A stretch of DNA of 64,000 nucleotides. Source: Candidatus Parcubacteria bacterium. GTDB taxonomy: Bacteria > Patescibacteriota > Minisyncoccia > UBA6257 > HR35. The notes below the pieces were generated by a model. That model saw only the letters and a list, made by a program, of their open reading frames with translations. It searched no databases and was not told the DNA's origin. The translations under genes and the position numbers were made by a program. The stretch lies in the NCBI GenBank assembly GCA_026004535.1, contig BPJI01000001.1, forward strand, positions 324,523 to 388,522, given 5' to 3'. The first letter of the stretch is position 1, and each line of letters starts with the position of its first letter. Positions 1 through 64,000 of this stretch are shown in pieces.

Positions 1-1
1 G

Positions 2-193
2 GGACAAATTTATCTAAATCGAAATTCAATCTTATTCATTGCTCCGATAAGCGAAAATAGTCCATTGATTAACTTGATTGAAGGAAGCCAGATTCTACCC
101 CAGCAGCAACAACAACCACAACAACCACAACAACCACAATTACAATCACAACAACCATTTCAACAACCGTCAACAGCTACACCTCAGAGGTAA
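2..193 (+). CDS. 3' end of an upstream gene (5' partial), Gln/Pro-rich C-terminus (…PQQQQQPQQPQQPQLQSQQPF…), product unknown
   Basis: Frame 2 is open from the window edge to TAA at 191-193. Sequence is low complexity, so function is not inferable. Confidence 0.3.
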   Translation, partial: GQIYLNRNSILFIAPISENSPLINLIEGSQILPQQQQQPQQPQQPQLQSQQPFQQPSTATPQR

Positions 194-211
194 TTTATTC
201 TAGCTTGGGGG

Positions 212-240
212 TTGACAAATAAAATAAATTTGTGTAAAAT
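212..240 (+). promoter_or_regulatory. sigma70-like promoter for 16S rRNA (TTGACA-17nt-TAAAAT)
   Basis: TTGACA at 212-217 and TAAAAT at 235-240 with a 17-nt spacer, about 90 nt upstream of the 16S 5' end. Confidence 0.5.
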
Positions 241-331
241 ATTCATAGAAAGAAAATTTTTTTATTGTTGAGAAGACAAGCATTCTTAAGGATTTTTAAT
301 TGCCTGGGCAAATCCTAGATTCGGGGCAAGA

Positions 332-1858
<1,527 letters not shown>

Positions 1859-1957
1859 GAGAATCTTTAAAATTTAAATTAAGCTGATCTTGCCCCAAGT
1901 CTGTTAAACTTTAAGCCCAGGCAATTAAAAATCTTAATAGGGTAATTAAAAATCTTA

Positions 1958-2335
1958 ATGAAAATACTTTTAGTTGATGATGATAAATTTTTAAGTAGAG
2001 TTTTGGAGAAAAAATTATCTTATGAAGGATTTGAAGTTATTACAGCGATTGATGGAGATGAAGCTTTAGAAAAGGTTATAACTGAAAAACCTGATCTTAT
2101 TTTATTGGATATTATTTTACCTAAGAAAGGAGGATTTGTAATTTTAGAGAATATTAAGAAAGATCCAGAATTGAAACAGTTACCGGTATTAATTATTTCT
2201 AATCTTGGTCAAGAGGAGGATGTTAAAAAAGGTTTATCTTTGGGAGCGGCTGAATATTTTGTTAAAGCCAAAGTTTCAATTGATGATATTATTAAGAAAG
2301 TAAAGGAGTATGCTAAGGATAAAGTAACGAATTAA
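1958..2335 (+). CDS. response regulator receiver-domain protein (CheY-like, stand-alone)
   Basis: MKILLVDDD…LPVLIISNLG…KGLSLGAAEYFVK; acidic pocket DD and the conserved Lys of REC domains. Confidence 0.8.
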   Translation: MKILLVDDDKFLSRVLEKKLSYEGFEVITAIDGDEALEKVITEKPDLILLDIILPKKGGFVILENIKKDPELKQLPVLIISNLGQEEDVKKGLSLGAAEYFVKAKVSIDDIIKKVKEYAKDKVTN

Positions 2336-2412
2336 TGAGTTTAGCGAGTTTTTCGATCGAGTGGCAGTTAGGACAATAAATTGCTCCGTTCATAACCTGT
2401 GTTCATTATTTT

Positions 2413-2497
2413 GCCCGGGTGGCGGAATTGGCAGACGCAACGGACTTAAAATCCGTTGGCTCCCTGAGCCGTGTGGGTTCGAGTCCCACCCCGGGCA
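2413..2497 (+). tRNA. tRNA-Leu (anticodon TAA)
   Basis: Cloverleaf read by eye: acceptor GCCCGGG/CCCGGGC, anticodon loop CTTAAAA, long variable arm, T-arm GTGGGTTCGAGTCCCAC. Confidence 0.85.
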
Positions 2498-2611
2498 CAT
2501 ATCCCGGGGTGGGCGAGAACCCGCATACAACTTAACAATCAAAAAGCACTTTAACGGAGACGAAAGCGTAAACACAAATTTCAGGGGAAAATATTTATTG
2601 AGTTTACCGTT

Positions 2612-2633
2612 TTCGAGTCCTACCCCGGGCACC
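2612..2633 (+). repeat. partial direct duplicate of the tRNA-Leu 3' end (TTCGAGTCCtACCCCGGGCAC)
   Basis: 21/22-nt match to tRNA positions about 2476-2497, lying 115 bp downstream of the tRNA. Pattern of a relic att site. Confidence 0.5.
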
Positions 2634-2690
2634 TTCTTTAATCAATTCATAATTCATAAATTAACGAGTTCACGAGTTAACGAGTTTATT

Positions 2691-3446
2691 ATGAAAAAAT
2701 TATTTATTATAGTTTTTGTTGTTTTTTTTATAATCTTATTGGTTGGAGTTTTTTATTTTCAAAAATCAAAAACAAAAATGTCTGAAGTTCAAAAAGTAAA
2801 TTTTATTACTAAAGATGGAGTAACGATTGTTGCTAATTATTATCCAAACAAGGAGGCCAAATTTGCTGGCATTCTAATTCATATGAGACCAAAAACAAAA
2901 GAAAGCTTTGACGATTTAGCTCAATTTTTACAAAAACATGGTTATGCTCTTTTAGCAATTGATTTAAGAGGACATGGTGAAAGTATTGAATCAATCAAGG
3001 GTAAATTAGACTATAATAAATTTTCTGAAGCTGAAGAAAAAGAATCAATTAAAGATATTGAAGCAGCAAGTTTATTTTTAGAAAAAGAAGGTTATACTAA
3101 AGACAAACAATTTTTAATTGGAGCCAGTATTGGTGCCAATTTAAGTTTTCAATTTTTAAGTGAAAACACAGAAATTTCAGCAGCTGTGCTTCTTTCGCCA
3201 GGACTCAATTATCGAGGAGTTGTCTTGGAAAATTTTAAAAAAGAGGGCATTGGAAGTAAAGTTTTTGTTATTTCAGCTTTAGATGACGAGCCTGCTTATG
3301 TTGCTGGTAGAACTTTAAAATCTTGGTATCCTGATTTAAATTATTTAGAATTGCCTCAAGGAGGGCACGGTACTAATCTTTTTAATACCTATCCAGATCT
3401 TTACGAAAAAATGCTAATTTGGTTAAGAGAAAAACTTGTGATATAA
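2691..3446 (+). CDS. alpha/beta-hydrolase fold protein (dienelactone hydrolase / S9-S33-like), N-terminal TM anchor
   Basis: Start taken at MKKLFII (2691) downstream of the tRNA. Motifs HGYALLAIDLRGHGES, GASIGAN (nucleophile elbow GxSxG) and C-terminal GGHG. Confidence 0.7.
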   Translation: MKKLFIIVFVVFFIILLVGVFYFQKSKTKMSEVQKVNFITKDGVTIVANYYPNKEAKFAGILIHMRPKTKESFDDLAQFLQKHGYALLAIDLRGHGESIESIKGKLDYNKFSEAEEKESIKDIEAASLFLEKEGYTKDKQFLIGASIGANLSFQFLSENTEISAAVLLSPGLNYRGVVLENFKKEGIGSKVFVISALDDEPAYVAGRTLKSWYPDLNYLELPQGGHGTNLFNTYPDLYEKMLIWLREKLVI

Positions 3447-3527
3447 TTTTTAAATGGAGTAACCGATGGGCTTTTCGGTCCTAAGGTTACCCTGGGTTAG
3501 TCGTAGTTAGCCTTAGGATCAGAGCCC

Positions 3528-3701
3528 ATGCAAAAGCCGATGAGAGGCCCAAGAAGAGGGCCAAGAAAAATGTTCAGGCCCCAAGCAGGAGAAAAATGGA
3601 TCTGCGCTAAATGTGGAGGAGAAATTGAAGAACTTCCTTTTATTCCTTCTCCTGATAGGCCAGTCTATCACCGAGAGTGTTTACCTCCAAGAAATATTTA
3701 A
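3528..3701 (+). CDS. small (57 aa) basic zinc-ribbon-like protein
   Basis: MQKPMRGPRRGPRK…ICAKCGG…YHRECL. GC-rich codons atypical for the window. Preceded by hairpin GGTCCTAAGG…CCTTAGGATC (3466-3511). Below the ORF-track length cutoff. Confidence 0.35.
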   Translation: MQKPMRGPRRGPRKMFRPQAGEKWICAKCGGEIEELPFIPSPDRPVYHRECLPPRNI

Positions 3702-3733
3702 GCTAAAAGCTGAAATATCCTGAAAGCTGATAG

Positions 3734-4456
3734 CTATTTAAAATATATTTTCTTGCTGATTCTTAGATCTATTCTTGTGCCTGGAAAATTTTTAGTTAGA
3801 AAGATATGGAGTTTTTTAATTTGTTCTTCAATATCTTTGGCTGGATCAAAAAGAAATTCTCGATTCTGACTATCAATAACACCGATATCAAAATTTGAGT
3901 AAATTTTAATTTCTGTTAAAATTAAGGGTTTCCAGTTGGCATATTCAAATAAAAGAGAAAGTAAATTTTTAATCTCTGGATTTAAAAGAGTATTATTTTC
4001 AATTGGTAAATGAGAATAGATTAATAAATAATGACGTGCGACGTTCTGATATTGATTATTAGTTATTAATATTTTGGACGTCGCACGTCTTATATTTCTC
4101 AGCTCTCCAGGTATAATTATTTCAGCATAATTATCTAAATAAAAACATTTATCTTTATCACAAATTTGAGCAATAATTTGAGAACTTTTAATGTTTAAAA
4201 ATAATTTTTGTTCGAAAATATTACTTCTAATTTCTATTTTTTTGATTTCAGGAAAATCAATCATAATTTTTTTTAAGCTGGAGATAATTTCATAAGGAGA
4301 ATGATTTTGCCAATAAGGTCTTAAATAATTTTCAAAGCTTTCAGGCTCGATTACAATTTCTTTAAATTCAAAAAATAAAACAAAATAAAATATTATAAAA
4401 ACAAAAAGCAATGATAAAATAATCTTATAAGGAAACTCTTTTTTTCTCCTCCTCAT
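3734..4456 (-). CDS. hypothetical membrane-anchored protein
   Basis: 240-aa ORF with an N-terminal hydrophobic segment. Carries an in-frame copy of the GACGT-N3-ACGTC hairpin repeat pair (about 4040-4085). Confidence 0.5.
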   Translation of the reverse strand: MRRRKKEFPYKIILSLLFVFIIFYFVLFFEFKEIVIEPESFENYLRPYWQNHSPYEIISSLKKIMIDFPEIKKIEIRSNIFEQKLFLNIKSSQIIAQICDKDKCFYLDNYAEIIIPGELRNIRRATSKILITNNQYQNVARHYLLIYSHLPIENNTLLNPEIKNLLSLLFEYANWKPLILTEIKIYSNFDIGVIDSQNREFLFDPAKDIEEQIKKLHIFLTKNFPGTRIDLRISKKIYFK

Positions 4457-4485
4457 TTTTTAATTATAACCATATTATAATAATT

Positions 4486-4522
4486 TAAGACGTACGACGT
4501 CTTAAAGACGTACGACGTCTTA
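4486..4522. repeat. tandem pair of the palindromic hairpin repeat TAAGACGTACGACGTCTTA
   Basis: Seen directly: 8-bp inverted arms TAAGACGT/ACGTCTTA around ACG, two overlapping copies, just upstream of serS. Confidence 0.7.
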
Positions 4523-4529
4523 ATTTAAA

Positions 4530-5777
4530 ATGATAGATTTAAAGGATTTGCTAAGAAATCCTGAGATGTATAAACAGAATATGAAAGAAAGAAATTTTGA
4601 TCCGTCATTAGTTGATGAAATTATTGAAATTAAAACACAAATCAATTCTTTGATTAAAGATAAAGATGATATCCGTTCATTCATTAATAAGTATTCAAAA
4701 ACGAAACCCGATGAAAAGATAATTGAAGAAATAAAAAATAAAAAAGAAAAATTAAAAACAATTGAAGCTGAGATCAAAAAACTTGAAAATGAATTAGAAG
4801 AAAGATTAGAATTAGTGCCAAATCTTAAAGCCCCAGAAGTTCCAGTTGGTGAAGATGAAACAGAAAATGTTGTAATTAAAACTTGGGGTGAAATTTCTCA
4901 ATTCAATTTTCAGCCCAAAGATCATGTTGAACTTGGTAAAATTTATGATTTGATTGATATTGAAAGAGCAGGCAAAGTTACTGGTTCGAGATTTTATTAT
5001 TTAAAGAACGAAGCAGTTTTATTAGAATTTGCCTTAATAAATTTTGTTTATGATATTTCACTCAAACAAGGTTTTATTCCAATCATTCCTCCTGTTTTTA
5101 TTAAAGAAAAATATTATCGAGGCATGGGAAGGTTAAATAAAGTTCAAAAAGAAGAAAGATATTATTTGCCTCAAGATGATTTATATTTAGTTGGTAGTGC
5201 CGAACATACGGTTGGTCCTTATTTTGCTGAAGAAATTTTGAATGAAAAAGATTTACCCAAAAGGTTTTTGGGTTTTTCAACATGTTTTCGTCGGGAAGCA
5301 GGGAGCTACGGCAAAGATGTTCGGGGAATCTTAAGAACCCATCAATTTGACAAAGTTGAAATGTTTAGTTTTACTTTACCTGAAAAATCAGAAGAAGAGC
5401 ATCAATTTTTACTTTCGCTTCAAGAAAAAATAATGCAAGAACTAAAATTACCTTATCGAGTTGTTTTGATTTGTTCAGGTGATCTTGGTTTTACTGATTA
5501 TAAACAATATGATATTGAGACTTGGTTTCCTGGTCAAAATAAATACCGCGAAACCCATTCTTGCTCGAATACGACTGATTTTCAAAGTCGAGGGATAAAT
5601 GCTCGTTTTCGTCGCCAAAATGGAAAAATTGAATATCTTCATATGTTAAATGCAACTGCTATTGCTATTGGCAGAATTTTAATTGCTATTTTCGAAAATT
5701 ATCAAAGAAAAAACTACATTGAAATTCCTGAAGTTTTGATAAAATATACTGGCTTTGAAAAAATTATGTTAAAATAA
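4530..5777 (+). CDS. serS: seryl-tRNA synthetase
   Basis: N-terminal coiled-coil arm; class II motifs FSTCFRREAGSYGKDVRGILRTHQFDKVE and …ETHSCSNTTDFQSRG…. Confidence 0.9.
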   Translation: MIDLKDLLRNPEMYKQNMKERNFDPSLVDEIIEIKTQINSLIKDKDDIRSFINKYSKTKPDEKIIEEIKNKKEKLKTIEAEIKKLENELEERLELVPNLKAPEVPVGEDETENVVIKTWGEISQFNFQPKDHVELGKIYDLIDIERAGKVTGSRFYYLKNEAVLLEFALINFVYDISLKQGFIPIIPPVFIKEKYYRGMGRLNKVQKEERYYLPQDDLYLVGSAEHTVGPYFAEEILNEKDLPKRFLGFSTCFRREAGSYGKDVRGILRTHQFDKVEMFSFTLPEKSEEEHQFLLSLQEKIMQELKLPYRVVLICSGDLGFTDYKQYDIETWFPGQNKYRETHSCSNTTDFQSRGINARFRRQNGKIEYLHMLNATAIAIGRILIAIFENYQRKNYIEIPEVLIKYTGFEKIMLK

Positions 5778-5781
5778 AATT

Positions 5782-5964
5782 ATGCCCCGAACAACAAAGC
5801 AAAATAAACAATTAGAACTTTTGGTCAGAGAATTGAGAGATTTGAATAGAAATTTAAGAATGTTGATTTTTAATATTCCCGAAGAAAGTTTAAAAGAATA
5901 TAAAAATCGAAAACAAATTATTGAGGCTTTTAATAAAGCAATAAAATTATATCCTCGAAATTAA
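5782..5964 (+). CDS. putative type II antitoxin (partner of the downstream RelE/ParE toxin)
   Basis: 60-aa charged helical protein 1 nt upstream of the RelE-like ORF. Assignment is by position only. Confidence 0.4.
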   Translation: MPRTTKQNKQLELLVRELRDLNRNLRMLIFNIPEESLKEYKNRKQIIEAFNKAIKLYPRN

Positions 5965-5965
5965 A

Positions 5966-6259
5966 ATGTTGATTATAGAAACCGATGATTTTAAAAAAGA
6001 TTTAGATAAGTTGCCTAAATCAATCAAAAGACTTTATCAGAAACAAAAACAGATTTTTGAAACAAATTGGCTTGATCCTCGATTACATGTTAAAAAACTT
6101 AAAGAGTACCACGGTGTTTATTCTTTCAGGATTACAAGATTATATCGTGTTCTTTTCTATTTTAGTGGTGTAAATGTTATCTTTTTGAAAATTAATCCAC
6201 TGATTACACGGATAATATATATTCCACTGATTACACTGATTAATAATAAATCCGCGTAA
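5966..6259 (+). CDS. RelE/ParE-family type II toxin
   Basis: …LHVKKLKEYHGVYSFRITRLYRVLFYF… matches the RelE/ParE core. C-terminal about 20 codons read into the CACGGAT repeat array. Confidence 0.6.
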   Translation: MLIIETDDFKKDLDKLPKSIKRLYQKQKQIFETNWLDPRLHVKKLKEYHGVYSFRITRLYRVLFYFSGVNVIFLKINPLITRIIYIPLITLINNKSA

Positions 6260-6330
6260 ATCCGTGGCCGAAAATTATCCGTGCAAATCCGTGGATAAAG
6301 AATATCAGTGTAAATCCGTGGCAGAAAATT
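6170..6330. repeat. periodic CACGGAT / ATCCGTG repeat array
   Basis: …tacacggataatatat…aaatccgtggccgaaaattatccgtgcaaatccgtggataaag…aaatccgtggcag; about 10-11-bp phasing with opposite orientations in the two halves. Confidence 0.55.
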
Positions 6331-6331
6331 A

Positions 6332-6703
6332 ATGAAAAAATTTCAATTTTTGCCTCATACAGCTGATATTAAAATCAGAGTTTATGGGAAAAACATCGAA
6401 GAAATTATTAATAATTCTTTATTAGCTTTGAGTTCTTATTTAAAACCAAAATTAACAAAACAAAAAATTGAAAGAAAAATTAAACTAAAGGCCGAAACAG
6501 CTGAAGATTTGATTGATTTTCTTTCTCAAGTTTTAGCCCGAATCCATATTGATAAAGCAATCTTTATAAAATTTAAGCAGGGCAAAATTAGGGGTTATAA
6601 ATTCTCAGAACTTTCTAAAGACATTAAAGCCATCACTTATCACCAAACTCAACTAAAAAAAACAAATAACCGCTATATTTTTGATTTTATTATTGATATC
6701 TAA
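6332..6703 (+). CDS. archease
   Basis: N-terminal MKKFQFLPHTADIKIRVYG matches the archease HTAD signature; about 120 aa. Confidence 0.65.
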   Translation: MKKFQFLPHTADIKIRVYGKNIEEIINNSLLALSSYLKPKLTKQKIERKIKLKAETAEDLIDFLSQVLARIHIDKAIFIKFKQGKIRGYKFSELSKDIKAITYHQTQLKKTNNRYIFDFIIDI

Positions 6704-6709
6704 AAAATC

Positions 6710-6728
6710 TAAGACGTACGACGTCTTA
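6710..6728. repeat. palindromic hairpin repeat TAAGACGTACGACGTCTTA
   Basis: Exact copy. Marks the start of the duplicated promoter plus N-terminal cassette (see 9783). Confidence 0.7.
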
Positions 6729-6752
6729 AATTGTAAATGTGGAAAAATATAA

Positions 6753-6820
6753 TTGACAAAATAAAATAGTTAGGATATAATAAAAATATAATTGACAAAA
6801 TAAAATAGTTAGGATATAAT
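6753..6820 (+). promoter_or_regulatory. two tandem identical sigma70-like promoters (TTGACA-17-TATAAT) upstream of the surface-protein gene
   Basis: TTGACAaaataaaatagttaggaTATAAT at 6753-6781 and again at 6792-6820. Confidence 0.55.
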
Positions 6821-6831
6821 CTAAATTAAAG

Positions 6832-9219
6832 ATGAACAAAAAAATACTTTTATTTACTTTAGTTTTAGGAGGTTTATTGCTCAGTTTTTTCTTTCTCTCT
6901 TTCTTTAAATCTACTTCTGCTCAAGTTTGTCTTCCTCTTAATGGTTATCTTGTTTGGCCAGGAACATGGGAATCAGGCAGAATTCCTATGGCTTCAACAC
7001 AACAATATACCTTATCAAGCTCTCCTTTTTATGTTTCTGGCAATAATGTTGGTTTAGGAACAACCAATCCTGTCTATACTTTTCAAGTTAATGGAGATAT
7101 TTCAGGAACAAGACTTTGTATTGGTAGTGATTGTCGTAATGTTTGGCCTGGTGGAGGAATTGCTGGTTCTGGTTCAGCTGGTCAAGTAGCTTTTTGGACA
7201 GGAACATCAAATATTTCAGGTGACAATGCTCTTTTTTGGGACAATATTAATAAAAGATTAGGAATTGGAACAATATCACCTCAGACATCTTTGCATGTTG
7301 CTGGTAATATCACTGCTAATACTTTTTTAGGTACAATCAATGCAGCTAATATTTCTTCAGGACAATTTGGAGCAAATACAGGAGGAGGAAATTATTACTT
7401 TATGGGTAATGTTGGTATTGGGATGACTACGCCAACAGCTAAGCTTCATGTAAATACAAATGATACAACAATAGTTCCTTTTCAAGTAGATTTTTTAACT
7501 AATCTTTTGCTTTACAGAAAGCCAATAACAATTTCGAATTCTGGTTCAAATTTAACGGATTATCAACTTCTGGTGACAATGAATACTGCCTCTTTAATTT
7601 CAGCTGGTAAAATGAGAAGTGATTGTGGCGATATAAGATTTACTGATTCTGATGGAAGTACTTTTATTGGTTATTGGATTGAATCTGGTTGCAATTCTGC
7701 TTCAACAAAAATTTGGGTAAGAGTTCCTTTAATTCCTGTTGGAACAAAAACAATTTATGTTTATTATGGAAATCCAGAAGCAGCTAGCCAAAGTAAGATC
7801 TGGTACAATGTAAAACACTTGAATATTTATGGCGGAGTTTTCAATTATAAAGCCTCATTAGGAATTAATGGTTATCATTCCAGAGAAATGCAACATAGAT
7901 TAGGAGTTTCTGCTGGAGTGGCTCGTACTTGTATCCTAAAGTCAAATGGTACTGTTGATTGTTTTGGTGATAATCAGTATGGTCAATCAGAAGACTATCT
8001 AGGAGGAGATGCTATAGGAGTTTCTGCTGGATCGTTGCATACTTGCGTTCTAAAGTCAAATGGTAATGTTGATTGTTATGGTAACAATGATTATGGTCAA
8101 TCAGAAGACTATCTAGGAGGAGATGCTATAGGAGTTTCTGCTGGACTTTATCATACTTGTATCCTAAAGTCAAATGGTAATGTTGATTGTTATGGTACTA
8201 ATTATTATGGTCAATCAAATGACTACTTAGGAGGAGATGCTATAGGAGTTTCTGCTGGACTTTATCATACTTGTATCCTAAAGTCAAATGGTAATGTTGA
8301 TTGTTATGGTGATAATCTGTTTGGTAAATCAAATGACTATCTAGGAGGAGATGCTATAGGAGTTTCTGTTGGAATGCATCATACTTGCGTTCTAAAGTCA
8401 AATGGTAATGTTGATTGTTATGGTGATAATTCTGATGGTCAATCAGAAGACTATCTAGGAGGAGATGCTATAGGAGTTTCTGCTGGATCGTCGCATACTT
8501 GCGTTCTAAAGTCAAATGGTAATGTTGATTGTTATGGTAACAATGGTTATGGTCAATCAGAAGACTATCTAGGAGGAGATGCTATAGGAGTTTCTGCTGG
8601 AGGGGCTCATACTTGTATCCTAAAGTCAAATGGTAATGTTGATTGTTATACCCAGGCAAGTGACTATCTAGGAGGAGATGCTATGAATCCATTTAGAAAA
8701 TATGTCTTCCCAACACCAACAACGAATATAGGAGCAGAAGAAAGAGTACAACAACAACAGCCAAAAACAGTCTTTTACATTCAAAATCAAACTGGCAATA
8801 TTGGTATTGGGACAACAGAACCTGAATATAAATTAGATGTTTTTGGAAACATAAGAACAACAGGATGTCTTGTTTATAATGGTGGCACGCTAGGTAGCTG
8901 TATTTCAGATGTTGTTTTAAAGACAAATATTCAAGATTTGAATTTTGAAAATGCATTAAATAAGATTTTATCTCTTCAACCAAAAATTTTTGAGTTCAAA
9001 AACGAACCTGGAAGGATTTACCATGGATTAATTGCTCAAGATGTTGAAAATGTTGCTCCTGAATTAGTAACAGTTGATGAGAAAGGATATAAACAAGTAA
9101 AATATGGAGATATTCAATGGTTATTGCTTGAAGCAATAAAAGAACAACAAGAGATAATGGAAAAGCAGCAAAAAGAAATTGAAGAATTGAAACAACAGGT
9201 TTCAGGGATTAGGGATTAG
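6832..9219 (+). CDS. large exported surface protein: conserved N-terminal domain, 9 RCC1-like repeats, C-terminal peptidase-S74 intramolecular-chaperone (tail-fibre/endosialidase-type) domain
   Basis: Signal/TM MNKKILLFTLVLGGLLLSFFFLSFF. GNVGIG(T/M)T motifs. Nine repeats of about 40 aa (GGDAIGVSAG.HTCVLKSNGNVDCYG.N.YGQS.DYLG). C-terminus …FEFKNEPGRIYHGLIAQDVENVAPELV…YKQVKYGDIQWLLLEAIKEQQE… matches the S74 chaperone domain. Confidence 0.75.
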   Translation: MNKKILLFTLVLGGLLLSFFFLSFFKSTSAQVCLPLNGYLVWPGTWESGRIPMASTQQYTLSSSPFYVSGNNVGLGTTNPVYTFQVNGDISGTRLCIGSDCRNVWPGGGIAGSGSAGQVAFWTGTSNISGDNALFWDNINKRLGIGTISPQTSLHVAGNITANTFLGTINAANISSGQFGANTGGGNYYFMGNVGIGMTTPTAKLHVNTNDTTIVPFQVDFLTNLLLYRKPITISNSGSNLTDYQLLVTMNTASLISAGKMRSDCGDIRFTDSDGSTFIGYWIESGCNSASTKIWVRVPLIPVGTKTIYVYYGNPEAASQSKIWYNVKHLNIYGGVFNYKASLGINGYHSREMQHRLGVSAGVARTCILKSNGTVDCFGDNQYGQSEDYLGGDAIGVSAGSLHTCVLKSNGNVDCYGNNDYGQSEDYLGGDAIGVSAGLYHTCILKSNGNVDCYGTNYYGQSNDYLGGDAIGVSAGLYHTCILKSNGNVDCYGDNLFGKSNDYLGGDAIGVSVGMHHTCVLKSNGNVDCYGDNSDGQSEDYLGGDAIGVSAGSSHTCVLKSNGNVDCYGNNGYGQSEDYLGGDAIGVSAGGAHTCILKSNGNVDCYTQASDYLGGDAMNPFRKYVFPTPTTNIGAEERVQQQQPKTVFYIQNQTGNIGIGTTEPEYKLDVFGNIRTTGCLVYNGGTLGSCISDVVLKTNIQDLNFENALNKILSLQPKIFEFKNEPGRIYHGLIAQDVENVAPELVTVDEKGYKQVKYGDIQWLLLEAIKEQQEIMEKQQKEIEELKQQVSGIRD
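7900..8690. repeat. about 120-bp near-identical tandem DNA repeats (x about 6.5) encoding the RCC1-like blades
   Basis: Repeated tcagaagactatctaggaggagatgctataggagtttctgctgga…cttgcgttctaaagtcaaatggtaatgttgattgttatggt units. Confidence 0.8.
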
Positions 9220-9325
9220 GTTTCAGGGATTAGGGGTTAGCTTTAAGAGCGGAGATCATTTTATTGAGAATTTTCATTATATCTTCTAAAAGTAAATCTA
9301 CTTTAGAGTAATCAAGATCTTTTGT

Positions 9326-9655
9326 TTATTTTAATCTTTTTGCTATTTCTAAATGTGTTTCTAATTCAGCTCCCGAAGCATAAGCAATTCTTAAAAATTG
9401 AATAAAATCTTTTCTTGTTCTTCGCGATCTTCCTTCAGCTATATTGGCCGGGATAGAAACAGCTGCTCTTTTAATTTGACTTACCAATCCATATGTTTCT
9501 TCTTTGGGGAAATATTTGGTTAATTCATAAATTTCCATAACTAATTCAATGGCTTTTTGCCAGACAAGCAGATCTTTATAAGATAGAATTTTTTTATTAC
9601 CAGAGCTTTTTTCATATAATAATTTTACAATATAATTAACCTGACAGCTGACCAC
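9326..9655 (-). CDS. four-helix-bundle protein ('23S rRNA intervening-sequence protein' family), copy 1
   Basis: ILSYKDLLVWQKAIELVMEIYELTKYFPKEETYGLVSQIKRAAVSIPANIAEGRSRRTRKDFIQFLRIAYASGAELETHLEIAKRL. Paralogue of 28995..29378. The N-terminus differs by a 2-nt indel, so there is a possible start or frameshift issue. Confidence 0.6.
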   Translation of the reverse strand: MVSCQVNYIVKLLYEKSSGNKKILSYKDLLVWQKAIELVMEIYELTKYFPKEETYGLVSQIKRAAVSIPANIAEGRSRRTRKDFIQFLRIAYASGAELETHLEIAKRLK

Positions 9656-9674
9656 CTGAAAGCTGACAGCTGAG

Positions 9675-9776
9675 ATGAAAAATCCTGAAGTGGCAAAACT
9701 TTTAAGGATGATGGCAATTTATTTGGAGATGAAAGGAGTTTAGTTTAAACCTCAAGCTTATGAAAAGGCTGCTTAA
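9675..9776 (+). pseudogene. truncated 5' fragment of a DNA polymerase X gene (duplicate of the 29465 start)
   Basis: MKNPEVAKLLRMMAIYLEMKGV*FKPQAYEKAA* is nearly identical to the PolX N-terminus at 29465 and is interrupted by stops. Ends at the palindromic repeat. Confidence 0.6.
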
Positions 9777-9782
9777 AAAATC

Positions 9783-9801
9783 TAAGACGTACGACGTCTT
9801 A
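9783..9801. repeat. palindromic hairpin repeat TAAGACGTACGACGTCTTA
   Basis: Exact copy at the junction between the PolX fragment and the duplicated promoter cassette. Confidence 0.7.
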
Positions 9802-9825
9802 AATTGGGGTTGAGGAAAAGTTGGG

Positions 9826-9854
9826 TTGACAAAATAAAATAGTTAGGATATAAT
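9826..9854 (+). promoter_or_regulatory. sigma70-like promoter (TTGACA-17-TATAAT), identical to those at 6753/6792
   Basis: TTGACAaaataaaatagttaggaTATAAT. Confidence 0.55.
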
Positions 9855-9865
9855 CTAAATTAAAG

Positions 9866-12454
9866 ATGAACAAAAAAATACTTTTATTTACTTTAGTTTT
9901 AGGAGGTTTATTGCTCAGTTTTTTCTTTCTCTCTTTCTTTAAATCTACTTCTGCTCAAGTTTGTCTTCCTCTTAATGGTTATCTTGTTTGGCCAGGAACA
10001 TGGGAATCAGGCAGAATTCCTATGGCTTCAACACAACAATATACCTTATCAAGCTCTCCTTTTTATGTTTCTGGCAATAATGTTGGTTTAGGAACAACCA
10101 ATCCTGTCTATACTTTTCAAGTTAATGGAGATATTTCAGGAACAAGACTTTGTATTGGTAGTGATTGTCGTAATGTTTGGCCTGGTGGAGGAATTGCTGG
10201 TTCTGGTTCAGCTGGTCAAGTAGCTTTTTGGACAGGAACATCAAATATTTCAGGTGACAATGCTCTTTTTTGGGACAATATTAATAAAAGATTAGGAATT
10301 GGAACAATATCACCTCAGACATCTTTGCATGTTGCTGGTAATATCACTGCTAATACTTTTTTAGGTACAATCAATGCAGCTAATATTTCTTCAGGACAAT
10401 TTGGAGCAAATACAGGTGGAGGGAATTATAGTTTTCCTGGCAACGTCGGCATCGGGACGACGAATCCGACTGGAAAGCTACACGTCTATAATGGAAGTAC
10501 AGAATTAATGAAAGTTGTATCTGATGTGGATGTAGTTGGCATCGTGGTAGGACCAGCTATTGGTGGAAGACATTTAATAATTAATGATATTGCTCAAGCA
10601 AGATGGGCATTTGCAACTGGATATTATGATTTATCTATTCAAAATGATTATGGTGGAAGTTGGAATACTAGAATGATAATAACAGAAGACGGCAACGTCG
10701 GCATCGGGACGACGGCGCCCGGGGCGAAGTTGGATGTTGCTGGAAATATAAGCATTAGTGGTGTAGCTGATCTGGGTTTGGATGCAGGTGATGTAGCTGG
10801 CATAGTACCTTGGTATAGAGATATTTTTGCTTTCAAGACCCCAACTAACTTTGAATATTGGGATGGCACATCGTGGGTAGCATTTACTCCTACAAATCCT
10901 CAAGGAATGACTGCATGGGGAGCTGGATCTACAATCATACCGGCAGCAAATAAAGATAAGTTCAGGTTTATAATAGATACTGGTAATAGCGTTGGGTTAA
11001 GGGCAAACTTTCTTGTAGTTAGGGCTAGTGATTGTTGCCCGGGAAGTACTTATAAGGTTGAAGTTGAAGGTAGTAACGATCTAAGCACATGGAGTGGTGT
11101 TTTAACAAGTGGAAGCGGTTTTATGGGAGGCGCTCCAGACGCCCCAACAGTAATACCATTTTCAGGGGGCAACTATAGATATGCTAGGATAACCTTTACC
11201 AAACTTTCAGGTACAAGCACAAATGCATTTAGTATTTATGAATTGCATTTATTTAACAATTGGTCACCAGCTTATGCCAATCTTCCAATAAAATGGGATA
11301 CTAATGGCAACGTCGGCATCGGGACGACGGCGCCTTCTTATAAATTACATGTTCAAGGGGGAGATATTTATGCTTCCTCTTATGTAATAGGAGGGTTAGG
11401 ATTATGTATTGGGTATGATTGTCGAACTTCATGGCCACAAGGATTAACTGGAAGTGGAAGCTCTAACGCAATTGCTGTTTGGACAGGAAGTACAAGTTTG
11501 GGATCATCTATTATTTCTCAATCAGCTGGTAGTGTTAATATAGGTGGATCACTTAGTGTTTCAGGTTCTATTTCAGGTAACAGCGTTAGTGTTTCAGGTT
11601 CTGTTTCAGGTAACAGTGTTAGTGGTAATACATTATGTATTGGGTCTGATTGTCGAACTTCATGGCCACAAGGATTAACTGGGGGTGGAAGCTCTAACGC
11701 AATTGCTGTTTGGACAGGAAGTACAAGTTTGGGATCATCTATTATTTCTCAATCAGCTGGTAGTGTTAATATAGGTGGATCACTTAGTGTTTCAGGTAGT
11801 GGTATTTATACTTCAGGATCTGTTAGTGCATCGGGCGCTGTTAGTGGCAGTATGTTATGTATTGGGTCTGATTGTCGAACTTCATGGCCATCAGGATCAG
11901 GAGGATTAACTGGAAGTGGAAGCTCTACTGCAATTGCTGTTTGGACAGGAAGTACAAGTTTGGGATCATCTATTATTTCTCAATCAGCTGGTAGTGTTAA
12001 TATAGGTGGATCACTTAGTGTTTCAGGTTCTATTTCAGGTAACAGCGTTAGTGTTTCAGGTTCTGTTTCAGGTAACAGTGTTAGTGGTAATACATTATGT
12101 ATTGGGTCTGATTGTCGAACTTCATGGCCATCAGGATCAGGAGGATTAACTGGAAGTGGAAGCTCTAGTGCAATTGCTGTTTGGACAGGAAGTACAAGTT
12201 TGGGATCATCTATTATTTCTCAATCAGCTGGTAGTGTTAATATAAATGGGTCCCTTAGTGTTTCAAATTCTATTTCAGGTGGATCTATATGTATTGGATC
12301 TTCTTGCCGAAGTTCATGGCCCGTAGGATGTAGTTGGCAGGGTGTTAGTTGTAGTAATTATATTTATTTTAGTAACGGCAACGCTAGAGTGTGTATAGAG
12401 TGTCTTAATGGTGTTGTTACTAGTTTTTATATGGAGGGGGGAAGTCTGCCGTAG
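9866..12454 (+). CDS. large exported surface protein, paralogue of 6832 with an identical first about 190 aa; Ser/Gly-rich tandem repeats and a Cys-rich C-terminus
   Basis: The first about 570 nt are identical to 6832. Three copies of the GC-rich motif GGCAACGTCGGCATCGGGACGAC. Four to five tandem copies of about 234 bp (LCIGSDCRTSWP…SLSVSGSISGNSVSVSG). Ends …FYMEGGSLP*, with a frameshifted repeat of the tail downstream. Confidence 0.7.
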   Translation: MNKKILLFTLVLGGLLLSFFFLSFFKSTSAQVCLPLNGYLVWPGTWESGRIPMASTQQYTLSSSPFYVSGNNVGLGTTNPVYTFQVNGDISGTRLCIGSDCRNVWPGGGIAGSGSAGQVAFWTGTSNISGDNALFWDNINKRLGIGTISPQTSLHVAGNITANTFLGTINAANISSGQFGANTGGGNYSFPGNVGIGTTNPTGKLHVYNGSTELMKVVSDVDVVGIVVGPAIGGRHLIINDIAQARWAFATGYYDLSIQNDYGGSWNTRMIITEDGNVGIGTTAPGAKLDVAGNISISGVADLGLDAGDVAGIVPWYRDIFAFKTPTNFEYWDGTSWVAFTPTNPQGMTAWGAGSTIIPAANKDKFRFIIDTGNSVGLRANFLVVRASDCCPGSTYKVEVEGSNDLSTWSGVLTSGSGFMGGAPDAPTVIPFSGGNYRYARITFTKLSGTSTNAFSIYELHLFNNWSPAYANLPIKWDTNGNVGIGTTAPSYKLHVQGGDIYASSYVIGGLGLCIGYDCRTSWPQGLTGSGSSNAIAVWTGSTSLGSSIISQSAGSVNIGGSLSVSGSISGNSVSVSGSVSGNSVSGNTLCIGSDCRTSWPQGLTGGGSSNAIAVWTGSTSLGSSIISQSAGSVNIGGSLSVSGSGIYTSGSVSASGAVSGSMLCIGSDCRTSWPSGSGGLTGSGSSTAIAVWTGSTSLGSSIISQSAGSVNIGGSLSVSGSISGNSVSVSGSVSGNSVSGNTLCIGSDCRTSWPSGSGGLTGSGSSSAIAVWTGSTSLGSSIISQSAGSVNINGSLSVSNSISGGSICIGSSCRSSWPVGCSWQGVSCSNYIYFSNGNARVCIECLNGVVTSFYMEGGSLP
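11395..12330. repeat. about 234-bp near-identical tandem repeats (x about 4.5) inside the 9866 gene
   Basis: ttatgtattgggtctgattgtcgaacttcatggcca… recurs at about 11400, 11637, 11866, 12100 and 12290. Confidence 0.8.
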
Positions 12455-12862
12455 GATGTAATTGGTATGGTGATCTGTGTAGTGTTGATCTTCATATTGA
12501 TACTAATCCTAATGGTCCCGGTGGTGGTTTTAATATTAGAACATGTTTAGTTTGTAACCTTGGTCAAATTACGGATATTTTTATGGAGGGGGGAAGTGAA
12601 AATTAATATTTAAATAAATTATTAAAATCATAAAAAATTTATATTTATAAAAAATCGCGATCTTTCTTTATTGTTTATAAGTTTCAAAAAATTTTAAAAC
12701 AGCAATTTAATTAATTCTTTTTTATAAGATAAATTTTAATATTTTATTGTGATTTTTAAACAAATTTTCGGATTATTGGTTTTGTATATTATAATTATTT
12801 TTGTGAAAAATTTTTATTATTATTTTTTTGTTATTTATTATAATTTTGTTTTTTAGGTTAAA

Positions 12863-13297
12863 ATGAAAGCTTTTACTTTAACCGAAGTTTTAATTGTTTT
12901 TATTATTATTGGTTTTATTATTGGTTTTTCTTCTTATATTCATTCAAAATTTTCTCGAAGCACCTTAATAATTGATGAATCAGCCAGTTTAGTTGTTAAT
13001 GTTTTAAATTTAGCCAGACAGAAAGCAATTATTGGTGAAGAAAATGCTAATTGGGGAGTTTGGTTGATTAATACTTCAACTCAAGATTATTTTTATTTAT
13101 TTAGAGGAACAACGAGTAATTTAAAAGAAAGATATGAACTGCCTCAACAAGTGAGTTTTTTTGATTTTAGTGATAGGACAATAATTTTTCAAAAATTAAC
13201 AGGTGAAACAATCTCAACCACAATTAAGATTGGCTTTTCGCCAAGTTTTTATAAATTAATTAGGGTTTCAACTTCGGGGAGTATTATTGTTGAATAA
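12863..13297 (+). CDS. type IV pilin / pseudopilin (prepilin-type N-terminal cleavage-methylation domain)
   Basis: MKAFTLTEVLIVFIIIGFIIG: class III signal peptide with Glu at the fifth position of the presumed mature N-terminus (FTLTE). Confidence 0.7.
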   Translation: MKAFTLTEVLIVFIIIGFIIGFSSYIHSKFSRSTLIIDESASLVVNVLNLARQKAIIGEENANWGVWLINTSTQDYFYLFRGTTSNLKERYELPQQVSFFDFSDRTIIFQKLTGETISTTIKIGFSPSFYKLIRVSTSGSIIVE

Positions 13298-13299
13298 AT

Positions 13300-13660
13300 C
13301 GCTGAGAGCATTATTTTACCCGGATAAATACCGGATTATTTTACCCGGATAACCAACCGGATAATGTTTACCCGGATGAATACCGGATATTAAAATATCT
13401 ACCCGGATAGTCAACCTGATAGATCACCCGGATTATTACTGTATAAATCTGGTTTAAATCCGGGTAGTTATATCAGGTTAATATCCGGGGGATTATATCT
13501 GATTTAAATCCAGGTAACTTATCCGGTCATAATCCGGGTATTTGTATCCGCTTTGGATCAGGGTAGCTTATCCGGTTTAAATCCGGGTGCTATTATCCGG
13601 TTAATATCCGGGTAATTATATTTTCTCCTGCTGTCCGCGGTGAATAATTCTTCCGTGTTA
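13300..13660. repeat. CCGGAT-type periodic palindromic element (about 21-bp phasing), about 360 bp
   Basis: Left half is …tacccggataaataccggattattttacccggataacc…. Right half carries the reverse complements (…atccgggta…atccggt…). Right terminus is CTGCTGTCCGCGGT. Confidence 0.7.
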
Positions 13661-13671
13661 TAATTTTAATT

Positions 13672-14307
13672 ATGTTTTATTTACAAAAGGTTTCCCAATT
13701 TTTGCAATATGACATTTATTTTTTTATTTCTCTTTTCTTTTTAGTTATCACCACAATTTTAAAATTTAAGACGTACGACGTCTTAAAATTGATTAGGATA
13801 TTGATGGTAGTAACGATTTTAGTCTTTATTTTATGGTCAGGCTTTTTAAGTTATAAACAATATTTGGTTTGGAAAGATCACCCTTTATCTAAATATCTTT
13901 TGCCCCCTTATCAAGAAATAAATTATTATCTAAATTATGCCTATTTTCATTTTTGGCGAGATTTTTTTTATCGTTTAATTGGTGTTTTGATTATTTTTTT
14001 ACTGATGAAATTTATAAGTTTTGTTTTTAAAAGAGATGTTTTTTATGAAGAAGAAAAAATTTTTGTTCCTTATCTTTCTTTATTTTTCTTTTTTCCTTAC
14101 AATCTAATGTTTTTCTTTTTAGGCCTTTTTATGTTAAACTTAATAATAGTAATTTCAGCTTTCAGGGGTCAGGGATCAGGTGTCAAGTTTCAGGTGTCAG
14201 AGACGAGGTTTTCTTTTAAAGATTATTGGATTTGGCTGGCTTGGTTGATATTAATTCTAGCACCACTAATTTTTAATAATTATAAGTTTTTACAATATAA
14301 ACCTTAA
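13672..14307 (+). CDS. hypothetical polytopic membrane protein (in the pilus gene cluster)
   Basis: 211 aa with several hydrophobic helices. Carries an in-frame palindromic repeat at 13767-13785. The C-terminus reads through a GGGTCAGG-type periodic repeat. Confidence 0.45.
   Translation: MFYLQKVSQFLQYDIYFFISLFFLVITTILKFKTYDVLKLIRILMVVTILVFILWSGFLSYKQYLVWKDHPLSKYLLPPYQEINYYLNYAYFHFWRDFFYRLIGVLIIFLLMKFISFVFKRDVFYEEEKIFVPYLSLFFFFPYNLMFFFLGLFMLNLIIVISAFRGQGSGVKFQVSETRFSFKDYWIWLAWLILILAPLIFNNYKFLQYKP
13767..13785. repeat. palindromic hairpin repeat TAAGACGTACGACGTCTTA inside a CDS
   Basis: Exact copy, translated in-frame (…FKTYDVLKL…). Confidence 0.7.
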
Positions 14308-16004
14308 TGATTTTACCAGAAGAGGAAATAAAAAATATTTTAATAAAAAGAGGGTTGATTGATGAAACTGTTTGGGAAGAAGCAAAAAAAGATGCCGAGA
14401 AATTAAATTTAACGACTATTGAAATTCTAATTAATCGTAAGATCATTGACCTAGAATTTTTTTACAACGTTTTAGCCGAAGAACTAAAAGTCCAACGAGC
14501 TCCACTTAAAGGAGTAAATATTCAGCCATCTGTTTTAGCTTTGGTTCCTGAGAAGATTGCCTTTGAAAAAAAACTAATCCCTTTCGCTTTAGAGAATAAT
14601 ATTTTAAAAGTTGCTATGGTGAATCCTCTTGATATCGAGACAATTAATATTTTAGAGGAAATCGCTAGTCATCAAATAGAGCCTTATCTAGCCACACCTC
14701 AAGAAATCCAATATGCTCTAGTTAATTATCAAAAACTCTATAAGGAAGAATATGAAAGATTGCTTAAGTCAGAAATTCCTCAGGTTACTACTTTAGCAAC
14801 TGAAACCAATGTTGTTCGTTTAGTTGATAATATTTTGGGTTACGCAATTAGTACTAATGCTTCAGATATTCATATTGAAGCCTTGGAAGAAGAAACTCTA
14901 ATTCGTTTTCGAATTGATGGTATTTTAAGAGAGATGATGAAATTGCCTAAAAGTTTGTTAGATCCGATTATTGCTAGAATTAAGGTTTTAAGTAATTTGC
15001 CTTTAGATGAACATTTTCGACCTTTAGATGGAAGATTTAAAGCTAAGGTTGGTGATTTTGAATTTGATATGAGGGTAGCAATTATGCCAACAATTTATGG
15101 CGAGAAGGCTGTTTTAAGGGTTTTGGCTGGGGCAATCAAGCCAACATCTTTAGAAGAATTGGGGGTAAATGAAGAAATTGAAAAAATAATTATGGCAGCA
15201 ATCAGAAAAACTTTCGGGATGATTTTGGTTACTGGTCCGACCGGAAGTGGTAAAACAACAACTTTATATACTATTATCAATATCTTAAATAATCCAGGAG
15301 TTAATATAGTTACGATTGAAGATCCAGTTGAATACGCCATTCCAAGAGTTAATCAAACCCAGGTTAATTTAAAAGTTGATTTGAATTTTGCCACTGCTTT
15401 AAGAGCATTTTTAAGGCAGGACCCAGATATTATAATGGTTGGCGAAATTAGAGATAATGAAACTGCTGAAGTTGCGGCTAATGCTGCTCTAACTGGTCAT
15501 TTGGTTCTTTCGACTTTGCACACCAATGATGCACCAACTGCTGTCCCGAGATTGGTTGAATTAGGGGTACTTCCTTATTTAGTTGCTGATAGTGTTATTT
15601 TGACAATGGCTCAAAGATTAGTCAGAAAAATTTGTCTTAATTGCATAGTTTCTGAAGAAATAACTCCAGCTCAAAAGCAAATAATTTTAGAGCAATTAAG
15701 ATACTTAAAAATTCCTGAAGAAGAAATTAGAGCTTACGAAGAAAGATTGCCCCAGTTTATTTATCGAGGCAAGGGTTGTTCAATTTGTGGCAATACTGGT
15801 TATGTAGGTCGAACTGGTATATTTGAAGCAATGATGATGAACGATGAATTAAAATATATGATTGCCAGCAGAGAATTAAATTCAGAAAAAATAAAACAAA
15901 TTGCCAGAAAGTCTGGTTATCGAACAATGTTTGAAGATGCTTTAGATAAAATTTCTGTCGGTATAACAACAATTGAGGAAGCATTAAGAGTTATTAGGGA
16001 ATAA
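14307..16004 (+). CDS. pilB: type IV pilus assembly ATPase (GspE/PilB family)
   Basis: N-terminal GSPII_E_N-like region, Walker A VTGPTGSGKTTTLYTII, motifs …MVGEIRDNETA… and the C-terminal CxxC…CxxC. Confidence 0.9.
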   Translation: MILPEEEIKNILIKRGLIDETVWEEAKKDAEKLNLTTIEILINRKIIDLEFFYNVLAEELKVQRAPLKGVNIQPSVLALVPEKIAFEKKLIPFALENNILKVAMVNPLDIETINILEEIASHQIEPYLATPQEIQYALVNYQKLYKEEYERLLKSEIPQVTTLATETNVVRLVDNILGYAISTNASDIHIEALEEETLIRFRIDGILREMMKLPKSLLDPIIARIKVLSNLPLDEHFRPLDGRFKAKVGDFEFDMRVAIMPTIYGEKAVLRVLAGAIKPTSLEELGVNEEIEKIIMAAIRKTFGMILVTGPTGSGKTTTLYTIINILNNPGVNIVTIEDPVEYAIPRVNQTQVNLKVDLNFATALRAFLRQDPDIIMVGEIRDNETAEVAANAALTGHLVLSTLHTNDAPTAVPRLVELGVLPYLVADSVILTMAQRLVRKICLNCIVSEEITPAQKQIILEQLRYLKIPEEEIRAYEERLPQFIYRGKGCSICGNTGYVGRTGIFEAMMMNDELKYMIASRELNSEKIKQIARKSGYRTMFEDALDKISVGITTIEEALRVIRE

Positions 16005-16013
16005 GAGATTAAA

Positions 16014-17261
16014 ATGACTGTTTATCATTATAAAGCTTATGATTATAAAGGTAAGTTACATACTGGTAATTTATTTGTTCCATCCGAAGAAGAAGCAATT
16101 GCTTTTTTGCTGAGAAATAATTTGACACCAATTGAAGTTAAATTAGTGCCACAAAGTCTGTTTAGGCAGTTTTTATTAAAATTATTTTTTCGTATAACTT
16201 TTTCTCAAAAATTATATTTACTCAGAAGCTTATATTTAATTTTAAAATCAGGGCTTACCTTAGATAAGGGTTTAGAGGTTTTAATCAGAGAAGCAAAGGG
16301 TGGAGTCAAAGATTTTCTTTTTTATTTAGATTACAATTTGCAAAGAGGTGAGCCAGTTTATCGAACTTTTGCTGCTTTCCCTCAATTTTTTTCTCAAGTT
16401 GAAGTTGAGACGATTAGGGCTGGTGAGATTTCTGGTAATTTAGTTGGTAACTTAGAGAAATTGGCCGAAAATTTAGAAAGGCAAAGAGAGATTAAAAATG
16501 AAATAATTTCTAATATTATCTATCCAGCCATTGTTTTGGGTTTAGCTTTTGGTGTTATTATTCTTTTGATCACCTTTGTTATGCCACGAATTAGTGTTTT
16601 ACTTACTCAATTAACATCAAAACCTCCTTTGCTTACCCGCATTTTAATTGGCGCCAGTACCTTTGTTAATAATAATCTTTCTTTAGTTACTACAATATTG
16701 ATTTTAATTATTTTGACTTTTATTTTTGTGGTTTCGCTCAAAAAAACTCGAAAAATATTATTTAAATTTTTAATAAGACTTCCGGTTCTATCTAATCTTT
16801 ATTATGCCTTAGCTTTGAGTCAATCATTTTTTATTTTAAGATCTTTATTGAGTTCTGGTTTAAATCTAACTCAATCTTTAAAATTGGCTGCTGATGCTAG
16901 TTTTCATCCATATATTCGCGAAAGTTTTTATGATGTTGAAAAAGAATTAAGGGCAGGGAAAAAATTAGGTGATGCCCTTTTGTTACAGGAAAAAATTCCT
17001 GTTTTTGTCAGTAGTATTTTAAGTGTTGCTTCAGAAGCTGGATTTTTGGAAGAAACATTAAGAATAATGGAAAATTATTATCTAGAAGAATTTCGAGCAA
17101 CAGTTAGAAACTTTTTGAATTTACTTCAGCCAGCACTTTTAATTTTTGTCGGCGGTATTGTTGGTTTTGTGGCGATTGCTGTTTTGGTTCCTATTTATCA
17201 ACAAATTTCTCAACAGCTTCAGTTTCAAGAAGGTCGCGGTCAAATACCCGGAGAATTATAA
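16014..17261 (+). CDS. pilC: type IV pilus inner-membrane platform protein (GspF/PilC family)
   Basis: 415 aa with two repeated GspF-like domains and three TM segments; canonical position after pilB. Confidence 0.85.
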   Translation: MTVYHYKAYDYKGKLHTGNLFVPSEEEAIAFLLRNNLTPIEVKLVPQSLFRQFLLKLFFRITFSQKLYLLRSLYLILKSGLTLDKGLEVLIREAKGGVKDFLFYLDYNLQRGEPVYRTFAAFPQFFSQVEVETIRAGEISGNLVGNLEKLAENLERQREIKNEIISNIIYPAIVLGLAFGVIILLITFVMPRISVLLTQLTSKPPLLTRILIGASTFVNNNLSLVTTILILIILTFIFVVSLKKTRKILFKFLIRLPVLSNLYYALALSQSFFILRSLLSSGLNLTQSLKLAADASFHPYIRESFYDVEKELRAGKKLGDALLLQEKIPVFVSSILSVASEAGFLEETLRIMENYYLEEFRATVRNFLNLLQPALLIFVGGIVGFVAIAVLVPIYQQISQQLQFQEGRGQIPGEL

Positions 17262-18670
17262 TGAATTTTTATCCTGAAAAAGTTCCAGCCAAAACTAATA
17301 TTGATTTTTTTATCAATAATTTTTCTAAATTTTTAAAAAATAAAAAAAGGGTTTGGCTAATTGGTCGAATAATGGCTGTCCGTGAGCATGGAAAAATAAC
17401 TTTCTTAAAACTTCAGGATTTTTATGGTTCAATTCAGATTATTTTAAAAGAAAATGCCGTTAAAGATTATCAAGGGTTTTTGGATTTAGTTAAAATTGGC
17501 GATTTTTTTGCCTTTTATGGTTACGCTTTTTTGCCTCGGACTAAAGAGAAAAGTTTGTTAGCGGAAAAGTGGCTTTTAGCAGCAAAATCAATTAAAAATT
17601 TTCCTAAAGAATACTACAAAGTCAGAGACGAAGAACTTTTGGTGCGCGAACCATATTTAAAAACAATTTTTTATCCTGAAGAAAAAGAAACTTTTTATTT
17701 AAGATTTAAATTGATTGAGGAATTAAGAAAAATTTTATGGAGCGAAGGATTTTTAGAAGTTGAAACTCCAATTTTACAAACTCATTATGGTGGTGCTTTG
17801 GCTCGTCCGTTTGTGACTTATTTAGAGGCAATGAAAGAGCCATTGTATTTAAGAATTGCTCCAGAGATTTATTTGAAGAAAATGTTAGTTGGTGGTTTTG
17901 AGAAAATTTTTGAAATTGGCAAAGATTTCAGAAATGAAGGGATCGATAAAGAACATAATCCTGAATTTACAATGATGGAACTTTATTGGGCTTATCAAGA
18001 TAGGGAAGGCTTGATGAAGTTTACTGAAAGAATTATTAAAGAGCTAGTGAAAAGATATAAAAGTTTAAAAGGTGAAAAGGGTTTGAAAATTATTTTTCAA
18101 GATAAAGTAATTGATTTGAGTAAAAAATGGCAAGCTTATAAATACATTGAGCTTTTAAAAAAGGAAACTGGTTTAGATTATTTTGGAAATAGTTTAGATG
18201 ACTTTTTGAAATTAGCCAAGGAGAAAAATATTGAATTTAATCCCAAAATAATTACTAAAGGTAAAATTGTTGATGAAATTTTTAAGAAATTAATTCGACC
18301 AAAATTAATTCAGCCAACATTTTTAATTGATCATCCTAAAGAGATTTCTCCTTTGGCTAAATCACACCCAGACGATCCGAGGTTGACTTTAAGATTTCAA
18401 ATTTATTTAGCTGGTTTTGAAATTGCTAACGCTTTTGCCGAATTAAATGATCCTGTTGATCAAAAACAAAGATTTGAAGAATCAGTTAAGGAATTAAAAA
18501 AAGGAGATGTTGAAGCTCACCCCTATGATGAGACTTTTATTTCTGCTTTAGAATATGGTATGCCTCCAACTGCTGGTTTAGGCATAGGCATTGACAGACT
18601 TTTGACAATAATTTTAAATAAAAGATCAATTCAGGATATAATCTATTTTCCATTCGTCAAGAGAAAATAA
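17261..18670 (+). CDS. lysS: lysyl-tRNA synthetase (class II)
   Basis: FRNEGIDKEHNPEFTMMELYWAY, FEIANAFAELNDPVDQ and GMPPTAGLGIGIDRL. Confidence 0.85.
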   Translation: MNFYPEKVPAKTNIDFFINNFSKFLKNKKRVWLIGRIMAVREHGKITFLKLQDFYGSIQIILKENAVKDYQGFLDLVKIGDFFAFYGYAFLPRTKEKSLLAEKWLLAAKSIKNFPKEYYKVRDEELLVREPYLKTIFYPEEKETFYLRFKLIEELRKILWSEGFLEVETPILQTHYGGALARPFVTYLEAMKEPLYLRIAPEIYLKKMLVGGFEKIFEIGKDFRNEGIDKEHNPEFTMMELYWAYQDREGLMKFTERIIKELVKRYKSLKGEKGLKIIFQDKVIDLSKKWQAYKYIELLKKETGLDYFGNSLDDFLKLAKEKNIEFNPKIITKGKIVDEIFKKLIRPKLIQPTFLIDHPKEISPLAKSHPDDPRLTLRFQIYLAGFEIANAFAELNDPVDQKQRFEESVKELKKGDVEAHPYDETFISALEYGMPPTAGLGIGIDRLLTIILNKRSIQDIIYFPFVKRK

Positions 18671-18700
18671 AAGTAAAAATTATAATAAAATTAAAATTAG

Positions 18701-19996
18701 ATGATGAAATCAGAGGAGATAAGAAAATTATTTTTAGATTATTTTAAAGCAAGAGGACATAAAATTTTGCCTTCATCGTCATTAATTCCAATTGATGATC
18801 ATTCAGTTTTATTAACTACTGCTGGAATGCAACAGTTTAAAAAATATTATACTCGCGAAAAAGATCCGATTAAAGATTTTGGTACTCAAAGAACAGCAAC
18901 AATTCAAAAATGTTTTCGTACCACCGACATTGAGGAAATTGGTGACGAAACTCATTTAACTTTTTTCGAAATGCTAGGTAATTTTTCTTTTGGTCCTGTT
19001 GGCAAAGATGATCCTCAAAATTTTGGCAGTGATGGTTATTTTAAACGAGCAGCAATCTATTGGGCTTATGAATTTATTAAAAATTTAGATTTGGAAATTG
19101 ATTATGTAACTGTTTTTGGTGGAGAGAGAGATGTACCTTTTGATGAAGAAAGCTATAAGATTTGGAAAGAAGTTGGTTTCTCTGAAGAAAAAATTTTAAA
19201 AAAGGGCAGGGAAGATAATTTTTGGGGGCCAACAGGAGACGAAGGTCCTTGCGGTCCGACAACTGAAATTTATGTGAATAATGTCGAAATTTGGAACTTA
19301 GTTTTTAATGAATATTATCAAGATAAAAATGGAAATTTAAAAAAATTAGAATTTCCTGGAGTTGATACGGGGATGGGATTTGAAAGATTGATGAAAGTTT
19401 CGCAAAATGTACCAACAATTTTTGAAACTGATTTTTTTCAACCGTTAAAAGAAGTTTTGGATCAATTAACAAACAAAGATGATATTCGAAGAAAAAGAAT
19501 AGTTTTAGATCATATTCGGGGGAGTGTTTTTTTGATTGCTGATGGTCTTTATCCCTCAAATTTAGAGAGAGGCTATGTTTTAAGAAGAATTTTAAGAAGA
19601 TTAACTTTGAATTTAAAATTTTTAGATATCAAGATTGAAAAGATTGAAAATATGATTAAAGCAGTTATTGAAAAATATTCTCCTTTTTATCCAGAACTAA
19701 AAAATTATGATAAAATAAAAACAGTAATTTTTGAAGAAATTATAAATTTTGAAAGGACTTTAAACATTGGCTTGAGAGAATTTGAAAAAACAATTAAGGG
19801 AAATGAAAATGATGAAATTTTAGCTGAAAAATTGTTTTTGCTTTATACGTCTTATGGTTTGCCATTAGAAATTAGTAAAGAACTATTAAAAGATAATGGT
19901 CTTGGTTGGACTGAGAAATCTCAGCAAGTTTTTGATGAATTATTTAAAAAACACCAAGAAATATCAAAGGGTAGAATTAGCGAGTTAGCGAGTTAA
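18701..19996 (+). CDS. alaS: alanyl-tRNA synthetase, catalytic N-terminal domain only (431 aa; no editing or C-Ala domains in this ORF)
   Basis: …SSSLIPIDDHSVLLTTAGMQQFK…, …CFRTTDIEEIGDETHLTFFEMLGNFSFG…, …WGPTGDEGPCGPTTEIY…. Confidence 0.75.
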   Translation: MMKSEEIRKLFLDYFKARGHKILPSSSLIPIDDHSVLLTTAGMQQFKKYYTREKDPIKDFGTQRTATIQKCFRTTDIEEIGDETHLTFFEMLGNFSFGPVGKDDPQNFGSDGYFKRAAIYWAYEFIKNLDLEIDYVTVFGGERDVPFDEESYKIWKEVGFSEEKILKKGREDNFWGPTGDEGPCGPTTEIYVNNVEIWNLVFNEYYQDKNGNLKKLEFPGVDTGMGFERLMKVSQNVPTIFETDFFQPLKEVLDQLTNKDDIRRKRIVLDHIRGSVFLIADGLYPSNLERGYVLRRILRRLTLNLKFLDIKIEKIENMIKAVIEKYSPFYPELKNYDKIKTVIFEEIINFERTLNIGLREFEKTIKGNENDEILAEKLFLLYTSYGLPLEISKELLKDNGLGWTEKSQQVFDELFKKHQEISKGRISELAS

Positions 19997-20006
19997 CGAG
20001 TTAATA

Positions 20007-21512
20007 ATGAATAAATTTTATTTATATCTTAACAAAGAGGATGAATTGGGAGAAATAATTGAAAAGATTAAAAGAGTGAAAGATAAAGAGATTATTTTAG
20101 TTGTTCCGGAAAAAACAAAAGCCTTATCTCATTCTACTAATTTTGAACTTTTTAAAAAAGAGATTCAAAGTTTAGATAAAAAAATTTATTTTAATACTGA
20201 TGACGAAAAGATAAAAAATTTAGCTAGACAAAATAAATTTCCAATCTTTTTAGAAGAAACAGAAGAAAGAATTTTTGATATTAAGCCACCTAAAAAAAAG
20301 AAAGAGTCCGAAGGAGAAATAACTTTTCAACCAACGAAGCCTAAATTAATATTTAATCTCAAAAAATTTTTCATCTATTTTTTAACATTATTTAGCTTAT
20401 CGATTTTAGGTTTTGTTGGTTTTCGACTTTTTCAAACACAAGCAGAAATAACGATTGAAACTCAAAAAACTCTTTATGATTTAAATGAAGTCATAACCTT
20501 AAAACAAGACCAGACTTTGCCGGATTATGAAAATAAGATTTTGCCTGCTAAATATTTTGAAGTAGATCTAATTAAAACAGAAACAATCAAAACAACTGGT
20601 CGAGTTTTTACTGATGAAAAACCTTATTTAAAAGTTATTTTTCTAAATTATTTAGAAAGAGAAATCCCATTAGTTGCTGGAACTAGGCTTAGTTTTGAGG
20701 GTAATCTCTTTAAAACAACAGAAAGAATAACTATTCCTTCGGCTAAAGATAATCAGCCTGGACAAAAATCTGTTTTAGCTTTACCAGTTAACTTAAAAGA
20801 TGAGACTTTGAAAATTAATAAGGGCGCTGATTTGAAAATTGTTGCCTGGGAAGAAAGTAGAGTAAAAACAGAGGATGGTAGTTTATTTATTGATGTTATT
20901 AAAGCTAAAGTCGAAGAAGATTATGATTATGGTGCTGTTACTAAAATTGGTTCAGTTGCGCCTCAGGATATAACTAATGTTAAATTAGCCCTAGAGGATT
21001 CATTGAAAAAAGCAGTTGCTAGTGATTTAGCCTTAAAAAATCCAGAGACATTTTATCTTTTCGAGCCAGATTTAGTTAACATAGAAATTACTAACATTTC
21101 ACATAATGTTGGAGATAAAACTGATCAGATTTCGGCAACTGGTAAAGCGACTTATGAGACAATGAAGACAAACAAAAAAGACTTTGATGATTTTGTTAAA
21201 AATTTGATTAATCAAGAAATTTTACGTCAAGAAAAAAAATTAATCATCAGTCAGTTAAGGATTGATAAAATTGAACTTTTAGATTTTGATGCTAAGAGAA
21301 AAATAATGACAATAGGTGTTAAGGGGCAAGCGATTTTGGTTCCTGATCTTGTTCCTGAGACTCTTAAAACAGCACTTCAAGGAAAAACAATTGAGGAAAC
21401 GAGGGATTATTTTAAGATTCCTGGTGTTGATAAAGTGACAATTAAAATTTTTCCTAATTGGAAAGAAAAATTACCCTCAGATCCTCAAAAAATTAAGATT
21501 GTCATAAAATAG
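20007..21512 (+). CDS. hypothetical protein (501 aa, one internal TM segment)
   Basis: Long uninterrupted ORF with ordinary codon usage. No motif recognised. Confidence 0.5.
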   Translation: MNKFYLYLNKEDELGEIIEKIKRVKDKEIILVVPEKTKALSHSTNFELFKKEIQSLDKKIYFNTDDEKIKNLARQNKFPIFLEETEERIFDIKPPKKKKESEGEITFQPTKPKLIFNLKKFFIYFLTLFSLSILGFVGFRLFQTQAEITIETQKTLYDLNEVITLKQDQTLPDYENKILPAKYFEVDLIKTETIKTTGRVFTDEKPYLKVIFLNYLEREIPLVAGTRLSFEGNLFKTTERITIPSAKDNQPGQKSVLALPVNLKDETLKINKGADLKIVAWEESRVKTEDGSLFIDVIKAKVEEDYDYGAVTKIGSVAPQDITNVKLALEDSLKKAVASDLALKNPETFYLFEPDLVNIEITNISHNVGDKTDQISATGKATYETMKTNKKDFDDFVKNLINQEILRQEKKLIISQLRIDKIELLDFDAKRKIMTIGVKGQAILVPDLVPETLKTALQGKTIEETRDYFKIPGVDKVTIKIFPNWKEKLPSDPQKIKIVIK

Positions 21513-21593
21513 AAATTGTGCTATAATTATAACAGCTTCATAGCTAACCAGCTTCGTAGCTTCTTTAGAATTTTTGGTCGGAGTTAGAAAAGA

Positions 21594-21929
21594 ATGAAAA
21601 AAATGGAAAAGCCTGTTTATCAAGTTGTTTTAGAAAACATTTTGTCAAGCTTAGTTAATAATCCTCAAGAAGTAAAGGTCCAAAGAATTATTGATGAGAT
21701 GGGCGTTCTTTTAAAAATTAAACTCCATCCTCAAGATATGGGCCTTGTTATTGGTCGTAATGGTGAAACAATTAAGGCTGTTAAAACAATTATTAAAGCG
21801 ATTGGAACCAAAAATCACGCTCGCGTTAATATCAAAATTGAAGAACCAACTCCTCTTGATCGAGCCGTCGCCCAAAAAACTCTTAAAAGTGGAGAAATAA
21901 TTGAAGAGCTCAAAAAAGAAATTTCATGA
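21594..21929 (+). CDS. KH-domain RNA-binding protein (KhpA/YlqC-like)
   Basis: …DMGLVIGRNGETIKAVKTIIKAI…; GxxG loop of a type II KH domain. Confidence 0.65.
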   Translation: MKKMEKPVYQVVLENILSSLVNNPQEVKVQRIIDEMGVLLKIKLHPQDMGLVIGRNGETIKAVKTIIKAIGTKNHARVNIKIEEPTPLDRAVAQKTLKSGEIIEELKKEIS

Positions 21930-23893
21930 CAGATTATCGAGCTGAGCATATTCAAGTTTTAGAAGGCATTGAAGCGGTCAGAAAAAGACCAGGAATGTAC
22001 ATTGGTGGTACAGGTCTTGATGGATTGCATCATTTAATTTGGGAAATTGTTGCTAATAGTGTTGATGAAGCTTTGGCCGGTTATGCTAAAAATATCGAGG
22101 TAGTAATTGAAAGCGAAAATCGAATTAGGATCAGCGATGATGGTCGAGGTATTCCTGTTGAGATTCACCCTAAAACAAAAAAATCTGCCCTAGAGACAGT
22201 CTTAACCATACTTCACGCTGGCGGAAAATTTGATCAGAAAATTTATAAATCAGCTGGCGGTCTTCATGGTGTTGGCGTTAGTGTTGTTAATGCTTTATCA
22301 AAATATTTAAAAGCAATTGTTAAAAGAGATGGCTATGTTTGGACGCAAGAATATAAACAGGGAAGAGCAATAACTGAACTCAAAAAAGGAAAACCAAGCA
22401 AAGAAACAGGAACAACAATAATTTTTGAACCTGACCCACAGATCTTTCCTGAAATTAAATGGGAAACAAAAAGAATTTTAGATTATCTTCGTCATCAAGC
22501 CTATTTAACCCCGGGTTTGAGAATTAATTTTATTGATGAAAGAAATAACTTTCGTTATAGTTTTTATTTTGAAAAGGGCTTACAATCATTTTTTGAACAT
22601 TTAATTTTAAATAAAAATCCAGTAATTCAAGATTATATTTACTTTAATGAAAAAGGAGAAAATTTTCAATTAGAAGTGGCTTTTACCTATTTAGAAAATA
22701 ATGAGATCAATGAATACTTTTTTACTAATAATATCTTAAACGCTGAGGGAGGGACTCACCAATTGGGTTTTCGTTCGGCGTTGGTGAAAATATTTAATAA
22801 AGTTGGTAGCGAGTTGGGATTGATTAAAGAAACAAGTGGTCTAACAATTAATAGTGAAGATATTCGTGGTGGTTTGATTGTGATTTTATCTTTGAAAATT
22901 CCTGAGCCTCAATTTGAAGGTCAAACAAAAGCTAAACTTGGCAATCCTGAAGCAAAAAACATAGTCGAAGATGTAGTGAGTAGAAATTTAGAAGAATATT
23001 TACATAAGAATCCTGATAAAGCAAAAACAATTTTAAATCGTGTACTTTTAAACACTCAGGCGAGAAAAGCTGCTAAAGCTGCTCGTGAGACAATTTTTAA
23101 AAAAAGAATTCAAGCTGGTCTTACCTTATCTGGTAAATTAGCAGATTGTTCTTCTCGTGATCCAGAAAAAAGAGAGTTATTTGTGGTTGAGGGTGATTCT
23201 GCTGGTGGTTCAGCTAAACAAGGCAGAAATAGAATTTTTCAAGCGGTTTTGCCCTTACGAGGAAAAATTTTGAATGTTGAAAAAGCTAATTTGGAAAAAA
23301 TTTTAAAATCTCAAGAAATAAAAAATTTAATTATTGCTTTGGGCACAGGTTTTGGTAAAGATTTTAATTTAGAAGGTTTAAGATATTCAAAAATAATTAT
23401 AGCCACTGATGCTGATTCTGATGGTAATCATATACGAACATTGCTTTTAACTTTATTTTATAGATATATGAGGCCATTAATTGAGCAAGGTTTTATTTAT
23501 ATTGCCCAACCACCATTATATAAAATTCAAGTTGGCAAAGAAATTTACTATGCTTATTCTGATGCTGAAAAAGACAAAATAATCGCAGACTTGACGCAGA
23601 CCAAACGCAGAACTTCGCAGACCAAACGCAAACAATTACAAACCTTAGAAACTCAGGCTGAAAATAAATCTATTAATATTGATGTTCAAAGATATAAAGG
23701 TTTAGGTGAAATGAATCCTGAAGAACTTTGGGAGACAACCTTAAATCCTGAAAAAAGGGTCTTAAAGAAAGTGACAATTGAAGATGCTGAGGAGGCGGAT
23801 AGATTATTTACAATTTTGATGGGTCAGGAAGTCGAACCACGAAAATTATTTATTGAAACTTATGCTCAGGAAGTTAAGAATCTTGATATATGA
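21926..23893 (+). CDS. gyrB: DNA gyrase subunit B
   Basis: GHKL ATPase (…EVVIESENRIRISDDGRGIPV…), TOPRIM …VEGDSAGGSAKQGR…, …LPLRGKILNVEKA…, C-terminal …KNLDI. Contains an in-frame repeat insertion at about 23584-23640. Confidence 0.9.
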   Translation: MTDYRAEHIQVLEGIEAVRKRPGMYIGGTGLDGLHHLIWEIVANSVDEALAGYAKNIEVVIESENRIRISDDGRGIPVEIHPKTKKSALETVLTILHAGGKFDQKIYKSAGGLHGVGVSVVNALSKYLKAIVKRDGYVWTQEYKQGRAITELKKGKPSKETGTTIIFEPDPQIFPEIKWETKRILDYLRHQAYLTPGLRINFIDERNNFRYSFYFEKGLQSFFEHLILNKNPVIQDYIYFNEKGENFQLEVAFTYLENNEINEYFFTNNILNAEGGTHQLGFRSALVKIFNKVGSELGLIKETSGLTINSEDIRGGLIVILSLKIPEPQFEGQTKAKLGNPEAKNIVEDVVSRNLEEYLHKNPDKAKTILNRVLLNTQARKAAKAARETIFKKRIQAGLTLSGKLADCSSRDPEKRELFVVEGDSAGGSAKQGRNRIFQAVLPLRGKILNVEKANLEKILKSQEIKNLIIALGTGFGKDFNLEGLRYSKIIIATDADSDGNHIRTLLLTLFYRYMRPLIEQGFIYIAQPPLYKIQVGKEIYYAYSDAEKDKIIADLTQTKRRTSQTKRKQLQTLETQAENKSINIDVQRYKGLGEMNPEELWETTLNPEKRVLKKVTIEDAEEADRLFTILMGQEVEPRKLFIETYAQEVKNLDI

Positions 23894-24425
23894 AAATTGG
23901 TTTGCGTTTGTTTTTTCGATCTTGATCACTTTTTTATTTTTTAAAAATATTTATCTAGCTTCATTTCTTTATTTTTTAGTTTTAACTTATTTTCTTGGTT
24001 CCTTGCCTCAAAGTTTATTTTTCAGCTTTGTCTTTCTACCTTTGATTTTTATCTTTAATCAACAAATTTCTTTGCCGTTAATTTCAACTTTAATTTTATT
24101 TCTGCTTATTTTTGGCTCGTTTAAAAAAACCAAATTTTTACCTTGGTTAATTGTAATTCTAATAACGCTTTTTCTTTTTTATTTTAATTTTTTAGAAAAA
24201 ATTAATTTACCCTTAACAATCTTTCTTTTTGTTCTGATTACTTTTTATTTTTCTCTTGTCTTTTTGCGCCTAGATGTTTTTACGGCCCTTATTTCTGCCC
24301 TCATTCTTTTAGAAGCTTCATTTTTGTTGCAATTTTTACCGGCATCTTTTTTTGTTAGAATTTTTATTATTTTACTTTTCTTGCTTCTGCTTTTAAAATT
24401 TGATATAATTAAAAAACTCCAATGA
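23853..24425 (+). CDS. hypothetical polytopic membrane protein
   Basis: 190-aa ORF of very hydrophobic, Phe/Leu-rich helices. Overlaps the gyrB 3' end by 41 nt. Confidence 0.4.
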
Positions 24426-25012
24426 CAAATTTAGTACCAATAGTAATTGAAAAAACACAATATGGCGAGAGAGCCTATGATATTTATTCAAGACTTTTGA
24501 AAGAAAGAATTATTTTCTTAGGCACTCCAATTAATGACATTGTTGCCAATAGTATTATTGCTCAGCTTTTATATTTGGAGCATGAAGATCCAGGTAAAGA
24601 TATTCATTTTTACATTCATAGTCCTGGCGGTGAACTGCCGGCTGCTTTAGCGATTTATGATACAATGCAATTTATTAAATGTGAGATTCGAACAATTGGT
24701 ATTGGTTTAGTTGCTTCGGCTGCCTCAATTTTGTTAGCCGCCGGAACAAAGGGAAAAAGATTTGCTTTACCTAATACAGAGATTTTGCTTCATCAGGTAA
24801 TGGCTGGTCCAATTGGTGGTCAGGCAGTTGAAATTGAAATTGCTGCTAAGGAAATTGTTAAGTTAAAAGAAAAAGTTAATAAAATTTTAGCTGAGCATAC
24901 TGGTCAACCTTTAGAAAGAATTGAAAAAGATACAGATAGGGATTTTTGGCTTTCAGCTGAAGAAGCAAAAAATTATGGTTTGATTGATAAAATTTTAGTT
25001 AAGCGGGCGTAG
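24422..25012 (+). CDS. clpP: ATP-dependent Clp protease proteolytic subunit
   Basis: …[26 protein letters not shown]…HSPGG…[16 protein letters not shown]…. Confidence 0.9.
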
Positions 25013-25077
25013 TTCAGCCAGGTTAGAACGCTGCCCTGTCACGGCAGAGGTCGCCGGTTCAAATCCGGTCGCCCGCG
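25003..25077 (+). tRNA. tRNA-Asp (anticodon GTC)
   Basis: GCGGGCG…CTGTCAC…GCCGGTTCAAATCCGGTCGCCCGC; overlaps the clpP stop codon by about 10 nt. Confidence 0.85.
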
Positions 25078-25758
25078 CTAAATAATTCTTTTTGATTGTT
25101 TTTTCCTCCACTCATCAATTAATTTATGATTTCCGGAAAGCAAAACTTTCGGCACTCTTAAAATCATTTCTTTTTTCTTGAATCTTGAATCATGTATCTT
25201 GATTCTTACTTCCTCCGGTCTTGTATAAACAGAATAAGAATACAATCCCTTGTCCCATCTTTTTTCTTCTAATGATAATGGATGATGCAATACTCCAGGT
25301 AAATGGCGGGAAACAGCATCAACAATGACCATTGCTGGCAATTCACCTCCAGTTAAAACATATTTGCCAATTGAAATTTTTAAATCAACAAATTTTTCAA
25401 TTCGAGCATCAATGCCTTCATAATGACCGCAAATAATAATCAATTGTTTTTCTTGGGCTAATTTCCGAGCTAAGTTTTGATTAAAAATTTCCCCAGCTGG
25501 ATGGGTTAAAATAATTTTTCTTTTCTTAGTTTTAGTTGCTTTTTTAGCTGCTTCTAAAGCTTTATAAACGGGTTCAAATTTAATCACCATTCCTGGCCCA
25601 CCACCATAGGGCTTATCATCCAGTCCATGAGGTTGGGAAAATTTTTTTAAATCAAAAAAGCTTATCTTGATAAGCTTTTTTTCTTGTGCCTTTTTTAAAA
25701 TTGATGTTTCTAAATAAGAGAAAGCTTCAGGAAAAAGAGTAATAATATCAAAAAACAT
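25078..25758 (-). CDS. trmD: tRNA (guanine37-N1)-methyltransferase
   Basis: MFFDIITLFPEAF…GGGPGMV… SPOUT core. Start taken at the internal Met; the longer ORF would overlap a tRNA-derived repeat. Confidence 0.85.
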   Translation of the reverse strand: MFFDIITLFPEAFSYLETSILKKAQEKKLIKISFFDLKKFSQPHGLDDKPYGGGPGMVIKFEPVYKALEAAKKATKTKKRKIILTHPAGEIFNQNLARKLAQEKQLIIICGHYEGIDARIEKFVDLKISIGKYVLTGGELPAMVIVDAVSRHLPGVLHHPLSLEEKRWDKGLYSYSVYTRPEEVRIKIHDSRFKKKEMILRVPKVLLSGNHKLIDEWRKKQSKRII

Positions 25759-25762
25759 CTTC

Positions 25763-25785
25763 TGCCGGGAGTGGGATTCGAATAC
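25763..25785. repeat. partial duplicate of the tRNA-Met 3' end (TGCCGGGAGTGGGATTCGAA)
   Basis: 20-nt exact match to 25888-25907, lying about 100 bp beyond the 3' end of the minus-strand tRNA-Met. Confidence 0.5.
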
Positions 25786-25886
25786 GGTAAACTCCACGCT
25801 TGTGGTAAGACATCGTTCTCTCGCTCTCGTTAATATTAAGTGCTATTTGTTCGCTGGTTTGTAGTGGGTTCTCATCCCACTCCACT

Positions 25887-25959
25887 TGCCGGGAGTGGGA
25901 TTCGAACCCACGACCTGGCGCTTATGAGACGCCCGCTCTAACCCCTGAGCTATCCCGGC
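25887..25959 (-). tRNA. tRNA-Met (anticodon CAT; elongator-type, could be tRNA-Ile2/lysidine)
   Basis: Reverse complement GCCGGGATAGCTCAGGGGTTAGAGCGGGCGTCTCATAAGCGCCAGGTCGTGGGTTCGAATCCCACTCCCGGCA. Confidence 0.85.
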
Positions 25960-26199
25960 TATTATATCTAATTATAACTTAAAAGTTTTTTAGTTAAATA
26001 TTTTCAAGTTAAAGAGCTCACAAGAACATAAAGTAAGACATACGATGTCTTACTATTAATAGATTAGTAAATTATAAATTATATTTTATAATAATAATAA
26101 TTTTATAATAATAATAAATTAAATAATAATGAATCAGGAAAAGTCGAGGTTAATAAATTTAATAAATATTTCGAACATAAGATGTCCGAATATTAAAAG

Positions 26200-27819
26200 A
26201 TGAAACTTCATAATTTTTACTTCCTACTTATTACTTCTTTTTTCGTCGCTATTCTTTTTTCTTCTTACTTTATAATTTTTCAACCATCTTATGCTTGGAT
26301 AAATCCATCCCAAAATCCACCCTTAGGAGGCGGAGTATTACAAACAGACACTTCTGGTTTAAAAATTGTCACCACAACTCAGATCACTTCAGGAAATTTT
26401 ACAGTCAACACCGGCAACGTCGGCATCGGGACGGCAAACCCAAATAGTAAACTTCAAATTGATGATCAATCTGCTTCTCATTATATTGGTCGTTATGATC
26501 CAACTTGTTGTGGATCTTCACAAATCCCAGCGAATCAATTTAGAGGTTTTACAGTATTTTGGAATACAGATTTAGCAATGTTTGGGTTAAGAGATTATGG
26601 AGGCGACAGAAAAGATGTGGTAATAAATAATGAACAAGGAGGGGATAATATTAGATTTCAAATCGCAGGTTCTGATGTAATGTTTATAAGAGGAAGTGAC
26701 GGCAACGTCGGCATCGGGACGACAGCACCAGGGGCAACTGCACGTAGCTTCAGGACTAATTGAAACTGGCACTAGAAGCGTAAAACAGTAATTAAATGTA
26801 GATTCTTGCGGAACAACAAGAGTTACAAGCGTTCTAATGGAATCTGGGCGCTGATTTAGTGGTGGATCGGGATGAATGGTTTATTGGTCGCAAGATAGAG
26901 ATGGCGGAGAAGCAAGCTTAGTTTAGAATGTCGGAACGATGCCAATGATCATATAGCTCTAATGCCTCCGGCAACGTCGGCATCGGGACGACGCATCCGT
27001 GAACAAAGTTGGATGTAGTAGGCTCGATCTAGAACTTAGCAGCTAGTCTCACTCTCTCAGCTATGGTTTGATTGGACAAACTCAAAGCTACGATTTACTT
27101 CGCTCAAGCAGATTACAATCCTGAGCAGTATTACTGGGTTGGTAGCTGAGTTAAATCAAATATGGCACAATAGGGTTATCTGGTGCAAGGAAGCTCTAGT
27201 GGACTTTTGACTTATAGACAGTGGTCTTCAGGAAAGATTGGACTCGGCAGGTGGATACATCAGTTAGCGTTCATGGTTCAAGTGGATAACTTATCTGGCA
27301 TGGATATAGCCAACTACTGGTTCTTGGAGGGAATTGGGCAAGATCTCTTCGATACAGCAAATGTAGGTAAAACATCTAGTTTCTGCAGAATAGATGGAAC
27401 TGGCGATTCCTATATTATGCGGCAACGTCGGCATCGGGACGACAGCACCAGGGTATAAATTAGATGTTGCTGGAGATGTGCATGGAACAAGTTTTCCTGT
27501 TTCTTCTGATATAAGATTTAAGACTAATCTTGAGAAATTAGATAATGTTTTAGCTAAATTAGAAAATATTAATGCTTATAAATTTGATTGGAATGAGTTG
27601 TATCAGAAATTGGGAAGAAGTGATAATCGCAGACATATTGGAGTAATTGCTCAAGAAATTGAAAAGGAATTTCCTGAATTAGTGAGTGAATGGGAGCAAG
27701 ATGGAGTAAAATATAAAGCAGTTGATTATTCAAGATTGACGGTAGTTTTGCTTGAAGCAATCAAAGAACAGCAAAAACAGATTGAGGAATTAAAAAGACA
27801 GCTTTCAGTTTTCAGGTAG
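26200..27819 (+). pseudogene. degenerate tail-fibre-like surface-protein gene: intact N-terminal fragment (26200-26763), frameshifted/stop-interrupted middle, intact S74-chaperone-domain tail (27394-27819)
   Basis: N-terminal signal plus GNVGIGT motifs. Four more copies of the GGCAACGTCGGCATCGGGACG 21-mer at 26413, 26701, 26970 and 27421. Stops between 26763 and 27394. C-terminus …IGVIAQEIEKEFPELV…YKAVDYSRLTVVLLEAIKEQQKQIEELKRQL. Confidence 0.5.
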
Positions 27820-27865
27820 TCGGGTTTCAGCTTCACGGCTTTTTAGGTTATAATTGAGGTGATGA

Positions 27866-28280
27866 AAAAGATAGAGCAGAAATTGAAGAAAAATATTTTA
27901 AGAATAATTGGTAAATATTTGGATTTAAAAAAATATAAAGTTTTCTTTTTTGGTTCAAGGGTGAGTGGGAATTTATAAGCTTGATATTGTTGATTTTAAA
28001 AGCGTGAGTAAAGATTTTTATAAAGTAGCAAAACAGAAAATTGAATTTATTAATAAATGACAAAGATTGATTCTTTAAAAAAACAATTTGAAAAATCTTT
28101 AAATCAGTTTGAAAAAGTTTTAAAGAAAAAGAAAACAGAATTTATTTGTGATTCAGCAATTAAAAGGTTTAAGAAATTTTTCAGTTCATCTTTATGACTA
28201 AAAATTTGCTGATGATTTGTATAAAAGATTGCCAAAAATTTTAGAGATGTTTAAAAAATTACAAAAAAGTTTAGAATAAT
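27866..28280 (+). pseudogene. remnants of a minimal nucleotidyltransferase / HEPN (HI0074-like) pair
   Basis: MKKIEQKLKKNILRIIGKYLDLKKYKVFFFGSRVSGNL* then MTKIDSLKKQFEKSLNQFEKVLKKKKTEFICDSAIKRFKK…*; multiple stops. Confidence 0.3.
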
Positions 28281-28289
28281 TAAATTGGT

Positions 28290-28440
28290 CAGGGTTAATT
28301 TGAAATACCGGATATTAGTTAACCAGATATTAACCAGATAATATTTATCTACCCTGATGTTAACCGGATAAGTTACCCGGATTATAACCAGATAATATCT
28401 GGTAGACATCAGGGTAATTCATCTGGTAGTAATCTGGGTA
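28290..28440. repeat. CCGGAT/CCAGAT-type periodic palindromic element
   Basis: …ataccggatattagttaaccagatattaaccagataat…; right half …atctggtagacatcagggtaattcatctggtagtaatctgggtag…. Confidence 0.6.
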
Positions 28441-28447
28441 GTACATA

Positions 28448-28969
28448 ATGAATCAGATAAATTGGAAGAGGGTTTGGGCCACGGTCGGAGTAGCTATGGG
28501 AGTATTAATTATCGGTTTTTTGGTTTGGTATTTATTTTCCAAGCCTTCACCAGTCGTTCAAAAACAAGAACAAAAATTACCCGGAGGATTGACAGCCGAA
28601 GATTTGAAAAAAATTCCAGTCCCTGAACCAGGAGAAAAAGTTGAACAAAAAGTTGCTGTTCCCAAAGAAGCTGTAAAAGCAGGCCCAGAAACTGAAAGTA
28701 AATTAAGAATTTTTGAAATTAAAGGAGAAAATGGAACAATTTCACCAGTAATGTTTCGTGCTTATCAAAATGATATTATTAATATAAAATTAACTGCAGT
28801 TGATAAGGATTATGAGTTAAGATTGGAAGGTTATAATCTTGAGGTTAAAGCACAAAAAGGAGAAACAAAAACAATTGAATTTCAAGTTCTCAATCCAGGA
28901 GTTTTTAATTTATATTGTTCGGAATGTAGAACAGAGAAAGTGGGAAATGTGATTGTGGTTCCGAGATAG
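28448..28969 (+). CDS. membrane-anchored exported protein, possible cupredoxin-like beta-sandwich C-terminal domain
   Basis: N-terminal TM (VWATVGVAMGVLIIGFLVWYLF). C-terminal …TIEFQVLNPGVFNLYCSECRTEKVGNVIVVP resembles a cupredoxin-like strand arrangement. Fold call is weak. Confidence 0.4.
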   Translation: MNQINWKRVWATVGVAMGVLIIGFLVWYLFSKPSPVVQKQEQKLPGGLTAEDLKKIPVPEPGEKVEQKVAVPKEAVKAGPETESKLRIFEIKGENGTISPVMFRAYQNDIINIKLTAVDKDYELRLEGYNLEVKAQKGETKTIEFQVLNPGVFNLYCSECRTEKVGNVIVVPR

Positions 28970-28994
28970 CTTTCAGGTAGTCAGCTTTCAGCTT

Positions 28995-29378
28995 TCAGGT
29001 TTCAGCTTTCAATTTTGAGATCATTTTATTTAGCATTTTCATTACATCTTTTAAAAGTAAATCCACCTTAGAGTAATCGATATTTTTTGTTTCTTTCAAT
29101 CTTTTGGCTATTTCTAAATGTGTTTCTAATTCAGCAGACGAGGCATAAGCAATTTTTAAAAATTGGACAAAGTCTCTTCTTGTTCTTCGAGATCGTCCTT
29201 CAGCTATATTGGCTGGAATAGAAACAGCCGCTCTCTTGATTTGGCTTACCAATCCATATATTTCTTCTTTAGGAAAATGTTTAGTTAGTTCATAAATTGC
29301 AATGACTAATTCAATAGCTTTTTGCCATACAAGTAAATCACGATAAGATAGAATTTGCCTGTCAGGAGTTTTTCTCAT
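28995..29378 (-). CDS. four-helix-bundle protein ('23S rRNA IVS protein' family), copy 2
   Basis: MRKTPDRQILSYRDLLVWQKAIELVIAIYELTKHFPKEEIYGLVSQIKRAAVSIPANIAEGRSRRTRRDF…. Confidence 0.7.
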   Translation of the reverse strand: MRKTPDRQILSYRDLLVWQKAIELVIAIYELTKHFPKEEIYGLVSQIKRAAVSIPANIAEGRSRRTRRDFVQFLKIAYASSAELETHLEIAKRLKETKNIDYSKVDLLLKDVMKMLNKMISKLKAET

Positions 29379-29464
29379 ATAATAATTTTATCAAAAATAT
29401 TTCACTGAAAGCTGACAGCTAATTAATTATATGAAAGCTGACAGCTAATTCCCTGAAAGCTAGG

Positions 29465-31183
29465 ATGAAAAATCCTGAAATTGCAAAATTATTAAGGATG
29501 ATGGGAATTTATTTGCAGATGAAGGGAGTTCAGTTTAAGCCGCAGGCTTATGAGAAAGCTGCTTATTCGATTGAGGCTTTGGATGAGGATATTGAAGAAT
29601 TTATTAAAAAAAATGGCAAAGAAGGATTGAAAAATTTACCCGGAGTAGGGGAGTCAATTGCAGAAAAAATAATTGAATATTTAAAAACAGGAAAAATTAA
29701 AGAACTGGAAGAATTAAAAAAAGAAGTACCAGTTGATGTTGAGACCTTAACTTCAATTGAAGGAGTTGGGCCAAAGATTGTTTATAAACTTTATAAAGCT
29801 TTGGGAATAAAAACAATTGAAGATTTAGAAAAAGCTTGTCGGGAGCATAAAATAAGAAGATTGCCTGGATTTGGAGAAAAAAGTGAAGAAAAAATTTTAA
29901 AAGGAATTGAATTTTTCAAACAAGGTGGAGGAAGAGTAATTTTGGGTTTTATTATTCCCGTGGTTGAAGAATTAGTAAGTTATTTAAAAGAAAGTGGGTT
30001 GGCCAAAGAAGTTGTGCCTGCTGGTTCTTATCGTCGAAAAAAAGAAACAATTGGTGATATTGATATTTTGGCTGTTTCTGATAAACCTGAAAAATTAATG
30101 GATTATTTTGTCAAGTTTCCTGAAGTAAGTAATATTTATGCTCAAGGACCAACTAAAACTATGGTTAGACTAAAAATTGGGCTTGATGCTGATTTAAGAG
30201 TTGTACCCGAAGAAAGTTTTGGTGCTGCGCTGGCTTATTTTACTGGCTCAAAGGATCATAATATTAAAATGAGGGAATTGGCAATTAAGAAAGGATGGAA
30301 ATTGAATGAATATGGACTTTTTGATAAACAGGAAAAAATGATAGCTGGCAGAACTGAAGAAGAAATTTATGAAAAACTTGGTTTAGATTGGATACCACCT
30401 GAGATGAGAGAAAATCGAGGTGAGATTGAATTAGCAATGGAGGGGAAATTACCAAAATTGATTGAATATGGTTCAATTAAGGGTGATTTGCAAGTTCAGA
30501 CAAATTGGACTGATGGCCAAAATTCAATTGAGGAAATGGTTGAGGAAGCAATTAAATTAGGTTTGGAATATATTTGCATTACTGATCATACTAAATCTTT
30601 GGCAATGACTGGTGGTTTGGATGAGGAAAAATTATTAAAGCAGATGGCTGAGATTGATAAATTAAATCAAAAATATAAAGGCAAGATAAAAATTCTAAAA
30701 GGAGCGGAAGTTAATATTTTAAAAGATGGTAGTTTGGATATCAAAGATGAAGTTTTGGCAAAATTAGATTTTGTTGGCGCTGCTATTCATAGTCATTTTA
30801 ATTTACCTCGAAATGTTCAAACTGAAAGAATTAAAAAAGCAATGGCTAACCCTAATGTTGATTGTATTTTTCATCCAACTGGCAGAGTGATTAACAAAAG
30901 ACCTGCTTATGAAGTTGATATTGATGAAATTATTGATTATGCTAAAAAGACTAAGACTATTTTAGAAATTGATGCTTATCCTGATAGACTTGATTTGAAA
31001 GATGAACATATAAGAAAGTGTGTTGAAAAAGGAGTAAAGATGGTAATTGATAGTGATGCTCATTCAGTTTTACATTTAGGTTTTTTAGATTTAGGAGTGA
31101 GCCAAGCACGTCGTGGATGGGCAACGCCGTCCGATATTATTAATACTTTAGCATATGATAAATTCAATTCATTAATTCATTAG
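29465..31183 (+). CDS. DNA polymerase X family protein (Pol-beta-like core plus C-terminal PHP phosphoesterase domain)
   Basis: HhH motifs (GVGESIAEKI, GVGPKIVYKL), palm …GSYRRKKETIGDIDIL…, PHP …ITDHTKSLAMTGG…HSHF…DSDAHS…. Confidence 0.85.
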   Translation: MKNPEIAKLLRMMGIYLQMKGVQFKPQAYEKAAYSIEALDEDIEEFIKKNGKEGLKNLPGVGESIAEKIIEYLKTGKIKELEELKKEVPVDVETLTSIEGVGPKIVYKLYKALGIKTIEDLEKACREHKIRRLPGFGEKSEEKILKGIEFFKQGGGRVILGFIIPVVEELVSYLKESGLAKEVVPAGSYRRKKETIGDIDILAVSDKPEKLMDYFVKFPEVSNIYAQGPTKTMVRLKIGLDADLRVVPEESFGAALAYFTGSKDHNIKMRELAIKKGWKLNEYGLFDKQEKMIAGRTEEEIYEKLGLDWIPPEMRENRGEIELAMEGKLPKLIEYGSIKGDLQVQTNWTDGQNSIEEMVEEAIKLGLEYICITDHTKSLAMTGGLDEEKLLKQMAEIDKLNQKYKGKIKILKGAEVNILKDGSLDIKDEVLAKLDFVGAAIHSHFNLPRNVQTERIKKAMANPNVDCIFHPTGRVINKRPAYEVDIDEIIDYAKKTKTILEIDAYPDRLDLKDEHIRKCVEKGVKMVIDSDAHSVLHLGFLDLGVSQARRGWATPSDIINTLAYDKFNSLIH

Positions 31184-31247
31184 TTCACTAGTTCCGAGCT
31201 CACGGGTTCGATTATAAAAATTAAAAAATTTGAAGATTTAAATATTG
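31166..31247. repeat. about 80-bp direct repeat, copy A (ATTAATTCATTAGTTCACTAGTTCCGAGCTCACGGGTTCGATTATAAAAATTAAAAAATTTGAAGATTTAAATATT)
   Basis: Exact second copy at 31817-31896. The two copies bracket the RelE/ParE cassette. Confidence 0.8.
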
Positions 31248-31317
31248 ACGAATTTTAGAAATATGGTATAATATATAAAACTGAAAAGCTTTGAAGCTTG
31301 GAAGCTGAAAAGCCATT

Positions 31318-31524
31318 TTGAAAATGCCTTTAATTGCTAAAAATAAAAATTTAGAAAGGATCGGTACTTTAGAAGTGATGGGTAAAAAATTTGTTGTTAT
31401 GAGCAAAGAACATTTTGATGAATTGTTGATTCTATTTAAAAGTGTGATAGATGGTGAAAAATTACTGAAGAGGAAAAAAACGAGAAGTTTCGATGAGTTC
31501 CTAAAGAGTATGTCTAAAAAATGA
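31318..31524 (+). CDS. putative type II antitoxin
   Basis: 68 aa, overlaps the downstream toxin by 4 nt. Assigned by position. Confidence 0.45.
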   Translation: MKMPLIAKNKNLERIGTLEVMGKKFVVMSKEHFDELLILFKSVIDGEKLLKRKKTRSFDEFLKSMSKK

Positions 31525-31805
31525 GAATCTTGCGTTCTCATACCACGCCTCAATTTGAAAAAGATTTTTTGTCTTTGCCAAAAGATATTCGTTTAAAAGC
31601 AGAAAGAAAGATAAAACTTTTTGAAGCTAATTGCTTCCATCCATCTTTAAGGGCTCATAAACTTAAAGGTATTCTTCGAGATTTCTGGTCATTTTCTATT
31701 AATAGAACTTACCGAGTAATTTTTAAATTTTTAGAAAATAATGAAGTAATTTATTATCGTATAGGTAGACACGATATTTATCAGCAATTAGAAAAATTAG
31801 TTTAA
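31521..31805 (+). CDS. RelE/ParE-family type II toxin
   Basis: …HPSLRAHKLKGILRDFWSFSINRTYRVIFKFLENNEVIYYRIGRHDIY…. Confidence 0.65.
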   Translation: MRILRSHTTPQFEKDFLSLPKDIRLKAERKIKLFEANCFHPSLRAHKLKGILRDFWSFSINRTYRVIFKFLENNEVIYYRIGRHDIYQQLEKLV

Positions 31806-31816
31806 TAATTAGTTAA

Positions 31817-31896
31817 TTAATTCATTAGTTCACTAGTTCCGAGCTCACGGGTTCGATTATAAAAATTAAAAAATTTGAAGATTTAAATATTTGGAA
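31817..31896. repeat. about 80-bp direct repeat, copy B
   Basis: Identical to 31166-31247. Confidence 0.8.
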
Positions 31897-32230
31897 ATTA
31901 AGTCTTAAAATTACAAAAGAAATTTATGATTTAACCTCTAAAAAAGAATTTTCTAAAGATTTTGCCTTAAAAGATTAACTAAGAAGAGCAATCATTTCTG
32001 TAAGTTCAAATATTGTTGAAGGCTTTGAGAAAAACAATAATAATGAATTTATCAGATTTTTAAAGATTGCTAAAGGTTCTGTTGCTGAAGTTAGAAATCA
32101 ACTTTATATTGCTTTAGCAGTAAATTATATTTCTCAACAAGAATTTGATAGAATAAATAAAAAATTTAGAAGATTTAGCAAGCCAAATTGAAGGCTTTAT
32201 AACTTATTTAGAGAAAGATAGAGAGAATAG
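31880..32230 (+). pseudogene. four-helix-bundle protein remnant (interrupted by stops)
   Basis: IWKLSLKITKEIYDLTSKKEFSKDFALKD*…RAIISVSSNIVEGFEKNNNNEFIRFLKIAKGSVAEVRNQLYIALAVNYISQQEFDRINKKF…; same family as 9326 and 28995, plus strand. Confidence 0.5.
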
Positions 32231-32297
32231 AAAAAGAACTCGTAATTCGTAATTCGGAATTGATAAATTTTGAATTTATGATATAATATAAATAGGA

Positions 32298-34913
32298 ATG
32301 TTTCCAATTAATCGTTTTACATTTAAGGCTCAGGAGGCATTGCAAGAGGCTCATAATAAGTGTTTTGATTTACATCATTCTGAAGTAAAAGGAATCCACA
32401 TTTTGTGGGGTATTTTAAATGTGAGCGAGACAATCGTTGGCGATATTTTAAAAGAACTTAAGGTTAATAATCAGCTCTTACTTCATACAATTGAAGAAGA
32501 ACTTAATCGACTGCCGAAAATTTTTACTGGTGGTAATATTGCTCAAGTTTATCTTTCTCAAGAAGCGTATCAAATTTTAGATCAGGCTGGCTATTATGCC
32601 CGAAAGATGGGAGATGAATTTATCTCTTTAGAACATATTTTACTTTCTTTAACAGAAATAAGATCAACTGCTAAATATATTTTAGAAAGATATGGTATAA
32701 CTTTTGATCGAGTTCAAAAAGTTTTAGCTATTTTAAGAAAAGGAGAAAAAGTCACTGATGAATTGCCAGAAACAAAATATAAATCTTTAGAAAGATATAG
32801 TCTTAATTTAACTCAGTTAGCTCGAGAAAAGAAATTGGATCCAATTATTGGTCGTGATCGAGAAATAAGAAGGATTATTGAAATTTTATCAAGAAGAACA
32901 AAAAATAATCCTGTTTTAATTGGTGAAGCCGGAGTTGGTAAAACAGCCATTGTTGAAGGTTTGGCACAAAGAATTGTTAGTGGTGATGTGCCTGAATCAA
33001 TTAAGAAAAAAGAAATTTTAGCCCTAGATATCGGTGCTTTAATTGCTGGGACAAAATATCGTGGTGAGTTTGAAGATAGATTAAAAGCAATTATTAAAGA
33101 GATAAAAATTAACGTTGGAAGATATATTTTGTTTATTGATGAGATGCATACTTTAGTTGGTGCTGGAGCAGCCGAAGGAGCAATTGACGCTTCAAATTTA
33201 TTGAAACCTGCTTTAACTAAGGGTGATTTTCAAGTAATTGGTGCAACAACATTTAGAGATTATAAACTTTATATTGAAAAAGATCCTGCTTTTGCTCGGC
33301 GTTTTCAACCAGTTATCGTTGAAGAACCATCAATTGATGATACTATTGCTATTTTAAGAGGTCTGAAGGAAAAATATGAACTTCATCATGGAGTTAAAAT
33401 TCTAGACTCGGCTATTGTGGCCGCAGTTAAACTTTCAGCTCGTTATATTACTAATAGATTTTTGCCTGATAAAGCAATCGATGTTATTGATGAAGCAGCA
33501 GCTTCAGTCAGACTTCAATTAGAAACAATGCCAGCAGAAATTGAAGATTTAGAAAAAGAAATTAGGAAATTAGAGATTGAACGAGAAGTTTTAATCAAAG
33601 AGGAAGGAACAAGAAATGAATTAAAACAAATTGAGGCAAAATTGGAAAAATTAAGAAAGGAAAAAGAAAAATTGATGGAAAAATGGTCGGTTGAGAAAAA
33701 AGCAAGTGAAAGATATTTAGAATTAAAGAAAAAATTAGAAAATTTGAAAATTGAAGCTGAAGATGCTGAAAGAAATAGTGATTTTACTAGAGTAGCAGAA
33801 ATAATTTATGGTGAAATTCCTCAAATTGAAAAAGAGCTCCAAGATATTGAGGTTAAATTAAAGAAAGTAAAAAATAGTTTTATCAAGGATTCAGTTACTG
33901 AAGAAGATGTGGCCGAAGTTGTTTCTCGCTGGACAAAGATTCCCGTTAAAAAGATGATGGAAAATGAAATGGAGAAATTATTGAAAGCTGAAGAAATTTT
34001 AGGTCAAAGAGTAGTTGGTCAAGAAGAAGCAATAAAAGCAGTTGCTAACGCTTTAAGAAGAGCCAGAGCAGGTTTAGCTGAAGAGAATAAACCAATTGCT
34101 AGTTTTCTCTTTTTAGGGCCAACGGGTGTTGGTAAAACCGAAATGGCTAGAACCTTGGCTGAATTTATGTTTAATGATGAAAAAGCAATGATTCGAATTG
34201 ATATGTCAGAATATATGGAGCCTCATTCGGTTGCTAAATTGATTGGTTCGCCTCCTGGTTATGTTGGTTATGAAGAAGGTGGGCAATTAACTGAAGCTGT
34301 TAAATATAGACCCTATAGTTTGATTTTGTTTGACGAGATAGAAAAAGCCCATCCTGAAGTTTTCAATATTTTACTTCAAATTTTAGATGAAGGTAGATTG
34401 ACTGACGGCAAGGGAACAACTGTTAATTTTAAAAATACAATCATTATTATGACTTCTAATATTGGTAGCTATTTGTTTAGAAAAATGGGTTCAATTGGTT
34501 TTTCCGATGAAACTAAAGAACCAATGGAGGATTATAAAGATAAAATTCAAAAAGCCTTAAGAGATTTCTTTAAGCCAGAATTTTTAAATCGTATTGATGA
34601 AATTATTATCTTCAGACCATTAAACAAAGAAGACTTAAGAAAAATTGTTGAGATTCAACTTAATAAAGTTAAGCAAAGATTGGCTGAGAGAGGAATTGAA
34701 GTTGGGTTTAGCGATGAAGTAAAGGAGGTTTTGGTAGAAAGAGGTTTTGACGAAGTTTACGGGGCCAGACCACTTCAGCGCGCAATTCAGAAATATATTC
34801 TTAATCCATTGTCAGAAAGTATTATCGCCAAGAAAATTCAGGAAGGTCAAAAAATTATTTTAGGCATAAGACACGGAGAATTAGTGATTAATAATAGTAA
34901 GAAGAACAAATAA
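32298..34913 (+). CDS. clpB: ATP-dependent chaperone ClpB
   Basis: Two AAA+ modules (GEAGVGKTAIVEGLA; GPTGVGKTEMARTLA), a long middle coiled coil, Clp_N repeats. 871 aa. Confidence 0.9.
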   Translation: MFPINRFTFKAQEALQEAHNKCFDLHHSEVKGIHILWGILNVSETIVGDILKELKVNNQLLLHTIEEELNRLPKIFTGGNIAQVYLSQEAYQILDQAGYYARKMGDEFISLEHILLSLTEIRSTAKYILERYGITFDRVQKVLAILRKGEKVTDELPETKYKSLERYSLNLTQLAREKKLDPIIGRDREIRRIIEILSRRTKNNPVLIGEAGVGKTAIVEGLAQRIVSGDVPESIKKKEILALDIGALIAGTKYRGEFEDRLKAIIKEIKINVGRYILFIDEMHTLVGAGAAEGAIDASNLLKPALTKGDFQVIGATTFRDYKLYIEKDPAFARRFQPVIVEEPSIDDTIAILRGLKEKYELHHGVKILDSAIVAAVKLSARYITNRFLPDKAIDVIDEAAASVRLQLETMPAEIEDLEKEIRKLEIEREVLIKEEGTRNELKQIEAKLEKLRKEKEKLMEKWSVEKKASERYLELKKKLENLKIEAEDAERNSDFTRVAEIIYGEIPQIEKELQDIEVKLKKVKNSFIKDSVTEEDVAEVVSRWTKIPVKKMMENEMEKLLKAEEILGQRVVGQEEAIKAVANALRRARAGLAEENKPIASFLFLGPTGVGKTEMARTLAEFMFNDEKAMIRIDMSEYMEPHSVAKLIGSPPGYVGYEEGGQLTEAVKYRPYSLILFDEIEKAHPEVFNILLQILDEGRLTDGKGTTVNFKNTIIIMTSNIGSYLFRKMGSIGFSDETKEPMEDYKDKIQKALRDFFKPEFLNRIDEIIIFRPLNKEDLRKIVEIQLNKVKQRLAERGIEVGFSDEVKEVLVERGFDEVYGARPLQRAIQKYILNPLSESIIAKKIQEGQKIILGIRHGELVINNSKKNK

Positions 34914-34915
34914 AA

Positions 34916-35098
34916 ATGTTAGTAAAGATCCAAAATTACTTAAAAGAATCATTTTTGGAATTGAAAAAAGTAAAGTGGCTAACAAGAGAAGAGACATTTA
35001 ATTTAACTTTAGAAGTAATTATTTTTTCATTAATTTTTGTCGTGATTTATGGTGTTTTTGATTCAGTTTTAGTTAGAATTTTGTTTTTGTTAAAATAA
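34916..35098 (+). CDS. secE: preprotein translocase subunit SecE
   Basis: …ELKKVKWLTREETFNLTLEVIIFSLIFVVIYGVFD…; 60 aa immediately upstream of nusG. Confidence 0.6.
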   Translation: MLVKIQNYLKESFLELKKVKWLTREETFNLTLEVIIFSLIFVVIYGVFDSVLVRILFLLK

Positions 35099-35099
35099 A

Positions 35100-35645
35100 A
35101 TGGTTAAACAGGTTTTAAATTTAGGTAGGGCTTGGTATGCAGTTCATACAATTGTTGGTTTTGAGGATATTGTTGCTGAAGCAATTATGAAAAGAGCTGA
35201 AGCGTTTGATTTGCAGGATAAAATTTTTAATGCTATTGTGCCTAAAGAAAAAGTTTGGGTGATTAAAGGAGGGAAAAGAGAATTGGTTGAACAAAAAATT
35301 TATCCTGGTTATGTTTTAGTTGATATGATTGTAACTGATGATTCTTGGTATGTTGTTAGAAATACTCCTAAAGTTACTGGTTTTGTTGGAGTTGGGACAA
35401 CGCCGATTCCCGTTGATGAAAAGGAACTAAAGGAAATTTTTGAAAGAATGAAAAAAGAAGAACCAGAAGTTGAGAGTGAATTTAAAATTGGTGATTTAGT
35501 TGAAGTTTTACAGGGCTTATTTAAAGGTTTAAAAGGTAAGGTTGTTGAAATTGATGGAGAAAGACAAAGGTTAAAAGTTTTAGTGCCAGTGATGAATCGA
35601 GAAACACCAGTTGAAGTCGATTTTTTACAAGTGAGAAGATTATAG
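35100..35645 (+). CDS. nusG: transcription termination/antitermination factor NusG
   Basis: NGN domain (WYAVHTIVGFEDIV…) and KOW (GDLVEVLQGLFKGLKGKVVEID). Confidence 0.85.
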   Translation: MVKQVLNLGRAWYAVHTIVGFEDIVAEAIMKRAEAFDLQDKIFNAIVPKEKVWVIKGGKRELVEQKIYPGYVLVDMIVTDDSWYVVRNTPKVTGFVGVGTTPIPVDEKELKEIFERMKKEEPEVESEFKIGDLVEVLQGLFKGLKGKVVEIDGERQRLKVLVPVMNRETPVEVDFLQVRRL

Positions 35646-35652
35646 TAATAAA

Positions 35653-36075
35653 ATGAAACAAATTAAAAAAATTTTGAAATTAATTATTGAGGGAGGGAAA
35701 GCAACTCCAGCTCCACCATTGGGGCCAAGTCTGGCTCAGTATGGAATTAATATTGGTGAATTTTGTAATCAATTTAATCAAGCGACCAAAGATATACAAG
35801 GAGTTCAGATCCCAGTTGAAGTAACTATTTATGAAGACAGAACATTTTCTTTTGTCTTGAAAAAGCCTCCGATTAGTTATTTAATTAAAAAAGAATTAGG
35901 GATCGAAAAAGGAGCCAAAGAAACGGGTAGAGAAATTATTGGTACTTTAACAAAGGAACAAGTGAGAAAAATTGCTGAAGAAAAATTACCCGATTTAAAT
36001 ACTCGAGACGTTGAAAAAGCAATGAAAATTGTCGAGGGAGTTGCTAAATCAATGGGAGTGAAGATAGCTTCATAG
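35653..36075 (+). CDS. rplK: 50S ribosomal protein L11
   Basis: …GGKATPAPPLGPSLAQYGINIGEFCNQFN…. Confidence 0.9.
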   Translation: MKQIKKILKLIIEGGKATPAPPLGPSLAQYGINIGEFCNQFNQATKDIQGVQIPVEVTIYEDRTFSFVLKKPPISYLIKKELGIEKGAKETGREIIGTLTKEQVRKIAEEKLPDLNTRDVEKAMKIVEGVAKSMGVKIAS

Positions 36076-36129
36076 CTTGTCAGCTTCTTAGTTCTCAGCT
36101 TCTTAGCTTTTCAGCCTCGCAGCTTCTTA

Positions 36130-36250
36130 ACATATTGACGTGCGATGTCAAAATATTAATATCTGGATGTGCGACGTCCCGATATTAACAAGATAATATT
36201 TAGGACGTCGCACATCCGTATATTAAAACATCGCACGTCCCGATATTAAT
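36130..36250. repeat. array of about 5 alternating-orientation GACGTGCGATGTC/GGACGTCGCACATCC hairpin repeats separated by ATATTAA
   Basis: tattgacgtgcgatgtcaaaatattaatatctggatgtgcgacgtcccgatattaacaagataatatttaggacgtcgcacatccgtatattaaaacatcgcacgtcccgatattaa. Confidence 0.7.
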
Positions 36251-36252
36251 TA

Positions 36253-36984
36253 ATGAGATTATTTATTGTTCCAACGCCGATAGGTAATCTAAAAGATATC
36301 ACTTTGAGAGGAATTGAGGTTTTAAAACAAGTTGATTATATTTTTTGTGAAGATACAAGAAGAACAAAAATTTTGCTTGATCATTATGAAATTAAAGACA
36401 AAAAATTAATTTCTTATTTTGCTCCTTTTGAAGCAAAGAAAATTCCACAACTTTTAGAAATTTTAAAAAGAAATGAGGCTGCTTTAGTTGTTGATTCTGG
36501 AATGCCAGTTATTTCTGATCCTGGTTATAAATTGATTAAAGCTTGTTTGGAAAATAGTATTGAAATTGAAGTTTTACCAGGGCCAACTGCTTTTTTGACT
36601 GCTTTGATTGGTTCAGGTTTGCCTTTAGATAAATTTTTATTTTTAGGCTTTTTACCTAAAAAAGGATTGGAAAATTATTTTCGAAAAATAAAAGACTTAG
36701 AAGTAACAATTGCTTTTTATGAATCACCAAAAAGAATATCGAAAACTTTAGAAGTTATTAGAAAGGTTTTTGGTAATTGTCAAGTTGTTATTGCTCGAGA
36801 GGTTTCTAAAATTTATGAAGAATATTTAAGAGGAGATATTGAAGAAATAATTGAAAAATTAAAAGATAAAAAATTAAAAGGAGAGATAACCGTTATAATA
36901 CGCAGAACTACGCATAACGAACGCAGAACTAATAAAAATAGCTTCATAGCTTCCTATCAGCTTCAAAGCTTCTCAGCTTCATAG
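36253..36984 (+). CDS. rsmI: 16S rRNA (cytidine1402-2'-O)-methyltransferase
   Basis: MRLFIVPTPIGNLKDITLRGIEVLKQVDYIFCEDTRRTKILLDHYEI… The C-terminal about 30 codons read through CGCAGAACT and GAAGCT periodic repeats. Confidence 0.8.
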   Translation: MRLFIVPTPIGNLKDITLRGIEVLKQVDYIFCEDTRRTKILLDHYEIKDKKLISYFAPFEAKKIPQLLEILKRNEAALVVDSGMPVISDPGYKLIKACLENSIEIEVLPGPTAFLTALIGSGLPLDKFLFLGFLPKKGLENYFRKIKDLEVTIAFYESPKRISKTLEVIRKVFGNCQVVIAREVSKIYEEYLRGDIEEIIEKLKDKKLKGEITVIIRRTTHNERRTNKNSFIASYQLQSFSAS

Positions 36985-37047
36985 CCTCTTTTTATGTATC
37001 TGCTTAATTGTATTTCGCCTTTAAATTTTAGCACAATTTTCCACATC

Positions 37048-37075
37048 TTGACATCATATTTTTTCTATTTATAAT
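37048..37075 (+). promoter_or_regulatory. sigma70-like promoter (TTGACA-16-TATAAT) for the pilin-adhesin gene
   Basis: TTGACAtcatattttttctatTTATAAT. Identical copy at 57789-57817. Confidence 0.5.
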
Positions 37076-37081
37076 TAAATT

Positions 37082-37402
37082 ATGAATAAAAAAATGAATA
37101 AATCCTTCACTTTAGTTGAACTCTTAGTTGTCTTAGCTCTAATAGCTATCTTAGCTACTGTCTTAATTGTTGTCATTAAGCCAGCAGATATCTTTAAAAG
37201 AGGTAGAGATAGTCAAAGAACTTCAGACCTTAAAAATCTTGAAAAAATATTTGACCTTATTCTTTTTGAAACTCAAGGCACCTTTTCTGAACTTCAATAT
37301 GCTTCCTCAAATGTTGTCTATATCTCTCTTCCTGATACTTCATCAACTTGTGGTCAATGGATAAGTCAATTACCACAGCTTCCTTCAGGCTGGTCATATT
37401 GA
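37082..37402 (+). CDS. type IV pilin-like module (prepilin N-terminus), terminated by an in-frame TGA that is followed by 296 further sense codons
   Basis: MNKKMNKSFTLVELLVVLALIAILATVLIVV…; TGA at 37400-37402. Confidence 0.7.
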   Translation: MNKKMNKSFTLVELLVVLALIAILATVLIVVIKPADIFKRGRDSQRTSDLKNLEKIFDLILFETQGTFSELQYASSNVVYISLPDTSSTCGQWISQLPQLPSGWSY

Positions 37403-38290
37403 TGCTCAGCAACTCCAACAAATATTGATGGTACTGGCTGGATTCCTATTCCTTTTAATCAATTTTCAAGCATTAATCTTTCTAGACTTTTCATTGATCC
37501 AATCAATAGACCTCCATATTACTATGCATTTGTTGCTGGAGGAAGTTATGCTCTCTATGCTCAATTAGAAAATCCTCAGTCTCAAGCCTCAAAAACAGAC
37601 AATGATAATTATCCTCATCTATTTTCAGTAGGAACAAATAAAAGACTCATTGATCAAGCTCAAGGACTTGTAGGGTATTGGTCTTTTGATGAAGGAAGTG
37701 GAAATATTGCTAATGATTATTCAGGAAACAATAATAATGGAACACTCTATAATGGTCCTCAATGGGTTGATGGTAAAGTAGGTAAAGCTTTAAGTTTTGA
37801 TGGAGTGGATGATTATGTGAATGCATGGACTGGCCCCGGCTCGCAAATTACCGATAGAGTTACTGTGAGCGCGTGGGCTCGTAATGTGGGAGCTCCTTCA
37901 GCGTTTAATACGATTATTGCTAATTATGCTTCGAATGCGGGATGGGCAATACGCACCGCAGAATCGGGGATTAGTTACCTGCATTTCTTAGGACGATCCG
38001 GCGCAGGCGAAGTGCGAGTTATCATTGCTTCCGAGGCGGAAACATTTAATGGTGCATGGCACCATGTCGCATTTACGGTGTCTGGAGGCGTTGCGAGAAC
38101 ATATCTTGACGGTGGTTTTGTTGCTTCCGCGTCTGGTGTTGTGAATTTGCAACCAGCGACGACTACTTTGATTGGGAAGGGTCATATAGGAGGACTTGGC
38201 TTCTGGAACGGTCTTATCGACGAAGTTCGTATCTACAATCGCGCTTTATCAGATCAAGAAATAAAGGTTCTTTATGAAGCAACTAAATAA
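37403..38290 (+). other. in-frame, stop-free continuation of the pilin ORF after the TGA: LamG/ConA-like lectin (jelly-roll) domain
   Basis: Same frame as 37082. No start codon for about 400 nt. …NGAWHHVAFTVSGGVARTYLDGGFVASAS…GLIDEVRIYNRALSDQEI… is a LamG-type signature. Confidence 0.5.
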
Positions 38291-38488
38291 CCACGGATAT
38301 ACACGGATAATAAATAACCACGGATTTACACGGATAACATAAAGGATAGATACGGATACTAATTAATGTTCGTATAAGTTTGTGTATAGTTCGCATAAAG
38401 GGTACGTATAAAACACTATAGCGTCTGAAACGTCCTTTCTGATTTTAGTGACTTTAATGATATATGATTAATAAAAGAATATGTTTTG

Positions 38489-38560
38489 CGCCCCTAACCG
38501 GATTCGAACCGGTATTTCCAGCCTGAGAAGCTGGTGTCCTAACCATTAGACGATAGGGGC
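38489..38560 (-). tRNA. tRNA-Glu (anticodon CTC)
   Basis: Reverse complement GCCCCTATCGTCTAATGGTTAGGACACCAGCTTCTCAGGCTGGAAATACCGGTTCGAATCCGGTTAGGGGCG. Confidence 0.8.
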
Positions 38561-38569
38561 AATAACTTC

Positions 38570-38800
38570 GCACACACGCCTACGAGCACCGGCACTCAAC
38601 TTGCTCCAGCGGCAAGTTGGTGCCTCGGTTCTCGGCTCGAAAACTTTGCCATCTGCTAAAGCAGACTGGCAAAGACCGAGCTTTTCGAGCCTCCGAAACG
38701 TGCTCTACGGCGTGGTGCTCGGCAAAATTTTTCGCCGAACTCGCTCGCCAACAAACATGGCATGGCGTGGTGCGAGGTAATATCGGGACATACGATGTCA
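38570..38800. ncRNA. GC-rich (about 58%) highly structured island; candidate unidentified structured RNA
   Basis: Nested perfect helices GGCACTCAACTTGC/GCAAGTTGGTGCC and GGCTCGAAAA…TTTGCCA…CTGCTAAAGCAG…TGGCAAA…TTTTCGAGCC. Three mutually overlapping ORFs on both strands argue against coding. Adjacent to tRNA-Glu. Confidence 0.3.
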
Positions 38801-38906
38801 CGATATTTTTTCTTAATATTTAGACACGCACGTCTTAAATTATACAATAAAACTCACAATTCGTTAACTCGTTAATTAATTAAATTCGTTAATTAATTAA
38901 ATTATA

Positions 38907-39527
38907 TTATAAATAAATTTTTCTGATTTCTTTGATTAAAAAATTTTTTATTGTACTTAAATCAACTCTTTTTGAAGGCATAAAATCTATAGGTTCTTCT
39001 TCTATTTCTGAAAAATCAAGGAGTTCTTTAAAAATAAAGTTAATATCAACATCAGAAATTTTTTTATTAAATAAATTAACAATTTGTTTTAATTTTACTT
39101 TTTTTAAACCATAATAAAGATCAACATAATCTTTAAACTCAATTCTTTCAGTAACTACCAAAAGTTTCATACAGAGAATATCTTCTAAACTAGCAATGTT
39201 TAAAAATTTTGTTTTAATTAATGGTTTAATTAAAGGGTACTTGTAAAATAAAAAATTAACATTAACTTCATTATCGAAAACCAAAAATAAAGAACTTTTA
39301 TCAGATAATGATTTAATAACTTTATGGTTTTTAGCTAAAGATAATATCTTTTCAAATAAATTTCTTTCATCAAATTTTTTTTCAGAAAAAAAATCAAAAT
39401 CATAGCTTTTTCGATGGCCTAAAATTAAAGAAAGTCCGGTACCGCCAGCTAGATAAAAATCTTTCTTTAAAAAAGAAAATAAAGGCAATAATTTCTTCCT
39501 TTTTTTATCTAAAACTTTTTCAAACAT
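38907..39527 (-). CDS. Pol-beta-superfamily nucleotidyltransferase (AbiEii/MNT-like)
   Basis: …FYLAGGTGLSLILGHRKSYDFDFF… fits hG[GS]-x(9-13)-DhD. Confidence 0.55.
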   Translation of the reverse strand: MFEKVLDKKRKKLLPLFSFLKKDFYLAGGTGLSLILGHRKSYDFDFFSEKKFDERNLFEKILSLAKNHKVIKSLSDKSSLFLVFDNEVNVNFLFYKYPLIKPLIKTKFLNIASLEDILCMKLLVVTERIEFKDYVDLYYGLKKVKLKQIVNLFNKKISDVDINFIFKELLDFSEIEEEPIDFMPSKRVDLSTIKNFLIKEIRKIYL

Positions 39528-39813
39528 TAAAAATGACCTTCCAAAATTGATAAGACTTCCTCTGCCAATTTTTAAAATTATTATTTTTTAAAAAATTTTT
39601 AATTTCTTTTTTTGGGTAAACTGAAAAAAGCCAGTCAGTTGCTTTTTTAGTGCCGAAATTTAAAATATTAAAAATTATCTTTTCTTTATTTTTATTTAAA
39701 TCAAGTTTGTTTAAATTATAGTACCAAAGGAATGGTTTTAAAAAATCTGGAAATTTTTGTTTTCTCATTATATAATGATTATACAATGAAATTAAAAATA
39801 TTTTTCTTTTCAA
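39520..39813 (-). CDS. hypothetical small protein overlapping the nucleotidyltransferase by 8 nt (possible cognate partner)
   Basis: 97-aa ORF; the true start may be the internal Met near 39768. No motif recognised. Confidence 0.35.
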   Translation of the reverse strand: MKRKIFLISLYNHYIMRKQKFPDFLKPFLWYYNLNKLDLNKNKEKIIFNILNFGTKKATDWLFSVYPKKEIKNFLKNNNFKNWQRKSYQFWKVIFNV

Positions 39814-40919
39814 TAAGTTTGATTCTTTTTTTAGGATTAGTTAAATTTTTTGTTTCCTTGCCGAGAACATATGTGTTTAGTTATCAAAATTTAGGATCAA
39901 AACTAAGTATAGGATTTTCAAAATCTAATTTAGTTCAACCGAAAATTTGCGAAAAAAGAGTTTGGGAAATAAATTTATCCAAGAATCAAATCTATTTTTT
40001 TGAAAATTGTAAATTAAAAACAATAATTTCTATTGCTTATCAATCGCCCTCTGGAGTATGGTATCAAACGCCAACTGGTTATTTTCGAGTTGGGATTAAA
40101 AAAGAAAAACATATTTCTTCTTTGTTACCTGTCTATATGAATTATGCTGTTCAAATGTATGAGGATTTTTTTATTCATGAAATTCCTTATTATTTAGATG
40201 GTCAAAGAGTTGATAGTGATTTTACTGGTGGCTGTATCAGGCTAGAGTCAGAACAGGCTAAAAAATTTTTCGAGATGGCTCGAGCTGGCGATTTAATTAT
40301 TTCTTATTTAGATCTGGATAATATTAAAGTTAAAGATAATTTTGTTTTTCCTGTTAATAAAAATGAGTTTTATTTAAGACAAAGATTTAATAGTCCTTTA
40401 AGAACTGCTTGGTATTCTTTAAAAGATAGAAGAATTGATTATATTCAGCATGCTGGGATTGATTTAGCACCCAATCCCGAAGCTAAAGATTTAAATGTTT
40501 ATAATATTTATGATGGTAAAATTGTTAAAATAGTTAAAAATGGGGAAAATGATCATGGTTTAGGCAATACTGTGATTATTGAACACCCTGATTTAAAAAT
40601 TTATTCTCTTTATGCTCATCTTGAATCAATAAATTCCGAGTTAAAAGAAGATAAGTATGTTCAAAAAGGAAAAATAATTGGTAAAGTTGGGGCAACTGCT
40701 TATGGCTGCAATTGGTGGCACATTGGCGAAGACGGTTGTGATAAAAAAGGGAAATTAGATATTCATCTACATTTTGAGATTAAAACAAAACCTGTTTTAG
40801 AGAGCCCAATTGGAGCAAGGTGTTTAATTAATGGCGAATATAAAACTTGTTATGGTTATGTTCCTGATAATCCAGAAAAATTTGGTTATTTAGACCCAAT
40901 TAAGTTTTTGAGTGAATAA
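39786..40919 (+). CDS. L,D-transpeptidase (YkuD) / M23 peptidase fusion protein, exported
   Basis: N-terminal TM. …DFTGGCIRLESEQAKKFF… (LDT catalytic Cys). …HAGIDLAPN…GNTVIIEHPD…YSLYAHL…DIHLHFEI (M23 HxxxD / HxH). Confidence 0.7.
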   Translation: MKLKIFFFSISLILFLGLVKFFVSLPRTYVFSYQNLGSKLSIGFSKSNLVQPKICEKRVWEINLSKNQIYFFENCKLKTIISIAYQSPSGVWYQTPTGYFRVGIKKEKHISSLLPVYMNYAVQMYEDFFIHEIPYYLDGQRVDSDFTGGCIRLESEQAKKFFEMARAGDLIISYLDLDNIKVKDNFVFPVNKNEFYLRQRFNSPLRTAWYSLKDRRIDYIQHAGIDLAPNPEAKDLNVYNIYDGKIVKIVKNGENDHGLGNTVIIEHPDLKIYSLYAHLESINSELKEDKYVQKGKIIGKVGATAYGCNWWHIGEDGCDKKGKLDIHLHFEIKTKPVLESPIGARCLINGEYKTCYGYVPDNPEKFGYLDPIKFLSE

Positions 40920-40985
40920 ATTGTGTTATAATTTAGACTATGAAGCTATGAAGCTGCGAAGCTTTGAAGCTGAAAAGCTTAATAT

Positions 40986-41058
40986 GCCCCCGTAGCTCAA
41001 TGGGTAGAGCAGGGGCCTCTTAAGCCCAAGGTTGCAGGTTCGACTCCTGCCGGGGGCA
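40986..41058 (+). tRNA. tRNA-Lys (anticodon CTT)
   Basis: GCCCCCGTAGCTCAATGGGTAGAGCAGGGGCCTCTTAAGCCCAAGGTTGCAGGTTCGACTCCTGCCGGGGGCA. Confidence 0.8.
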
Positions 41059-41124
41059 AATTGTCAGGGATTAGGGATTAGGAAGTTAGGGATCAGTTAT
41101 CAGGGATTAGGAAAAAAGAAGAAG

Positions 41125-41556
41125 ATGTATAAAATAGATGCTAAAAAATCTTTATTTGTTTTGATTAAAAATAGTTTGGGGACAAAATTATTTAAGTCAG
41201 TTTATTTTTTTATTGATAAAAAATCTGTGGATATTTATAAAAAAGGGAAATTAAGCTGCGCTTTTTATGTAAGTACAATTTTAAAGATTATTGGTTTAGT
41301 CAAAGATATTCATGCTACGGTTCAGGGATTGATTAGAGATTTAGAGGAGTCAGGCTGGTATAAAATTGATAAACTTAAAAAAGGTGCTATAATTATTTGG
41401 GATAAAGAAAAAAGCGGACATTTACATGTTGGTTTTTACTTAGGCAATAATAAGGCAGCCAGTAATTCATCTTCTAAAAGAATGCCAATTGTTCATTCGC
41501 TGCATTACCAAGGCAGAAAGATTTTAGCTGTTTATTTTCATAATTCATTAGAATAA
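41125..41556 (+). CDS. hypothetical protein with a Cys…His pair suggestive of a papain-like/CHAP-type fold
   Basis: Start moved to MYKID downstream of the tRNA. …KLSCAFYVS… and …SGHLHVGFY…. Weak call. Confidence 0.4.
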   Translation: MYKIDAKKSLFVLIKNSLGTKLFKSVYFFIDKKSVDIYKKGKLSCAFYVSTILKIIGLVKDIHATVQGLIRDLEESGWYKIDKLKKGAIIIWDKEKSGHLHVGFYLGNNKAASNSSSKRMPIVHSLHYQGRKILAVYFHNSLE

Positions 41557-41558
41557 AA

Positions 41559-43319
41559 ATGCCAAAATATATTTTTGTTTGCGGAGGGGTAATGTCAGGA
41601 GTAGGTAAGGGAATCGCTACTGCTTCGATTGCTAAAATTCTATCTTGGCATGGTTATAAAGTAACCTGTCTTAAGATTGATCCTTATGTCAATGTTGATG
41701 CTGGAACGATGAATCCTTTAGAACATGGTGAAGTTTTTGTTTTGAAAGATGGGACTGAATGTGATCAAGATATGGGACATTATGAAAGATTTTTAAATCA
41801 AGAATTGACAAAAGTAAATTATATGACAACCGGAAGTATTTACTTATCATTAATTCAAAAAGAAAGAAGTTTGTTTTTTGATGGAAAGTGTGTTGAAGTT
41901 GTGCCTCATGTTCCCTTAGAAGTTATTGGCAAAATTAATCAAGCGCAAAAATTGACTCAGGCTGAAATTGTGATTACTGAAATTGGTGGTACAGTAGGTG
42001 AATATCAAAATTTACTCTTTCTAGAAGCAGTAAGAATTTTAAAACTTAAAAATCCAAAAGATGTTCTTTTGGTGTTAGTAAGTTATTTGCCTTATCAAGG
42101 AGAAGGAATGGAACTTAAAACAAAACCAACTCAATATTCTATTCGTACACTTAATTCTGCTGGTCTTCAGCCTGATTTTGTTTTAGCCAGAGCTCAATTT
42201 CCTTTAGATGAAAAAAGAAAAGAAAAAATTTCTTTTAATTGCGGAGTACTAAAAGAAAATATAATTTCTGCTCCTGACGAGCATGTTGTTTATAAAATTC
42301 CTTTGAATTTTGAAAAAGAAAAATTGGGCATAAAAATTTTAAATAATTTTGGTTTGAAGCCTAAAAAAGCTCCACCAGATAGTGATTATAAAAAATGGAA
42401 AAATCAAATTGAAAATATTAATCAATTGAAAAAACAAGTAAATATTGGTATTGTAGGTAAATATTTTAAGACTGGAGATTTTGTTTTAGCTGATGCTTAT
42501 ATTTCAGTTATTGAAGCAATTAAACATGCAAGTTGGTTTTTGGGTTATCGGCCAAAAATTGTTTGGTTAAATTCAGAAGAATATGAAAAAGATAAAATAA
42601 AATTAGAGGAATTGAAAAATTATGATGGTATTATTATTCCTGGTGGTTTTGGCTCTCGAGGTATTGAAGGAAAAATTTTAGCGATTAAATATTGTCGGGA
42701 AAATAAAATTCCTTTGTTTGGTTTATGTTATGGTCTTCAACTTATGATTGTTGAATTTGCTAGGAACGTCTGTGGTTTAAAGAATGCTCAGACAACCGAG
42801 GTAAATCCTAGAACAAAATATCCGGTTATTGATATTTTGAAAGAACAAAAGAAATTATTAGAAGAAAAACTTTATGGAGGAACAATGAGATTAGGAGATT
42901 GGGAATGTGAAATAAAAAGAGGTACGATTGCTTGGAGAGCTTATGTAGAACTACGCAGAACTGACACAGAACTTAGCAGAACTGATACAGAACTAGGCAG
43001 AAGATATCAAAAAAATATTTCTGTTAGTTCTGCATTGAGTCAGTTTGTTCCACGCGTCTTAAAAGTTGTAGAAAGACATAGACATCGTTATGAAGTTAAT
43101 CCTAAATATCATAAAATTTTACAAAAGAAAGGTTTTGTTTTTTCGGGTACATCGCAAAAGGATTTATTAGTTGAAATCGGGGAATTGCCACAAAACATTC
43201 ATCCTTTCTTTTTGGGAACCCAATTTCATCCAGAATTGAAATCAAGATTTTTACATCCTCATCCATTATTTGTTGAGTTTATTAAACAGAGTATAATTAG
43301 TAAAAATGAGTATTTATGA
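41559..43319 (+). CDS. pyrG: CTP synthase
   Basis: MPKYIFVCGGVMSGVGKGIATASIAKIL…, GATase …GLCYGLQLM…. In-frame 21-nt x2 repeat insertion at about 42937-43010. Confidence 0.9.
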   Translation: MPKYIFVCGGVMSGVGKGIATASIAKILSWHGYKVTCLKIDPYVNVDAGTMNPLEHGEVFVLKDGTECDQDMGHYERFLNQELTKVNYMTTGSIYLSLIQKERSLFFDGKCVEVVPHVPLEVIGKINQAQKLTQAEIVITEIGGTVGEYQNLLFLEAVRILKLKNPKDVLLVLVSYLPYQGEGMELKTKPTQYSIRTLNSAGLQPDFVLARAQFPLDEKRKEKISFNCGVLKENIISAPDEHVVYKIPLNFEKEKLGIKILNNFGLKPKKAPPDSDYKKWKNQIENINQLKKQVNIGIVGKYFKTGDFVLADAYISVIEAIKHASWFLGYRPKIVWLNSEEYEKDKIKLEELKNYDGIIIPGGFGSRGIEGKILAIKYCRENKIPLFGLCYGLQLMIVEFARNVCGLKNAQTTEVNPRTKYPVIDILKEQKKLLEEKLYGGTMRLGDWECEIKRGTIAWRAYVELRRTDTELSRTDTELGRRYQKNISVSSALSQFVPRVLKVVERHRHRYEVNPKYHKILQKKGFVFSGTSQKDLLVEIGELPQNIHPFFLGTQFHPELKSRFLHPHPLFVEFIKQSIISKNEYL

Positions 43320-43439
43320 AAGAGATTATTATAAAGAAAGAGATAAAAAAATTGAAAAGAAAAGTAAATCTAATTATTTTGTTTGGGCCTTAATTATTAT
43401 TCTAATTTTAAGTATAATATTGAGTTCGTTAAGATTTTA

Positions 43440-44006
43440 ATGGCTGGGATAAAAAACGATGAGTGGATAAAATATATGGCGAGAAAGCATAAAATGATTG
43501 ATCCTTTTGTTGAAAAGCTGGTTAGTAAAGGAAAGGTTTCTTATGGCCTGTCGAGTTATGGTTATGATATGAGAGTTGCTGACGAGTTTTATATTTTTCA
43601 CAATGCCTATCCAACTGAAATTATTGATCCTAAAAATGCTAAAGAAAATTATTTTATCAAACATAAAGGAAAATTTTGTATCATTCCTCCGAATTCTTTT
43701 GCTTTAGCTCGCTCTTTAGAATATTTTCGCATTCCCAGGAATGTCTTAGCCCTTGTTTTAGGTAAATCAACTTATGCTCGTTGCGGAATTATTGTTAATG
43801 TTACACCTGGAGAACCGATGTGGGAAGGTTATTTCACGATAGAAATTTCCAACACAACACCATTGCCAGCAAAAATTTATGCTAATGAAGGAATTGCTCA
43901 AGTTATCTTTTTAGAAGCTGATGAACCTTGTAAAATTTCTTATGCTGATCGTAAGGGCAAATATCAAGGACAAAAAGGAATTGTTTTGCCAAAAATTGAT
44001 AAATGA
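43440..44006 (+). CDS. dcd: dCTP deaminase
   Basis: …[17 protein letters not shown]…; start placed at MAGIKNDEW. Confidence 0.75.
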
Positions 44007-44419
44007 TTATTGAAAAATTAAATCAAAATCAATTTTTATTAAGAATTGAACCAAATGAAGAATTATTTAGTTCTTTATTAAATTTTGCTAAAAAATATAA
44101 AATCAAGTCAGGATTTTTTTATGGAATTGGTGCAAGTAAAAAGTGTTCAATTGAAAGATATAATGAAAAGAAAAAAGATTATGATTGTTTTGAAGTCAAA
44201 AAGCAAATGGAAATCGGAGGTTTGATTGGTAATTTAACTTTAAAAGAAAATCATCTCTATTTACATATTCATGCAACTTTAGGTGATAAAAATCTAAAAG
44301 CAATTTCAGGCCATTTGAAAGAACTTATAGTTTTTCCAACTTGTGAAATAATGTTTTTTGCTTTTAAACAAAGTATTAAAAGAGAATTTAATGAACTTAC
44401 GAATTTATTTTTGATATAA
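44003..44419 (+). CDS. PPC-domain (DUF296) protein
   Basis: …[17 protein letters not shown]…[22 protein letters not shown]…. Confidence 0.5.
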
Positions 44420-44430
44420 TAATTTAATTT

Positions 44431-44865
44431 ATGTTTAGGGCAATTGACGAAAAGATAATTAAATTTTTAAAGAAGGTTTGGCAGCCACTTGCACGTGTTT
44501 CTATTTTTATTGTTTTCTTTTATTTTGGTTTTTTGAAAGTTTTAGGTTTTAGCCCAGCAACACCTTTAGTTGAAGCTTTATTTCAAGAAACTTTAAATTT
44601 CTTTCCTTTTAGCTATTTTATTATTTTCTTTGGTTTATTTGAAATGCTTATTGGTTTAACTTTTATTATTCCTCGTTTAGAAAGATTAGCAATTTTTTTA
44701 TTAATACTTCATATGATAACAACCTTTTTACCTTTAATTTTACTCCCTCAAATAACTTGGCAAAAATTTTTAGTTCCAACTTTAGAGGGTCAATATATTA
44801 TTAAAAATTTAGTTATAATTTCTTTGGCTTTTGTTATTGGCGCTCATTTAAGAAAATTTGAATGA
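44431..44865 (+). CDS. hypothetical small membrane protein (4 TM)
   Basis: Hydrophobicity pattern only. Confidence 0.45.
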   Translation: MFRAIDEKIIKFLKKVWQPLARVSIFIVFFYFGFLKVLGFSPATPLVEALFQETLNFFPFSYFIIFFGLFEMLIGLTFIIPRLERLAIFLLILHMITTFLPLILLPQITWQKFLVPTLEGQYIIKNLVIISLAFVIGAHLRKFE

Positions 44866-45744
44866 ATGTATTTATTAGGAGATGTAGGAGGTACAAAAAC
44901 AAGATTGGCAATTATTGATAAAATCTATATAAATTCAAAGCAAGTTTATAGACATCTTAAACAAAATACAAAAATTTTTAACACTCCTCAAAAATATGAA
45001 GATTTTTTAGAATTAATTAAAAATTATATTCTGCGTAGTTCAGCGTCAGTTCTGCGTAGTTCTGCATTAAAAATTTGTTTTGGATTTGCTGGTCTTTTCG
45101 ATCAAAAGAAAGAAAAATTAATTTACTCTCCAAATTTAAAAGATTATGTTGGCAGAAATTTAAAAAAAGATTTAGAAAAGATTTTACATCCGCGTTTATC
45201 CGTGGTACTCGAGAATGATGCTGCTTTAGCTGGTTTAGGAGAAGCATATTATGGAGCAGGAAAGAATTTTAATGTTTTTGGTTATATTACTTTAAGCACA
45301 GGAGTTGGAGGAGCTAAAATTGTTAATAAAAAAATTGATGATAATGTTTTTGGTTTTGAGCCAGGACATTTATTTATTTTAATTCAAAGTAAGACATACG
45401 ATGTCTTACCATTTGAAGTTGAAGAGATTGTTGGTGGTAAAAGTTTAGAAAGAATTTTTAATAAAAAACCGGAAGAAATAAAAGATAAAAAATTATGGGA
45501 TGATCTGAGTAAAATTTTAGCAATATTTTTAGTGAATGTTTCAATTTTTTGGTCTGTTGATAAAATTATTTTAGGTGGTGGATTAACGAAAAGTTTAAAT
45601 TTTAAAAAATTAAATTTTTATATTAATGAATTTAATCCCTTACCAGTTAAAATTAAAGTGATAAAATCAAAATTAGAAGAATTTTCAGGATTATACGGAG
45701 GATTGAGTTATTTAAGAAATACGGGGCATAGCGCAATTGGTTAG
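44866..45744 (+). CDS. ROK-family sugar kinase (glucokinase-like)
   Basis: MYLLGDVGGTKTRLAII…, …LENDAALAGLGEAYYGAG…. In-frame CGCAGAACT-type and palindromic repeat insertions. The last 8 codons run into a tRNA-derived repeat. Confidence 0.65.
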   Translation: MYLLGDVGGTKTRLAIIDKIYINSKQVYRHLKQNTKIFNTPQKYEDFLELIKNYILRSSASVLRSSALKICFGFAGLFDQKKEKLIYSPNLKDYVGRNLKKDLEKILHPRLSVVLENDAALAGLGEAYYGAGKNFNVFGYITLSTGVGGAKIVNKKIDDNVFGFEPGHLFILIQSKTYDVLPFEVEEIVGGKSLERIFNKKPEEIKDKKLWDDLSKILAIFLVNVSIFWSVDKIILGGGLTKSLNFKKLNFYINEFNPLPVKIKVIKSKLEEFSGLYGGLSYLRNTGHSAIG

Positions 45745-45768
45745 CGCACTGGCTTCGGGTGCCAGAGG
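45723..45768. repeat. partial duplicate (5' acceptor, D and anticodon arms) of tRNA-Pro directly upstream of the intact gene
   Basis: GGGGCATAGCGCAATTGGTTAGCGCACTGGCTTCGGGTGCCAGAGGT has no T-arm or 3' acceptor. Confidence 0.45.
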
Positions 45769-45774
45769 TATTTT

Positions 45775-45846
45775 CGGGATGTAGCGCAGTGGTAGCGCAC
45801 CAGTTTCGGGTACTGGAGGTCGCGGGTTCAAATCCCGCCATCCCGA
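45775..45846 (+). tRNA. tRNA-Pro (anticodon CGG)
   Basis: CGGGATGTAGCGCAGTGGTAGCGCACCAGTTTCGGGTACTGGAGGTCGCGGGTTCAAATCCCGCCATCCCGA. Confidence 0.8.
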
Positions 45847-46021
45847 AATAAACAATAATTAAAACGAAAAATAGGGATGCAATTATTTGCAGCCCTCCTT
45901 TGAACCCAGCAGACAATTAGTAAGAAGCATTAACGAAAACGCAAAAACAAAGTTAAAACAAGGGGTTTATATATTAGCTTTTTCGAGATCCCTGTCTACT
46001 TGCAGTCAGTCACTATCTCAA

Positions 46022-46585
46022 ATGAAAAAACTTATTATTTTTGAGGGGATAGATGGGAGTGGAAAGACGACTCAGGCAAGGTATTTTGCTAAAAAATTAA
46101 AAGCAGTTTATTTATTTGAACCAAAATTTTTTCGTCAGCAAATTTTTTCTTCAATTCAGCCTCTGACAGAGCTTTTTCTTTTTTTAGCTGATCGAAGCGA
46201 AGTTTATGGGCAAATAAAAAATTTTTTATTAAAGAAAAATGTGATTCTAGATCGTTCCTTTCCATCAACTTTAGCCTATCAATTAGAGGGAAGAAATTTA
46301 AAAAAATTAATTTCAATCAATGATTATTTAAAAATTGATTTACTGGCTAGACAGAGCATTCAGCCAGATATAGTAATTATTTTTGATTTGCCAGTAAAGG
46401 TTGCTTTATCAAGACTGAAAAAGAAAACTAAATTTGAAAAATTAAAATTTTTAGAAAAAGTAAGAAAAGCTTATTTAAAATTAGCTAAAAAGTTCGACTG
46501 GTATGTTATTGATGCTAATCAAAGCAGAGAAGAAATTAAATCTCAAATTTTTTTAATTTTACAAACAGAGGGTCTTTTAAAATAA
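46022..46585 (+). CDS. tmk: thymidylate kinase
   Basis: MKKLIIFEGIDGSGKTTQARYFAKKL (P-loop); start moved to this Met. Confidence 0.8.
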   Translation: MKKLIIFEGIDGSGKTTQARYFAKKLKAVYLFEPKFFRQQIFSSIQPLTELFLFLADRSEVYGQIKNFLLKKNVILDRSFPSTLAYQLEGRNLKKLISINDYLKIDLLARQSIQPDIVIIFDLPVKVALSRLKKKTKFEKLKFLEKVRKAYLKLAKKFDWYVIDANQSREEIKSQIFLILQTEGLLK

Positions 46586-47975
46586 ACAGGAAGAGAAAAT
46601 AAAACAAAGCGCCAATAATTACTTTCAAAATTAAATGAACTGGCAAAATATAAATTAAAATCATCATTAAGATCGTGCTTAAGAGATAATTAGAAATTTT
46701 TACTTCTTTTAAAGAAATTGGTGCATATTTTTTTAAAATCAAATAAGCAAAAATTAAAGAAAGAAGAGAAGAAATTGAGGTAATAGCACTAGAAGCAAAA
46801 TAAGAAAATTGAGGCACAAAGATTAAATTTAAAATAAAGTTTAAAACTAAAACAACAAAATCATAAATCAACAATTCTTTTCTTTTGTCTAAAGCAATTA
46901 AAGCATCAACTAAAATTAAAAGAAGGAAATTAAAAGGAATGGCAAAACTAACTAATTGAAGACCAGGATAAGCATCTATATATTTTGAGCCAAAAATAAA
47001 AGCAATTATATCTTTAGCTAAAACGAGAAGACCTCCCAAAATTGGTAAAGAAATAAATAAAGCTAATTGAAAACCAAAAGCAATTGTTTGTTGAAATTCT
47101 TGACTATTTTTTTTAGATAAAATTGGAAAGACAGCCATTGCCAAAGCAGCAGGAAAGAAATATAAAAATTCAATTAATTTCACAACTGAAGAATATAAAC
47201 CAACATCTTTAGCCGGATGAAACCAGCCAACAATTAAACTATCTAAATAAGTAATAATTAAAAATAAAAAATTAGCAATACCAATCGGCCAGCTTTTGTT
47301 TAAAAGATCAAAAACAATTTTTGTTTGAAAAAATTTTAAATAATTAAAAACAATTTCTTTTTTAAGTAAAAAGAAAGTAAAAATAAAACCAATAAAAGAT
47401 GCTAAAAAATAAGCTTGAGCTAAAGAGTAGGGAAGAGGGTTAAGTTTTAAAAGCAAAATTCCAAAAAAGAGAAGAAGAAAATTGGTAAGTAAATGGGAAA
47501 AGGCCTGAAGCTCCATTTTTTCTTTAGCCCTAAATAATGAATAAAGAAATTCTCTTAACGTATCAAAAATAAGAAAAATGCTTAGAATAGAAATTAGAGT
47601 TTGTGCCAAAGGGTCTTTGATAAAGAAAGATTTAGATAAATTAATAATTATTAAAGAAAGAAAAAGTAAAATAAAAACAACTAAAAAAGCATTAGCTAAA
47701 ATTTCTTTCTTTTTTCCTTGATTTTTAATGATTTCTCTAATTAAAACAGCGGTTAGACCAAAATCAGGAATAAAGGAAAAAATTAAAATAAAATTCATTG
47801 CTAAGGAAAAACTTCCTTGAAGTGATGGTCCTAAAATGCGAAAAGCATAAATAATCAAAATTGCTCTTAATAAACTACCACCAAATCTTGCTAAAGCAAT
47901 CCAAAATGAATTTTTAACAATTCTTTGTTCTTCGGAAAAATTTCTTAACAAGTATTGAAAAATTTTTTTAATCAT
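46536..47975 (-). CDS. MOP-superfamily polysaccharide/lipid-linked oligosaccharide flippase (Wzx/MurJ-like)
   Basis: 479 aa, about 12-14 TM helices, N-terminal …IVKNSFWIALARFGGSLLRAIL…. Confidence 0.65.
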   Translation of the reverse strand: MIKKIFQYLLRNFSEEQRIVKNSFWIALARFGGSLLRAILIIYAFRILGPSLQGSFSLAMNFILIFSFIPDFGLTAVLIREIIKNQGKKKEILANAFLVVFILLFLSLIIINLSKSFFIKDPLAQTLISILSIFLIFDTLREFLYSLFRAKEKMELQAFSHLLTNFLLLFFGILLLKLNPLPYSLAQAYFLASFIGFIFTFFLLKKEIVFNYLKFFQTKIVFDLLNKSWPIGIANFLFLIITYLDSLIVGWFHPAKDVGLYSSVVKLIEFLYFFPAALAMAVFPILSKKNSQEFQQTIAFGFQLALFISLPILGGLLVLAKDIIAFIFGSKYIDAYPGLQLVSFAIPFNFLLLILVDALIALDKRKELLIYDFVVLVLNFILNLIFVPQFSYFASSAITSISSLLSLIFAYLILKKYAPISLKEVKISNYLLSTILMMILIYILPVHLILKVIIGALFYFLFLFILKDPLFVKLKKFEI

Positions 47976-47984
47976 TTATAATTT

Positions 47985-48375
47985 GATTAACGCAGACAGC
48001 AACAGAAAAAATATTTTCTGCCCGGATATTAACCGGATAAGTTACCCGGATTCTTACCGGATATACTACCCGGATTCTTACCGGATAATATTTCATTATT
48101 TTACCCGGATATTAACCGGATGATAGCTACCCGGATTTAGACCGGATATACTACCCAGCTATAAACCGGATGATTTATAAAATATTTTTTATCCGGTATT
48201 CATATCCGGGTAAAATAATCCGGGTGGCTATCCGGGTAATCTATTCCGGTAAGTTATCCGGGTAAAACAATCCGGTATTTATCCGGGTAATCCATCCGGT
48301 TGACTATCCGGTTAATATTTTAATATCCGGTAATCATCCGGGTAAATAAATATCCGGTTGATTATCCGGGTTAAA
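47985..48375. repeat. CCGGAT-type periodic palindromic element, about 390 bp
   Basis: Left …cccggatattaaccggataagttacccggattcttaccggatatac…. Right half carries the reverse complements …atccgggtaaaataatccgggtggctatccgggtaatc…. Confidence 0.7.
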
Positions 48376-48380
48376 GATAT

Positions 48381-48905
48381 ATGACCAACATCCTTTTACA
48401 ATATTATCAAAAATATCCATTTATTTTTAATTATTTTGATTTTCTGCGTGATTTATTATTAGCTTTCCAATTAATTTTAATATTTAGTTTTATCTTTGCT
48501 TCAAAAAAATGGAAATATATTTTTTATTATTTGTCTATTTTTTTATTTGCTTTTTTAGTCGCAACATTTTTTAAATCTTATTTTCCTTCACTAAGACCAA
48601 TTTCTTATTTTTGCGAAACTCAAAATTTAATCTGTGATGGTCTGCGTTATGATAGTTTTCCTTCTCGACATACGTTGATTTCTTTTGCTTCATCATTAAC
48701 GTTGATTTTTCAAAATTTCAAGCTCGGTATTTTTTCTTTAGCTTTAACAATATTGATTGCTATTTTGAGTTTGCTCTCTCTTCGGCATTGGTTAATTGAC
48801 GTAATTTTTGGTTTTATTTTTGGTTTTATTGTCTTTTGGATTTTGTTTAAACTTTCAAAGTTTTTTAATTGGTTTGATGTTAATCAAAGACAAAGCAAAG
48901 CCTAA
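48381..48905 (+). CDS. PAP2-family membrane phosphatase
   Basis: KSYFPSLRP (KxxxxxxRP), SFPSRHT (PSGH-like), SLRHWLIDV (SRxxxxxHxxxD). Confidence 0.65.
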   Translation: MTNILLQYYQKYPFIFNYFDFLRDLLLAFQLILIFSFIFASKKWKYIFYYLSIFLFAFLVATFFKSYFPSLRPISYFCETQNLICDGLRYDSFPSRHTLISFASSLTLIFQNFKLGIFSLALTILIAILSLLSLRHWLIDVIFGFIFGFIVFWILFKLSKFFNWFDVNQRQSKA

Positions 48906-50660
48906 AAATTCCCTTAAAAAATAAACAAAAGCAATTTTATACGCCACGGATTCACGCCGATTTTTATAATCCACGGATTTACGCGGATTTAGAACGGATT
49001 TACGTGGATTATTATCATTAGGATTTAGGCGGATGTTGTTTCCGGGTAGTATTCTTTCTTTTTCATAAAAGCTATGAATTTTTTTAGCTAAATCAATTAA
49101 ATAATCAGTGAGAAGATGAGGTCTTTTTTCTTTGTAAATTAAATAAATTAAATCTTGTAATTGATGAACCTTTCTTAAAATTATTTTAGCTGAGTCAATG
49201 TCTTTAATTGATAAGAAAACTTTTTGCGCATCAATTATTCGTGTTAATTCGCTTTTTATTCGTGTTAATTCGCGTCCTTTCTCCAAAATACTATTTAACC
49301 TTGCACAAGCATATTGAATATACCAATAAGGATTTTCCTCTGATTCTTTTTTGGCTAAATCTAAATCAAATTCAATCATAGCCTCAGGAGATTTTTGTAA
49401 AAAGAAAAATCTAACAACTCCTGAGTCAATTTCGTCAATTAAGTCTTGTAAAGTGATAAAAACTCCTCTTCTTTTTGACATTCTTAAATATTCTTGTCCT
49501 TTTTTAAGATGAACAAATTGATAAACTATCGGTAAAAATTGGTAATCTTTAATGCCAAAAATTTTTAAAGCGGCTCTCAATCTGCGAGTGTGATCAAGAT
49601 GGTCACTAGCAACAATTAAAATTTCTATCTTATTTTTCTTAAGAAAAAATTTATGGTAATAGTGTAAAATATCAGAGAAAAAATAAGTTGGTTCACCATT
49701 TTGTTTAATTAAAACTTCATCTTTATCTTCACCCAATTTTGTTAAAAGCAAAAACAAAGCTCCATCTCTATTTTCAATTAATTTTTTTCTTTCAAAAATT
49801 CTTAGAACTCTTTTATCTAAATTTTTTTTATAGAGATCCGTTTCAAAGAAGTACCAATCAAAATTAGTGCCAAAATTTTTTAAGGCTTGTTTAATGAGAT
49901 TCTTTAAAATATAATCAGCTACTTTTTTGCCAATTTTTTCTAATATTACAGACTCATGCTGATTTAGAATTGTTTTTATTTCTTCACTCAACTTTTCAGC
50001 AATCTCTTTTAGATATTCACCTTGATAAAAATTGCTTTCCCAATCAAGATAACCTAAATGAGCCAAGACTGTTTTGGCTAAAATCTCAATTTGATTTCCG
50101 CGATCATTAACGTAATATTCCCTAGTAACTCTAAATCCAGCTAATTTTAAAATGTTTGCCAAAGTATCTCCTAAAACAGCACCTCGAGCATTTCCTAAAG
50201 TTAAAGGCCCAGTAGGATTAGCGGAGACATAATCAATATTTAATTTTTGTTTTCGACCATAATTTTGTTGGAAAAATTTTTCTTTATTTTTATAAATTGC
50301 TCTAAATGTTTTTAAAAGCTGATAATCAGAAAGCCAAAAATTTAAGTAATTATTGACAATCTCGATTTTTTTGAAAACCAAGGATTTTCGCGGATTTAAA
50401 ACGGATTTATGCGGGTTATTATCAGCGTTGATCCTTTTTGAAATCTGTGTAAATCTGTGTTTAATTTTATCAATAATTATTTTTTCTTTTTCCGGAGCAA
50501 ATTGTTTTAAAAGAAAAATTAGATTGGTTGAATAATCACCTAATTTTTCATCATCAATTAAAAATACTTTTAATTTTTGTAAAATTTTCTCTGCTTTTTC
50601 TTTATCGATTTCTTTTCTAATTAAATTTTTCAATTTTTGCTCTAAAAGATAAAGATTCAT
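48855..50660 (-). CDS. argS: arginyl-tRNA synthetase
   Basis: …YVSANPTGPLTLGNARGAVLGD…. In-frame CACGGAT-repeat insertions near both ends (48930-49040 and 50380-50420). Confidence 0.85.
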   Translation of the reverse strand: MNLYLLEQKLKNLIRKEIDKEKAEKILQKLKVFLIDDEKLGDYSTNLIFLLKQFAPEKEKIIIDKIKHRFTQISKRINADNNPHKSVLNPRKSLVFKKIEIVNNYLNFWLSDYQLLKTFRAIYKNKEKFFQQNYGRKQKLNIDYVSANPTGPLTLGNARGAVLGDTLANILKLAGFRVTREYYVNDRGNQIEILAKTVLAHLGYLDWESNFYQGEYLKEIAEKLSEEIKTILNQHESVILEKIGKKVADYILKNLIKQALKNFGTNFDWYFFETDLYKKNLDKRVLRIFERKKLIENRDGALFLLLTKLGEDKDEVLIKQNGEPTYFFSDILHYYHKFFLKKNKIEILIVASDHLDHTRRLRAALKIFGIKDYQFLPIVYQFVHLKKGQEYLRMSKRRGVFITLQDLIDEIDSGVVRFFFLQKSPEAMIEFDLDLAKKESEENPYWYIQYACARLNSILEKGRELTRIKSELTRIIDAQKVFLSIKDIDSAKIILRKVHQLQDLIYLIYKEKRPHLLTDYLIDLAKKIHSFYEKERILPGNNIRLNPNDNNPRKSVLNPRKSVDYKNRRESVAYKIAFVYFLREFLGFALSLINIKPIKKL

Positions 50661-53600
50661 TGAAACACTCTTTTAAAAGTGTCATTTAATATTTTTTGAT
50701 AATCTTTCTTACCTTCAGCAACTAAATCCATTGCCTCTTCTAATTTTATAGTAAATTCTTCAGCAACCAAATCTTTGTGTTTTTTAATCAAATAATTATA
50801 AATCTTTTCTCCTAAAGAAACGGGAATTAAATATCCCGAACGATTGAGAACATATTTTCTATCAATTAAAGTTTGAATAATTGTTGAATAAGTTGATGGT
50901 CTACCTAAGCCTCTTTTTTTCATTTCATCAATAAGCTCACCCTGGGTATAATGATATTCTTTTGGTACTTTTTTAATTTTTAAATTCTCAACTTTAAATT
51001 TATCTTCAATTAAATTAAAAATTTTTATATTTTTAAAGAATTGAAGATGATTGCCTTCAGTAATTTCAACAAAAGCCTCTTGTGTTTGCTTATATAAAAC
51101 AAATTCATGGTTACTTGTTTTAAGGATTATTTCAATTTCTGTTTTTTTGCCTTTGCTTGGTTTCATCTGAGAAGCGATAAATCTATTAAAGATCAATCCG
51201 TAAAGCTGTAAGTGTTTTTTAGTCAAATTTTTTTGTTCTAAAATCATACTTTCAATAAGATCTTGGACATCTAACGGTTTTGTCGGTCTTATTCCTTCAT
51301 GAGTACCAATTTCTCCCCAAGCTCGTTTATAAAACAAATCTTTTAAATTCTTTCTTTCTAAATATTCATAGGCAACATTACGACCGAATTCAGAAACGAA
51401 AACAGAATCAGTTCGATGATAAGTAATTAATCCTTGTTCAAAAAGGTCCTGAGCTAATCTCATTGTTATTGGAGCTTCAAATCTAAAAAAACTATTAGCA
51501 TCTTTTAAAAGATTACTTGTATCATAAGGAGGTAGGGGATTAATTGTTTCTTCTTGGGTTCTGTTAAATTTTATTTCAATTTCTAATTCTTGGTTTTTAA
51601 AGGCTGTTTTTATTTCTTTAATAATGTCTTCATTTTCTAAGTAAAAATAAAGAGGAGTAAGTTTTTGGGAATCATTGGGTTGATTTATGCTAACATTAAC
51701 TAAATAATGCTTATTTTTAATTCTTTTTTCTTTTTCTAAAATCCAACCTAAGACTGGAGTCTGAACTCTGCCGGCAGAAAGATTGAGATTTTTAAAATGT
51801 TGTTGAATTTCTTCACTTAATTTAAAACCAATCCAACGATCAGAAATTCTTCTTAAAAGTTGAGCCTTGACTAAATTAACATCAACATCTCTTGGTTCTT
51901 TTATTTTTTTAATGAATTCAGTTTTGGTAATTTCATGAAGCTCTATTCGTTTGATGTTTTGATTATAGGGATAAAGATAGGCAAATAAATCAAAAGCTAT
52001 TTTTTCGCCTTCGGTATCAGGATCAGTGGCTAAATAAATTTTATCAACCTCAAAAGCAATTTTTTGTAAATTTTTTATTAATTCTTGTTTACTAAGGAAA
52101 TTTTGAGAATTACAAACAGGACATTCATTTTCGTTTAAACTTAAGTGGCGCTTACAATTCTGACAAATTTTTAAGGGTTGAAAAACAGGCACAAATTCCC
52201 CTTTTTCTTTTTTGACACCATAATAACCATCTTGATGAGTTAAATCAGTAAAGTGCCCTAAAGTAGCGCAAATATTTAAATGTAGATTTCCTAAGGAAAC
52301 CTCATAAAAAATAATATTAGCCTTAATTCTCCTAGCTGGCTTGCCAAAAAAGTTAGCGATCGTTTTTGCTTTTGTCGGCGATTCAACTAAAACCAAAGCA
52401 GTTTCAATTGGATCTTTAAGAGTAAACTCTTCGCCAGTTAAGACCCTTTCAACAATTTTGCGATCTTTATCAATTTCTTCTAAAATTTTTGTTAAATTAA
52501 TTTCACTAGCATTTTTAAAATTTGCTTCATAGCCTAAGATTTTCAATTTATCTTTTAAATGATTTAAAACTTTTTCATTTTCAGCTAAAATTAAAGCTAA
52601 TCCTTTGGTAAGACCCAGAGGAAAAAGTCGCGAAGTTCTACCTGATGCTTGAATATAGCCACGAGGATCAGAAACAACTAAATAATAATTTAAATTATTA
52701 CCCGGATCATCACTAGATATATTACCCGGATGATTACCGGATAGATGGTTGTTTTCCTTGGAATTTATATTAGTTTTTACTCCATTATTGTTCGCATTGG
52801 TTCGCGTATAGTTCGCATCAGTCTGCGTCATTAGAGTTATTCTTGGATGTTTTTTAATTTTTTCAATAATTTCTTCATCTTTTAAAAATTCTTCAAAAGT
52901 TCTTTTTATTGGTTCGATTTTTTCCTTTAAATTTTTATCAGCCAGAATTGCTTCTTCTTTGAGAAAAGATATTTTTTTAAGAAAATTCAAATTTCTTTCA
53001 ATTAACGATTTTTCATCGACAGTTTCTCTTAATGTTAGGCCTAAAAGAAAAAGATGTAAAGGAGAATAAGATACTTTTAATGGAATCTTAAATTTTGGCA
53101 CACCCAAAAACAAGGCATATCTTACTTTTTGGGGTAAATCAATTCCTCGAGTTAAGGGATTTCTAATATTACTAAAGCCGACAACAACTTGAATTTCATT
53201 TTCTAAAAAAGCTTTTTGATTTTTGGTATTAAATTTTTCATACGAAACAGCATTTATGCTATTTTCTTTTAAAAAATCAATATAATTATTTAAATCTTCT
53301 TTACGAAAATCATCATTTAAAAAAACAAAACCACCAGGACCTAATTTTTTTAGCCAATAGATTGATCTTTTGATTAACGCGATTTTTTGCGAACTATCGG
53401 AAGGAGCGGAAACGAACGCAGAACTATCGGAATGAGCGGAAGAATTGTTTCCGTTTGTTCCGTTTATAATTTCATACACTTCTTCAATGTTTCTTAAATA
53501 AGTTGTTGCTGAGCCAATTTCAAATCCTAAAAGTTCTCGAAAAAGGGCAATTTTTTTTGTTTTTGGAGTTAAAGTGGCTGAAGCAGCAATAATAAGACCC

Positions 53601-54355
53601 TTCTCATCTTTGTTAATATCCATAACTTCAATTGCAGCATAATCTTCTCTATTTTTGGCTTTTCTTTTTTTGTCAATAATTTGGATTGCTCTTTGGATTT
53701 CTTCATCTTTGAATTTAATTAATTTCAAAACTTTATCAATATTTTTTGGTTGTCTGATTAAAGAATCGGCGTCATCAACAAAAACCAAATCAAAATTTTT
53801 AGGAATAATGTCAAAATTTTTATGAAGAAAGTTGGCCGTAGTAAGCAAAATATCAAAATCTTCATTTTTTAATAATTCTTTATCTTCTTTTTCTTTAATG
53901 ATTAAAATTTTTTTATCAGATTTTATATTTTTTAATTTTTTCTCAATCTCACGCAATAAAATTTTTGAAGGGACTAAATAATAAACTTTGCCTGGAAGAA
54001 AATGAGAAATAATGTTACCAAAAGTTGTTTTACCAATTCCGGTAGGAGCAATTATGGAAAAAGATTCTCTTTTTAAGACTCTTTTTGCCCAATAAAGCTG
54101 AAGTCGAAGTGGTTGATGCCCAGTATTTTCTTTAAAAAAATTTATGAATTCTTTTAATTTCTGTAAAACTATGTAATCTTCATTAAAATTCTCCAAGTCC
54201 TCTTTAAGATCGAGATTCTCAGTTATCTTAAATAGGGTTTTTTTAAATCTTTCATAATCTTTATTACACAAGCCATAATTATAGATTTCCTCAAAATTAG
54301 CATCATTTCTATCTATCGGACAAATTTCTAAATAGCGAACGTTTAATTTTTCCAT
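50657..54355 (-). CDS. rgy: reverse gyrase (N-terminal helicase-like domain fused to a type IA topoisomerase)
   Basis: …LQLYWAKRVLKRESFSIIAPTGIGKTTFG…, …DLVFVDDAD…, …ALVLVESPTKAKTIANFF… (TOPRIM), Zn finger CQNCKRH…CPVC. 1232 aa. In-frame repeat insertions at about 52690-52830 and 53390-53460. Confidence 0.8.
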   Translation of the reverse strand: MEKLNVRYLEICPIDRNDANFEEIYNYGLCNKDYERFKKTLFKITENLDLKEDLENFNEDYIVLQKLKEFINFFKENTGHQPLRLQLYWAKRVLKRESFSIIAPTGIGKTTFGNIISHFLPGKVYYLVPSKILLREIEKKLKNIKSDKKILIIKEKEDKELLKNEDFDILLTTANFLHKNFDIIPKNFDLVFVDDADSLIRQPKNIDKVLKLIKFKDEEIQRAIQIIDKKRKAKNREDYAAIEVMDINKDEKGLIIAASATLTPKTKKIALFRELLGFEIGSATTYLRNIEEVYEIINGTNGNNSSAHSDSSAFVSAPSDSSQKIALIKRSIYWLKKLGPGGFVFLNDDFRKEDLNNYIDFLKENSINAVSYEKFNTKNQKAFLENEIQVVVGFSNIRNPLTRGIDLPQKVRYALFLGVPKFKIPLKVSYSPLHLFLLGLTLRETVDEKSLIERNLNFLKKISFLKEEAILADKNLKEKIEPIKRTFEEFLKDEEIIEKIKKHPRITLMTQTDANYTRTNANNNGVKTNINSKENNHLSGNHPGNISSDDPGNNLNYYLVVSDPRGYIQASGRTSRLFPLGLTKGLALILAENEKVLNHLKDKLKILGYEANFKNASEINLTKILEEIDKDRKIVERVLTGEEFTLKDPIETALVLVESPTKAKTIANFFGKPARRIKANIIFYEVSLGNLHLNICATLGHFTDLTHQDGYYGVKKEKGEFVPVFQPLKICQNCKRHLSLNENECPVCNSQNFLSKQELIKNLQKIAFEVDKIYLATDPDTEGEKIAFDLFAYLYPYNQNIKRIELHEITKTEFIKKIKEPRDVDVNLVKAQLLRRISDRWIGFKLSEEIQQHFKNLNLSAGRVQTPVLGWILEKEKRIKNKHYLVNVSINQPNDSQKLTPLYFYLENEDIIKEIKTAFKNQELEIEIKFNRTQEETINPLPPYDTSNLLKDANSFFRFEAPITMRLAQDLFEQGLITYHRTDSVFVSEFGRNVAYEYLERKNLKDLFYKRAWGEIGTHEGIRPTKPLDVQDLIESMILEQKNLTKKHLQLYGLIFNRFIASQMKPSKGKKTEIEIILKTSNHEFVLYKQTQEAFVEITEGNHLQFFKNIKIFNLIEDKFKVENLKIKKVPKEYHYTQGELIDEMKKRGLGRPSTYSTIIQTLIDRKYVLNRSGYLIPVSLGEKIYNYLIKKHKDLVAEEFTIKLEEAMDLVAEGKKDYQKILNDTFKRVFQ

Positions 54356-54378
54356 TATAATAATATTATAATTAAATT

Positions 54379-55209
54379 ATGCATCTTAAAGAATTGATTT
54401 ATTCATTAAAAACAGGAGAAGCAATTTTACATTATAATGTTGCTACCCTTGAACAAATAAAAGCTGGAATTTTAGCAGTTCAAGAAACAAAAATTCCATT
54501 AATTTTTGGTGTTTCAGAGGGAGAAAGAAATTATTTGAGCCCTGCTTTAGTAAAAGAGATAATTGATTTTTATAAAAAAGATTTGCCAATCTTTTTAAAT
54601 GCTGATCATTCAAAGAGTTTTGAGACAGCAAAACAAGCAATTGATTTAAATTATGATGCAGTTTTGTTTGATGGAAGTGAACTTACTTTAGATGAAAATA
54701 TAAAAATTACAAAAGAATTAATTAACTATCGAGGAGATAAAAATATTTTAATTGAAGGCGAGATTGGTAAAATTGAAGGTAAATCTGAAATTCAAAAAGA
54801 AGTTGAGGTAAAAAAAGAAAATCTAACTAAAGTTGAAGAAGCAATTAAGTTTGTTGAAGAAACAAAAGTTGATTTATTAGCAGTTTCGATCGGTAATATC
54901 CATGGTATTACCGAAAAAGAACCAGAGCTTGATTTTGAAAGGGGCAGGGAAATAGCTCAAGCCGTAAAAATTCCATTGGTTTTACATGGTGCCTCCGGAC
55001 TTTCTTTAGAAAAAATAAAAAAATGTATTGAAATTGGTTTTAAAATAATCCATCTTAACACTGAGTTTAGAAAAATTTGGAAAGAAAAATTAATTGAGGA
55101 ATTGGGGAAAGAAACAGTAACTCCTTATAAAATTTTAGAACCAGTTGTTGAAGAGATTAAAAAGAAAATTGTTTATTATCAGGTTAGGTTTCAGGATTCA
55201 GGAAGTTAG
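54379..55209 (+). CDS. fba: class II fructose-/tagatose-bisphosphate aldolase family protein
   Basis: …ILHYNVATLEQIKAGILAVQETKIPLIFGVSEG…NADHSKS…LHGASG…. The C-terminus reads through a GGTTAGG-type repeat. Confidence 0.75.
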   Translation: MHLKELIYSLKTGEAILHYNVATLEQIKAGILAVQETKIPLIFGVSEGERNYLSPALVKEIIDFYKKDLPIFLNADHSKSFETAKQAIDLNYDAVLFDGSELTLDENIKITKELINYRGDKNILIEGEIGKIEGKSEIQKEVEVKKENLTKVEEAIKFVEETKVDLLAVSIGNIHGITEKEPELDFERGREIAQAVKIPLVLHGASGLSLEKIKKCIEIGFKIIHLNTEFRKIWKEKLIEELGKETVTPYKILEPVVEEIKKKIVYYQVRFQDSGS

Positions 55210-55232
55210 GTTTTAGGAAATTAGGTTTCAGG

Positions 55233-56579
55233 TTAATTGATTCTTTTCAAAATAATTCCTCCGCCTAAAACGATGTCATCTTTATAAAAAACTATTGATT
55301 GACCTGGGGCAACAAATTTTTGAGGTTCGAGAAATTCAATGAACGCAGACCCTCGCAGACTGTGCGCAGACTTTTGCAGACTATACTCAGATTCACGCAG
55401 AATAAGTTTTGCTTTAACTAAGGGTTGTCTATGGCGAAAACGAACATCAATAATTATAGAATTACCCGGATGATTACCTGATAGATTACCCGGATGATTA
55501 CCTGATAGATTACCCGGATGATTACCGGATGAATAGTTATTGTTTATATAGTCTGCGTAAGTCTGCGTGTAGTCTGCGTGGGTCTTCGTTTTATCTGTAT
55601 TAGTCTGAGGAAACAAAATTTCTTTTTCTAAGATATTAATTTCAGTAATTTCAATTTTTTGGCTATAAAGTAAAGGATGACCTTCTTTAGCAACAACAAT
55701 TAAATTTTCTTCAGGAATTTTTTGAGCTACATAATATGGGCCATCACCAACTTTAATATTAAGTCCATGTCTTTGGCCTTCAGTGAAATAAAAATAACCA
55801 GGATGAGTGCCTAGGATCCTTCCTTCAGTATCAATAATTTTACCTTCTTTTGGTTTTAAATATTGACTTAAAAATTCTCTTAATTTTACTTGGCCAACAA
55901 AGCAAATTCCCATACTTTCCTTCTTCTCAGCAACTGGTAAATTATATTTTTTAGCAATTTCTCTAACTTCAGTCTTTAGCAAATCGCCAACAGGGAAAAT
56001 TATTTTTGAGAACTTTTCTTTTTCAATTGACCAAAGAAAATAAGTTTGATCTTTATCCTGATCTTTTGCTTTTAAAAGATGAATTTCAGATGTATTACCC
56101 TGATGTCCACCGGATATATTACCCAGATAATTACCTGATGAATTATTTCTTTTATTAGATTCTATATTAAGATTGTCTTTCTTATTGTTCGCATCAGTTC
56201 GCGTTAAGTTCGCATCGATTTGCGTTCGAGCATAATGTCCTGAAGCAACCATCTCATAACCTAAATTTAAAGCTTTATCAAAAAATACGCCAAATTTTAT
56301 AAACTGATTGCAGTAGACATCTGGATTAGGAGTTAAGCCCTTTTCATAAGTTCGAATCATATAGTTTATAACTTTTTCTTCAAATTCATCGGTTAAATCA
56401 AAAACATAAAAAGGAATATTTAAAATTTCAGCTACTCGACGAGCATCTTCAGCATCTTGAGGATTACAAAAATCAAAACAATGTAAATGAACACCAACGA
56501 GATTATAACCTTTTTCTTTTAAAAGCAAAGCTGAAACTGAAGAATCAACTCCTCCAGAAAGAAGAACAGCTATTTTCAT
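55233..56579 (-). CDS. mnmA: tRNA-specific 2-thiouridylase MnmA
   Basis: MKIAVLLSGGVDSSVSALLL… PP-loop. Two long in-frame insertions of CCGGAT plus GTCTGCGT repeat DNA (55340-55580, 56090-56230). Confidence 0.85.
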   Translation of the reverse strand: MKIAVLLSGGVDSSVSALLLKEKGYNLVGVHLHCFDFCNPQDAEDARRVAEILNIPFYVFDLTDEFEEKVINYMIRTYEKGLTPNPDVYCNQFIKFGVFFDKALNLGYEMVASGHYARTQIDANLTRTDANNKKDNLNIESNKRNNSSGNYLGNISGGHQGNTSEIHLLKAKDQDKDQTYFLWSIEKEKFSKIIFPVGDLLKTEVREIAKKYNLPVAEKKESMGICFVGQVKLREFLSQYLKPKEGKIIDTEGRILGTHPGYFYFTEGQRHGLNIKVGDGPYYVAQKIPEENLIVVAKEGHPLLYSQKIEITEINILEKEILFPQTNTDKTKTHADYTQTYADYINNNYSSGNHPGNLSGNHPGNLSGNHPGNSIIIDVRFRHRQPLVKAKLILRESEYSLQKSAHSLRGSAFIEFLEPQKFVAPGQSIVFYKDDIVLGGGIILKRIN

Positions 56580-57016
56580 TGACCAAGAGTAGTTTTAATT
56601 CTTTTTAAAATCTGATCAAGGCTTTCTGACTTGCTGAAAAAATCTAAAGCACCAAATTTTTTGATTATTTTATTATATTGGTCTCCTATTTCTTCTTTTA
56701 AGTCAAATTTATTTGTCATAATTAAAACTTTAATATTTTTACCATTAGGATGCGTTTTTAACCAAAAGAGAGTATCAACACCATTCATTATTGGCATAAC
56801 AACGTCTAAAAGAATTAAATTAGGTTTATATTGATCTAATAAGCTAATTCCTTCTTTGCCGTTTTCTGCCTCAATTATTTCATAACCCGCAGATTGGAGC
56901 TTTATTCTTAAGATCTCTCGATAATTTTTGTCATCGTCAATAATTAAAATTAATTTTTTATTATTTTGTTGTTGAATTGAATTGTTCATTCTAAGTCTTT
57001 TATATTTTGTGGTCAC
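56576..57016 (-). CDS. response regulator receiver-domain protein (stand-alone)
   Basis: …LILIIDDDKNYREILRIKL…LILLDVVMPIMNGVDT…. Confidence 0.75.
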   Translation of the reverse strand: MTTKYKRLRMNNSIQQQNNKKLILIIDDDKNYREILRIKLQSAGYEIIEAENGKEGISLLDQYKPNLILLDVVMPIMNGVDTLFWLKTHPNGKNIKVLIMTNKFDLKEEIGDQYNKIIKKFGALDFFSKSESLDQILKRIKTTLGQ

Positions 57017-57194
57017 GAAGTGACTTGTCCTGCACCACAGCCTTTGTCACGGTGCCTACCTGCTGGCAGGCAGACAGGTCGCCCTGGACCGAACTATGTT
57101 TTGGTTCAGGGCTAACCCCTAATCCCTAACCCCATAGTAGATTAAATCTCAATACGGGTTATATCTTCCAATTTTTATATATAAAATTTAATAT

Positions 57195-57267
57195 TGGACC
57201 CGAGGGGACTCGAACCCCTGACCTCTGCAGTGCAAATGCAGTGCTCTACCAACTGAGCTACGGGCCC
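57195..57267 (-). tRNA. tRNA-Ala (anticodon TGC)
   Basis: Reverse complement GGGCCCGTAGCTCAGTTGGTAGAGCACTGCATTTGCACTGCAGAGGTCAGGGGTTCGAGTCCCCTCGGGTCCA; G3:U70 present. Confidence 0.85.
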
Positions 57268-57273
57268 TTTTTG

Positions 57274-57345
57274 CGCCCCCAACCGGAGTCGAACCGGTAT
57301 TACCACCTTGAAAGAGTGGTGTCCTAACCGTTAGACGATGGGGGC
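57274..57345 (-). tRNA. tRNA-Glu (anticodon TTC)
   Basis: Reverse complement GCCCCCATCGTCTAACGGTTAGGACACCACTCTTTCAAGGTGGTAATACCGGTTCGACTCCGGTTGGGGGCG; paralogue of the 38489 gene. Confidence 0.85.
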
Positions 57346-57465
57346 CTCATTCAGCTTTACAGCTTCCTAGCTTCACAGCTTATCAGCTTCAAAAAATTAT
57401 AATATAATTATTATATCATAGAAGCTTTAAAGCTATGAAGCTTGGAAGCTGATAAGCTATTTTTT

Positions 57466-57536
57466 GTCCCCATAGCTTAATGGAAGAGCACAGCCCTGCG
57501 GAGGCTGGGATGGAGGTTCGATTCCTCCTGGGGACA
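57466..57536 (+). tRNA. tRNA-Arg (anticodon GCG)
   Basis: GTCCCCATAGCTTAATGGAAGAGCACAGCCCTGCGGAGGCTGGGATGGAGGTTCGATTCCTCCTGGGGACA. Confidence 0.7.
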
Positions 57537-57788
57537 ATTGAGTAATTAACATTTTTACCATTTTAGTTTGTTCCACATCTTCCCTGTCCGTTTCCTTCTG
57601 TTTAGTATATGTCGGAAGGAGCAGAAGCGGACGCAGAACCATCGGAAGGAGCAGAAGAATTATTTCCGCTTGTTCCGTATCCTTTTCTGTTTATTCCGCA
57701 TTTTCCATGTCCGTTTCCGTTCATTTCGTTTTTTCCGTGTCCGCTTCTGTTCATTTCGCCTTTAAATTTTAGCACAATTTTCCACATC

Positions 57789-57817
57789 TTGACATCATAT
57801 TTTTTTCTATTTATAAT
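57789..57817 (+). promoter_or_regulatory. sigma70-like promoter (TTGACA-17-TATAAT), duplicate of 37048
   Basis: Identical upstream 60 bp to the 37082 gene. Confidence 0.5.
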
Positions 57818-57823
57818 TAAATT

Positions 57824-58144
57824 ATGAATAAAAAAATGAATAAATCCTTCACTTTAGTTGAACTCTTAGTTGTCTTAGCTCTAATAGCTATCTTAGCTAC
57901 TGTCTTAATTGTTGTCATTAAGCCAGCAGATATCTTTAAAAGAGGTAGAGATAGTCAAAGAACTTCAGACCTTAAAAATCTTGAAAAAATATTTGACCTT
58001 ATTCTTTTTGAAACTCAAGGCACCTTTTCTGAACTTCAATATGCTTCTTCAAATGTTGTCTATATCTCTCTTCCTGATACTTCATCAACTTGTGGTCAAT
58101 GGATAAGTCAATTACCACAGCTTCCTTCAGGCTGGTCATATTGA
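57824..58144 (+). CDS. type IV pilin-like module (identical to 37082..37402) ending at the same in-frame TGA
   Basis: 100% identical N-terminal module; TGA at 58142-58144. Confidence 0.7.
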   Translation: MNKKMNKSFTLVELLVVLALIAILATVLIVVIKPADIFKRGRDSQRTSDLKNLEKIFDLILFETQGTFSELQYASSNVVYISLPDTSSTCGQWISQLPQLPSGWSY

Positions 58145-58972
58145 TGCTCAGCAACTCCAACAAATATTGATGGTACTGGCTGGATTCCTATTCCTTTTAA
58201 TCAATTTTCAAGCATTAATCTTTCTAGACTTTTCATTGATCCAATCAATAGACCTCCATATTACTATGCATTTGTTGCTGGAGGAAGTTATGAGTTAACA
58301 GCAGCTTTAGAAGTTAAGACGAATAAAGGAGATGGGTCAATTTCTGCTAATGATGGGGGAGATGATGATTATATTTATGAAAAAGGAACTAATTTAAATT
58401 TAACTCCTTTAGTTGTTCAAGGTAGACTTCTCACAAATTCTATTTACGCTGTTAGTGGTAGTTGTGATAACTCTACTTATTGTGGTTATATGGATAATCA
58501 TAGTGAAGCTGATGCTATTAGAAATTTTCCAGCCAACATCTGTAAAAAATATGTTGATAAATTATATTGGGGTTCAGTGTGTGATAATACAAACCCTGAA
58601 AGTGGAGTTAGGAATTATTTTTATTCACGTTTTAGATTTTTGTTTGTTCCTGATGTAAGTGGAACATGGTATTTTGCTGTTGATAGTAATGATGGAGCGG
58701 AATTAATATTAAATAAAGATGATTCTGATAACGACCACACAAAACACACTTTAATTGCTTCATGGTATGGTGTGCATGGTTGGTGTAATTGTCAAAATGC
58801 AAGTGGCACGATTGATATGATTGCAGGTCAAGGATATTGGTTTGATTATATTCAAGAAGAATGGAGCGGAGTTGAAGCGGCCGTTTTATGGGTAAAAAGG
58901 CCAGGAGATGTTTGGAAAGTTTTAAGTGTTACTAATTTTCCTAATCAAATATTTGCAAGGCCTGCATATTAG
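58145..58972 (+). other. in-frame stop-free continuation after the TGA: PA14/GLEYA-like carbohydrate-binding domain
   Basis: Same frame, 276 codons with no stop. …VSGTWYFAVDSNDGAELILNKDD… resembles PA14. Confidence 0.45.
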
Positions 58973-59426
58973 TATAAAAATACAAAATAGCTCATCAGCT
59001 TTATAGCTTCCAAGCTTTTTTAGCTTACCATTTTTTTAGTTTTATAGAAAACATAAAGGTACATATAAAATGCTATAGCATCTAAAACATCCCTACACAT
59101 AAAAAGACAAAAGTCTACTGCTACGTAGCAATAGAGAATTGAACCAGTTTTTATTTCTACTATTTAAATACGATCGTATTAAGTTAGGAGAATTAATAAA
59201 TATAATGACGTGCGATATCCAGATGTTGATTCATCATCGAATATTTGGGACATCGCAGGTCTTAAATTATTTTCCGTATCATCTTCCTTTATTCCGTTTT
59301 TTTCGTATTTATTTCAGTTTGTTCCATATCTTCCATTTTCATTTCTCTCTGTTTGGCTGAGAAATTGACATTTTTTCCAGATTCTAGATTTTTGTTTTTT
59401 AGAAAGCTTTCAGGATAATTAAATTA

Positions 59427-60782
59427 ATGGAACCAGAAATTTTAACCAGTTTATCGATTGAAGAAGTTGAAGAGGCTCTTTTGGGTGCGCTTTTAATTGA
59501 TGATGAAGCTGTAATCCGAATTATTGATATTTTAAAACCAGATGATTTTATTAGGAGAGAGAATCAAATTATTTATCAAGCAATTTTAGATTTATTTGAA
59601 AGAAGAATGGGTATTGATTTGGTAACTGTTGGAAGTAGATTGAAAGAAAAAAAACTTTTAGACGAAATTGGTGGCCAGGATTATTTAGTCTATCTAATTC
59701 ATAAAGCACCAACAATTGGTAATGTTTATGCTTATGCTCGAATAATTAAAACCAATAAAGCTAAGAGAGATTTAACTGAACTTTCAAGAAAAATTCAAGA
59801 GTTAATTCAAGAGGGAGGTAAAGATGCTGCTGAACTGATTGATGAAGTCGAAAAAAGAATCTTTTCAATTGCTGAAAGAGTTTATCCTTATGAATTTACT
59901 CCAGTCAGTTCTTTAATTGAACAAAGCTTGAAAAGAATCGAAGATTTACAAAAAGGGATTGTGATTCGTGGCATACCAACTGGTTTTCCTAAATTAGATC
60001 TTTATTTAGGAGGATTCCAAAAATCTGATTTAATTATTTTAGCTTCGAGGCCATCTCAGGGTAAAACTGCCTTAGCTTTAAATATTGCTCGCTATTTAGG
60101 TGTTCAAGAAAAAATTCCAGTTGGTATTTTTTCTTTAGAGATGTCAAAAGACCAAATTATTGATAGATTAATTGCTTTGGAAGCTGGCGTTAGTTTGTGG
60201 CGTTTAAGAACTGGAAGATTGATTAATGAAGGAGATGTTGATGAGCTAGCTCTGGTTTATGAAGCGAGTGAAAGATTAAAAATTGCACCGATTTTCGTTG
60301 ATGATAGTCCTGCTTTAACTGATTTGCAAATAAGAACAATGTCCAGAAAATTAAAGCATGAGATTGGTGAATTGGGTCTTTTGATAATCGATTATTTACA
60401 ATTAATAAGGGCCAACAAACAAATAGAAAATAGGGTTCAAGAAGTTTCAGAAATTTCTAAAAATCTAAAGGAATTAGCTAGAGAATTAGAGGTTCCTGTT
60501 TTGGCTATCTCTCAACTTTCTCGCGAACCAGAAAAAAGAGTTTCTGCAATTCCAAGATTAAGTGATTTGAGAGAAAGTGGAAGTATTGAACAAGATGCTG
60601 ATGTTGTTTTATTCATTCATCGGCCCAAAGAAGGAGCAGCAGCTTTGCCCTCAAATCAAGTAAACATTATAATTGCTAAGCATCGAAATGGACCAATTGG
60701 AAGTATCGATTTATATTTTGATCCTGATACTGTTTCTTTCTATTCAATTGAAGAAGTTGAGCAAGAATTGGAATATCACTGA
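59427..60782 (+). CDS. dnaB: replicative DNA helicase DnaB
   Basis: …SDLIILASRPSQGKTALALNIA… (Walker A), …LLIIDYLQLI…, RecA-like C-terminal domain. Confidence 0.9.
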   Translation: MEPEILTSLSIEEVEEALLGALLIDDEAVIRIIDILKPDDFIRRENQIIYQAILDLFERRMGIDLVTVGSRLKEKKLLDEIGGQDYLVYLIHKAPTIGNVYAYARIIKTNKAKRDLTELSRKIQELIQEGGKDAAELIDEVEKRIFSIAERVYPYEFTPVSSLIEQSLKRIEDLQKGIVIRGIPTGFPKLDLYLGGFQKSDLIILASRPSQGKTALALNIARYLGVQEKIPVGIFSLEMSKDQIIDRLIALEAGVSLWRLRTGRLINEGDVDELALVYEASERLKIAPIFVDDSPALTDLQIRTMSRKLKHEIGELGLLIIDYLQLIRANKQIENRVQEVSEISKNLKELARELEVPVLAISQLSREPEKRVSAIPRLSDLRESGSIEQDADVVLFIHRPKEGAAALPSNQVNIIIAKHRNGPIGSIDLYFDPDTVSFYSIEEVEQELEYH

Positions 60783-60885
60783 TTTAATTCATCAGTTCCG
60801 AGTTAACGAGTTATGAGTTTAAATTAATATTAATAAAAATAGGAATTCGTAATACGGACCGAGGAATTTATGAATTCATATTATT

Positions 60886-61482
60886 ATGTTAATTCCGTTA
60901 TTTAAAAAAATTATTGAATTTTTTGATTCTTTTCCTGAAATTGGGCCGAGACAGGCAATGAGACTATTTTTTTGGTTGGTTAAGCAAGATAAAGAAACGA
61001 AAAATAAATTTTTGGAAAATTTAAAAGTTTTATTTGAAAATGTAAATTTCTGCCAAAATTGTTTTTTTCCAACAACAGAAAAACTTTGCTTAATTTGTTC
61101 TAATCCTAAAAGGAAAGATGAAATAATTGCTTTAGTCGCTCGAGAAACCGATGTTTTAAGTTTAGAGACAGCTAAAGTTTTTAAAGGTAAATATTTTATT
61201 TTAGGTGGTTTAATTTTGCCTTTTGAGGATAAGGGTTTGATTAAAGAAAGATTAAAAATTCTTGAAAAAAGATTAGAAGATGGAAAAATTGAAGAAGTTA
61301 TTGTTGCCTTACCTTATACGCGCGAGGCTGAACCAACTTTAAAACATTTAGAAATTTTAAGAAAAAAATTCCCCCAAGTTAAATTTAGTTTTTTAGCTAA
61401 AGGAATTCCTCTTGGCGGTGAGATTGAATTTATTGACCCAGAGACATTAAAAGAAGCAATTGAAAAACGAATATCGCCCTGA
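60886..61482 (+). CDS. recR: recombination protein RecR
   Basis: C4 zinc finger FCQNCFFPTTEKLCLIC plus Toprim domain. Confidence 0.85.
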   Translation: MLIPLFKKIIEFFDSFPEIGPRQAMRLFFWLVKQDKETKNKFLENLKVLFENVNFCQNCFFPTTEKLCLICSNPKRKDEIIALVARETDVLSLETAKVFKGKYFILGGLILPFEDKGLIKERLKILEKRLEDGKIEEVIVALPYTREAEPTLKHLEILRKKFPQVKFSFLAKGIPLGGEIEFIDPETLKEAIEKRISP

Positions 61483-61484
61483 TT

Positions 61485-61720
61485 TACATCGGATGAATTT
61501 ACCCGGATTTAAACCGGATATAATTACCCGGATGTAAACCGGATATAACTACCCGGATGTAAATCGGATAATAGCTACCCGGATTTAGACCGGATGATTC
61601 ATAAAATATTTTTAATCCGGTAGTTTATCTGGGTAAAATAAATCCGATATTAATCCGGGTAATATTTTAATCCGGTATTTATCCGGGTAATCTATCCGGT
61701 TGGTTATCCGGGTAGTTAAG
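61485..61720. repeat. CCGGAT-type periodic palindromic element
   Basis: …tttacccggatttaaaccggatataattacccggatgtaaaccggatataactacccggatg…, then reverse-complement half …atccggtagtttatctgggtaaaataaatccg…. Confidence 0.7.
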
Positions 61721-61721
61721 T

Positions 61722-62186
61722 TTAAGAATAAATTTTTTTGATTACATAAACAGTATTGCCTTTAGGAGTTTTAACTAAAACTTCTTGACCAATTTTTTTA
61801 TTTAGGAATGCTTGACCTAAAGGTGATTCAGTTGAAATTTTTCCTTCTAATGGATTACTTTCGCCAAAACCAACTAATGTAAAAGTATATTTTTTGTTTG
61901 ATCCCTTTTCAATAACTTCAAATTTACTTCCAGGCAAGATACGATCGCTTCTTTTCGTGTTTCTTATTATTTTTGCTGTTCTTAGGACATTTTCTATTTC
62001 CATAATTTTTCTTTCTAATCTTTCTTTTTCATTCATAGCAATATCGTATTCAGCATTCTCACTAATATCTCCTAATTCAAAAGCACTTTTTAGTCTCTTA
62101 GCAACTTTTTCCCTCTCAACAGTTTTAAGATATTCTAGTTCCTTTTTTAATTTTTCGTATTGTTCTTTTGAAATATAAGTTATCAT
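61722..62186 (-). CDS. greA: transcription elongation factor GreA
   Basis: …ELGDISENAEYD… coiled-coil, plus the FKBP-like C-terminal domain. Confidence 0.85.
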   Translation of the reverse strand: MITYISKEQYEKLKKELEYLKTVEREKVAKRLKSAFELGDISENAEYDIAMNEKERLERKIMEIENVLRTAKIIRNTKRSDRILPGSKFEVIEKGSNKKYTFTLVGFGESNPLEGKISTESPLGQAFLNKKIGQEVLVKTPKGNTVYVIKKIYS

Positions 62187-62266
62187 TAGAAAAATATTAT
62201 ACTCAAAATTTTTTGTCTGTCAAGTTTTTGAAAATTTTTGAAAATTTTATAAAATGAATGTTATAA

Positions 62267-62707
62267 ATGGACAGAGAAAGACAAATATTTAAAAAAGGAG
62301 AAGAATTTATGATTGTTTTGGGAATCGTTTTAAATAAAAAAGGTGAGGTTTTGATTGTTAAAAGAAAGAAAAAAGAGATTACTGCGAACGGCAAAGAATT
62401 TATTTGGGCTTTTCCTGGAGGTCGACAAGAAAAAGGAGAAACTAGAGAAGATAGAGTAGTTTCAGAGGTTTTGGCTGAAACAGGTTATAAAGTAAAACCA
62501 TTAAGACAAATTCATCTTAGAGTTCATCCTGATACTTTAACTCTGATTGCTTATTTTCTTTGTGAATTAGAAAAGGAAGAGCCTGTTCAAGAGATAGAGG
62601 AAAAAGATGAAGTTGAAGAAGTTCGTTGGGTTAAACCAGAAGAATTAAAAAATTATTTCACAACTGATATTGACCCAGAAGTTAAAAAAATTTTAAATAT
62701 TGATTAA
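62267..62707 (+). CDS. NUDIX hydrolase
   Basis: Nudix box FPGGRQEKGETREDRVVSEVLAETGY. The true start may be the Met at about 62312. Confidence 0.7.
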   Translation: MDRERQIFKKGEEFMIVLGIVLNKKGEVLIVKRKKKEITANGKEFIWAFPGGRQEKGETREDRVVSEVLAETGYKVKPLRQIHLRVHPDTLTLIAYFLCELEKEEPVQEIEEKDEVEEVRWVKPEELKNYFTTDIDPEVKKILNID

Positions 62708-62744
62708 TAATTAAGTATCGCTAACAACTTTAGAAAATTTTCAA

Positions 62745-62955
62745 CCGCTGACAGCTGCGGAAATGTTTTAACCACTAGGATGGTCTATTGGATATAGTTA
62801 CCCGGATAACCAACCGGATATCTATTTACCCGGATAACTTACCGGATTATATTTACCCTGATGATTACCGGATAAATCCGGTTTATATCCGGGCAGTGGT
62901 TATCCGGTTTAAATCCGGGTAGAAAATATTTTTCAGCTGCTGTCCGCGGTAAATA
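62745..62955. repeat. CCGGAT-type periodic palindromic element with inverted flanks (CCGCTGACAGCTGCGGAAA … TTTTCAGCTGCTGTCCGCGGT)
   Basis: Seen directly. Shares the right terminus with 13300-13660. Confidence 0.7.
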
Positions 62956-62962
62956 TATATAA

Positions 62963-64000
62963 ATGAAAATAAAAATTGGTCTTTGTGGATTGCCTAATAG
63001 TGGTAAATCAACTTTTATTAAGCTTGTTAGTCAGGTTGAAGTTTTAATTGCTTCTTATCCATTTACAACCTTAAAAGCCCAAGAATATGCGGTTCCAATT
63101 TTTTCTGATGAATTAAAATTACTCCATTCAATCACTCAAACAAAAGAAGTTATTCCTCCTTATTTATTTTTCGTTGATGTTCCAGGGCTTATTCGTGGTG
63201 CCCATAAAGGCGATGGTTTGGGTAATGAATTTTTAAGTTATTTAAGAGGCTGTGATGTTATTCTAGAAATTGTAAGAAATTTTAAAAGAGAAGAGGTTCC
63301 TCATCCTGAGGGTGATATCAATCCTTTAAGAGATATTAAAATTATTGAAGAAGAGATCTTTTTAGCTGATAAAGAAATAATTGAACGAACAATCAAAAAA
63401 TTAGAAAAAGAAAAAAATAAAGAGGGAGAAGAAAAAATAAAAGCTTTGGAAAATATATTAACTAAAATATACTCAGAACTAAACAGAACTAACTCAGAAC
63501 TAACAGAAACTAATACAGAATTAGTAGAAAGTAAAATAGATAAAATTCAAAGATTTACTGAATTTAATGAACTATTAAAAGAATTTAATCTGCTTTTAAC
63601 TAAAGAATGGTTTTTGTTGATTAACGGAGAGGCTACGGATTTACACGGATTTAATTCATCCACGGATTTACACGGATTGAATTTGCCCACGGATTTAGGC
63701 GGATCGTTTAAGAATGTTTATAATTTAGATTTATTATGGGAAATTGAACTTATAGAAAGTAAAATCCAAGAAAATGAATTTAAACCCAAAGTTTTTGATT
63801 TTTTAAATCAATTTAGAAAAGATCTTGGCCTAATTCAATTTTTTACCTTTACTCGAGATATTACTCAGGGATGGTTTGTTAAGAAAGATAGCTCAATGAT
63901 TGAGGCAGCAACTTTGATTCATACTGATTTTGGTGTAAAATTTAAAATAGCTGAAACAATTTTTCTAGAAGATTTTGTTAAAATTTGTAAGTCACGGATT
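62963..64000 (+). CDS. ychF: ribosome-binding ATPase YchF (Obg-like), 3' end beyond the window
   Basis: MKIKIGLCGLPNSGKSTF…, …FTTLKAQEYAV…, …FFVDVPGLIRGAHKGDGLGNEFLSYLRGCDVILEIVRNF…. No stop before the window end. Two in-frame repeat insertions (63470-63540, 63630-63700). Confidence 0.8.
   Translation, partial: MKIKIGLCGLPNSGKSTFIKLVSQVEVLIASYPFTTLKAQEYAVPIFSDELKLLHSITQTKEVIPPYLFFVDVPGLIRGAHKGDGLGNEFLSYLRGCDVILEIVRNFKREEVPHPEGDINPLRDIKIIEEEIFLADKEIIERTIKKLEKEKNKEGEEKIKALENILTKIYSELNRTNSELTETNTELVESKIDKIQRFTEFNELLKEFNLLLTKEWFLLINGEATDLHGFNSSTDLHGLNLPTDLGGSFKNVYNLDLLWEIELIESKIQENEFKPKVFDFLNQFRKDLGLIQFFTFTRDITQGWFVKKDSSMIEAATLIHTDFGVKFKIAETIFLEDFVKICKSRI

Follow-up and report, generated by a model that had tools for sequence, protein, structure and literature searches.

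In-frame repeat arrays at three loops of the tRNA 2-thiouridine synthase gene of a Parcubacteria bacterium: probable colonisation by a genome-specific repeat family

A Parcubacteria bacterium, tiny and uncultured, has an mnmA gene whose product, a tRNA 2-thiouridine(34) synthase, is interrupted by tandem repeat sequence, raising the question of how such sequence comes to lie within a conserved gene and whether the enzyme survives it. Here we consider mnmA together with its surroundings, a stretch of 64 kb of genomic DNA referred to below as the window; the features discussed are collected in Table 1.

The initial annotation, made from the sequence of this locus, described a gene that keeps its frame and retains the PP-loop, the catalytic cysteine region and the C-terminal domain, and this description is borne out. 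The protein is encoded by a single open frame and matches three Pfam domains: HUP (PF03054, E = 5.9e-69, aa 1-229, spanning the first insert), the PRC-barrel (PF20259, E = 1.8e-19) and the C-terminal barrel (PF20258, E = 6.8e-15). MnmA chains in the PDB are matched with E of about 1e-65, and an identical protein is deposited under a Candidatus Parcubacteria metagenome-assembled genome. The AlphaFold model has a pTM of 0.80 and a core pLDDT above 90, and Foldseek aligns it to 2hma, 2det and 2der (E 1e-36 to 1e-40, TM 0.86-0.90, target-normalised). Pfam, AlphaFold and Foldseek thus agree on the three-domain architecture and fold of MnmA, with a catalytic domain, a central PRC-barrel and a C-terminal beta-barrel. 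The N-terminus, MKIAVLLSGGVDSSV, contains the SGGxDS motif of the PP-loop ATP-pyrophosphatase domain, and the catalytic cysteine pair and the DxxC motif are conserved (D87 and C90 in NPDVYCN, C226 in GICF). We take the pair to be equivalent to C102 and C199 of the E. coli enzyme, from the numbering as we know it and the alignment to the PDB chains. The protein retains all 66 columns that are invariant among 94 homologues, S8-G9-G10, D12-S13-S14, C38, D87, C90 and C226 among them. The core has a dN/dS of 0.08-0.11 (0.13 between two insert-free orthologues), and the branch length is unremarkable. As judged from its sequence, then, mnmA is intact, keeps its frame and has a core under purifying selection. 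The enzyme probably still works, 2-thiolating U34 of the tRNAs for Glu, Lys and Gln; a tRNA gene of the substrate type is found 700 nt away.

Table 1. Positions of mnmA, its inserts and related features in the window
Feature	Position	Strand	Remarks
mnmA CDS, tRNA 2-thiouridine(34) synthase	55233..56579	-	448 aa, single open frame (ORF list)
mnmA insertion site 1	56088-56226	-	aa ~119-164, +44 aa (codon alignment, L001, L006, others)
Site 1 Q-type array	56187-56226		ACGCGAAC-like units, spacing 10/11 nt; TRF period 21
Site 1 linker	56142-56186		AT-rich, 45 nt
Site 1 P-type array	56088-56141		ATCYGGGTAAT units
mnmA insertion site 2	~55455-55613	-	aa ~323-375, +49 aa net (codon alignment)
Site 2 Q-type array	55549-55597		ACGCAGAC x4, then short linker
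Site 2 P-type array	55456-55532		three exact 24-nt super-units encoding GNHPGNLS
mnmA insertion site 3	55341-55385	-	+15 aa, YSLQKSAHSLRGSAF, hairpin turn of C-terminal barrel (codon alignment)
tRNA-Glu(UUC) gene	57273-57345		MnmA substrate type
Reverse gyrase gene	50657-54355	-	
Composite module in reverse gyrase gene	52691..52836	-	Q-type array, linker, P-type array; in-frame
Intergenic palindromic P-type array	13305..13625	.	unit search, TRF; stops in all six frames
Intergenic palindromic P-type array, largest	48015..48375	.	TACCCGGAT/AACCGGAT arm, then ATCCGGGTA/ATCCGGTT arm; stops in all six frames
Intergenic palindromic P-type array	61495..61720	.	unit search, TRF
Intergenic palindromic P-type array	62795..62930	.	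unit search, TRF

Codon alignment with relatives (designated by L numbers) places the repeat sequence at three sites rather than the two originally counted, and the net excess over the 344-aa clade baseline is 104 aa (312 nt), or 23% of the protein, rather than about 125 codons (380 nt). The low-complexity peptides quoted by the initial annotation, ..TDANLTRTDANNKKDN.. and ..NNNYSSGNHPGNLSGNHPGN.., are present in the translation, and the peptides ..YSSGNHPGNLSGNHPGN.. and ..TDANNKKDNLNIESNK.. span insert junctions. Site 1 falls between HYAKTQDG and HLL of the insert-free orthologues, and site 2 replaces about seven native codons after EINILEKEIL. Both were described as composite and are so, consisting, in coding sense, of a Q-type array, an AT-rich linker and a P-type array; site 3 comprises a single Q-type array, oppositely oriented (GTCTGCG x4) and complementary to the site-2 Q-type arm. 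TRF finds periods of 24 and 11 at site 2, where copies of TACCCGGAT are spaced by 24 and 24 nt. The initial annotation had suggested modelling to see whether the inserts form disordered surface excursions, and the AlphaFold model is consistent with such loops: the pLDDT is below 50 at aa 125-162 in site 1 (between strands E117-122 and E165-170) and at aa 327-341 and 349-371 in site 2 (between E305-316 and E374-380), and at site 3 (between E388-394 and E412-421) the two 10-residue blocks that cover aa 391-410 have means of 73 and 54. On this model, the inserts are predicted to form low-confidence loops between two beta strands at three permissive sites.

The length of every mnmA insert is divisible by three. 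Site 1 has no stop codon in the frame that is used and two to nine in each of the other five. The same holds for every genic insert of the family, with no stops in the used frame and stops (up to 10) in almost all other frames, the 45-nt insert of site 3 being the exception to the latter; in intergenic arrays, none of the six frames is free of stops. Spacing follows the same division, as genic copies of TACCCGGAT lie 24, 24 and 24 nt apart, in contrast to 24-31 nt, mostly 25-26 nt, in intergenic DNA. Q-type arrays in genes have a period of 21 (10+11), and the effective periods of the main genic arrays are 21, 24, 27 and 33 nt. Because the used frame is free of stops and the genic spacings are 24 nt and, for Q-type arrays, 21 nt, we infer translation of the inserts and selection acting on them.

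The inserts belong to a family of tandem units of 8-13 nt with the consensus ACVCRGAY. The CCGGAT-type and GTCTGCGT-type units first noted in mnmA occur far more often than chance allows: TACCCGGAT is observed 33 times against 0.05 expected, its exact copies being distributed over nine loci in the 64 kb, and GTCTGCGT eight times against 0.19 expected, with no shuffle as high in either case. Overall, unit enrichment exceeds 40-fold, and unit arrays make up 4.06% of the window, as opposed to 0-0.2% of the syntenic DNA of the insert-free relatives L001, L007 and L025. About 20 arrays lie inside ORFs, and palindromes of 140-360 nt built from the insert units occupy intergenic DNA; as originally proposed, the CCGGAT-type unit is the builder of the four intergenic arrays in Table 1. 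What was proposed as a fusion of two repeat families is more aptly viewed as a pair of dialects of a single unit type, ACVCRGAY, running in opposite orientation. A complete element consists of nested inverted arrays, with outer arms of ACGCRGAC/GTCYGCGT and inner arms of TACCCGGAT/ATCCGGGTA, about 130-165 nt in total. At the gathering threshold, Rfam matches in the window are limited to 16S rRNA and nine tRNAs, leaving the arrays unmatched.

The composite module is also found in the gene for reverse gyrase, where it encodes ..TDANYTRTNANNNGVKTNINSKENNHLSGNHPGNISSDDPGNN..; the orthologues of L002 and L007 lack it. It is colinear with site 1 of mnmA and 70% identical to it over 148 columns (score 54, shuffled -9.7 +/- 5.8); the linkers alone are 64% identical, and 7 of 500 shuffles scored as high. 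The alignment thus indicates that a discrete composite module recurs. Inserts are likewise present in the window genes for ArgRS, GyrB, CTP synthase and ROK and, in L002, in those for YchF, aldolase, TMK, ROK and ArgRS, and similar peptides, GNHPGN and TDANxTRT, recur in unrelated enzymes. The initial annotation considered mnmA an extreme example, which it is within the window; it also exemplifies a phenomenon that extends through the genome and the lineage. The suggestion that intergenic palindromes themselves had been copied into coding sequence fares less well, as seven of the eight exact matches to GTCTGCGT are genic (the intergenic one, at 47990, adjoins the array at 48015) and the genic copies of the window are not palindromic singly. 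Given the recurrence of the module in site 1 and reverse gyrase, copying from gene to gene, or derivation from a common source, has at least as much in its favour.

The mnmA inserts folded singly give z = -0.2, +0.7 and +1.3, none significant, and the reverse gyrase copy alone gives z = -1.95. Complete nested palindromes are present in the relatives L088, L002 and L091 and in the intergenic arrays, the largest of which has a DNA fold of -92.7 kcal/mol (z = -12). The window's own genic copies appear to have lost their palindromy. Across sites, the site-2 arm pairs with the site-3 arm, 57 nt of conserved coding sequence lying between them (RNA fold of 55338-55612, minus strand: MFE -87.8 kcal/mol, z = -7.85, a value equalled by none of 200 shuffles).

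We consider it probable that mnmA is a functional gene and that a genome-specific, non-coding repeat family has colonised three of its surface loops. By analogy, the best reading would be selfish repeat DNA like the Rickettsia palindromic elements (RPEs), confined by selection to permissive loops. The elements, which we infer to be selfish and neutral, would multiply within the genome both between and inside genes; their unit number would be altered by slippage, their two arms would be kept complementary by concerted change, and short-patch homologous recombination would apparently swap filled and empty alleles between strains. In an essential gene, the surviving copies would be those in permissive beta-hairpin turns, with a length that is a multiple of three and no stops in the host frame. 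These would be translated as disordered loops rich in Asn, Gly, Ser and Thr, while the enzyme keeps working. The apparent loss of palindromy from the window's own copies weighs against this reading, as do the junctions, the window ORFs and the distant lineages considered below. More tentatively, the elements may not be transposons at all and may instead be the visible product of a mutational process common to the Parcubacteria lineage. Hairpin-templated and ectopically templated synthesis could then build nested palindromic arrays of short units, which would be homogenised into a genome-specific dialect, with housekeeping proteins lengthened repeatedly at the same permissive loops. Were this true, such a process would constitute a new class of self-propagating repeat DNA that needs no dedicated transposase, and could be a general source of protein length expansions in the Candidate Phyla Radiation (CPR).

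Comparison with relatives bears on how the inserts arise. Among about 70 clade proteins, inserted residues occur only after reference aa ~122, 278 and 302, with five residues in P0074 as the sole exception, and distant lineages use the same three MnmA loops with other units, down to about 35% identity. Homologous inserts are present in independent JGI, ENA and NCBI assemblies, and an assembly artefact was therefore rejected as their source. The units are specific to genomes: CCGGAT is the form in the window and CCGAAT that in L002, L036 and L091, and L001 has no copy of ACGCAGAC or ACGGAT in 21 kb, as against 15 and 24 in L002. The initial annotation had suggested looking for length polymorphism in population reads, and close relatives show it. 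L088 and L089, which are 98-99% identical over 7.7 kb (with four mismatches in about 4.6 kb of that), differ at site 1 by a 162-nt nested palindrome, and eleven mismatches are clustered around this insert, no further than 9 nt away on its left side and 35 nt on its right. At site 3, the difference between L090 and L091 is exactly 21 nt, or two units, in-frame and confined to one arm. L088 and L091 have the same junction, but with CCGGAT and CCGAAT units, respectively, in both inner arms.

One alternative is that each insert arose locally and de novo, without movement between loci, and that the units resemble one another through a shared mutational bias. A quasi-palindrome would arise in an AT-rich, loop-coding stretch and grow by slipped-strand mispairing, its symmetry being kept by intrastrand template switching (hairpin-templated correction). 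Changes of unit number in two-unit steps confined to one arm fit this scheme, as do the junctions. In two pairs of empty and filled alleles, L089/L088 at site 1 and L036/L002 at site 3, there is no target-site duplication, and the native flank, which resembles a degenerate unit, is partly overwritten by unit-like sequence (AAAACTCAAGA versus AGGACGCAGAC; GTAAATATT versus CTACGGATT). Moreover, among about 50 ORFs of the window, Pfam identifies no transposase, RAYT/Y1-transposase or integrase, and in several distant lineages the same loops contain palindromic arrays built from unrelated units, the unit of the mnmA insert being seen nowhere else in the 4-11 kb of flanking DNA covered. A gene for a family-X polymerase is located at 29465-31183; linking it to the repeats would be speculation. 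Against a local origin, the copies in mnmA and reverse gyrase resemble each other over 148 columns, including the non-repetitive 45-nt linker, and one exact 9-mer recurs across the nine loci. Each genome, furthermore, has its own unit dialect common to many loci, which requires an exchange of information between loci. We therefore regard a purely local origin as unlikely.

It is improbable that the loops are adaptive, providing MnmA and other enzymes with new surfaces (serving partner binding, solubility or, in a thermophilic symbiont, adaptation to heat) under positive selection. The recurrence of inserts at three loops in many lineages could be read in this way, as could the peptides common to unrelated enzymes and the site-2 insert, which this mnmA shares, linker included, with L003 and L004 at a core identity of only about 71%. 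However, about 45 of the 70 clade proteins have no insert, strains that are 98-99% identical differ in its presence, and both the sequence and the length of inserts vary freely among close relatives. The common peptides are simply what the DNA unit yields when read in successive frames, intergenic DNA is filled with the same units, and the loops are modelled at a pLDDT below 50.

We give very little credence to the idea that mnmA is a decaying pseudogene in which the repeats mark a loss of constraint. Nearly a quarter of the protein is low-complexity insert and the host genome is reduced, but 448 codons remain open even though the inserts contain stops in most of their other frames, every invariant residue is retained on an ordinary branch, and the core dN/dS is comparable with that between insert-free orthologues. 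The initial annotation had held that a second intact mnmA, together with a lack of expression, would identify this copy as a pseudogene, and there is no second mnmA within the 64-kb window, to which this observation applies.

Least credible is removal of the inserts after transcription or translation, in the manner of introns or inteins, to leave a mature enzyme of 344 aa: the long stem that the site-2 and site-3 arms can form, an archease gene in the window and the insertions that CPR genomes carry in rRNA genes would agree with it, but RNA-level removal has no need of compatibility with frame and stops, yet the inserts, that of site 3 apart, are open in almost no frame but that of the host and the length of each is a multiple of three, the strong stem is not excisable because the 57 nt that it encloses encode the invariant residues R380-L387, single inserts have no significant structure and Pfam detects no intein domain.

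Colonisation by selfish repeats, the reading we prefer, invites comparison with known systems, among which the RPEs are closest. RPEs are interspersed repeats of 100-150 bp in intergenic and protein-coding DNA; within a reduced genome they sit in-frame in housekeeping genes that are unrelated to one another, they proliferate as lineage-specific families, and host proteins are reported to tolerate them in both fold and function (PMC10969869; PMC1779305). The Parcubacteria modules, of 130-165 nt, are similarly dispersed and multi-copy, with two in mnmA, one in reverse gyrase and arrays at four intergenic loci, and lie in-frame in surface loops of MnmA, reverse gyrase, ArgRS and other unrelated housekeeping proteins, at sites compatible with the fold. 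They differ in architecture: an RPE has a unit-length consensus encoding a conserved peptide, whereas these elements, with their nested inverted arms, are tandem arrays of a variable number of 8-13-nt units. The hosts also differ (Rickettsiales as opposed to Parcubacteria of the CPR), and up to three elements in one gene of 344 codons is unlike the RPEs. To our knowledge, RPE consensus sequences are not tandem arrays of 8-13-nt units. The Parcubacteria elements may accordingly be viewed as an analogue of the RPEs and not a member, set apart by the description of RPEs as we know it rather than by sequence comparison.

MITEs are small, non-autonomous, multi-copy and palindromic, and are sometimes intragenic, making in-frame fusions (PMC10969869). 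The Parcubacteria elements are likewise small, multi-copy, putatively non-autonomous and sometimes intragenic and in-frame, and their complete forms are palindromic. In contrast to MITEs, they show no target-site duplication at the L089/L088 and L036/L002 junctions, have no cognate transposase among the window ORFs searched with Pfam and seem to lack terminal inverted repeats that can be told apart from the body, which is a tandem array; in complete copies, inverted termini are formed by the outer arms, ACGCRGAC/GTCYGCGT. REP/BIME sequences are short palindromic units that are GC-richer than their AT-rich background, arrayed, genome-specific, hairpin-forming and mobilised by RAYT transposases; REPs are extragenic by definition, being imperfect palindromes of 20-40 bp in alternating orientation. 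The elements described here are likewise short, GC-richer, clustered and genome-specific and, in their complete and intergenic forms, palindromic and hairpin-capable. Their units are 8-13 nt, however, in direct and then inverted arrays, about 20 of the arrays lie inside ORFs, and no RAYT-like gene is detected by Pfam among the approximately 50 ORFs of the window.

Hairpin repeats also invade compact organelle genomes, as mitochondrial repetitive hairpin-forming elements, double-hairpin elements and the GC clusters of yeast var1; they are occasionally inside protein or rRNA genes (reportedly protein genes less frequently than rRNA genes), at length-variable sites, and are reported to stay in the transcripts (PMC2800124). 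The structure of these organellar elements is unlike that of the Parcubacteria arrays. The 21-nt step between close strains, a change of whole units, is reminiscent of contingency loci. In the latter, slipped-strand mispairing switches surface or virulence genes on and off by frameshift or by a change in the promoter; here, in contrast, the effective periods are multiples of three, the 21 nt are in-frame, the genes are housekeeping genes and the arrays have inverted partners. In the full-text literature searched, on Parcubacteria (those of hot springs among them), Patescibacteria and the CPR, no account of elements of this kind was found.

If the preferred reading holds, these bacteria would be a second, phylogenetically remote group with reduced genomes in which RPE-type hairpin repeats lie inside essential genes; the element here differs in its tandem-array architecture and shows measurable strain-level turnover. 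The inserts map permissive loops in conserved enzymes, and those of MnmA are reused across lineages. Parcubacteria have many proteins that exceed their homologues in length and harbour unusual low-complexity stretches, and annotation and alignment pipelines should expect such inserts. Near-isogenic filled and empty alleles in public metagenomes would provide a natural system in which to follow how arrays spread with no obvious transposase.

The mnmA gene of the window carries in-frame repeat inserts at three positions (see table). Its nearest relatives, with 65-77% protein identity overall and ~85-91% in the core, are overwhelmingly 344 aa long, and the window protein has a net excess of 104 aa (312 nt), or 23% of its length, with a C-terminus 4 aa shorter allowed for. 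The initial annotation undercounted the insertions as two and overcounted their extent (~380 nt, ~125 codons); the insert peptides and unit sequences that it quoted are correct. Solved MnmA structures match the window protein at E ~1e-65 in alignments broken into three stretches, so two large interruptions are already visible there.

Features of the window, including the mnmA inserts and short-unit arrays
Feature	Coordinates	Strand	Remarks
mnmA	55233..56579	minus	single ORF, 448 codons
mnmA site 1	56088-56226		after HYARTQ; +44 aa (protein/codon alignments)
mnmA site 2	~55455-55613		after EINILEKEIL; +49 aa net (protein/codon alignments)
mnmA site 3	55341-55385		C-terminal-barrel hairpin, between ..RESE and IEFLEPQK; +15 aa
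Reverse gyrase	50657-54355	minus	full-length, 1232 aa; DEAD/ResIII helicase, Toprim, topoisomerase IA
Reverse gyrase, composite module	52691-52836		in-frame
Reverse gyrase, second insert	53393-53467		in-frame; other unit family, NGTNGNNSSAHSDSSAFVSAPSD
Arginyl-tRNA synthetase (ArgRS)	48855-50660	minus	601 aa vs 532 aa in insert-free relative L001
ArgRS, repeat-derived extra sequence	50376-50444, 48939-49043		AAATCCGYG units; peptides ..NPHKSVLNPRKS..
GyrB array	23594-23630		short, Q-type/related
CTP synthase array	42947-43002		short, Q-type/related
Tetrapyrrole-methylase-fold (RsmI-like) protein array	36899-36989		short, Q-type/related
ROK kinase array	45029-45065		short, Q-type/related
Intergenic P-type palindrome	48015-48375		-92.7 kcal/mol, z = -12
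Aldolase-mnmA array	55193-55232		15-nt period, AGGTTTCAGGAAATT
30-nt-period array	57664-57763		between mnmA and dnaB
tRNA cluster	57195-57537		Ala(TGC), Glu(TTC), Arg(GCG); ~0.6-1 kb from mnmA start codon
DnaB	59427-60782		451 aa, without intein
Family-X DNA polymerase	29465-31183	plus	with PHP domain
Two '23S rRNA intervening sequence protein' genes (PF05635) and an archease gene	9326-9655, 28995-29378, 6332-6703	minus, minus, plus
16S rRNA gene	333-1858		normal length, no insertion
Large repeat protein	6832-9219	plus	RCC1-type repeats (114-nt DNA period, 7901-8649), endosialidase-chaperone domain
Large repeat protein	9866-12454	plus	862 aa, 231-nt period

The repeats are real and genome-wide. 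Array DNA makes up 4.06% of the window against 0-0.2% of the syntenic DNA of three relatives (L001, L007 and L025); TACCCGGAT occurs 33 times (0.05 expected) and GTCTGCGT eight times (0.19 expected), counts attained in none of the shuffles, and the consensus ACVCRGAY, which covers all unit types, has 62 matches against 5.6 expected. Two fused repeat families had been proposed: two kinds of unit do lie together, but both fit ACVCRGAY, and the P-type (CCGGAT-type) and Q-type (GTCTGCGT-like) units, oppositely oriented within the composite module, are best regarded as dialects of a single type of unit. P-type units form four intergenic palindromes of 136-361 nt, each consisting of a direct array and, after it, the reverse-complementary array (one was folded; see table), and Q-type units are mostly genic within the window. 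In-frame arrays are a general feature of the housekeeping genes of this genome; the repeats of the two large repeat proteins are of the usual protein-domain kind and have no relation to these arrays. Several further genes of the window terminate in or beside short arrays, and the AGGTTTCAGGAAATT array overlaps the final codons of fructose-bisphosphate aldolase (tail ..YYQVRFQDSGS, then stop) and occupies all of the space that separates the stop codons of the convergently oriented aldolase and mnmA genes.

At sites 1 and 2, read in the coding sense, a Q-type array of 3-4 units (10/11-nt spacing) is followed by an AT-rich linker and a P-type array. The module in the adjoining reverse gyrase gene and mnmA site 1 align colinearly over 148 columns with 70% identity (score 54, shuffles -9.7 +/- 5.8), and their 45-nt non-repetitive linkers share 64% identity, with 7 of 500 shuffles scoring as well; the composite is a discrete module. 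The complete element in relatives, found in L088 (a 162-nt insert), L002 and L091, is a nested palindrome of Q-arm, P-arm and the inverted p-arm and q-arm, of which the window copies look like half-decayed versions. Taken singly, the window inserts gave no significant fold; the Q-type arm of site 2 is complementary to the oppositely oriented site-3 array, and the two could form a long stem enclosing 57 nt of conserved coding sequence (predicted MFE -87.8 kcal/mol, z = -7.85). A purely local origin, by slippage and hairpin-templated correction, is possible in some lineages but leaves unexplained both the linker common to mnmA and reverse gyrase and the genome-specific unit dialects. The family-X DNA polymerase of the window is a gap-filling repair enzyme; a role for it in templated or slippage synthesis of arrays is pure speculation. 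The full-length reverse gyrase, together with close relatives including genomes named HR35 and KatS3mg097, which we take to be hot-spring MAGs, suggests that the host lineage is thermophilic.

Across ~70 MnmA proteins of the clade, inserted residues are confined to the three shared positions, except for 5 residues in one relative (P0074), and insert-bearing proteins are interspersed among insert-free ones; more distant Parcubacteria, which differ in unit sequence and in GC content, have palindromic arrays at the same loops. The L088 and L089 loci share 98-99% identity across 7.7 kb, ~4.6 kb of which contains only 4 mismatches; they encode MnmA proteins of 398 and 344 aa and differ at site 1 by the 162-nt element. 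The 9 nt flanking this element on the left contain five mismatches and the 35 nt on the right six, no target-site duplication was found at the junction, and the site looks like a short recombination tract bearing the filled allele. The left junction, GCT|MGR ACG C.., is common to the filled alleles of the window, L002, L088 and L091, so site 1 may have arisen from few origins and then spread by recombination. At site 3, L090 and L091 differ in length by exactly 21 nt, or two units of one arm; inner-arm units read CCGGAT in L088 and CCGAAT in L091 in both arms, indicating that arms change in concert. Insert load goes with repeat load. In 21 kb of L001, whose MnmA lacks inserts, such repeats are essentially absent; they are numerous in L002, which comes from the same sample and bears inserts in genes for Cob(I)alamin adenosyltransferase, YchF, aldolase, ArgRS, TMK and ROK. 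It is unlikely that the loops are adaptive.

Two further differences separate L088 from L089 (~99% identical): a ~150-nt non-array insertion, located between the aldolase and reverse gyrase genes (L088 8771-8922, L089 6626-6656), and the repeat content at one position of YchF (L089 169-268, L088 2203-2237). In L090 (1-1883), the relative with the MnmA protein P0009, DnaB is 879 aa long and carries a LAGLIDADG-domain intein. The ~2.8-kb mnmA-dnaB interval of the window, which holds a response regulator, the three tRNAs, the 30-nt-period array and a pilin-like gene, is missing from relatives, whose syntenic loci have mnmA beside dnaB; one of the three tRNAs, tRNA-Glu(UUC), is of a type that MnmA acts on.

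Modelling, suggested as a check in the initial annotation, predicts the inserts to be low-pLDDT stretches between beta strands, two strands flanking each of the three. The AlphaFold model, built with a 94-sequence alignment, has pTM 0.80 and core pLDDT >90, and its core superposes on the MnmA structures 2hma, 2det and 2der with TM 0.86-0.90 (normalised to target); pLDDT falls below 50 at aa 125-162, 327-341 and 349-371, and the two 10-residue blocks of the site-3 region (aa 391-410) average 73 and 54. That mnmA is a pseudogene is unlikely. As first annotated, its frame is kept. Pfam identifies all three MnmA domains: HUP/PP-loop (aa 1-229, E 5.9e-69), PRC-barrel (aa 235-298) and C-terminal barrel (aa 369-443). 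All 66 columns invariant among 94 homologues are retained, core dN/dS is 0.08-0.11 against three insert-free orthologues (0.13 between two insert-free orthologues), and the branch length is ordinary; an identical database entry, 'MAG: tRNA-specific 2-thiouridylase MnmA [Candidatus Parcubacteria bacterium]', lies on a 556,583-nt contig. By these sequence criteria the gene appears to be alive and its inserts read through.

Inserts in mnmA, reverse gyrase and ArgRS all have lengths divisible by three and no stops in the host frame. Their other frames nearly all contain stops, up to 10, the exception being the 45-nt site-3 insert, and intergenic arrays have stops in 6/6 frames. The genic spacing of TACCCGGAT is 24 nt in all three intervals (24-31 nt, mostly 25-26, between genes), and Q-type arrays in genes have a super-period of 21 nt (10+11). 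This pattern is the expected product of selection on translated sequence and speaks against RNA-level removal; removal from either RNA or protein is unlikely.

Searchable full texts on Parcubacteria, the Candidate Phyla Radiation and hot-spring Parcubacteria genomes held no description of such elements. The best-supported reading is by analogy with Rickettsia palindromic elements (RPEs), selfish hairpin-type repeats that multiply in a small genome and persist in essential genes only in-frame, stop-free and at permissive loops (PMC10969869, PMC1779305). Unlike RPEs, the mnmA elements have a body made up of very short units in tandem, whose copy number drifts in frame-preserving steps, and they lack a target-site duplication at the junctions examined, with no transposase found in the window; for these reasons we class them neither as RPEs nor as MITEs. 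On the RPE analogy, selfish hairpin-type repeat DNA would multiply in this small genome, and essential genes would keep only those copies that preserve the frame, contain no stop and fall in a permissive loop.

Follow-up and report, generated by a model that had tools for sequence, protein, structure and literature searches.

Two genes in the 64-kb window, by which we mean the whole stretch of DNA analyzed here, begin with nearly the same promoter and pilin head, carry a TGA at the same place in the pilin reading frame, and then run on into different stop-free tails. This arrangement raises the question of whether the TGA is a codon that is kept and somehow read through or the mark of an interrupted gene, and of how it came to lie in both loci. 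Our answer, which we hold with a probability of about 0.7, is that a nonsense allele was passed by gene conversion from copy to copy in a family of modular type IV pilins. The coordinates of copy 2, the locus under study, and of copy 1, its companion in the window, are collected in Table 1.

Table 1. Features of copy 2 and position of copy 1 in the window.
Feature	Position	Strand	Basis or remark
5' cassette of copy 2, common to both copies, from the promoter through the class III signal peptide to the pilin-module residues ...AGGSY	57754..58292	+	539 nt
Sigma-70-type promoter TTGACA-N17-TATAAT, copy 2	57789..57817	+	12/12 consensus matches
T7 run within promoter spacer (T6 in copy 1)	57800..57806	+	Sequence comparison of both copies
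106 codons before the stop: leader MNKKMNKS, mature FTLVE... (Glu5), alpha-1 helix, first part of globular pilin module including Cys90	57824..58141	+	
In-frame TGA, where relatives all have Arg or His (SGWSY[R/H]CSATPTNIDGTGWIPIPF)	58142..58144	+	Homologue alignment
Remainder of pilin module after the stop, within the cassette: Cys108, TNIDGTGWIPIPF, IDPINRPPYYY, GGSY	58145..58292	+	Invariant columns across 31 family members
Linker, family type E(L/V)TAALE...GTN..LTP..VQ(G/A)R; divergence starts here	58293..58429	+	Same type in L005, L007, P0002, P0006
PA14/GLEYA-type lectin module, ~180 aa, then natural stop TAG 58970-58972	58430..58969	+	Pfam, AF2, Foldseek
AAT (Asn) replacing the first Asp of the relatives' invariant S-D-D	58688..58690	+	First Asp in 26/26 relatives
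Copy 1: same cassette (TGA 37400-37402), then Laminin_G_3 lectin tail	37013..38290	+	Laminin_G_3 E=8e-25

Results

Promoter and pilin head

The cassette common to both loci covers 538 nt in copy 1 (37013-37550), one fewer than in copy 2. Its single substitution (C at 37306, T at 58048) is synonymous, TCC versus TCT for Ser, and its single indel falls in the run of T residues of the promoter spacer, located in copy 1 at about 37059-37064. The first-pass annotation had described 57762-58290 and 37020-37545 as identical; the repeat is real, with near-identity in place of identity. The same indel gives a promoter spacer of 17 nt in copy 2 and 16 nt in copy 1, so the TTGACA-N17-TATAAT promoter that had been ascribed to both copies holds only for copy 2. 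The equivalent run also varies among relatives, with T15 in L006 versus T7 in L018. A search of the window for additional cassette or tail fragments found none. Copy 2 is without a Shine-Dalgarno sequence. Its -10 box ends 6 nt upstream of the ATG, and the mRNA is therefore predicted to be leaderless; in homologues, TATAAT lies 6-9 nt upstream of the ATG.

The translated head matched the Pfam N_methyl family (PF07963) over residues 4-28, with E=7.3e-7 and 28.9 bits against a cutoff of 21.2, and the mature N-terminus F-T-L-V-E places Glu at +5, as type IV pilins require. The leader ends in NKS immediately before this motif, with Ser at -1 and not the Gly expected at a prepilin peptidase site. 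Most close homologues have Ser at this position too and a few have Gly; Ser is thus a family trait. Either Ser or Ala is tolerated at -1 of prepilin cleavage sites. In GenBank, the part before the TGA is annotated as a 102-aa hypothetical protein, KatS3mg096_389. The window also encodes a T2SSE/PilB-like ATPase (14307-16004, E=7e-122) and a T2SSF/PilC-like platform protein (16014-17261, E=1e-44), and no prepilin peptidase was found among the window ORFs scanned.

The lectin tail of copy 2

Identity between the copies ends at 58292, 49 codons past the TGA. The tail of copy 2 had been described as a stop-free PA14/GLEYA-like domain of 276 codons. The fold proved right and the length did not, as the divergent part has 226 codons, about 46 of them a family-typical linker and about 170-180 the PA14-like module. 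The Pfam PA14 match was marginal (23.8-24.7 bits against a cutoff of 24), profile searches against PDB sequences gave nothing useful, and only the fold search was informative. The AF2 model of the module had a pLDDT of 94.3 and a pTM of 0.91, and its best Foldseek matches in the PDB were Flo1, Flo5, Epa1, and MpPA14, with TM scores of 0.55-0.67 and a probability of 1.00. The top 40 PDB matches (all with E<=7e-4) were all PA14/GLEYA lectins or PA14-containing proteins. This modeling confirmed that the tail has a genuine predicted PA14/GLEYA-type lectin fold.

Copy 2 resembles yeast Flo1, Flo5, and Epa1 and Marinomonas primoryensis MpPA14 in its beta-sandwich fold, and its relatives have an invariant S-D-D motif. 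It differs from these proteins in its sequence identity of 10-16% to solved structures, in N-D for D-D, in several extra Cys residues, and in being fused to a pilin and not to a repeat-rich stalk. Judged by motif and fold, S-D-D would be the PA14 DcisD pair, whose role in Ca2+/sugar binding has been described (PMC8092209); the S-N-D of copy 2, a D-to-N change at a site conserved in 26 of 26 relatives, is the one exception to tail deviations that otherwise stay within the range of intact relatives. The module has 241 relatives at E<=1e-10, mostly DUF2341 plus the module. When ten of these were scanned, all ten had DUF2341 upstream of the matched module and two also had a pilin N-terminus, and a direct fusion of pilin and PA14 was found in none of the ten. 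In copy 2, the PA14 module is in frame with the pilin head and C-terminal to the pilin module, and intact homologues of about 400 aa show the same layout of head and tail.

The in-frame TGA

The TGA is in frame with the ATG at 57824 and occupies codon 107, between codons 106 and 108. Beyond it, the frame of copy 2 stays open for 275 codons, until the TAG, and that of copy 1 for 295. The other two frames of this stretch in copy 2 contain 12 and 48 stops, and none of 20,000 shuffles of it gave a fully open frame. The earlier description of a TGA in the pilin frame followed by an open frame was therefore borne out for both copies. Re-initiation at the ATG overlapping the stop (TGATG) was ruled out by the 48 stops in that frame. 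Intact homologues measure 382-462 aa, and by comparison the stop of copy 2 is premature. Modular pilins are recognized by one uninterrupted ORF, and that of copy 2 is broken at the TGA.

The open frame in a Patescibacteria genome, and a Cys immediately after the site, would suit a TGA read as an amino acid, either selenocysteine or a residue of a reassigned code (some Patescibacteria use table 4 or 25). The homologues argue against this reading. In 20 homologous loci of other genomes or of metagenomes, the equivalent codon is AGA in 13, CAT in six, and CGT in one, and TGA in none; five paralogues from the same genome (KatS3mg096_085, _126, _293, _301, and _171) have Arg there in the same peptide context. 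All of these have Arg or His, and none has Cys, Gly, or Trp. Within the window, 13 of the 15 ORFs that end in TGA terminate normally, some through ATGA overlaps, so the genetic code is the standard one. Past a TGA, a long in-frame continuation was seen in both pilin copies and otherwise in one ORF alone, where it is simply the following gene, in the same frame; treating TGA as sense lengthened the ORFs of the window little. No SECIS hairpin was found 3' of the UGA, where 58142-58221 folds at -12.8 kcal/mol (z=-0.81 versus shuffles), and Rfam gave no match to a SECIS or other recoding element, even at E<=10. The nine tRNAs of the window include no tRNA-Sec and none with anticodon UCA. An alternative genetic code was ruled out by stop-codon usage in the window, and selenocysteine by the homologue residues, the RNA fold, and Rfam; decoding of the TGA as an amino acid is effectively refuted. 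With the same residues, terminations, and lack of a recoding structure, the first-pass view that the TGA is retained rather than decaying is not supported.

That view had drawn on the openness of both tails. Only 4.6-5.5% of substitutions would create a stop, and a divergence of 0.2%, as between the heads, would leave a tail free of new stops with a probability of about 0.9. The heads are ~99.8% identical, so each locus acquired the stop recently, and tails that are still open are to be expected and say nothing about retention. The part of copy 2 after the TGA has no extra stops and no frameshifts, an observation with little test power given this recency. Likewise, in a test of little power, the conserved columns deviated at 3 of 32 positions in the copy 2 tail, within the range of intact relatives, and at 2 of 94 in the post-TGA part of copy 1, the same as in intact homologues. 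Well-kept conserved columns past the TGA are a pattern that a translated gene would also give.

The openness of the tails bears as well on programmed leaky termination, in which low-frequency read-through of UGA, for example by a near-cognate tRNA, would give much short product and little full-length pilin-lectin. In its favor, the tails are undegraded, six copies share the position of the stop, perfect or near-perfect promoters are kept, and a tip adhesin may be needed in small amounts, to judge from the modular pilin literature (PMC8179133). Against it, the stop occurs at this codon in no relative, and the in-frame stops of relatives lie elsewhere. No downstream RNA structure accompanies it, and its recency explains the open tails. 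Moreover, the base 3' of the copy 2 stop is T, and UGA-U is an efficient termination context in E. coli, not a leaky one. The short product would itself be an incomplete pilin module. We regard leaky termination as unlikely. Copy 2 should yield only a 106-aa fragment, and this truncated product has presumably lost its function.

Distribution of the cassette and of the stop

The first-pass annotation had proposed that a constant 5' cassette is joined to variable lectin domains and had advised a survey of the genome for more copies. This architecture was found in both window copies, in related populations, and in at least nine further copies of the same genome, the nine outside the window being known only as proteins, among them four of the six stop-bearing copies. 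The family thus has at least 11 copies in this hot-spring Parcubacteria genome (Candidatus Parcubacteria bacterium KatS3mg096) of 556,583 bp (0.56 Mb). An exact-sequence look-up placed the truncated 102/106-aa product ending in ...SGWSY at locus tags 036, 272, 368, 389, 447, and 898. The Arg-bearing copies include four that are truncated further downstream and one that is intact (KatS3mg096_301). As a counter-point to a spreading nonsense allele, its presence in six of at least 11 copies is frequent for a deleterious change in so small a genome, and each stopped copy keeps a perfect or near-perfect promoter.

All four combinations of Ser or Asn at position 43 with stop or Arg at position 107 are present among the copies, which, given single-mutation origins, points to recombination within the head. 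Within a genome or population, heads share 98-100% identity, and between them 65-90%; tails are 51-69% identical. This held in three independent sets. Constant heads with differing tails were seen in the related populations L005/L010/L012 and L006/L018. The 6832/9866 pair, cited earlier as the same architecture, is a true second example, with 600 nt and 188 aa identical and both genes intact. Tail types include LamG variants, PA14, and, in a relative, an FGE-sulfatase-like tail. Relatives carry other single lesions, CAA to TAA in L004 and L007 and TGG to TGA in L008, and frameshifts occur in L015/L016 and L018; these lie at different places, so inactivation has happened repeatedly and not at one fixed position.

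A repeated sequence in a metagenome-assembled genome could also be an artefact of assembly or consensus, or a minority allele, the true base being mostly A or C (Arg) and the T, from a consensus error or a mixture of strains, having been spread across the repeats by polishing. Near-identical repeats can confuse read placement, and the copies differ in homopolymer length, a typical HiFi error class. However, the TGA difference is a substitution and not an indel, and the assembly was made with metaFlye from PacBio HiFi reads of the Katase hot-spring metagenome (Kato et al. 2022, PMC9671151; read N50 10.5 kb). At ~10 kb, these reads are many times longer than the 540-nt repeat and tie each copy to its unique flanks. 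The Arg-bearing paralogues were assembled correctly in the same genome, and the window genes that were checked are undisrupted, including the long housekeeping genes for GyrB, ClpB, reverse gyrase, several aminoacyl-tRNA synthetases, and DnaB. An artefact is therefore very unlikely.

Discussion

According to the reading that we favor, a nonsense allele carried through the family by gene conversion, the locus is a modular type IV pilin gene in which a predicted leaderless promoter is followed by a class III signal peptide, pilin module, linker, and PA14-type lectin module. In intact relatives, the lectin would be displayed on a type IV pilus built by PilB/PilC-type machinery, which the same window encodes. 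Concerted evolution by gene conversion would keep promoter and pilin head near-identical across copies whose lectin tails are diverse. The TGA would have arisen within this genome from the Arg107 codon of the head (AGA or CGA) by one base change, and head-to-head recombination would then have carried this nonsense allele to six or more members of the family, both copies of the window among them. Gene conversion is the probable mechanism of spread. In a literature search, no earlier account of gene conversion among the pilins of Patescibacteria was found.

Modular pilins are known from Streptococcus sanguinis, in which the added module is of the vWA type in PilB and a concanavalin A-like lectin in PilC (Raynaud et al. 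2021, PMC8179133; Shahin et al. 2023, PMC9934059), and more than 1,200 such proteins in 264 architectures are recorded, many from Candidate Phyla Radiation bacteria (PMC8179133). The present family has the same order of class III signal peptide, small pilin module, short linker, and C-terminal ligand-binding module, and its lectin modules likewise include the ConA/LamG type. Unlike those pilins, it is multi-copy (at least 11 in 0.56 Mb), its head and promoter are homogenised, most of its copies are interrupted, and it has Ser, not Gly, at -1 of the leader.

The stop might instead be a maintained and reversible OFF state. Under such recombinational adhesin switching in an episymbiotic Parcubacterium, the one intact copy would be accompanied by at least ten silenced ones with different lectin tails, the promoter and head would serve as a homology arm of ~540 nt, short conversion tracts would move TGA or Arg between copies, and the promoter T run would act as a second switch. 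Individual lectins could in this way be switched ON or OFF while their genes are kept. Silent-cassette antigenic variation is known from Neisseria pilE/pilS, Mycoplasma genitalium MgPar, and Borrelia vls. Like pilE/pilS, the present family is a multi-copy pilin or adhesin family with one or few intact and many non-expressible copies and probable conversion via conserved segments. The pilS cassettes, however, lack a promoter and 5' constant region and vary the C-terminal part of the pilin itself, whereas the copies described here all keep a consensus promoter and a complete head, their variable part is a separate lectin module, and they are silenced by a nonsense codon or truncation. In the variable surface lipoprotein genes of Mycoplasma, such as M. 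hyorhinis vlp, the 5' region is conserved and the promoter spacer contains a homopolymer tract. The present genes share with them a conserved block of promoter and signal peptide, variable 3' parts, and a homopolymer between -35 and -10 that differs between copies. They differ in that vlp genes encode lipoproteins and these encode pilins, and in that the tract here is short, with a single-T difference of the class typical of HiFi errors. We put switching forward tentatively and consider it rather improbable.

Patescibacteria are attached to host cells, and in the few members that have been cultivated, type IV pili have a central part in this attachment (PMC11623550, PMC10633639). With at least 11 pilin-lectin genes, a 0.56-Mb genome looks equipped to select or change the surface to which the cell binds, and what stands out in this family is the homogenised promoter-plus-head, the diversity of lectin tails, and the separate inactivation of most copies. 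Should the stop-bearing copies form a reversible reservoir, uncultivated symbionts would have a previously undescribed way of varying their adhesins. If the copies are fresh pseudogenes, they would be a clear case of gene conversion spreading a deleterious allele through a family, and would caution against taking an in-frame TGA in Patescibacteria as evidence of recoding by itself.

Cassette, promoter and open frame

The promoter and pilin module (head, about 540 nt) of the two pilin-lectin genes, copy 1 with a LamG tail and copy 2 with a PA14 tail, were aligned, and two differences were found in all: a single synonymous substitution and a spacer T run one T longer in copy 2. The first-pass annotation had taken the two stretches as identical, and they are the same sequence save for these positions; the promoter it described, TTGACA-17-TATAAT, is present in copy 2, but the copy 1 spacer is 16 nt. 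The T-run difference may reflect phase variation by strand slippage or just a HiFi homopolymer error. At the equivalent spot upstream, two otherwise near-identical homologous loci from other genomes or metagenomes (L numbers), L006 and L018, contain T15 and T7.

In copy 2, 6 nt lie between the -10 box and the ATG, no Shine-Dalgarno sequence was found ahead of this ATG, and in homologues TATAAT sits 6-9 nt ahead of the ATG; from this we infer that the mRNA would be leaderless. Translation gives a prepilin leader, MNKKMNKS, followed by FTLVELLVVLALIAILA and the TGA at codon 107, after which 275 more codons are open. The two alternative frames of this stretch contain 12 and 48 stops and 0 of 20,000 shuffles were fully open, indicating that it is real coding sequence, not a chance open frame.

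Table. Family members in genome KatS3mg096 (locus tags) and features of the window
Feature	Position	Residue 43	Codon 107	Remarks
Copy 1 (tag 368)	37013-38290	Ser	stop	LamG tail
Copy 2 (tag 389)	57754-58972	Ser	stop	PA14 tail
Tags 036, 447		Ser	stop	
Tags 272, 898		Asn	stop	
Tag 301		Ser	Arg	intact, 394 aa, pilin + LamG
Tag 085		Ser	Arg	tail truncated, 214 aa
Tag 293		Ser	Arg	tail truncated, 223 aa
Tag 126		Asn	Arg	tail truncated, 168 aa
Tag 171			Arg	more diverged head, truncated, 304 aa
Aligned cassettes	37013-37550; 57754-58292			
Substitution	37306 C; 58048 T			TCC vs TCT, Ser in both
Spacer T run	37059-37064; 57800-57806			T6; T7
Copy 2 promoter	57789-57794; 57812-57817			TTGACA, 17 nt, TATAAT; 12/12 consensus match
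Copy 2 ATG, TGA, TAG	57824; 58142-58144; 58970-58972			
Copy 2 Asn codon (AAT)	58688-58690			PA14 S-D-D motif
Copy 1 LamG core	37800-38200			
Head-swapping pair	6832-9219; 9866-12454			first gene: DUF2341, seven RCC1 repeats, Peptidase_S74 chaperone domain
Shared head of pair	6792-7400; 9826-10434			~600 nt identical incl. upstream region + 188 codons
PilB/PilC genes	14307-17261			
Repeat words around pilin copies	36938-36985; 57421-57460; 57664-57763; 38284-38337; 58980-59030			
CCGGATA-type arrays	28324-28394; 47993-48063; 52673-52743; 55437-55507			last two within long ORFs 50657-54355 and 55233-56579, not intergenic
Dispersed repeats	9218-9517 vs 28983-29282; 9663-9775 vs 29453-29565			84-86% identity
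Reverse gyrase-type ORF	50657-54355 (-)			1,232 aa; DEAD/ResIII helicase + Toprim + Topoisom_bac
AbiEii-type toxin gene	38907-39527 (-)			nucleotidyltransferase, type IV toxin-antitoxin

The lectin tails

In the copy 2 tail, a PA14 module of about 180 aa follows a linker of about 46 aa that is typical of the family. The match of this copy to Pfam PA14 was marginal (23.8-24.7 bits, cutoff 24); PA14 was matched by three of three close homologues, one of which also matched GLEYA. The AlphaFold model of the module, from a 27-sequence alignment, reached pLDDT 94.3 and pTM 0.91, and Foldseek against the PDB returned Flo1, Flo5, Epa1/6/9, Cea1, KpFlo2 and Marinomonas MpPA14 (probability 1.00, TM 0.55-0.67), bearing out the earlier label of a PA14/GLEYA-like tail. 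An exhaustive search gave 241 relatives of the module at E ≤ 1e-10; all ten scanned against Pfam carried DUF2341 upstream of it, and two, one bacterial and one archaeal, had pilin N-termini too.

PA14 lectins hold the sugar-binding Ca2+ by two consecutive Asp (DcisD) (PMC8092209). From motif and fold, the invariant S-D-D motif probably represents this pair; Asp is found there in 26 of 26 relatives and Asn in copy 2, a single change that would suit either an early loosening of constraint or altered specificity. In a leave-one-out comparison of strongly conserved columns, deviations were 3/32 in the copy 2 tail and 2/94 in copy 1 after the TGA, counts that both fall inside the range of intact relatives. 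The variable core of the copy 1 LamG tail has about 45-54% G+C, against about 32% in the rest of the genome and gene, and composition is normal at both conserved ends of the domain, N-terminal and C-terminal, suggesting that a foreign or recombined segment may have been placed between conserved arms (FDGVDDYV ... GLIDEVRIYNRALS).

Nature of the in-frame TGA

In the window, TGA ends 15 of 48 long ORFs, and 13 of these would meet another stop within about 60 codons. Long continuations were limited to both pilin copies and one ORF whose frame simply runs into the following gene, and reading TGA as sense gained little ORF length; TGA is a normal terminator here. Codon 107 was then surveyed in GTDB representative genomes and JGI metagenomes with the degenerate DNA pattern GWSY-NNN-CSATPTNIDGTGWIP, which left the critical codon free. 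The 20 loci outside KatS3mg096 had AGA (13), CAT (6) or CGT (1) and never TGA, in agreement with protein homologues (SGWSY[R/H]CSATP), and five paralogues within the genome carry Arg (Table). The RNA fold of the 80 nt 3' of the TGA had no advantage over shuffled sequence (z = -0.81), Rfam yielded neither a SECIS nor a recoding element even at E ≤ 10, and the anticodon UCA was absent from all nine window tRNAs. Selenocysteine is contradicted by the Arg/His homologues, the fold, Rfam and the window tRNAs, and a reassigned UGA by terminator usage and the lack of that anticodon in the window, which makes either reading extremely improbable. By comparison with its homologues, the TGA is thus an Arg codon turned to nonsense by a change of one base.

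Relatives carry other lesions: CAA->TAA at NIS*LFIDP in L004 and L007 (in the latter followed by 294 open codons up to the natural stop), TGG->TGA at NCSN*LSQLP in L008, a common frameshift in the N-terminal helix of L015 and L016, and a tail frameshift in L018. Such varied sites argue against a programmed recoding signal; frequent inactivation without a fixed site is in keeping with a contingency-like gene family that turns over rapidly.

The first-pass annotation had read the open tails as a sign that the TGA is retained and not decaying. Only 4.6-5.5% of possible tail substitutions create a stop, and the head divergence of 0.2% limits how long ago conversion last brought the TGA to each locus. 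At this divergence each tail should have gained about 1.7 substitutions, with a probability of about 0.9 that none of them made a stop, so the open tails say nothing on retention; with the Arg/His codons of the outside loci and the Arg paralogues, purposeful retention is left unsupported. That the stop leaks at a low level, and the tails are still read, is unlikely.

Exact sequence matches assign the window to Candidatus Parcubacteria bacterium KatS3mg096, whose genome is one contig of 556,583 bp. It stems from the Katase hot-spring study (Kato et al. 2022; PMC9671151) and was assembled with metaFlye from PacBio Sequel II HiFi reads (N50 10.5 kb, above Q20), a read length that exceeds the 540-nt repeat many times. 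The long housekeeping genes checked in the window (GyrB, ClpB, reverse gyrase, DnaB, MnmA, PilB, PilC) and the Ser-, Ala-, Arg- and Asp/Lys-type tRNA synthetase genes are all intact. Given the read length and these intact genes, a collapsed or chimeric repeat is an unlikely source of copy 2. A consensus artefact or minority allele at the TGA itself has a slim chance, below that of a leaky stop.

Constant heads and variable tails

The first-pass annotation had suggested a genome survey for further cassettes. The genome's protein records show at least 11 family members, only one of them full length by annotation; at six tags the annotated protein is cut short after ...SGWSY. Residue 43 is polymorphic, and each variant is found with both codon-107 alleles; these four combinations require recombination inside the head, barring recurrent mutation. 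The truncated tags 085 (P0124) and 293 (P0001) end at or just past the LamG N-terminal block landmark GN(G/N)NNGT, and tag 171 (P0186) does so at FDGVDDYV; it looks as if recombination junctions or breakpoints may cluster at these landmarks.

Heads are 98-100% identical in DNA and tails 51-69% in three independent sets (L005/L010/L012, L006/L018 and the window pair), and between populations head identity is 65-90%; concerted evolution thus appears to be a trait of the lineage. The relatives' tails are mostly Laminin_G_3, and the copy 1 tail retrieved 1,857 proteins at E ≤ 1e-10, among which pilin + LamG was a frequent architecture. L012 (Ga0078972_1051419) encodes a 462-aa variant with the head of L005 and L010 and a tail ending ...GFRCAR that, by eye, looks like an FGE-sulfatase/C-type-lectin fold. 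Diversity-generating retroelements usually target this type of fold. The head-swapping pair at 6832 and 9866 is a separate family with a Sec-type signal peptide, whose genes, both intact, share 600 nt and 188 aa exactly and diverge completely thereafter; the second had no Pfam match. The proposed architecture, a constant 5' cassette grafted onto variable lectin domains, is therefore supported by the heads and tails of the pilin family, and its constant-head, variable-tail pattern is general in this genome.

Intergenic DNA is made of short words in repetition: CCGGATA-type arrays, a 27-nt ACGGATA unit, and (ATAGCTTC)n in either orientation. Such repeats flank both pilin copies; a 30-nt TTCCG-rich unit occurs 3.3 times just upstream of the copy 2 cassette. 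tRNA genes adjoin both copies, and the AbiEii-type gene lies just past copy 1 and a tRNA-Glu gene. The dispersed repeats tie the region downstream of the first head-swapping gene to the 29000-29565 area, beside a PolX-like gene. For a Parcubacteria genome of 0.56 Mb, from a spring at 52 °C, the reverse gyrase architecture is notable.

Origin of the shared stop

Intact members belong to the known class of modular type IV pilins (PMC8179133; PMC9934059); their pilin module with its grafted lectin is probably placed at the pilus tip. Translation of copy 2 would end after 106 residues and give a fragment that is presumably non-functional, as Cys108 is missing from it together with the conserved strands TNIDGTGWIPIPF, IDPINRPPYYY and GGSY. 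The most economical account, to which we assign a probability of about 0.7, is that the nonsense allele arose once and that the gene conversion homogenising the heads would also have spread it among copies. That stop-bearing and truncated copies form a reservoir for reversible adhesin switching, in which the TGA/Arg patch and the T run of the promoter would be the switches, is doubtful, if somewhat less so than a leaky stop. Collectively, the locus represents a modular pilin family whose head would be under concerted evolution, with a nonsense allele in common.
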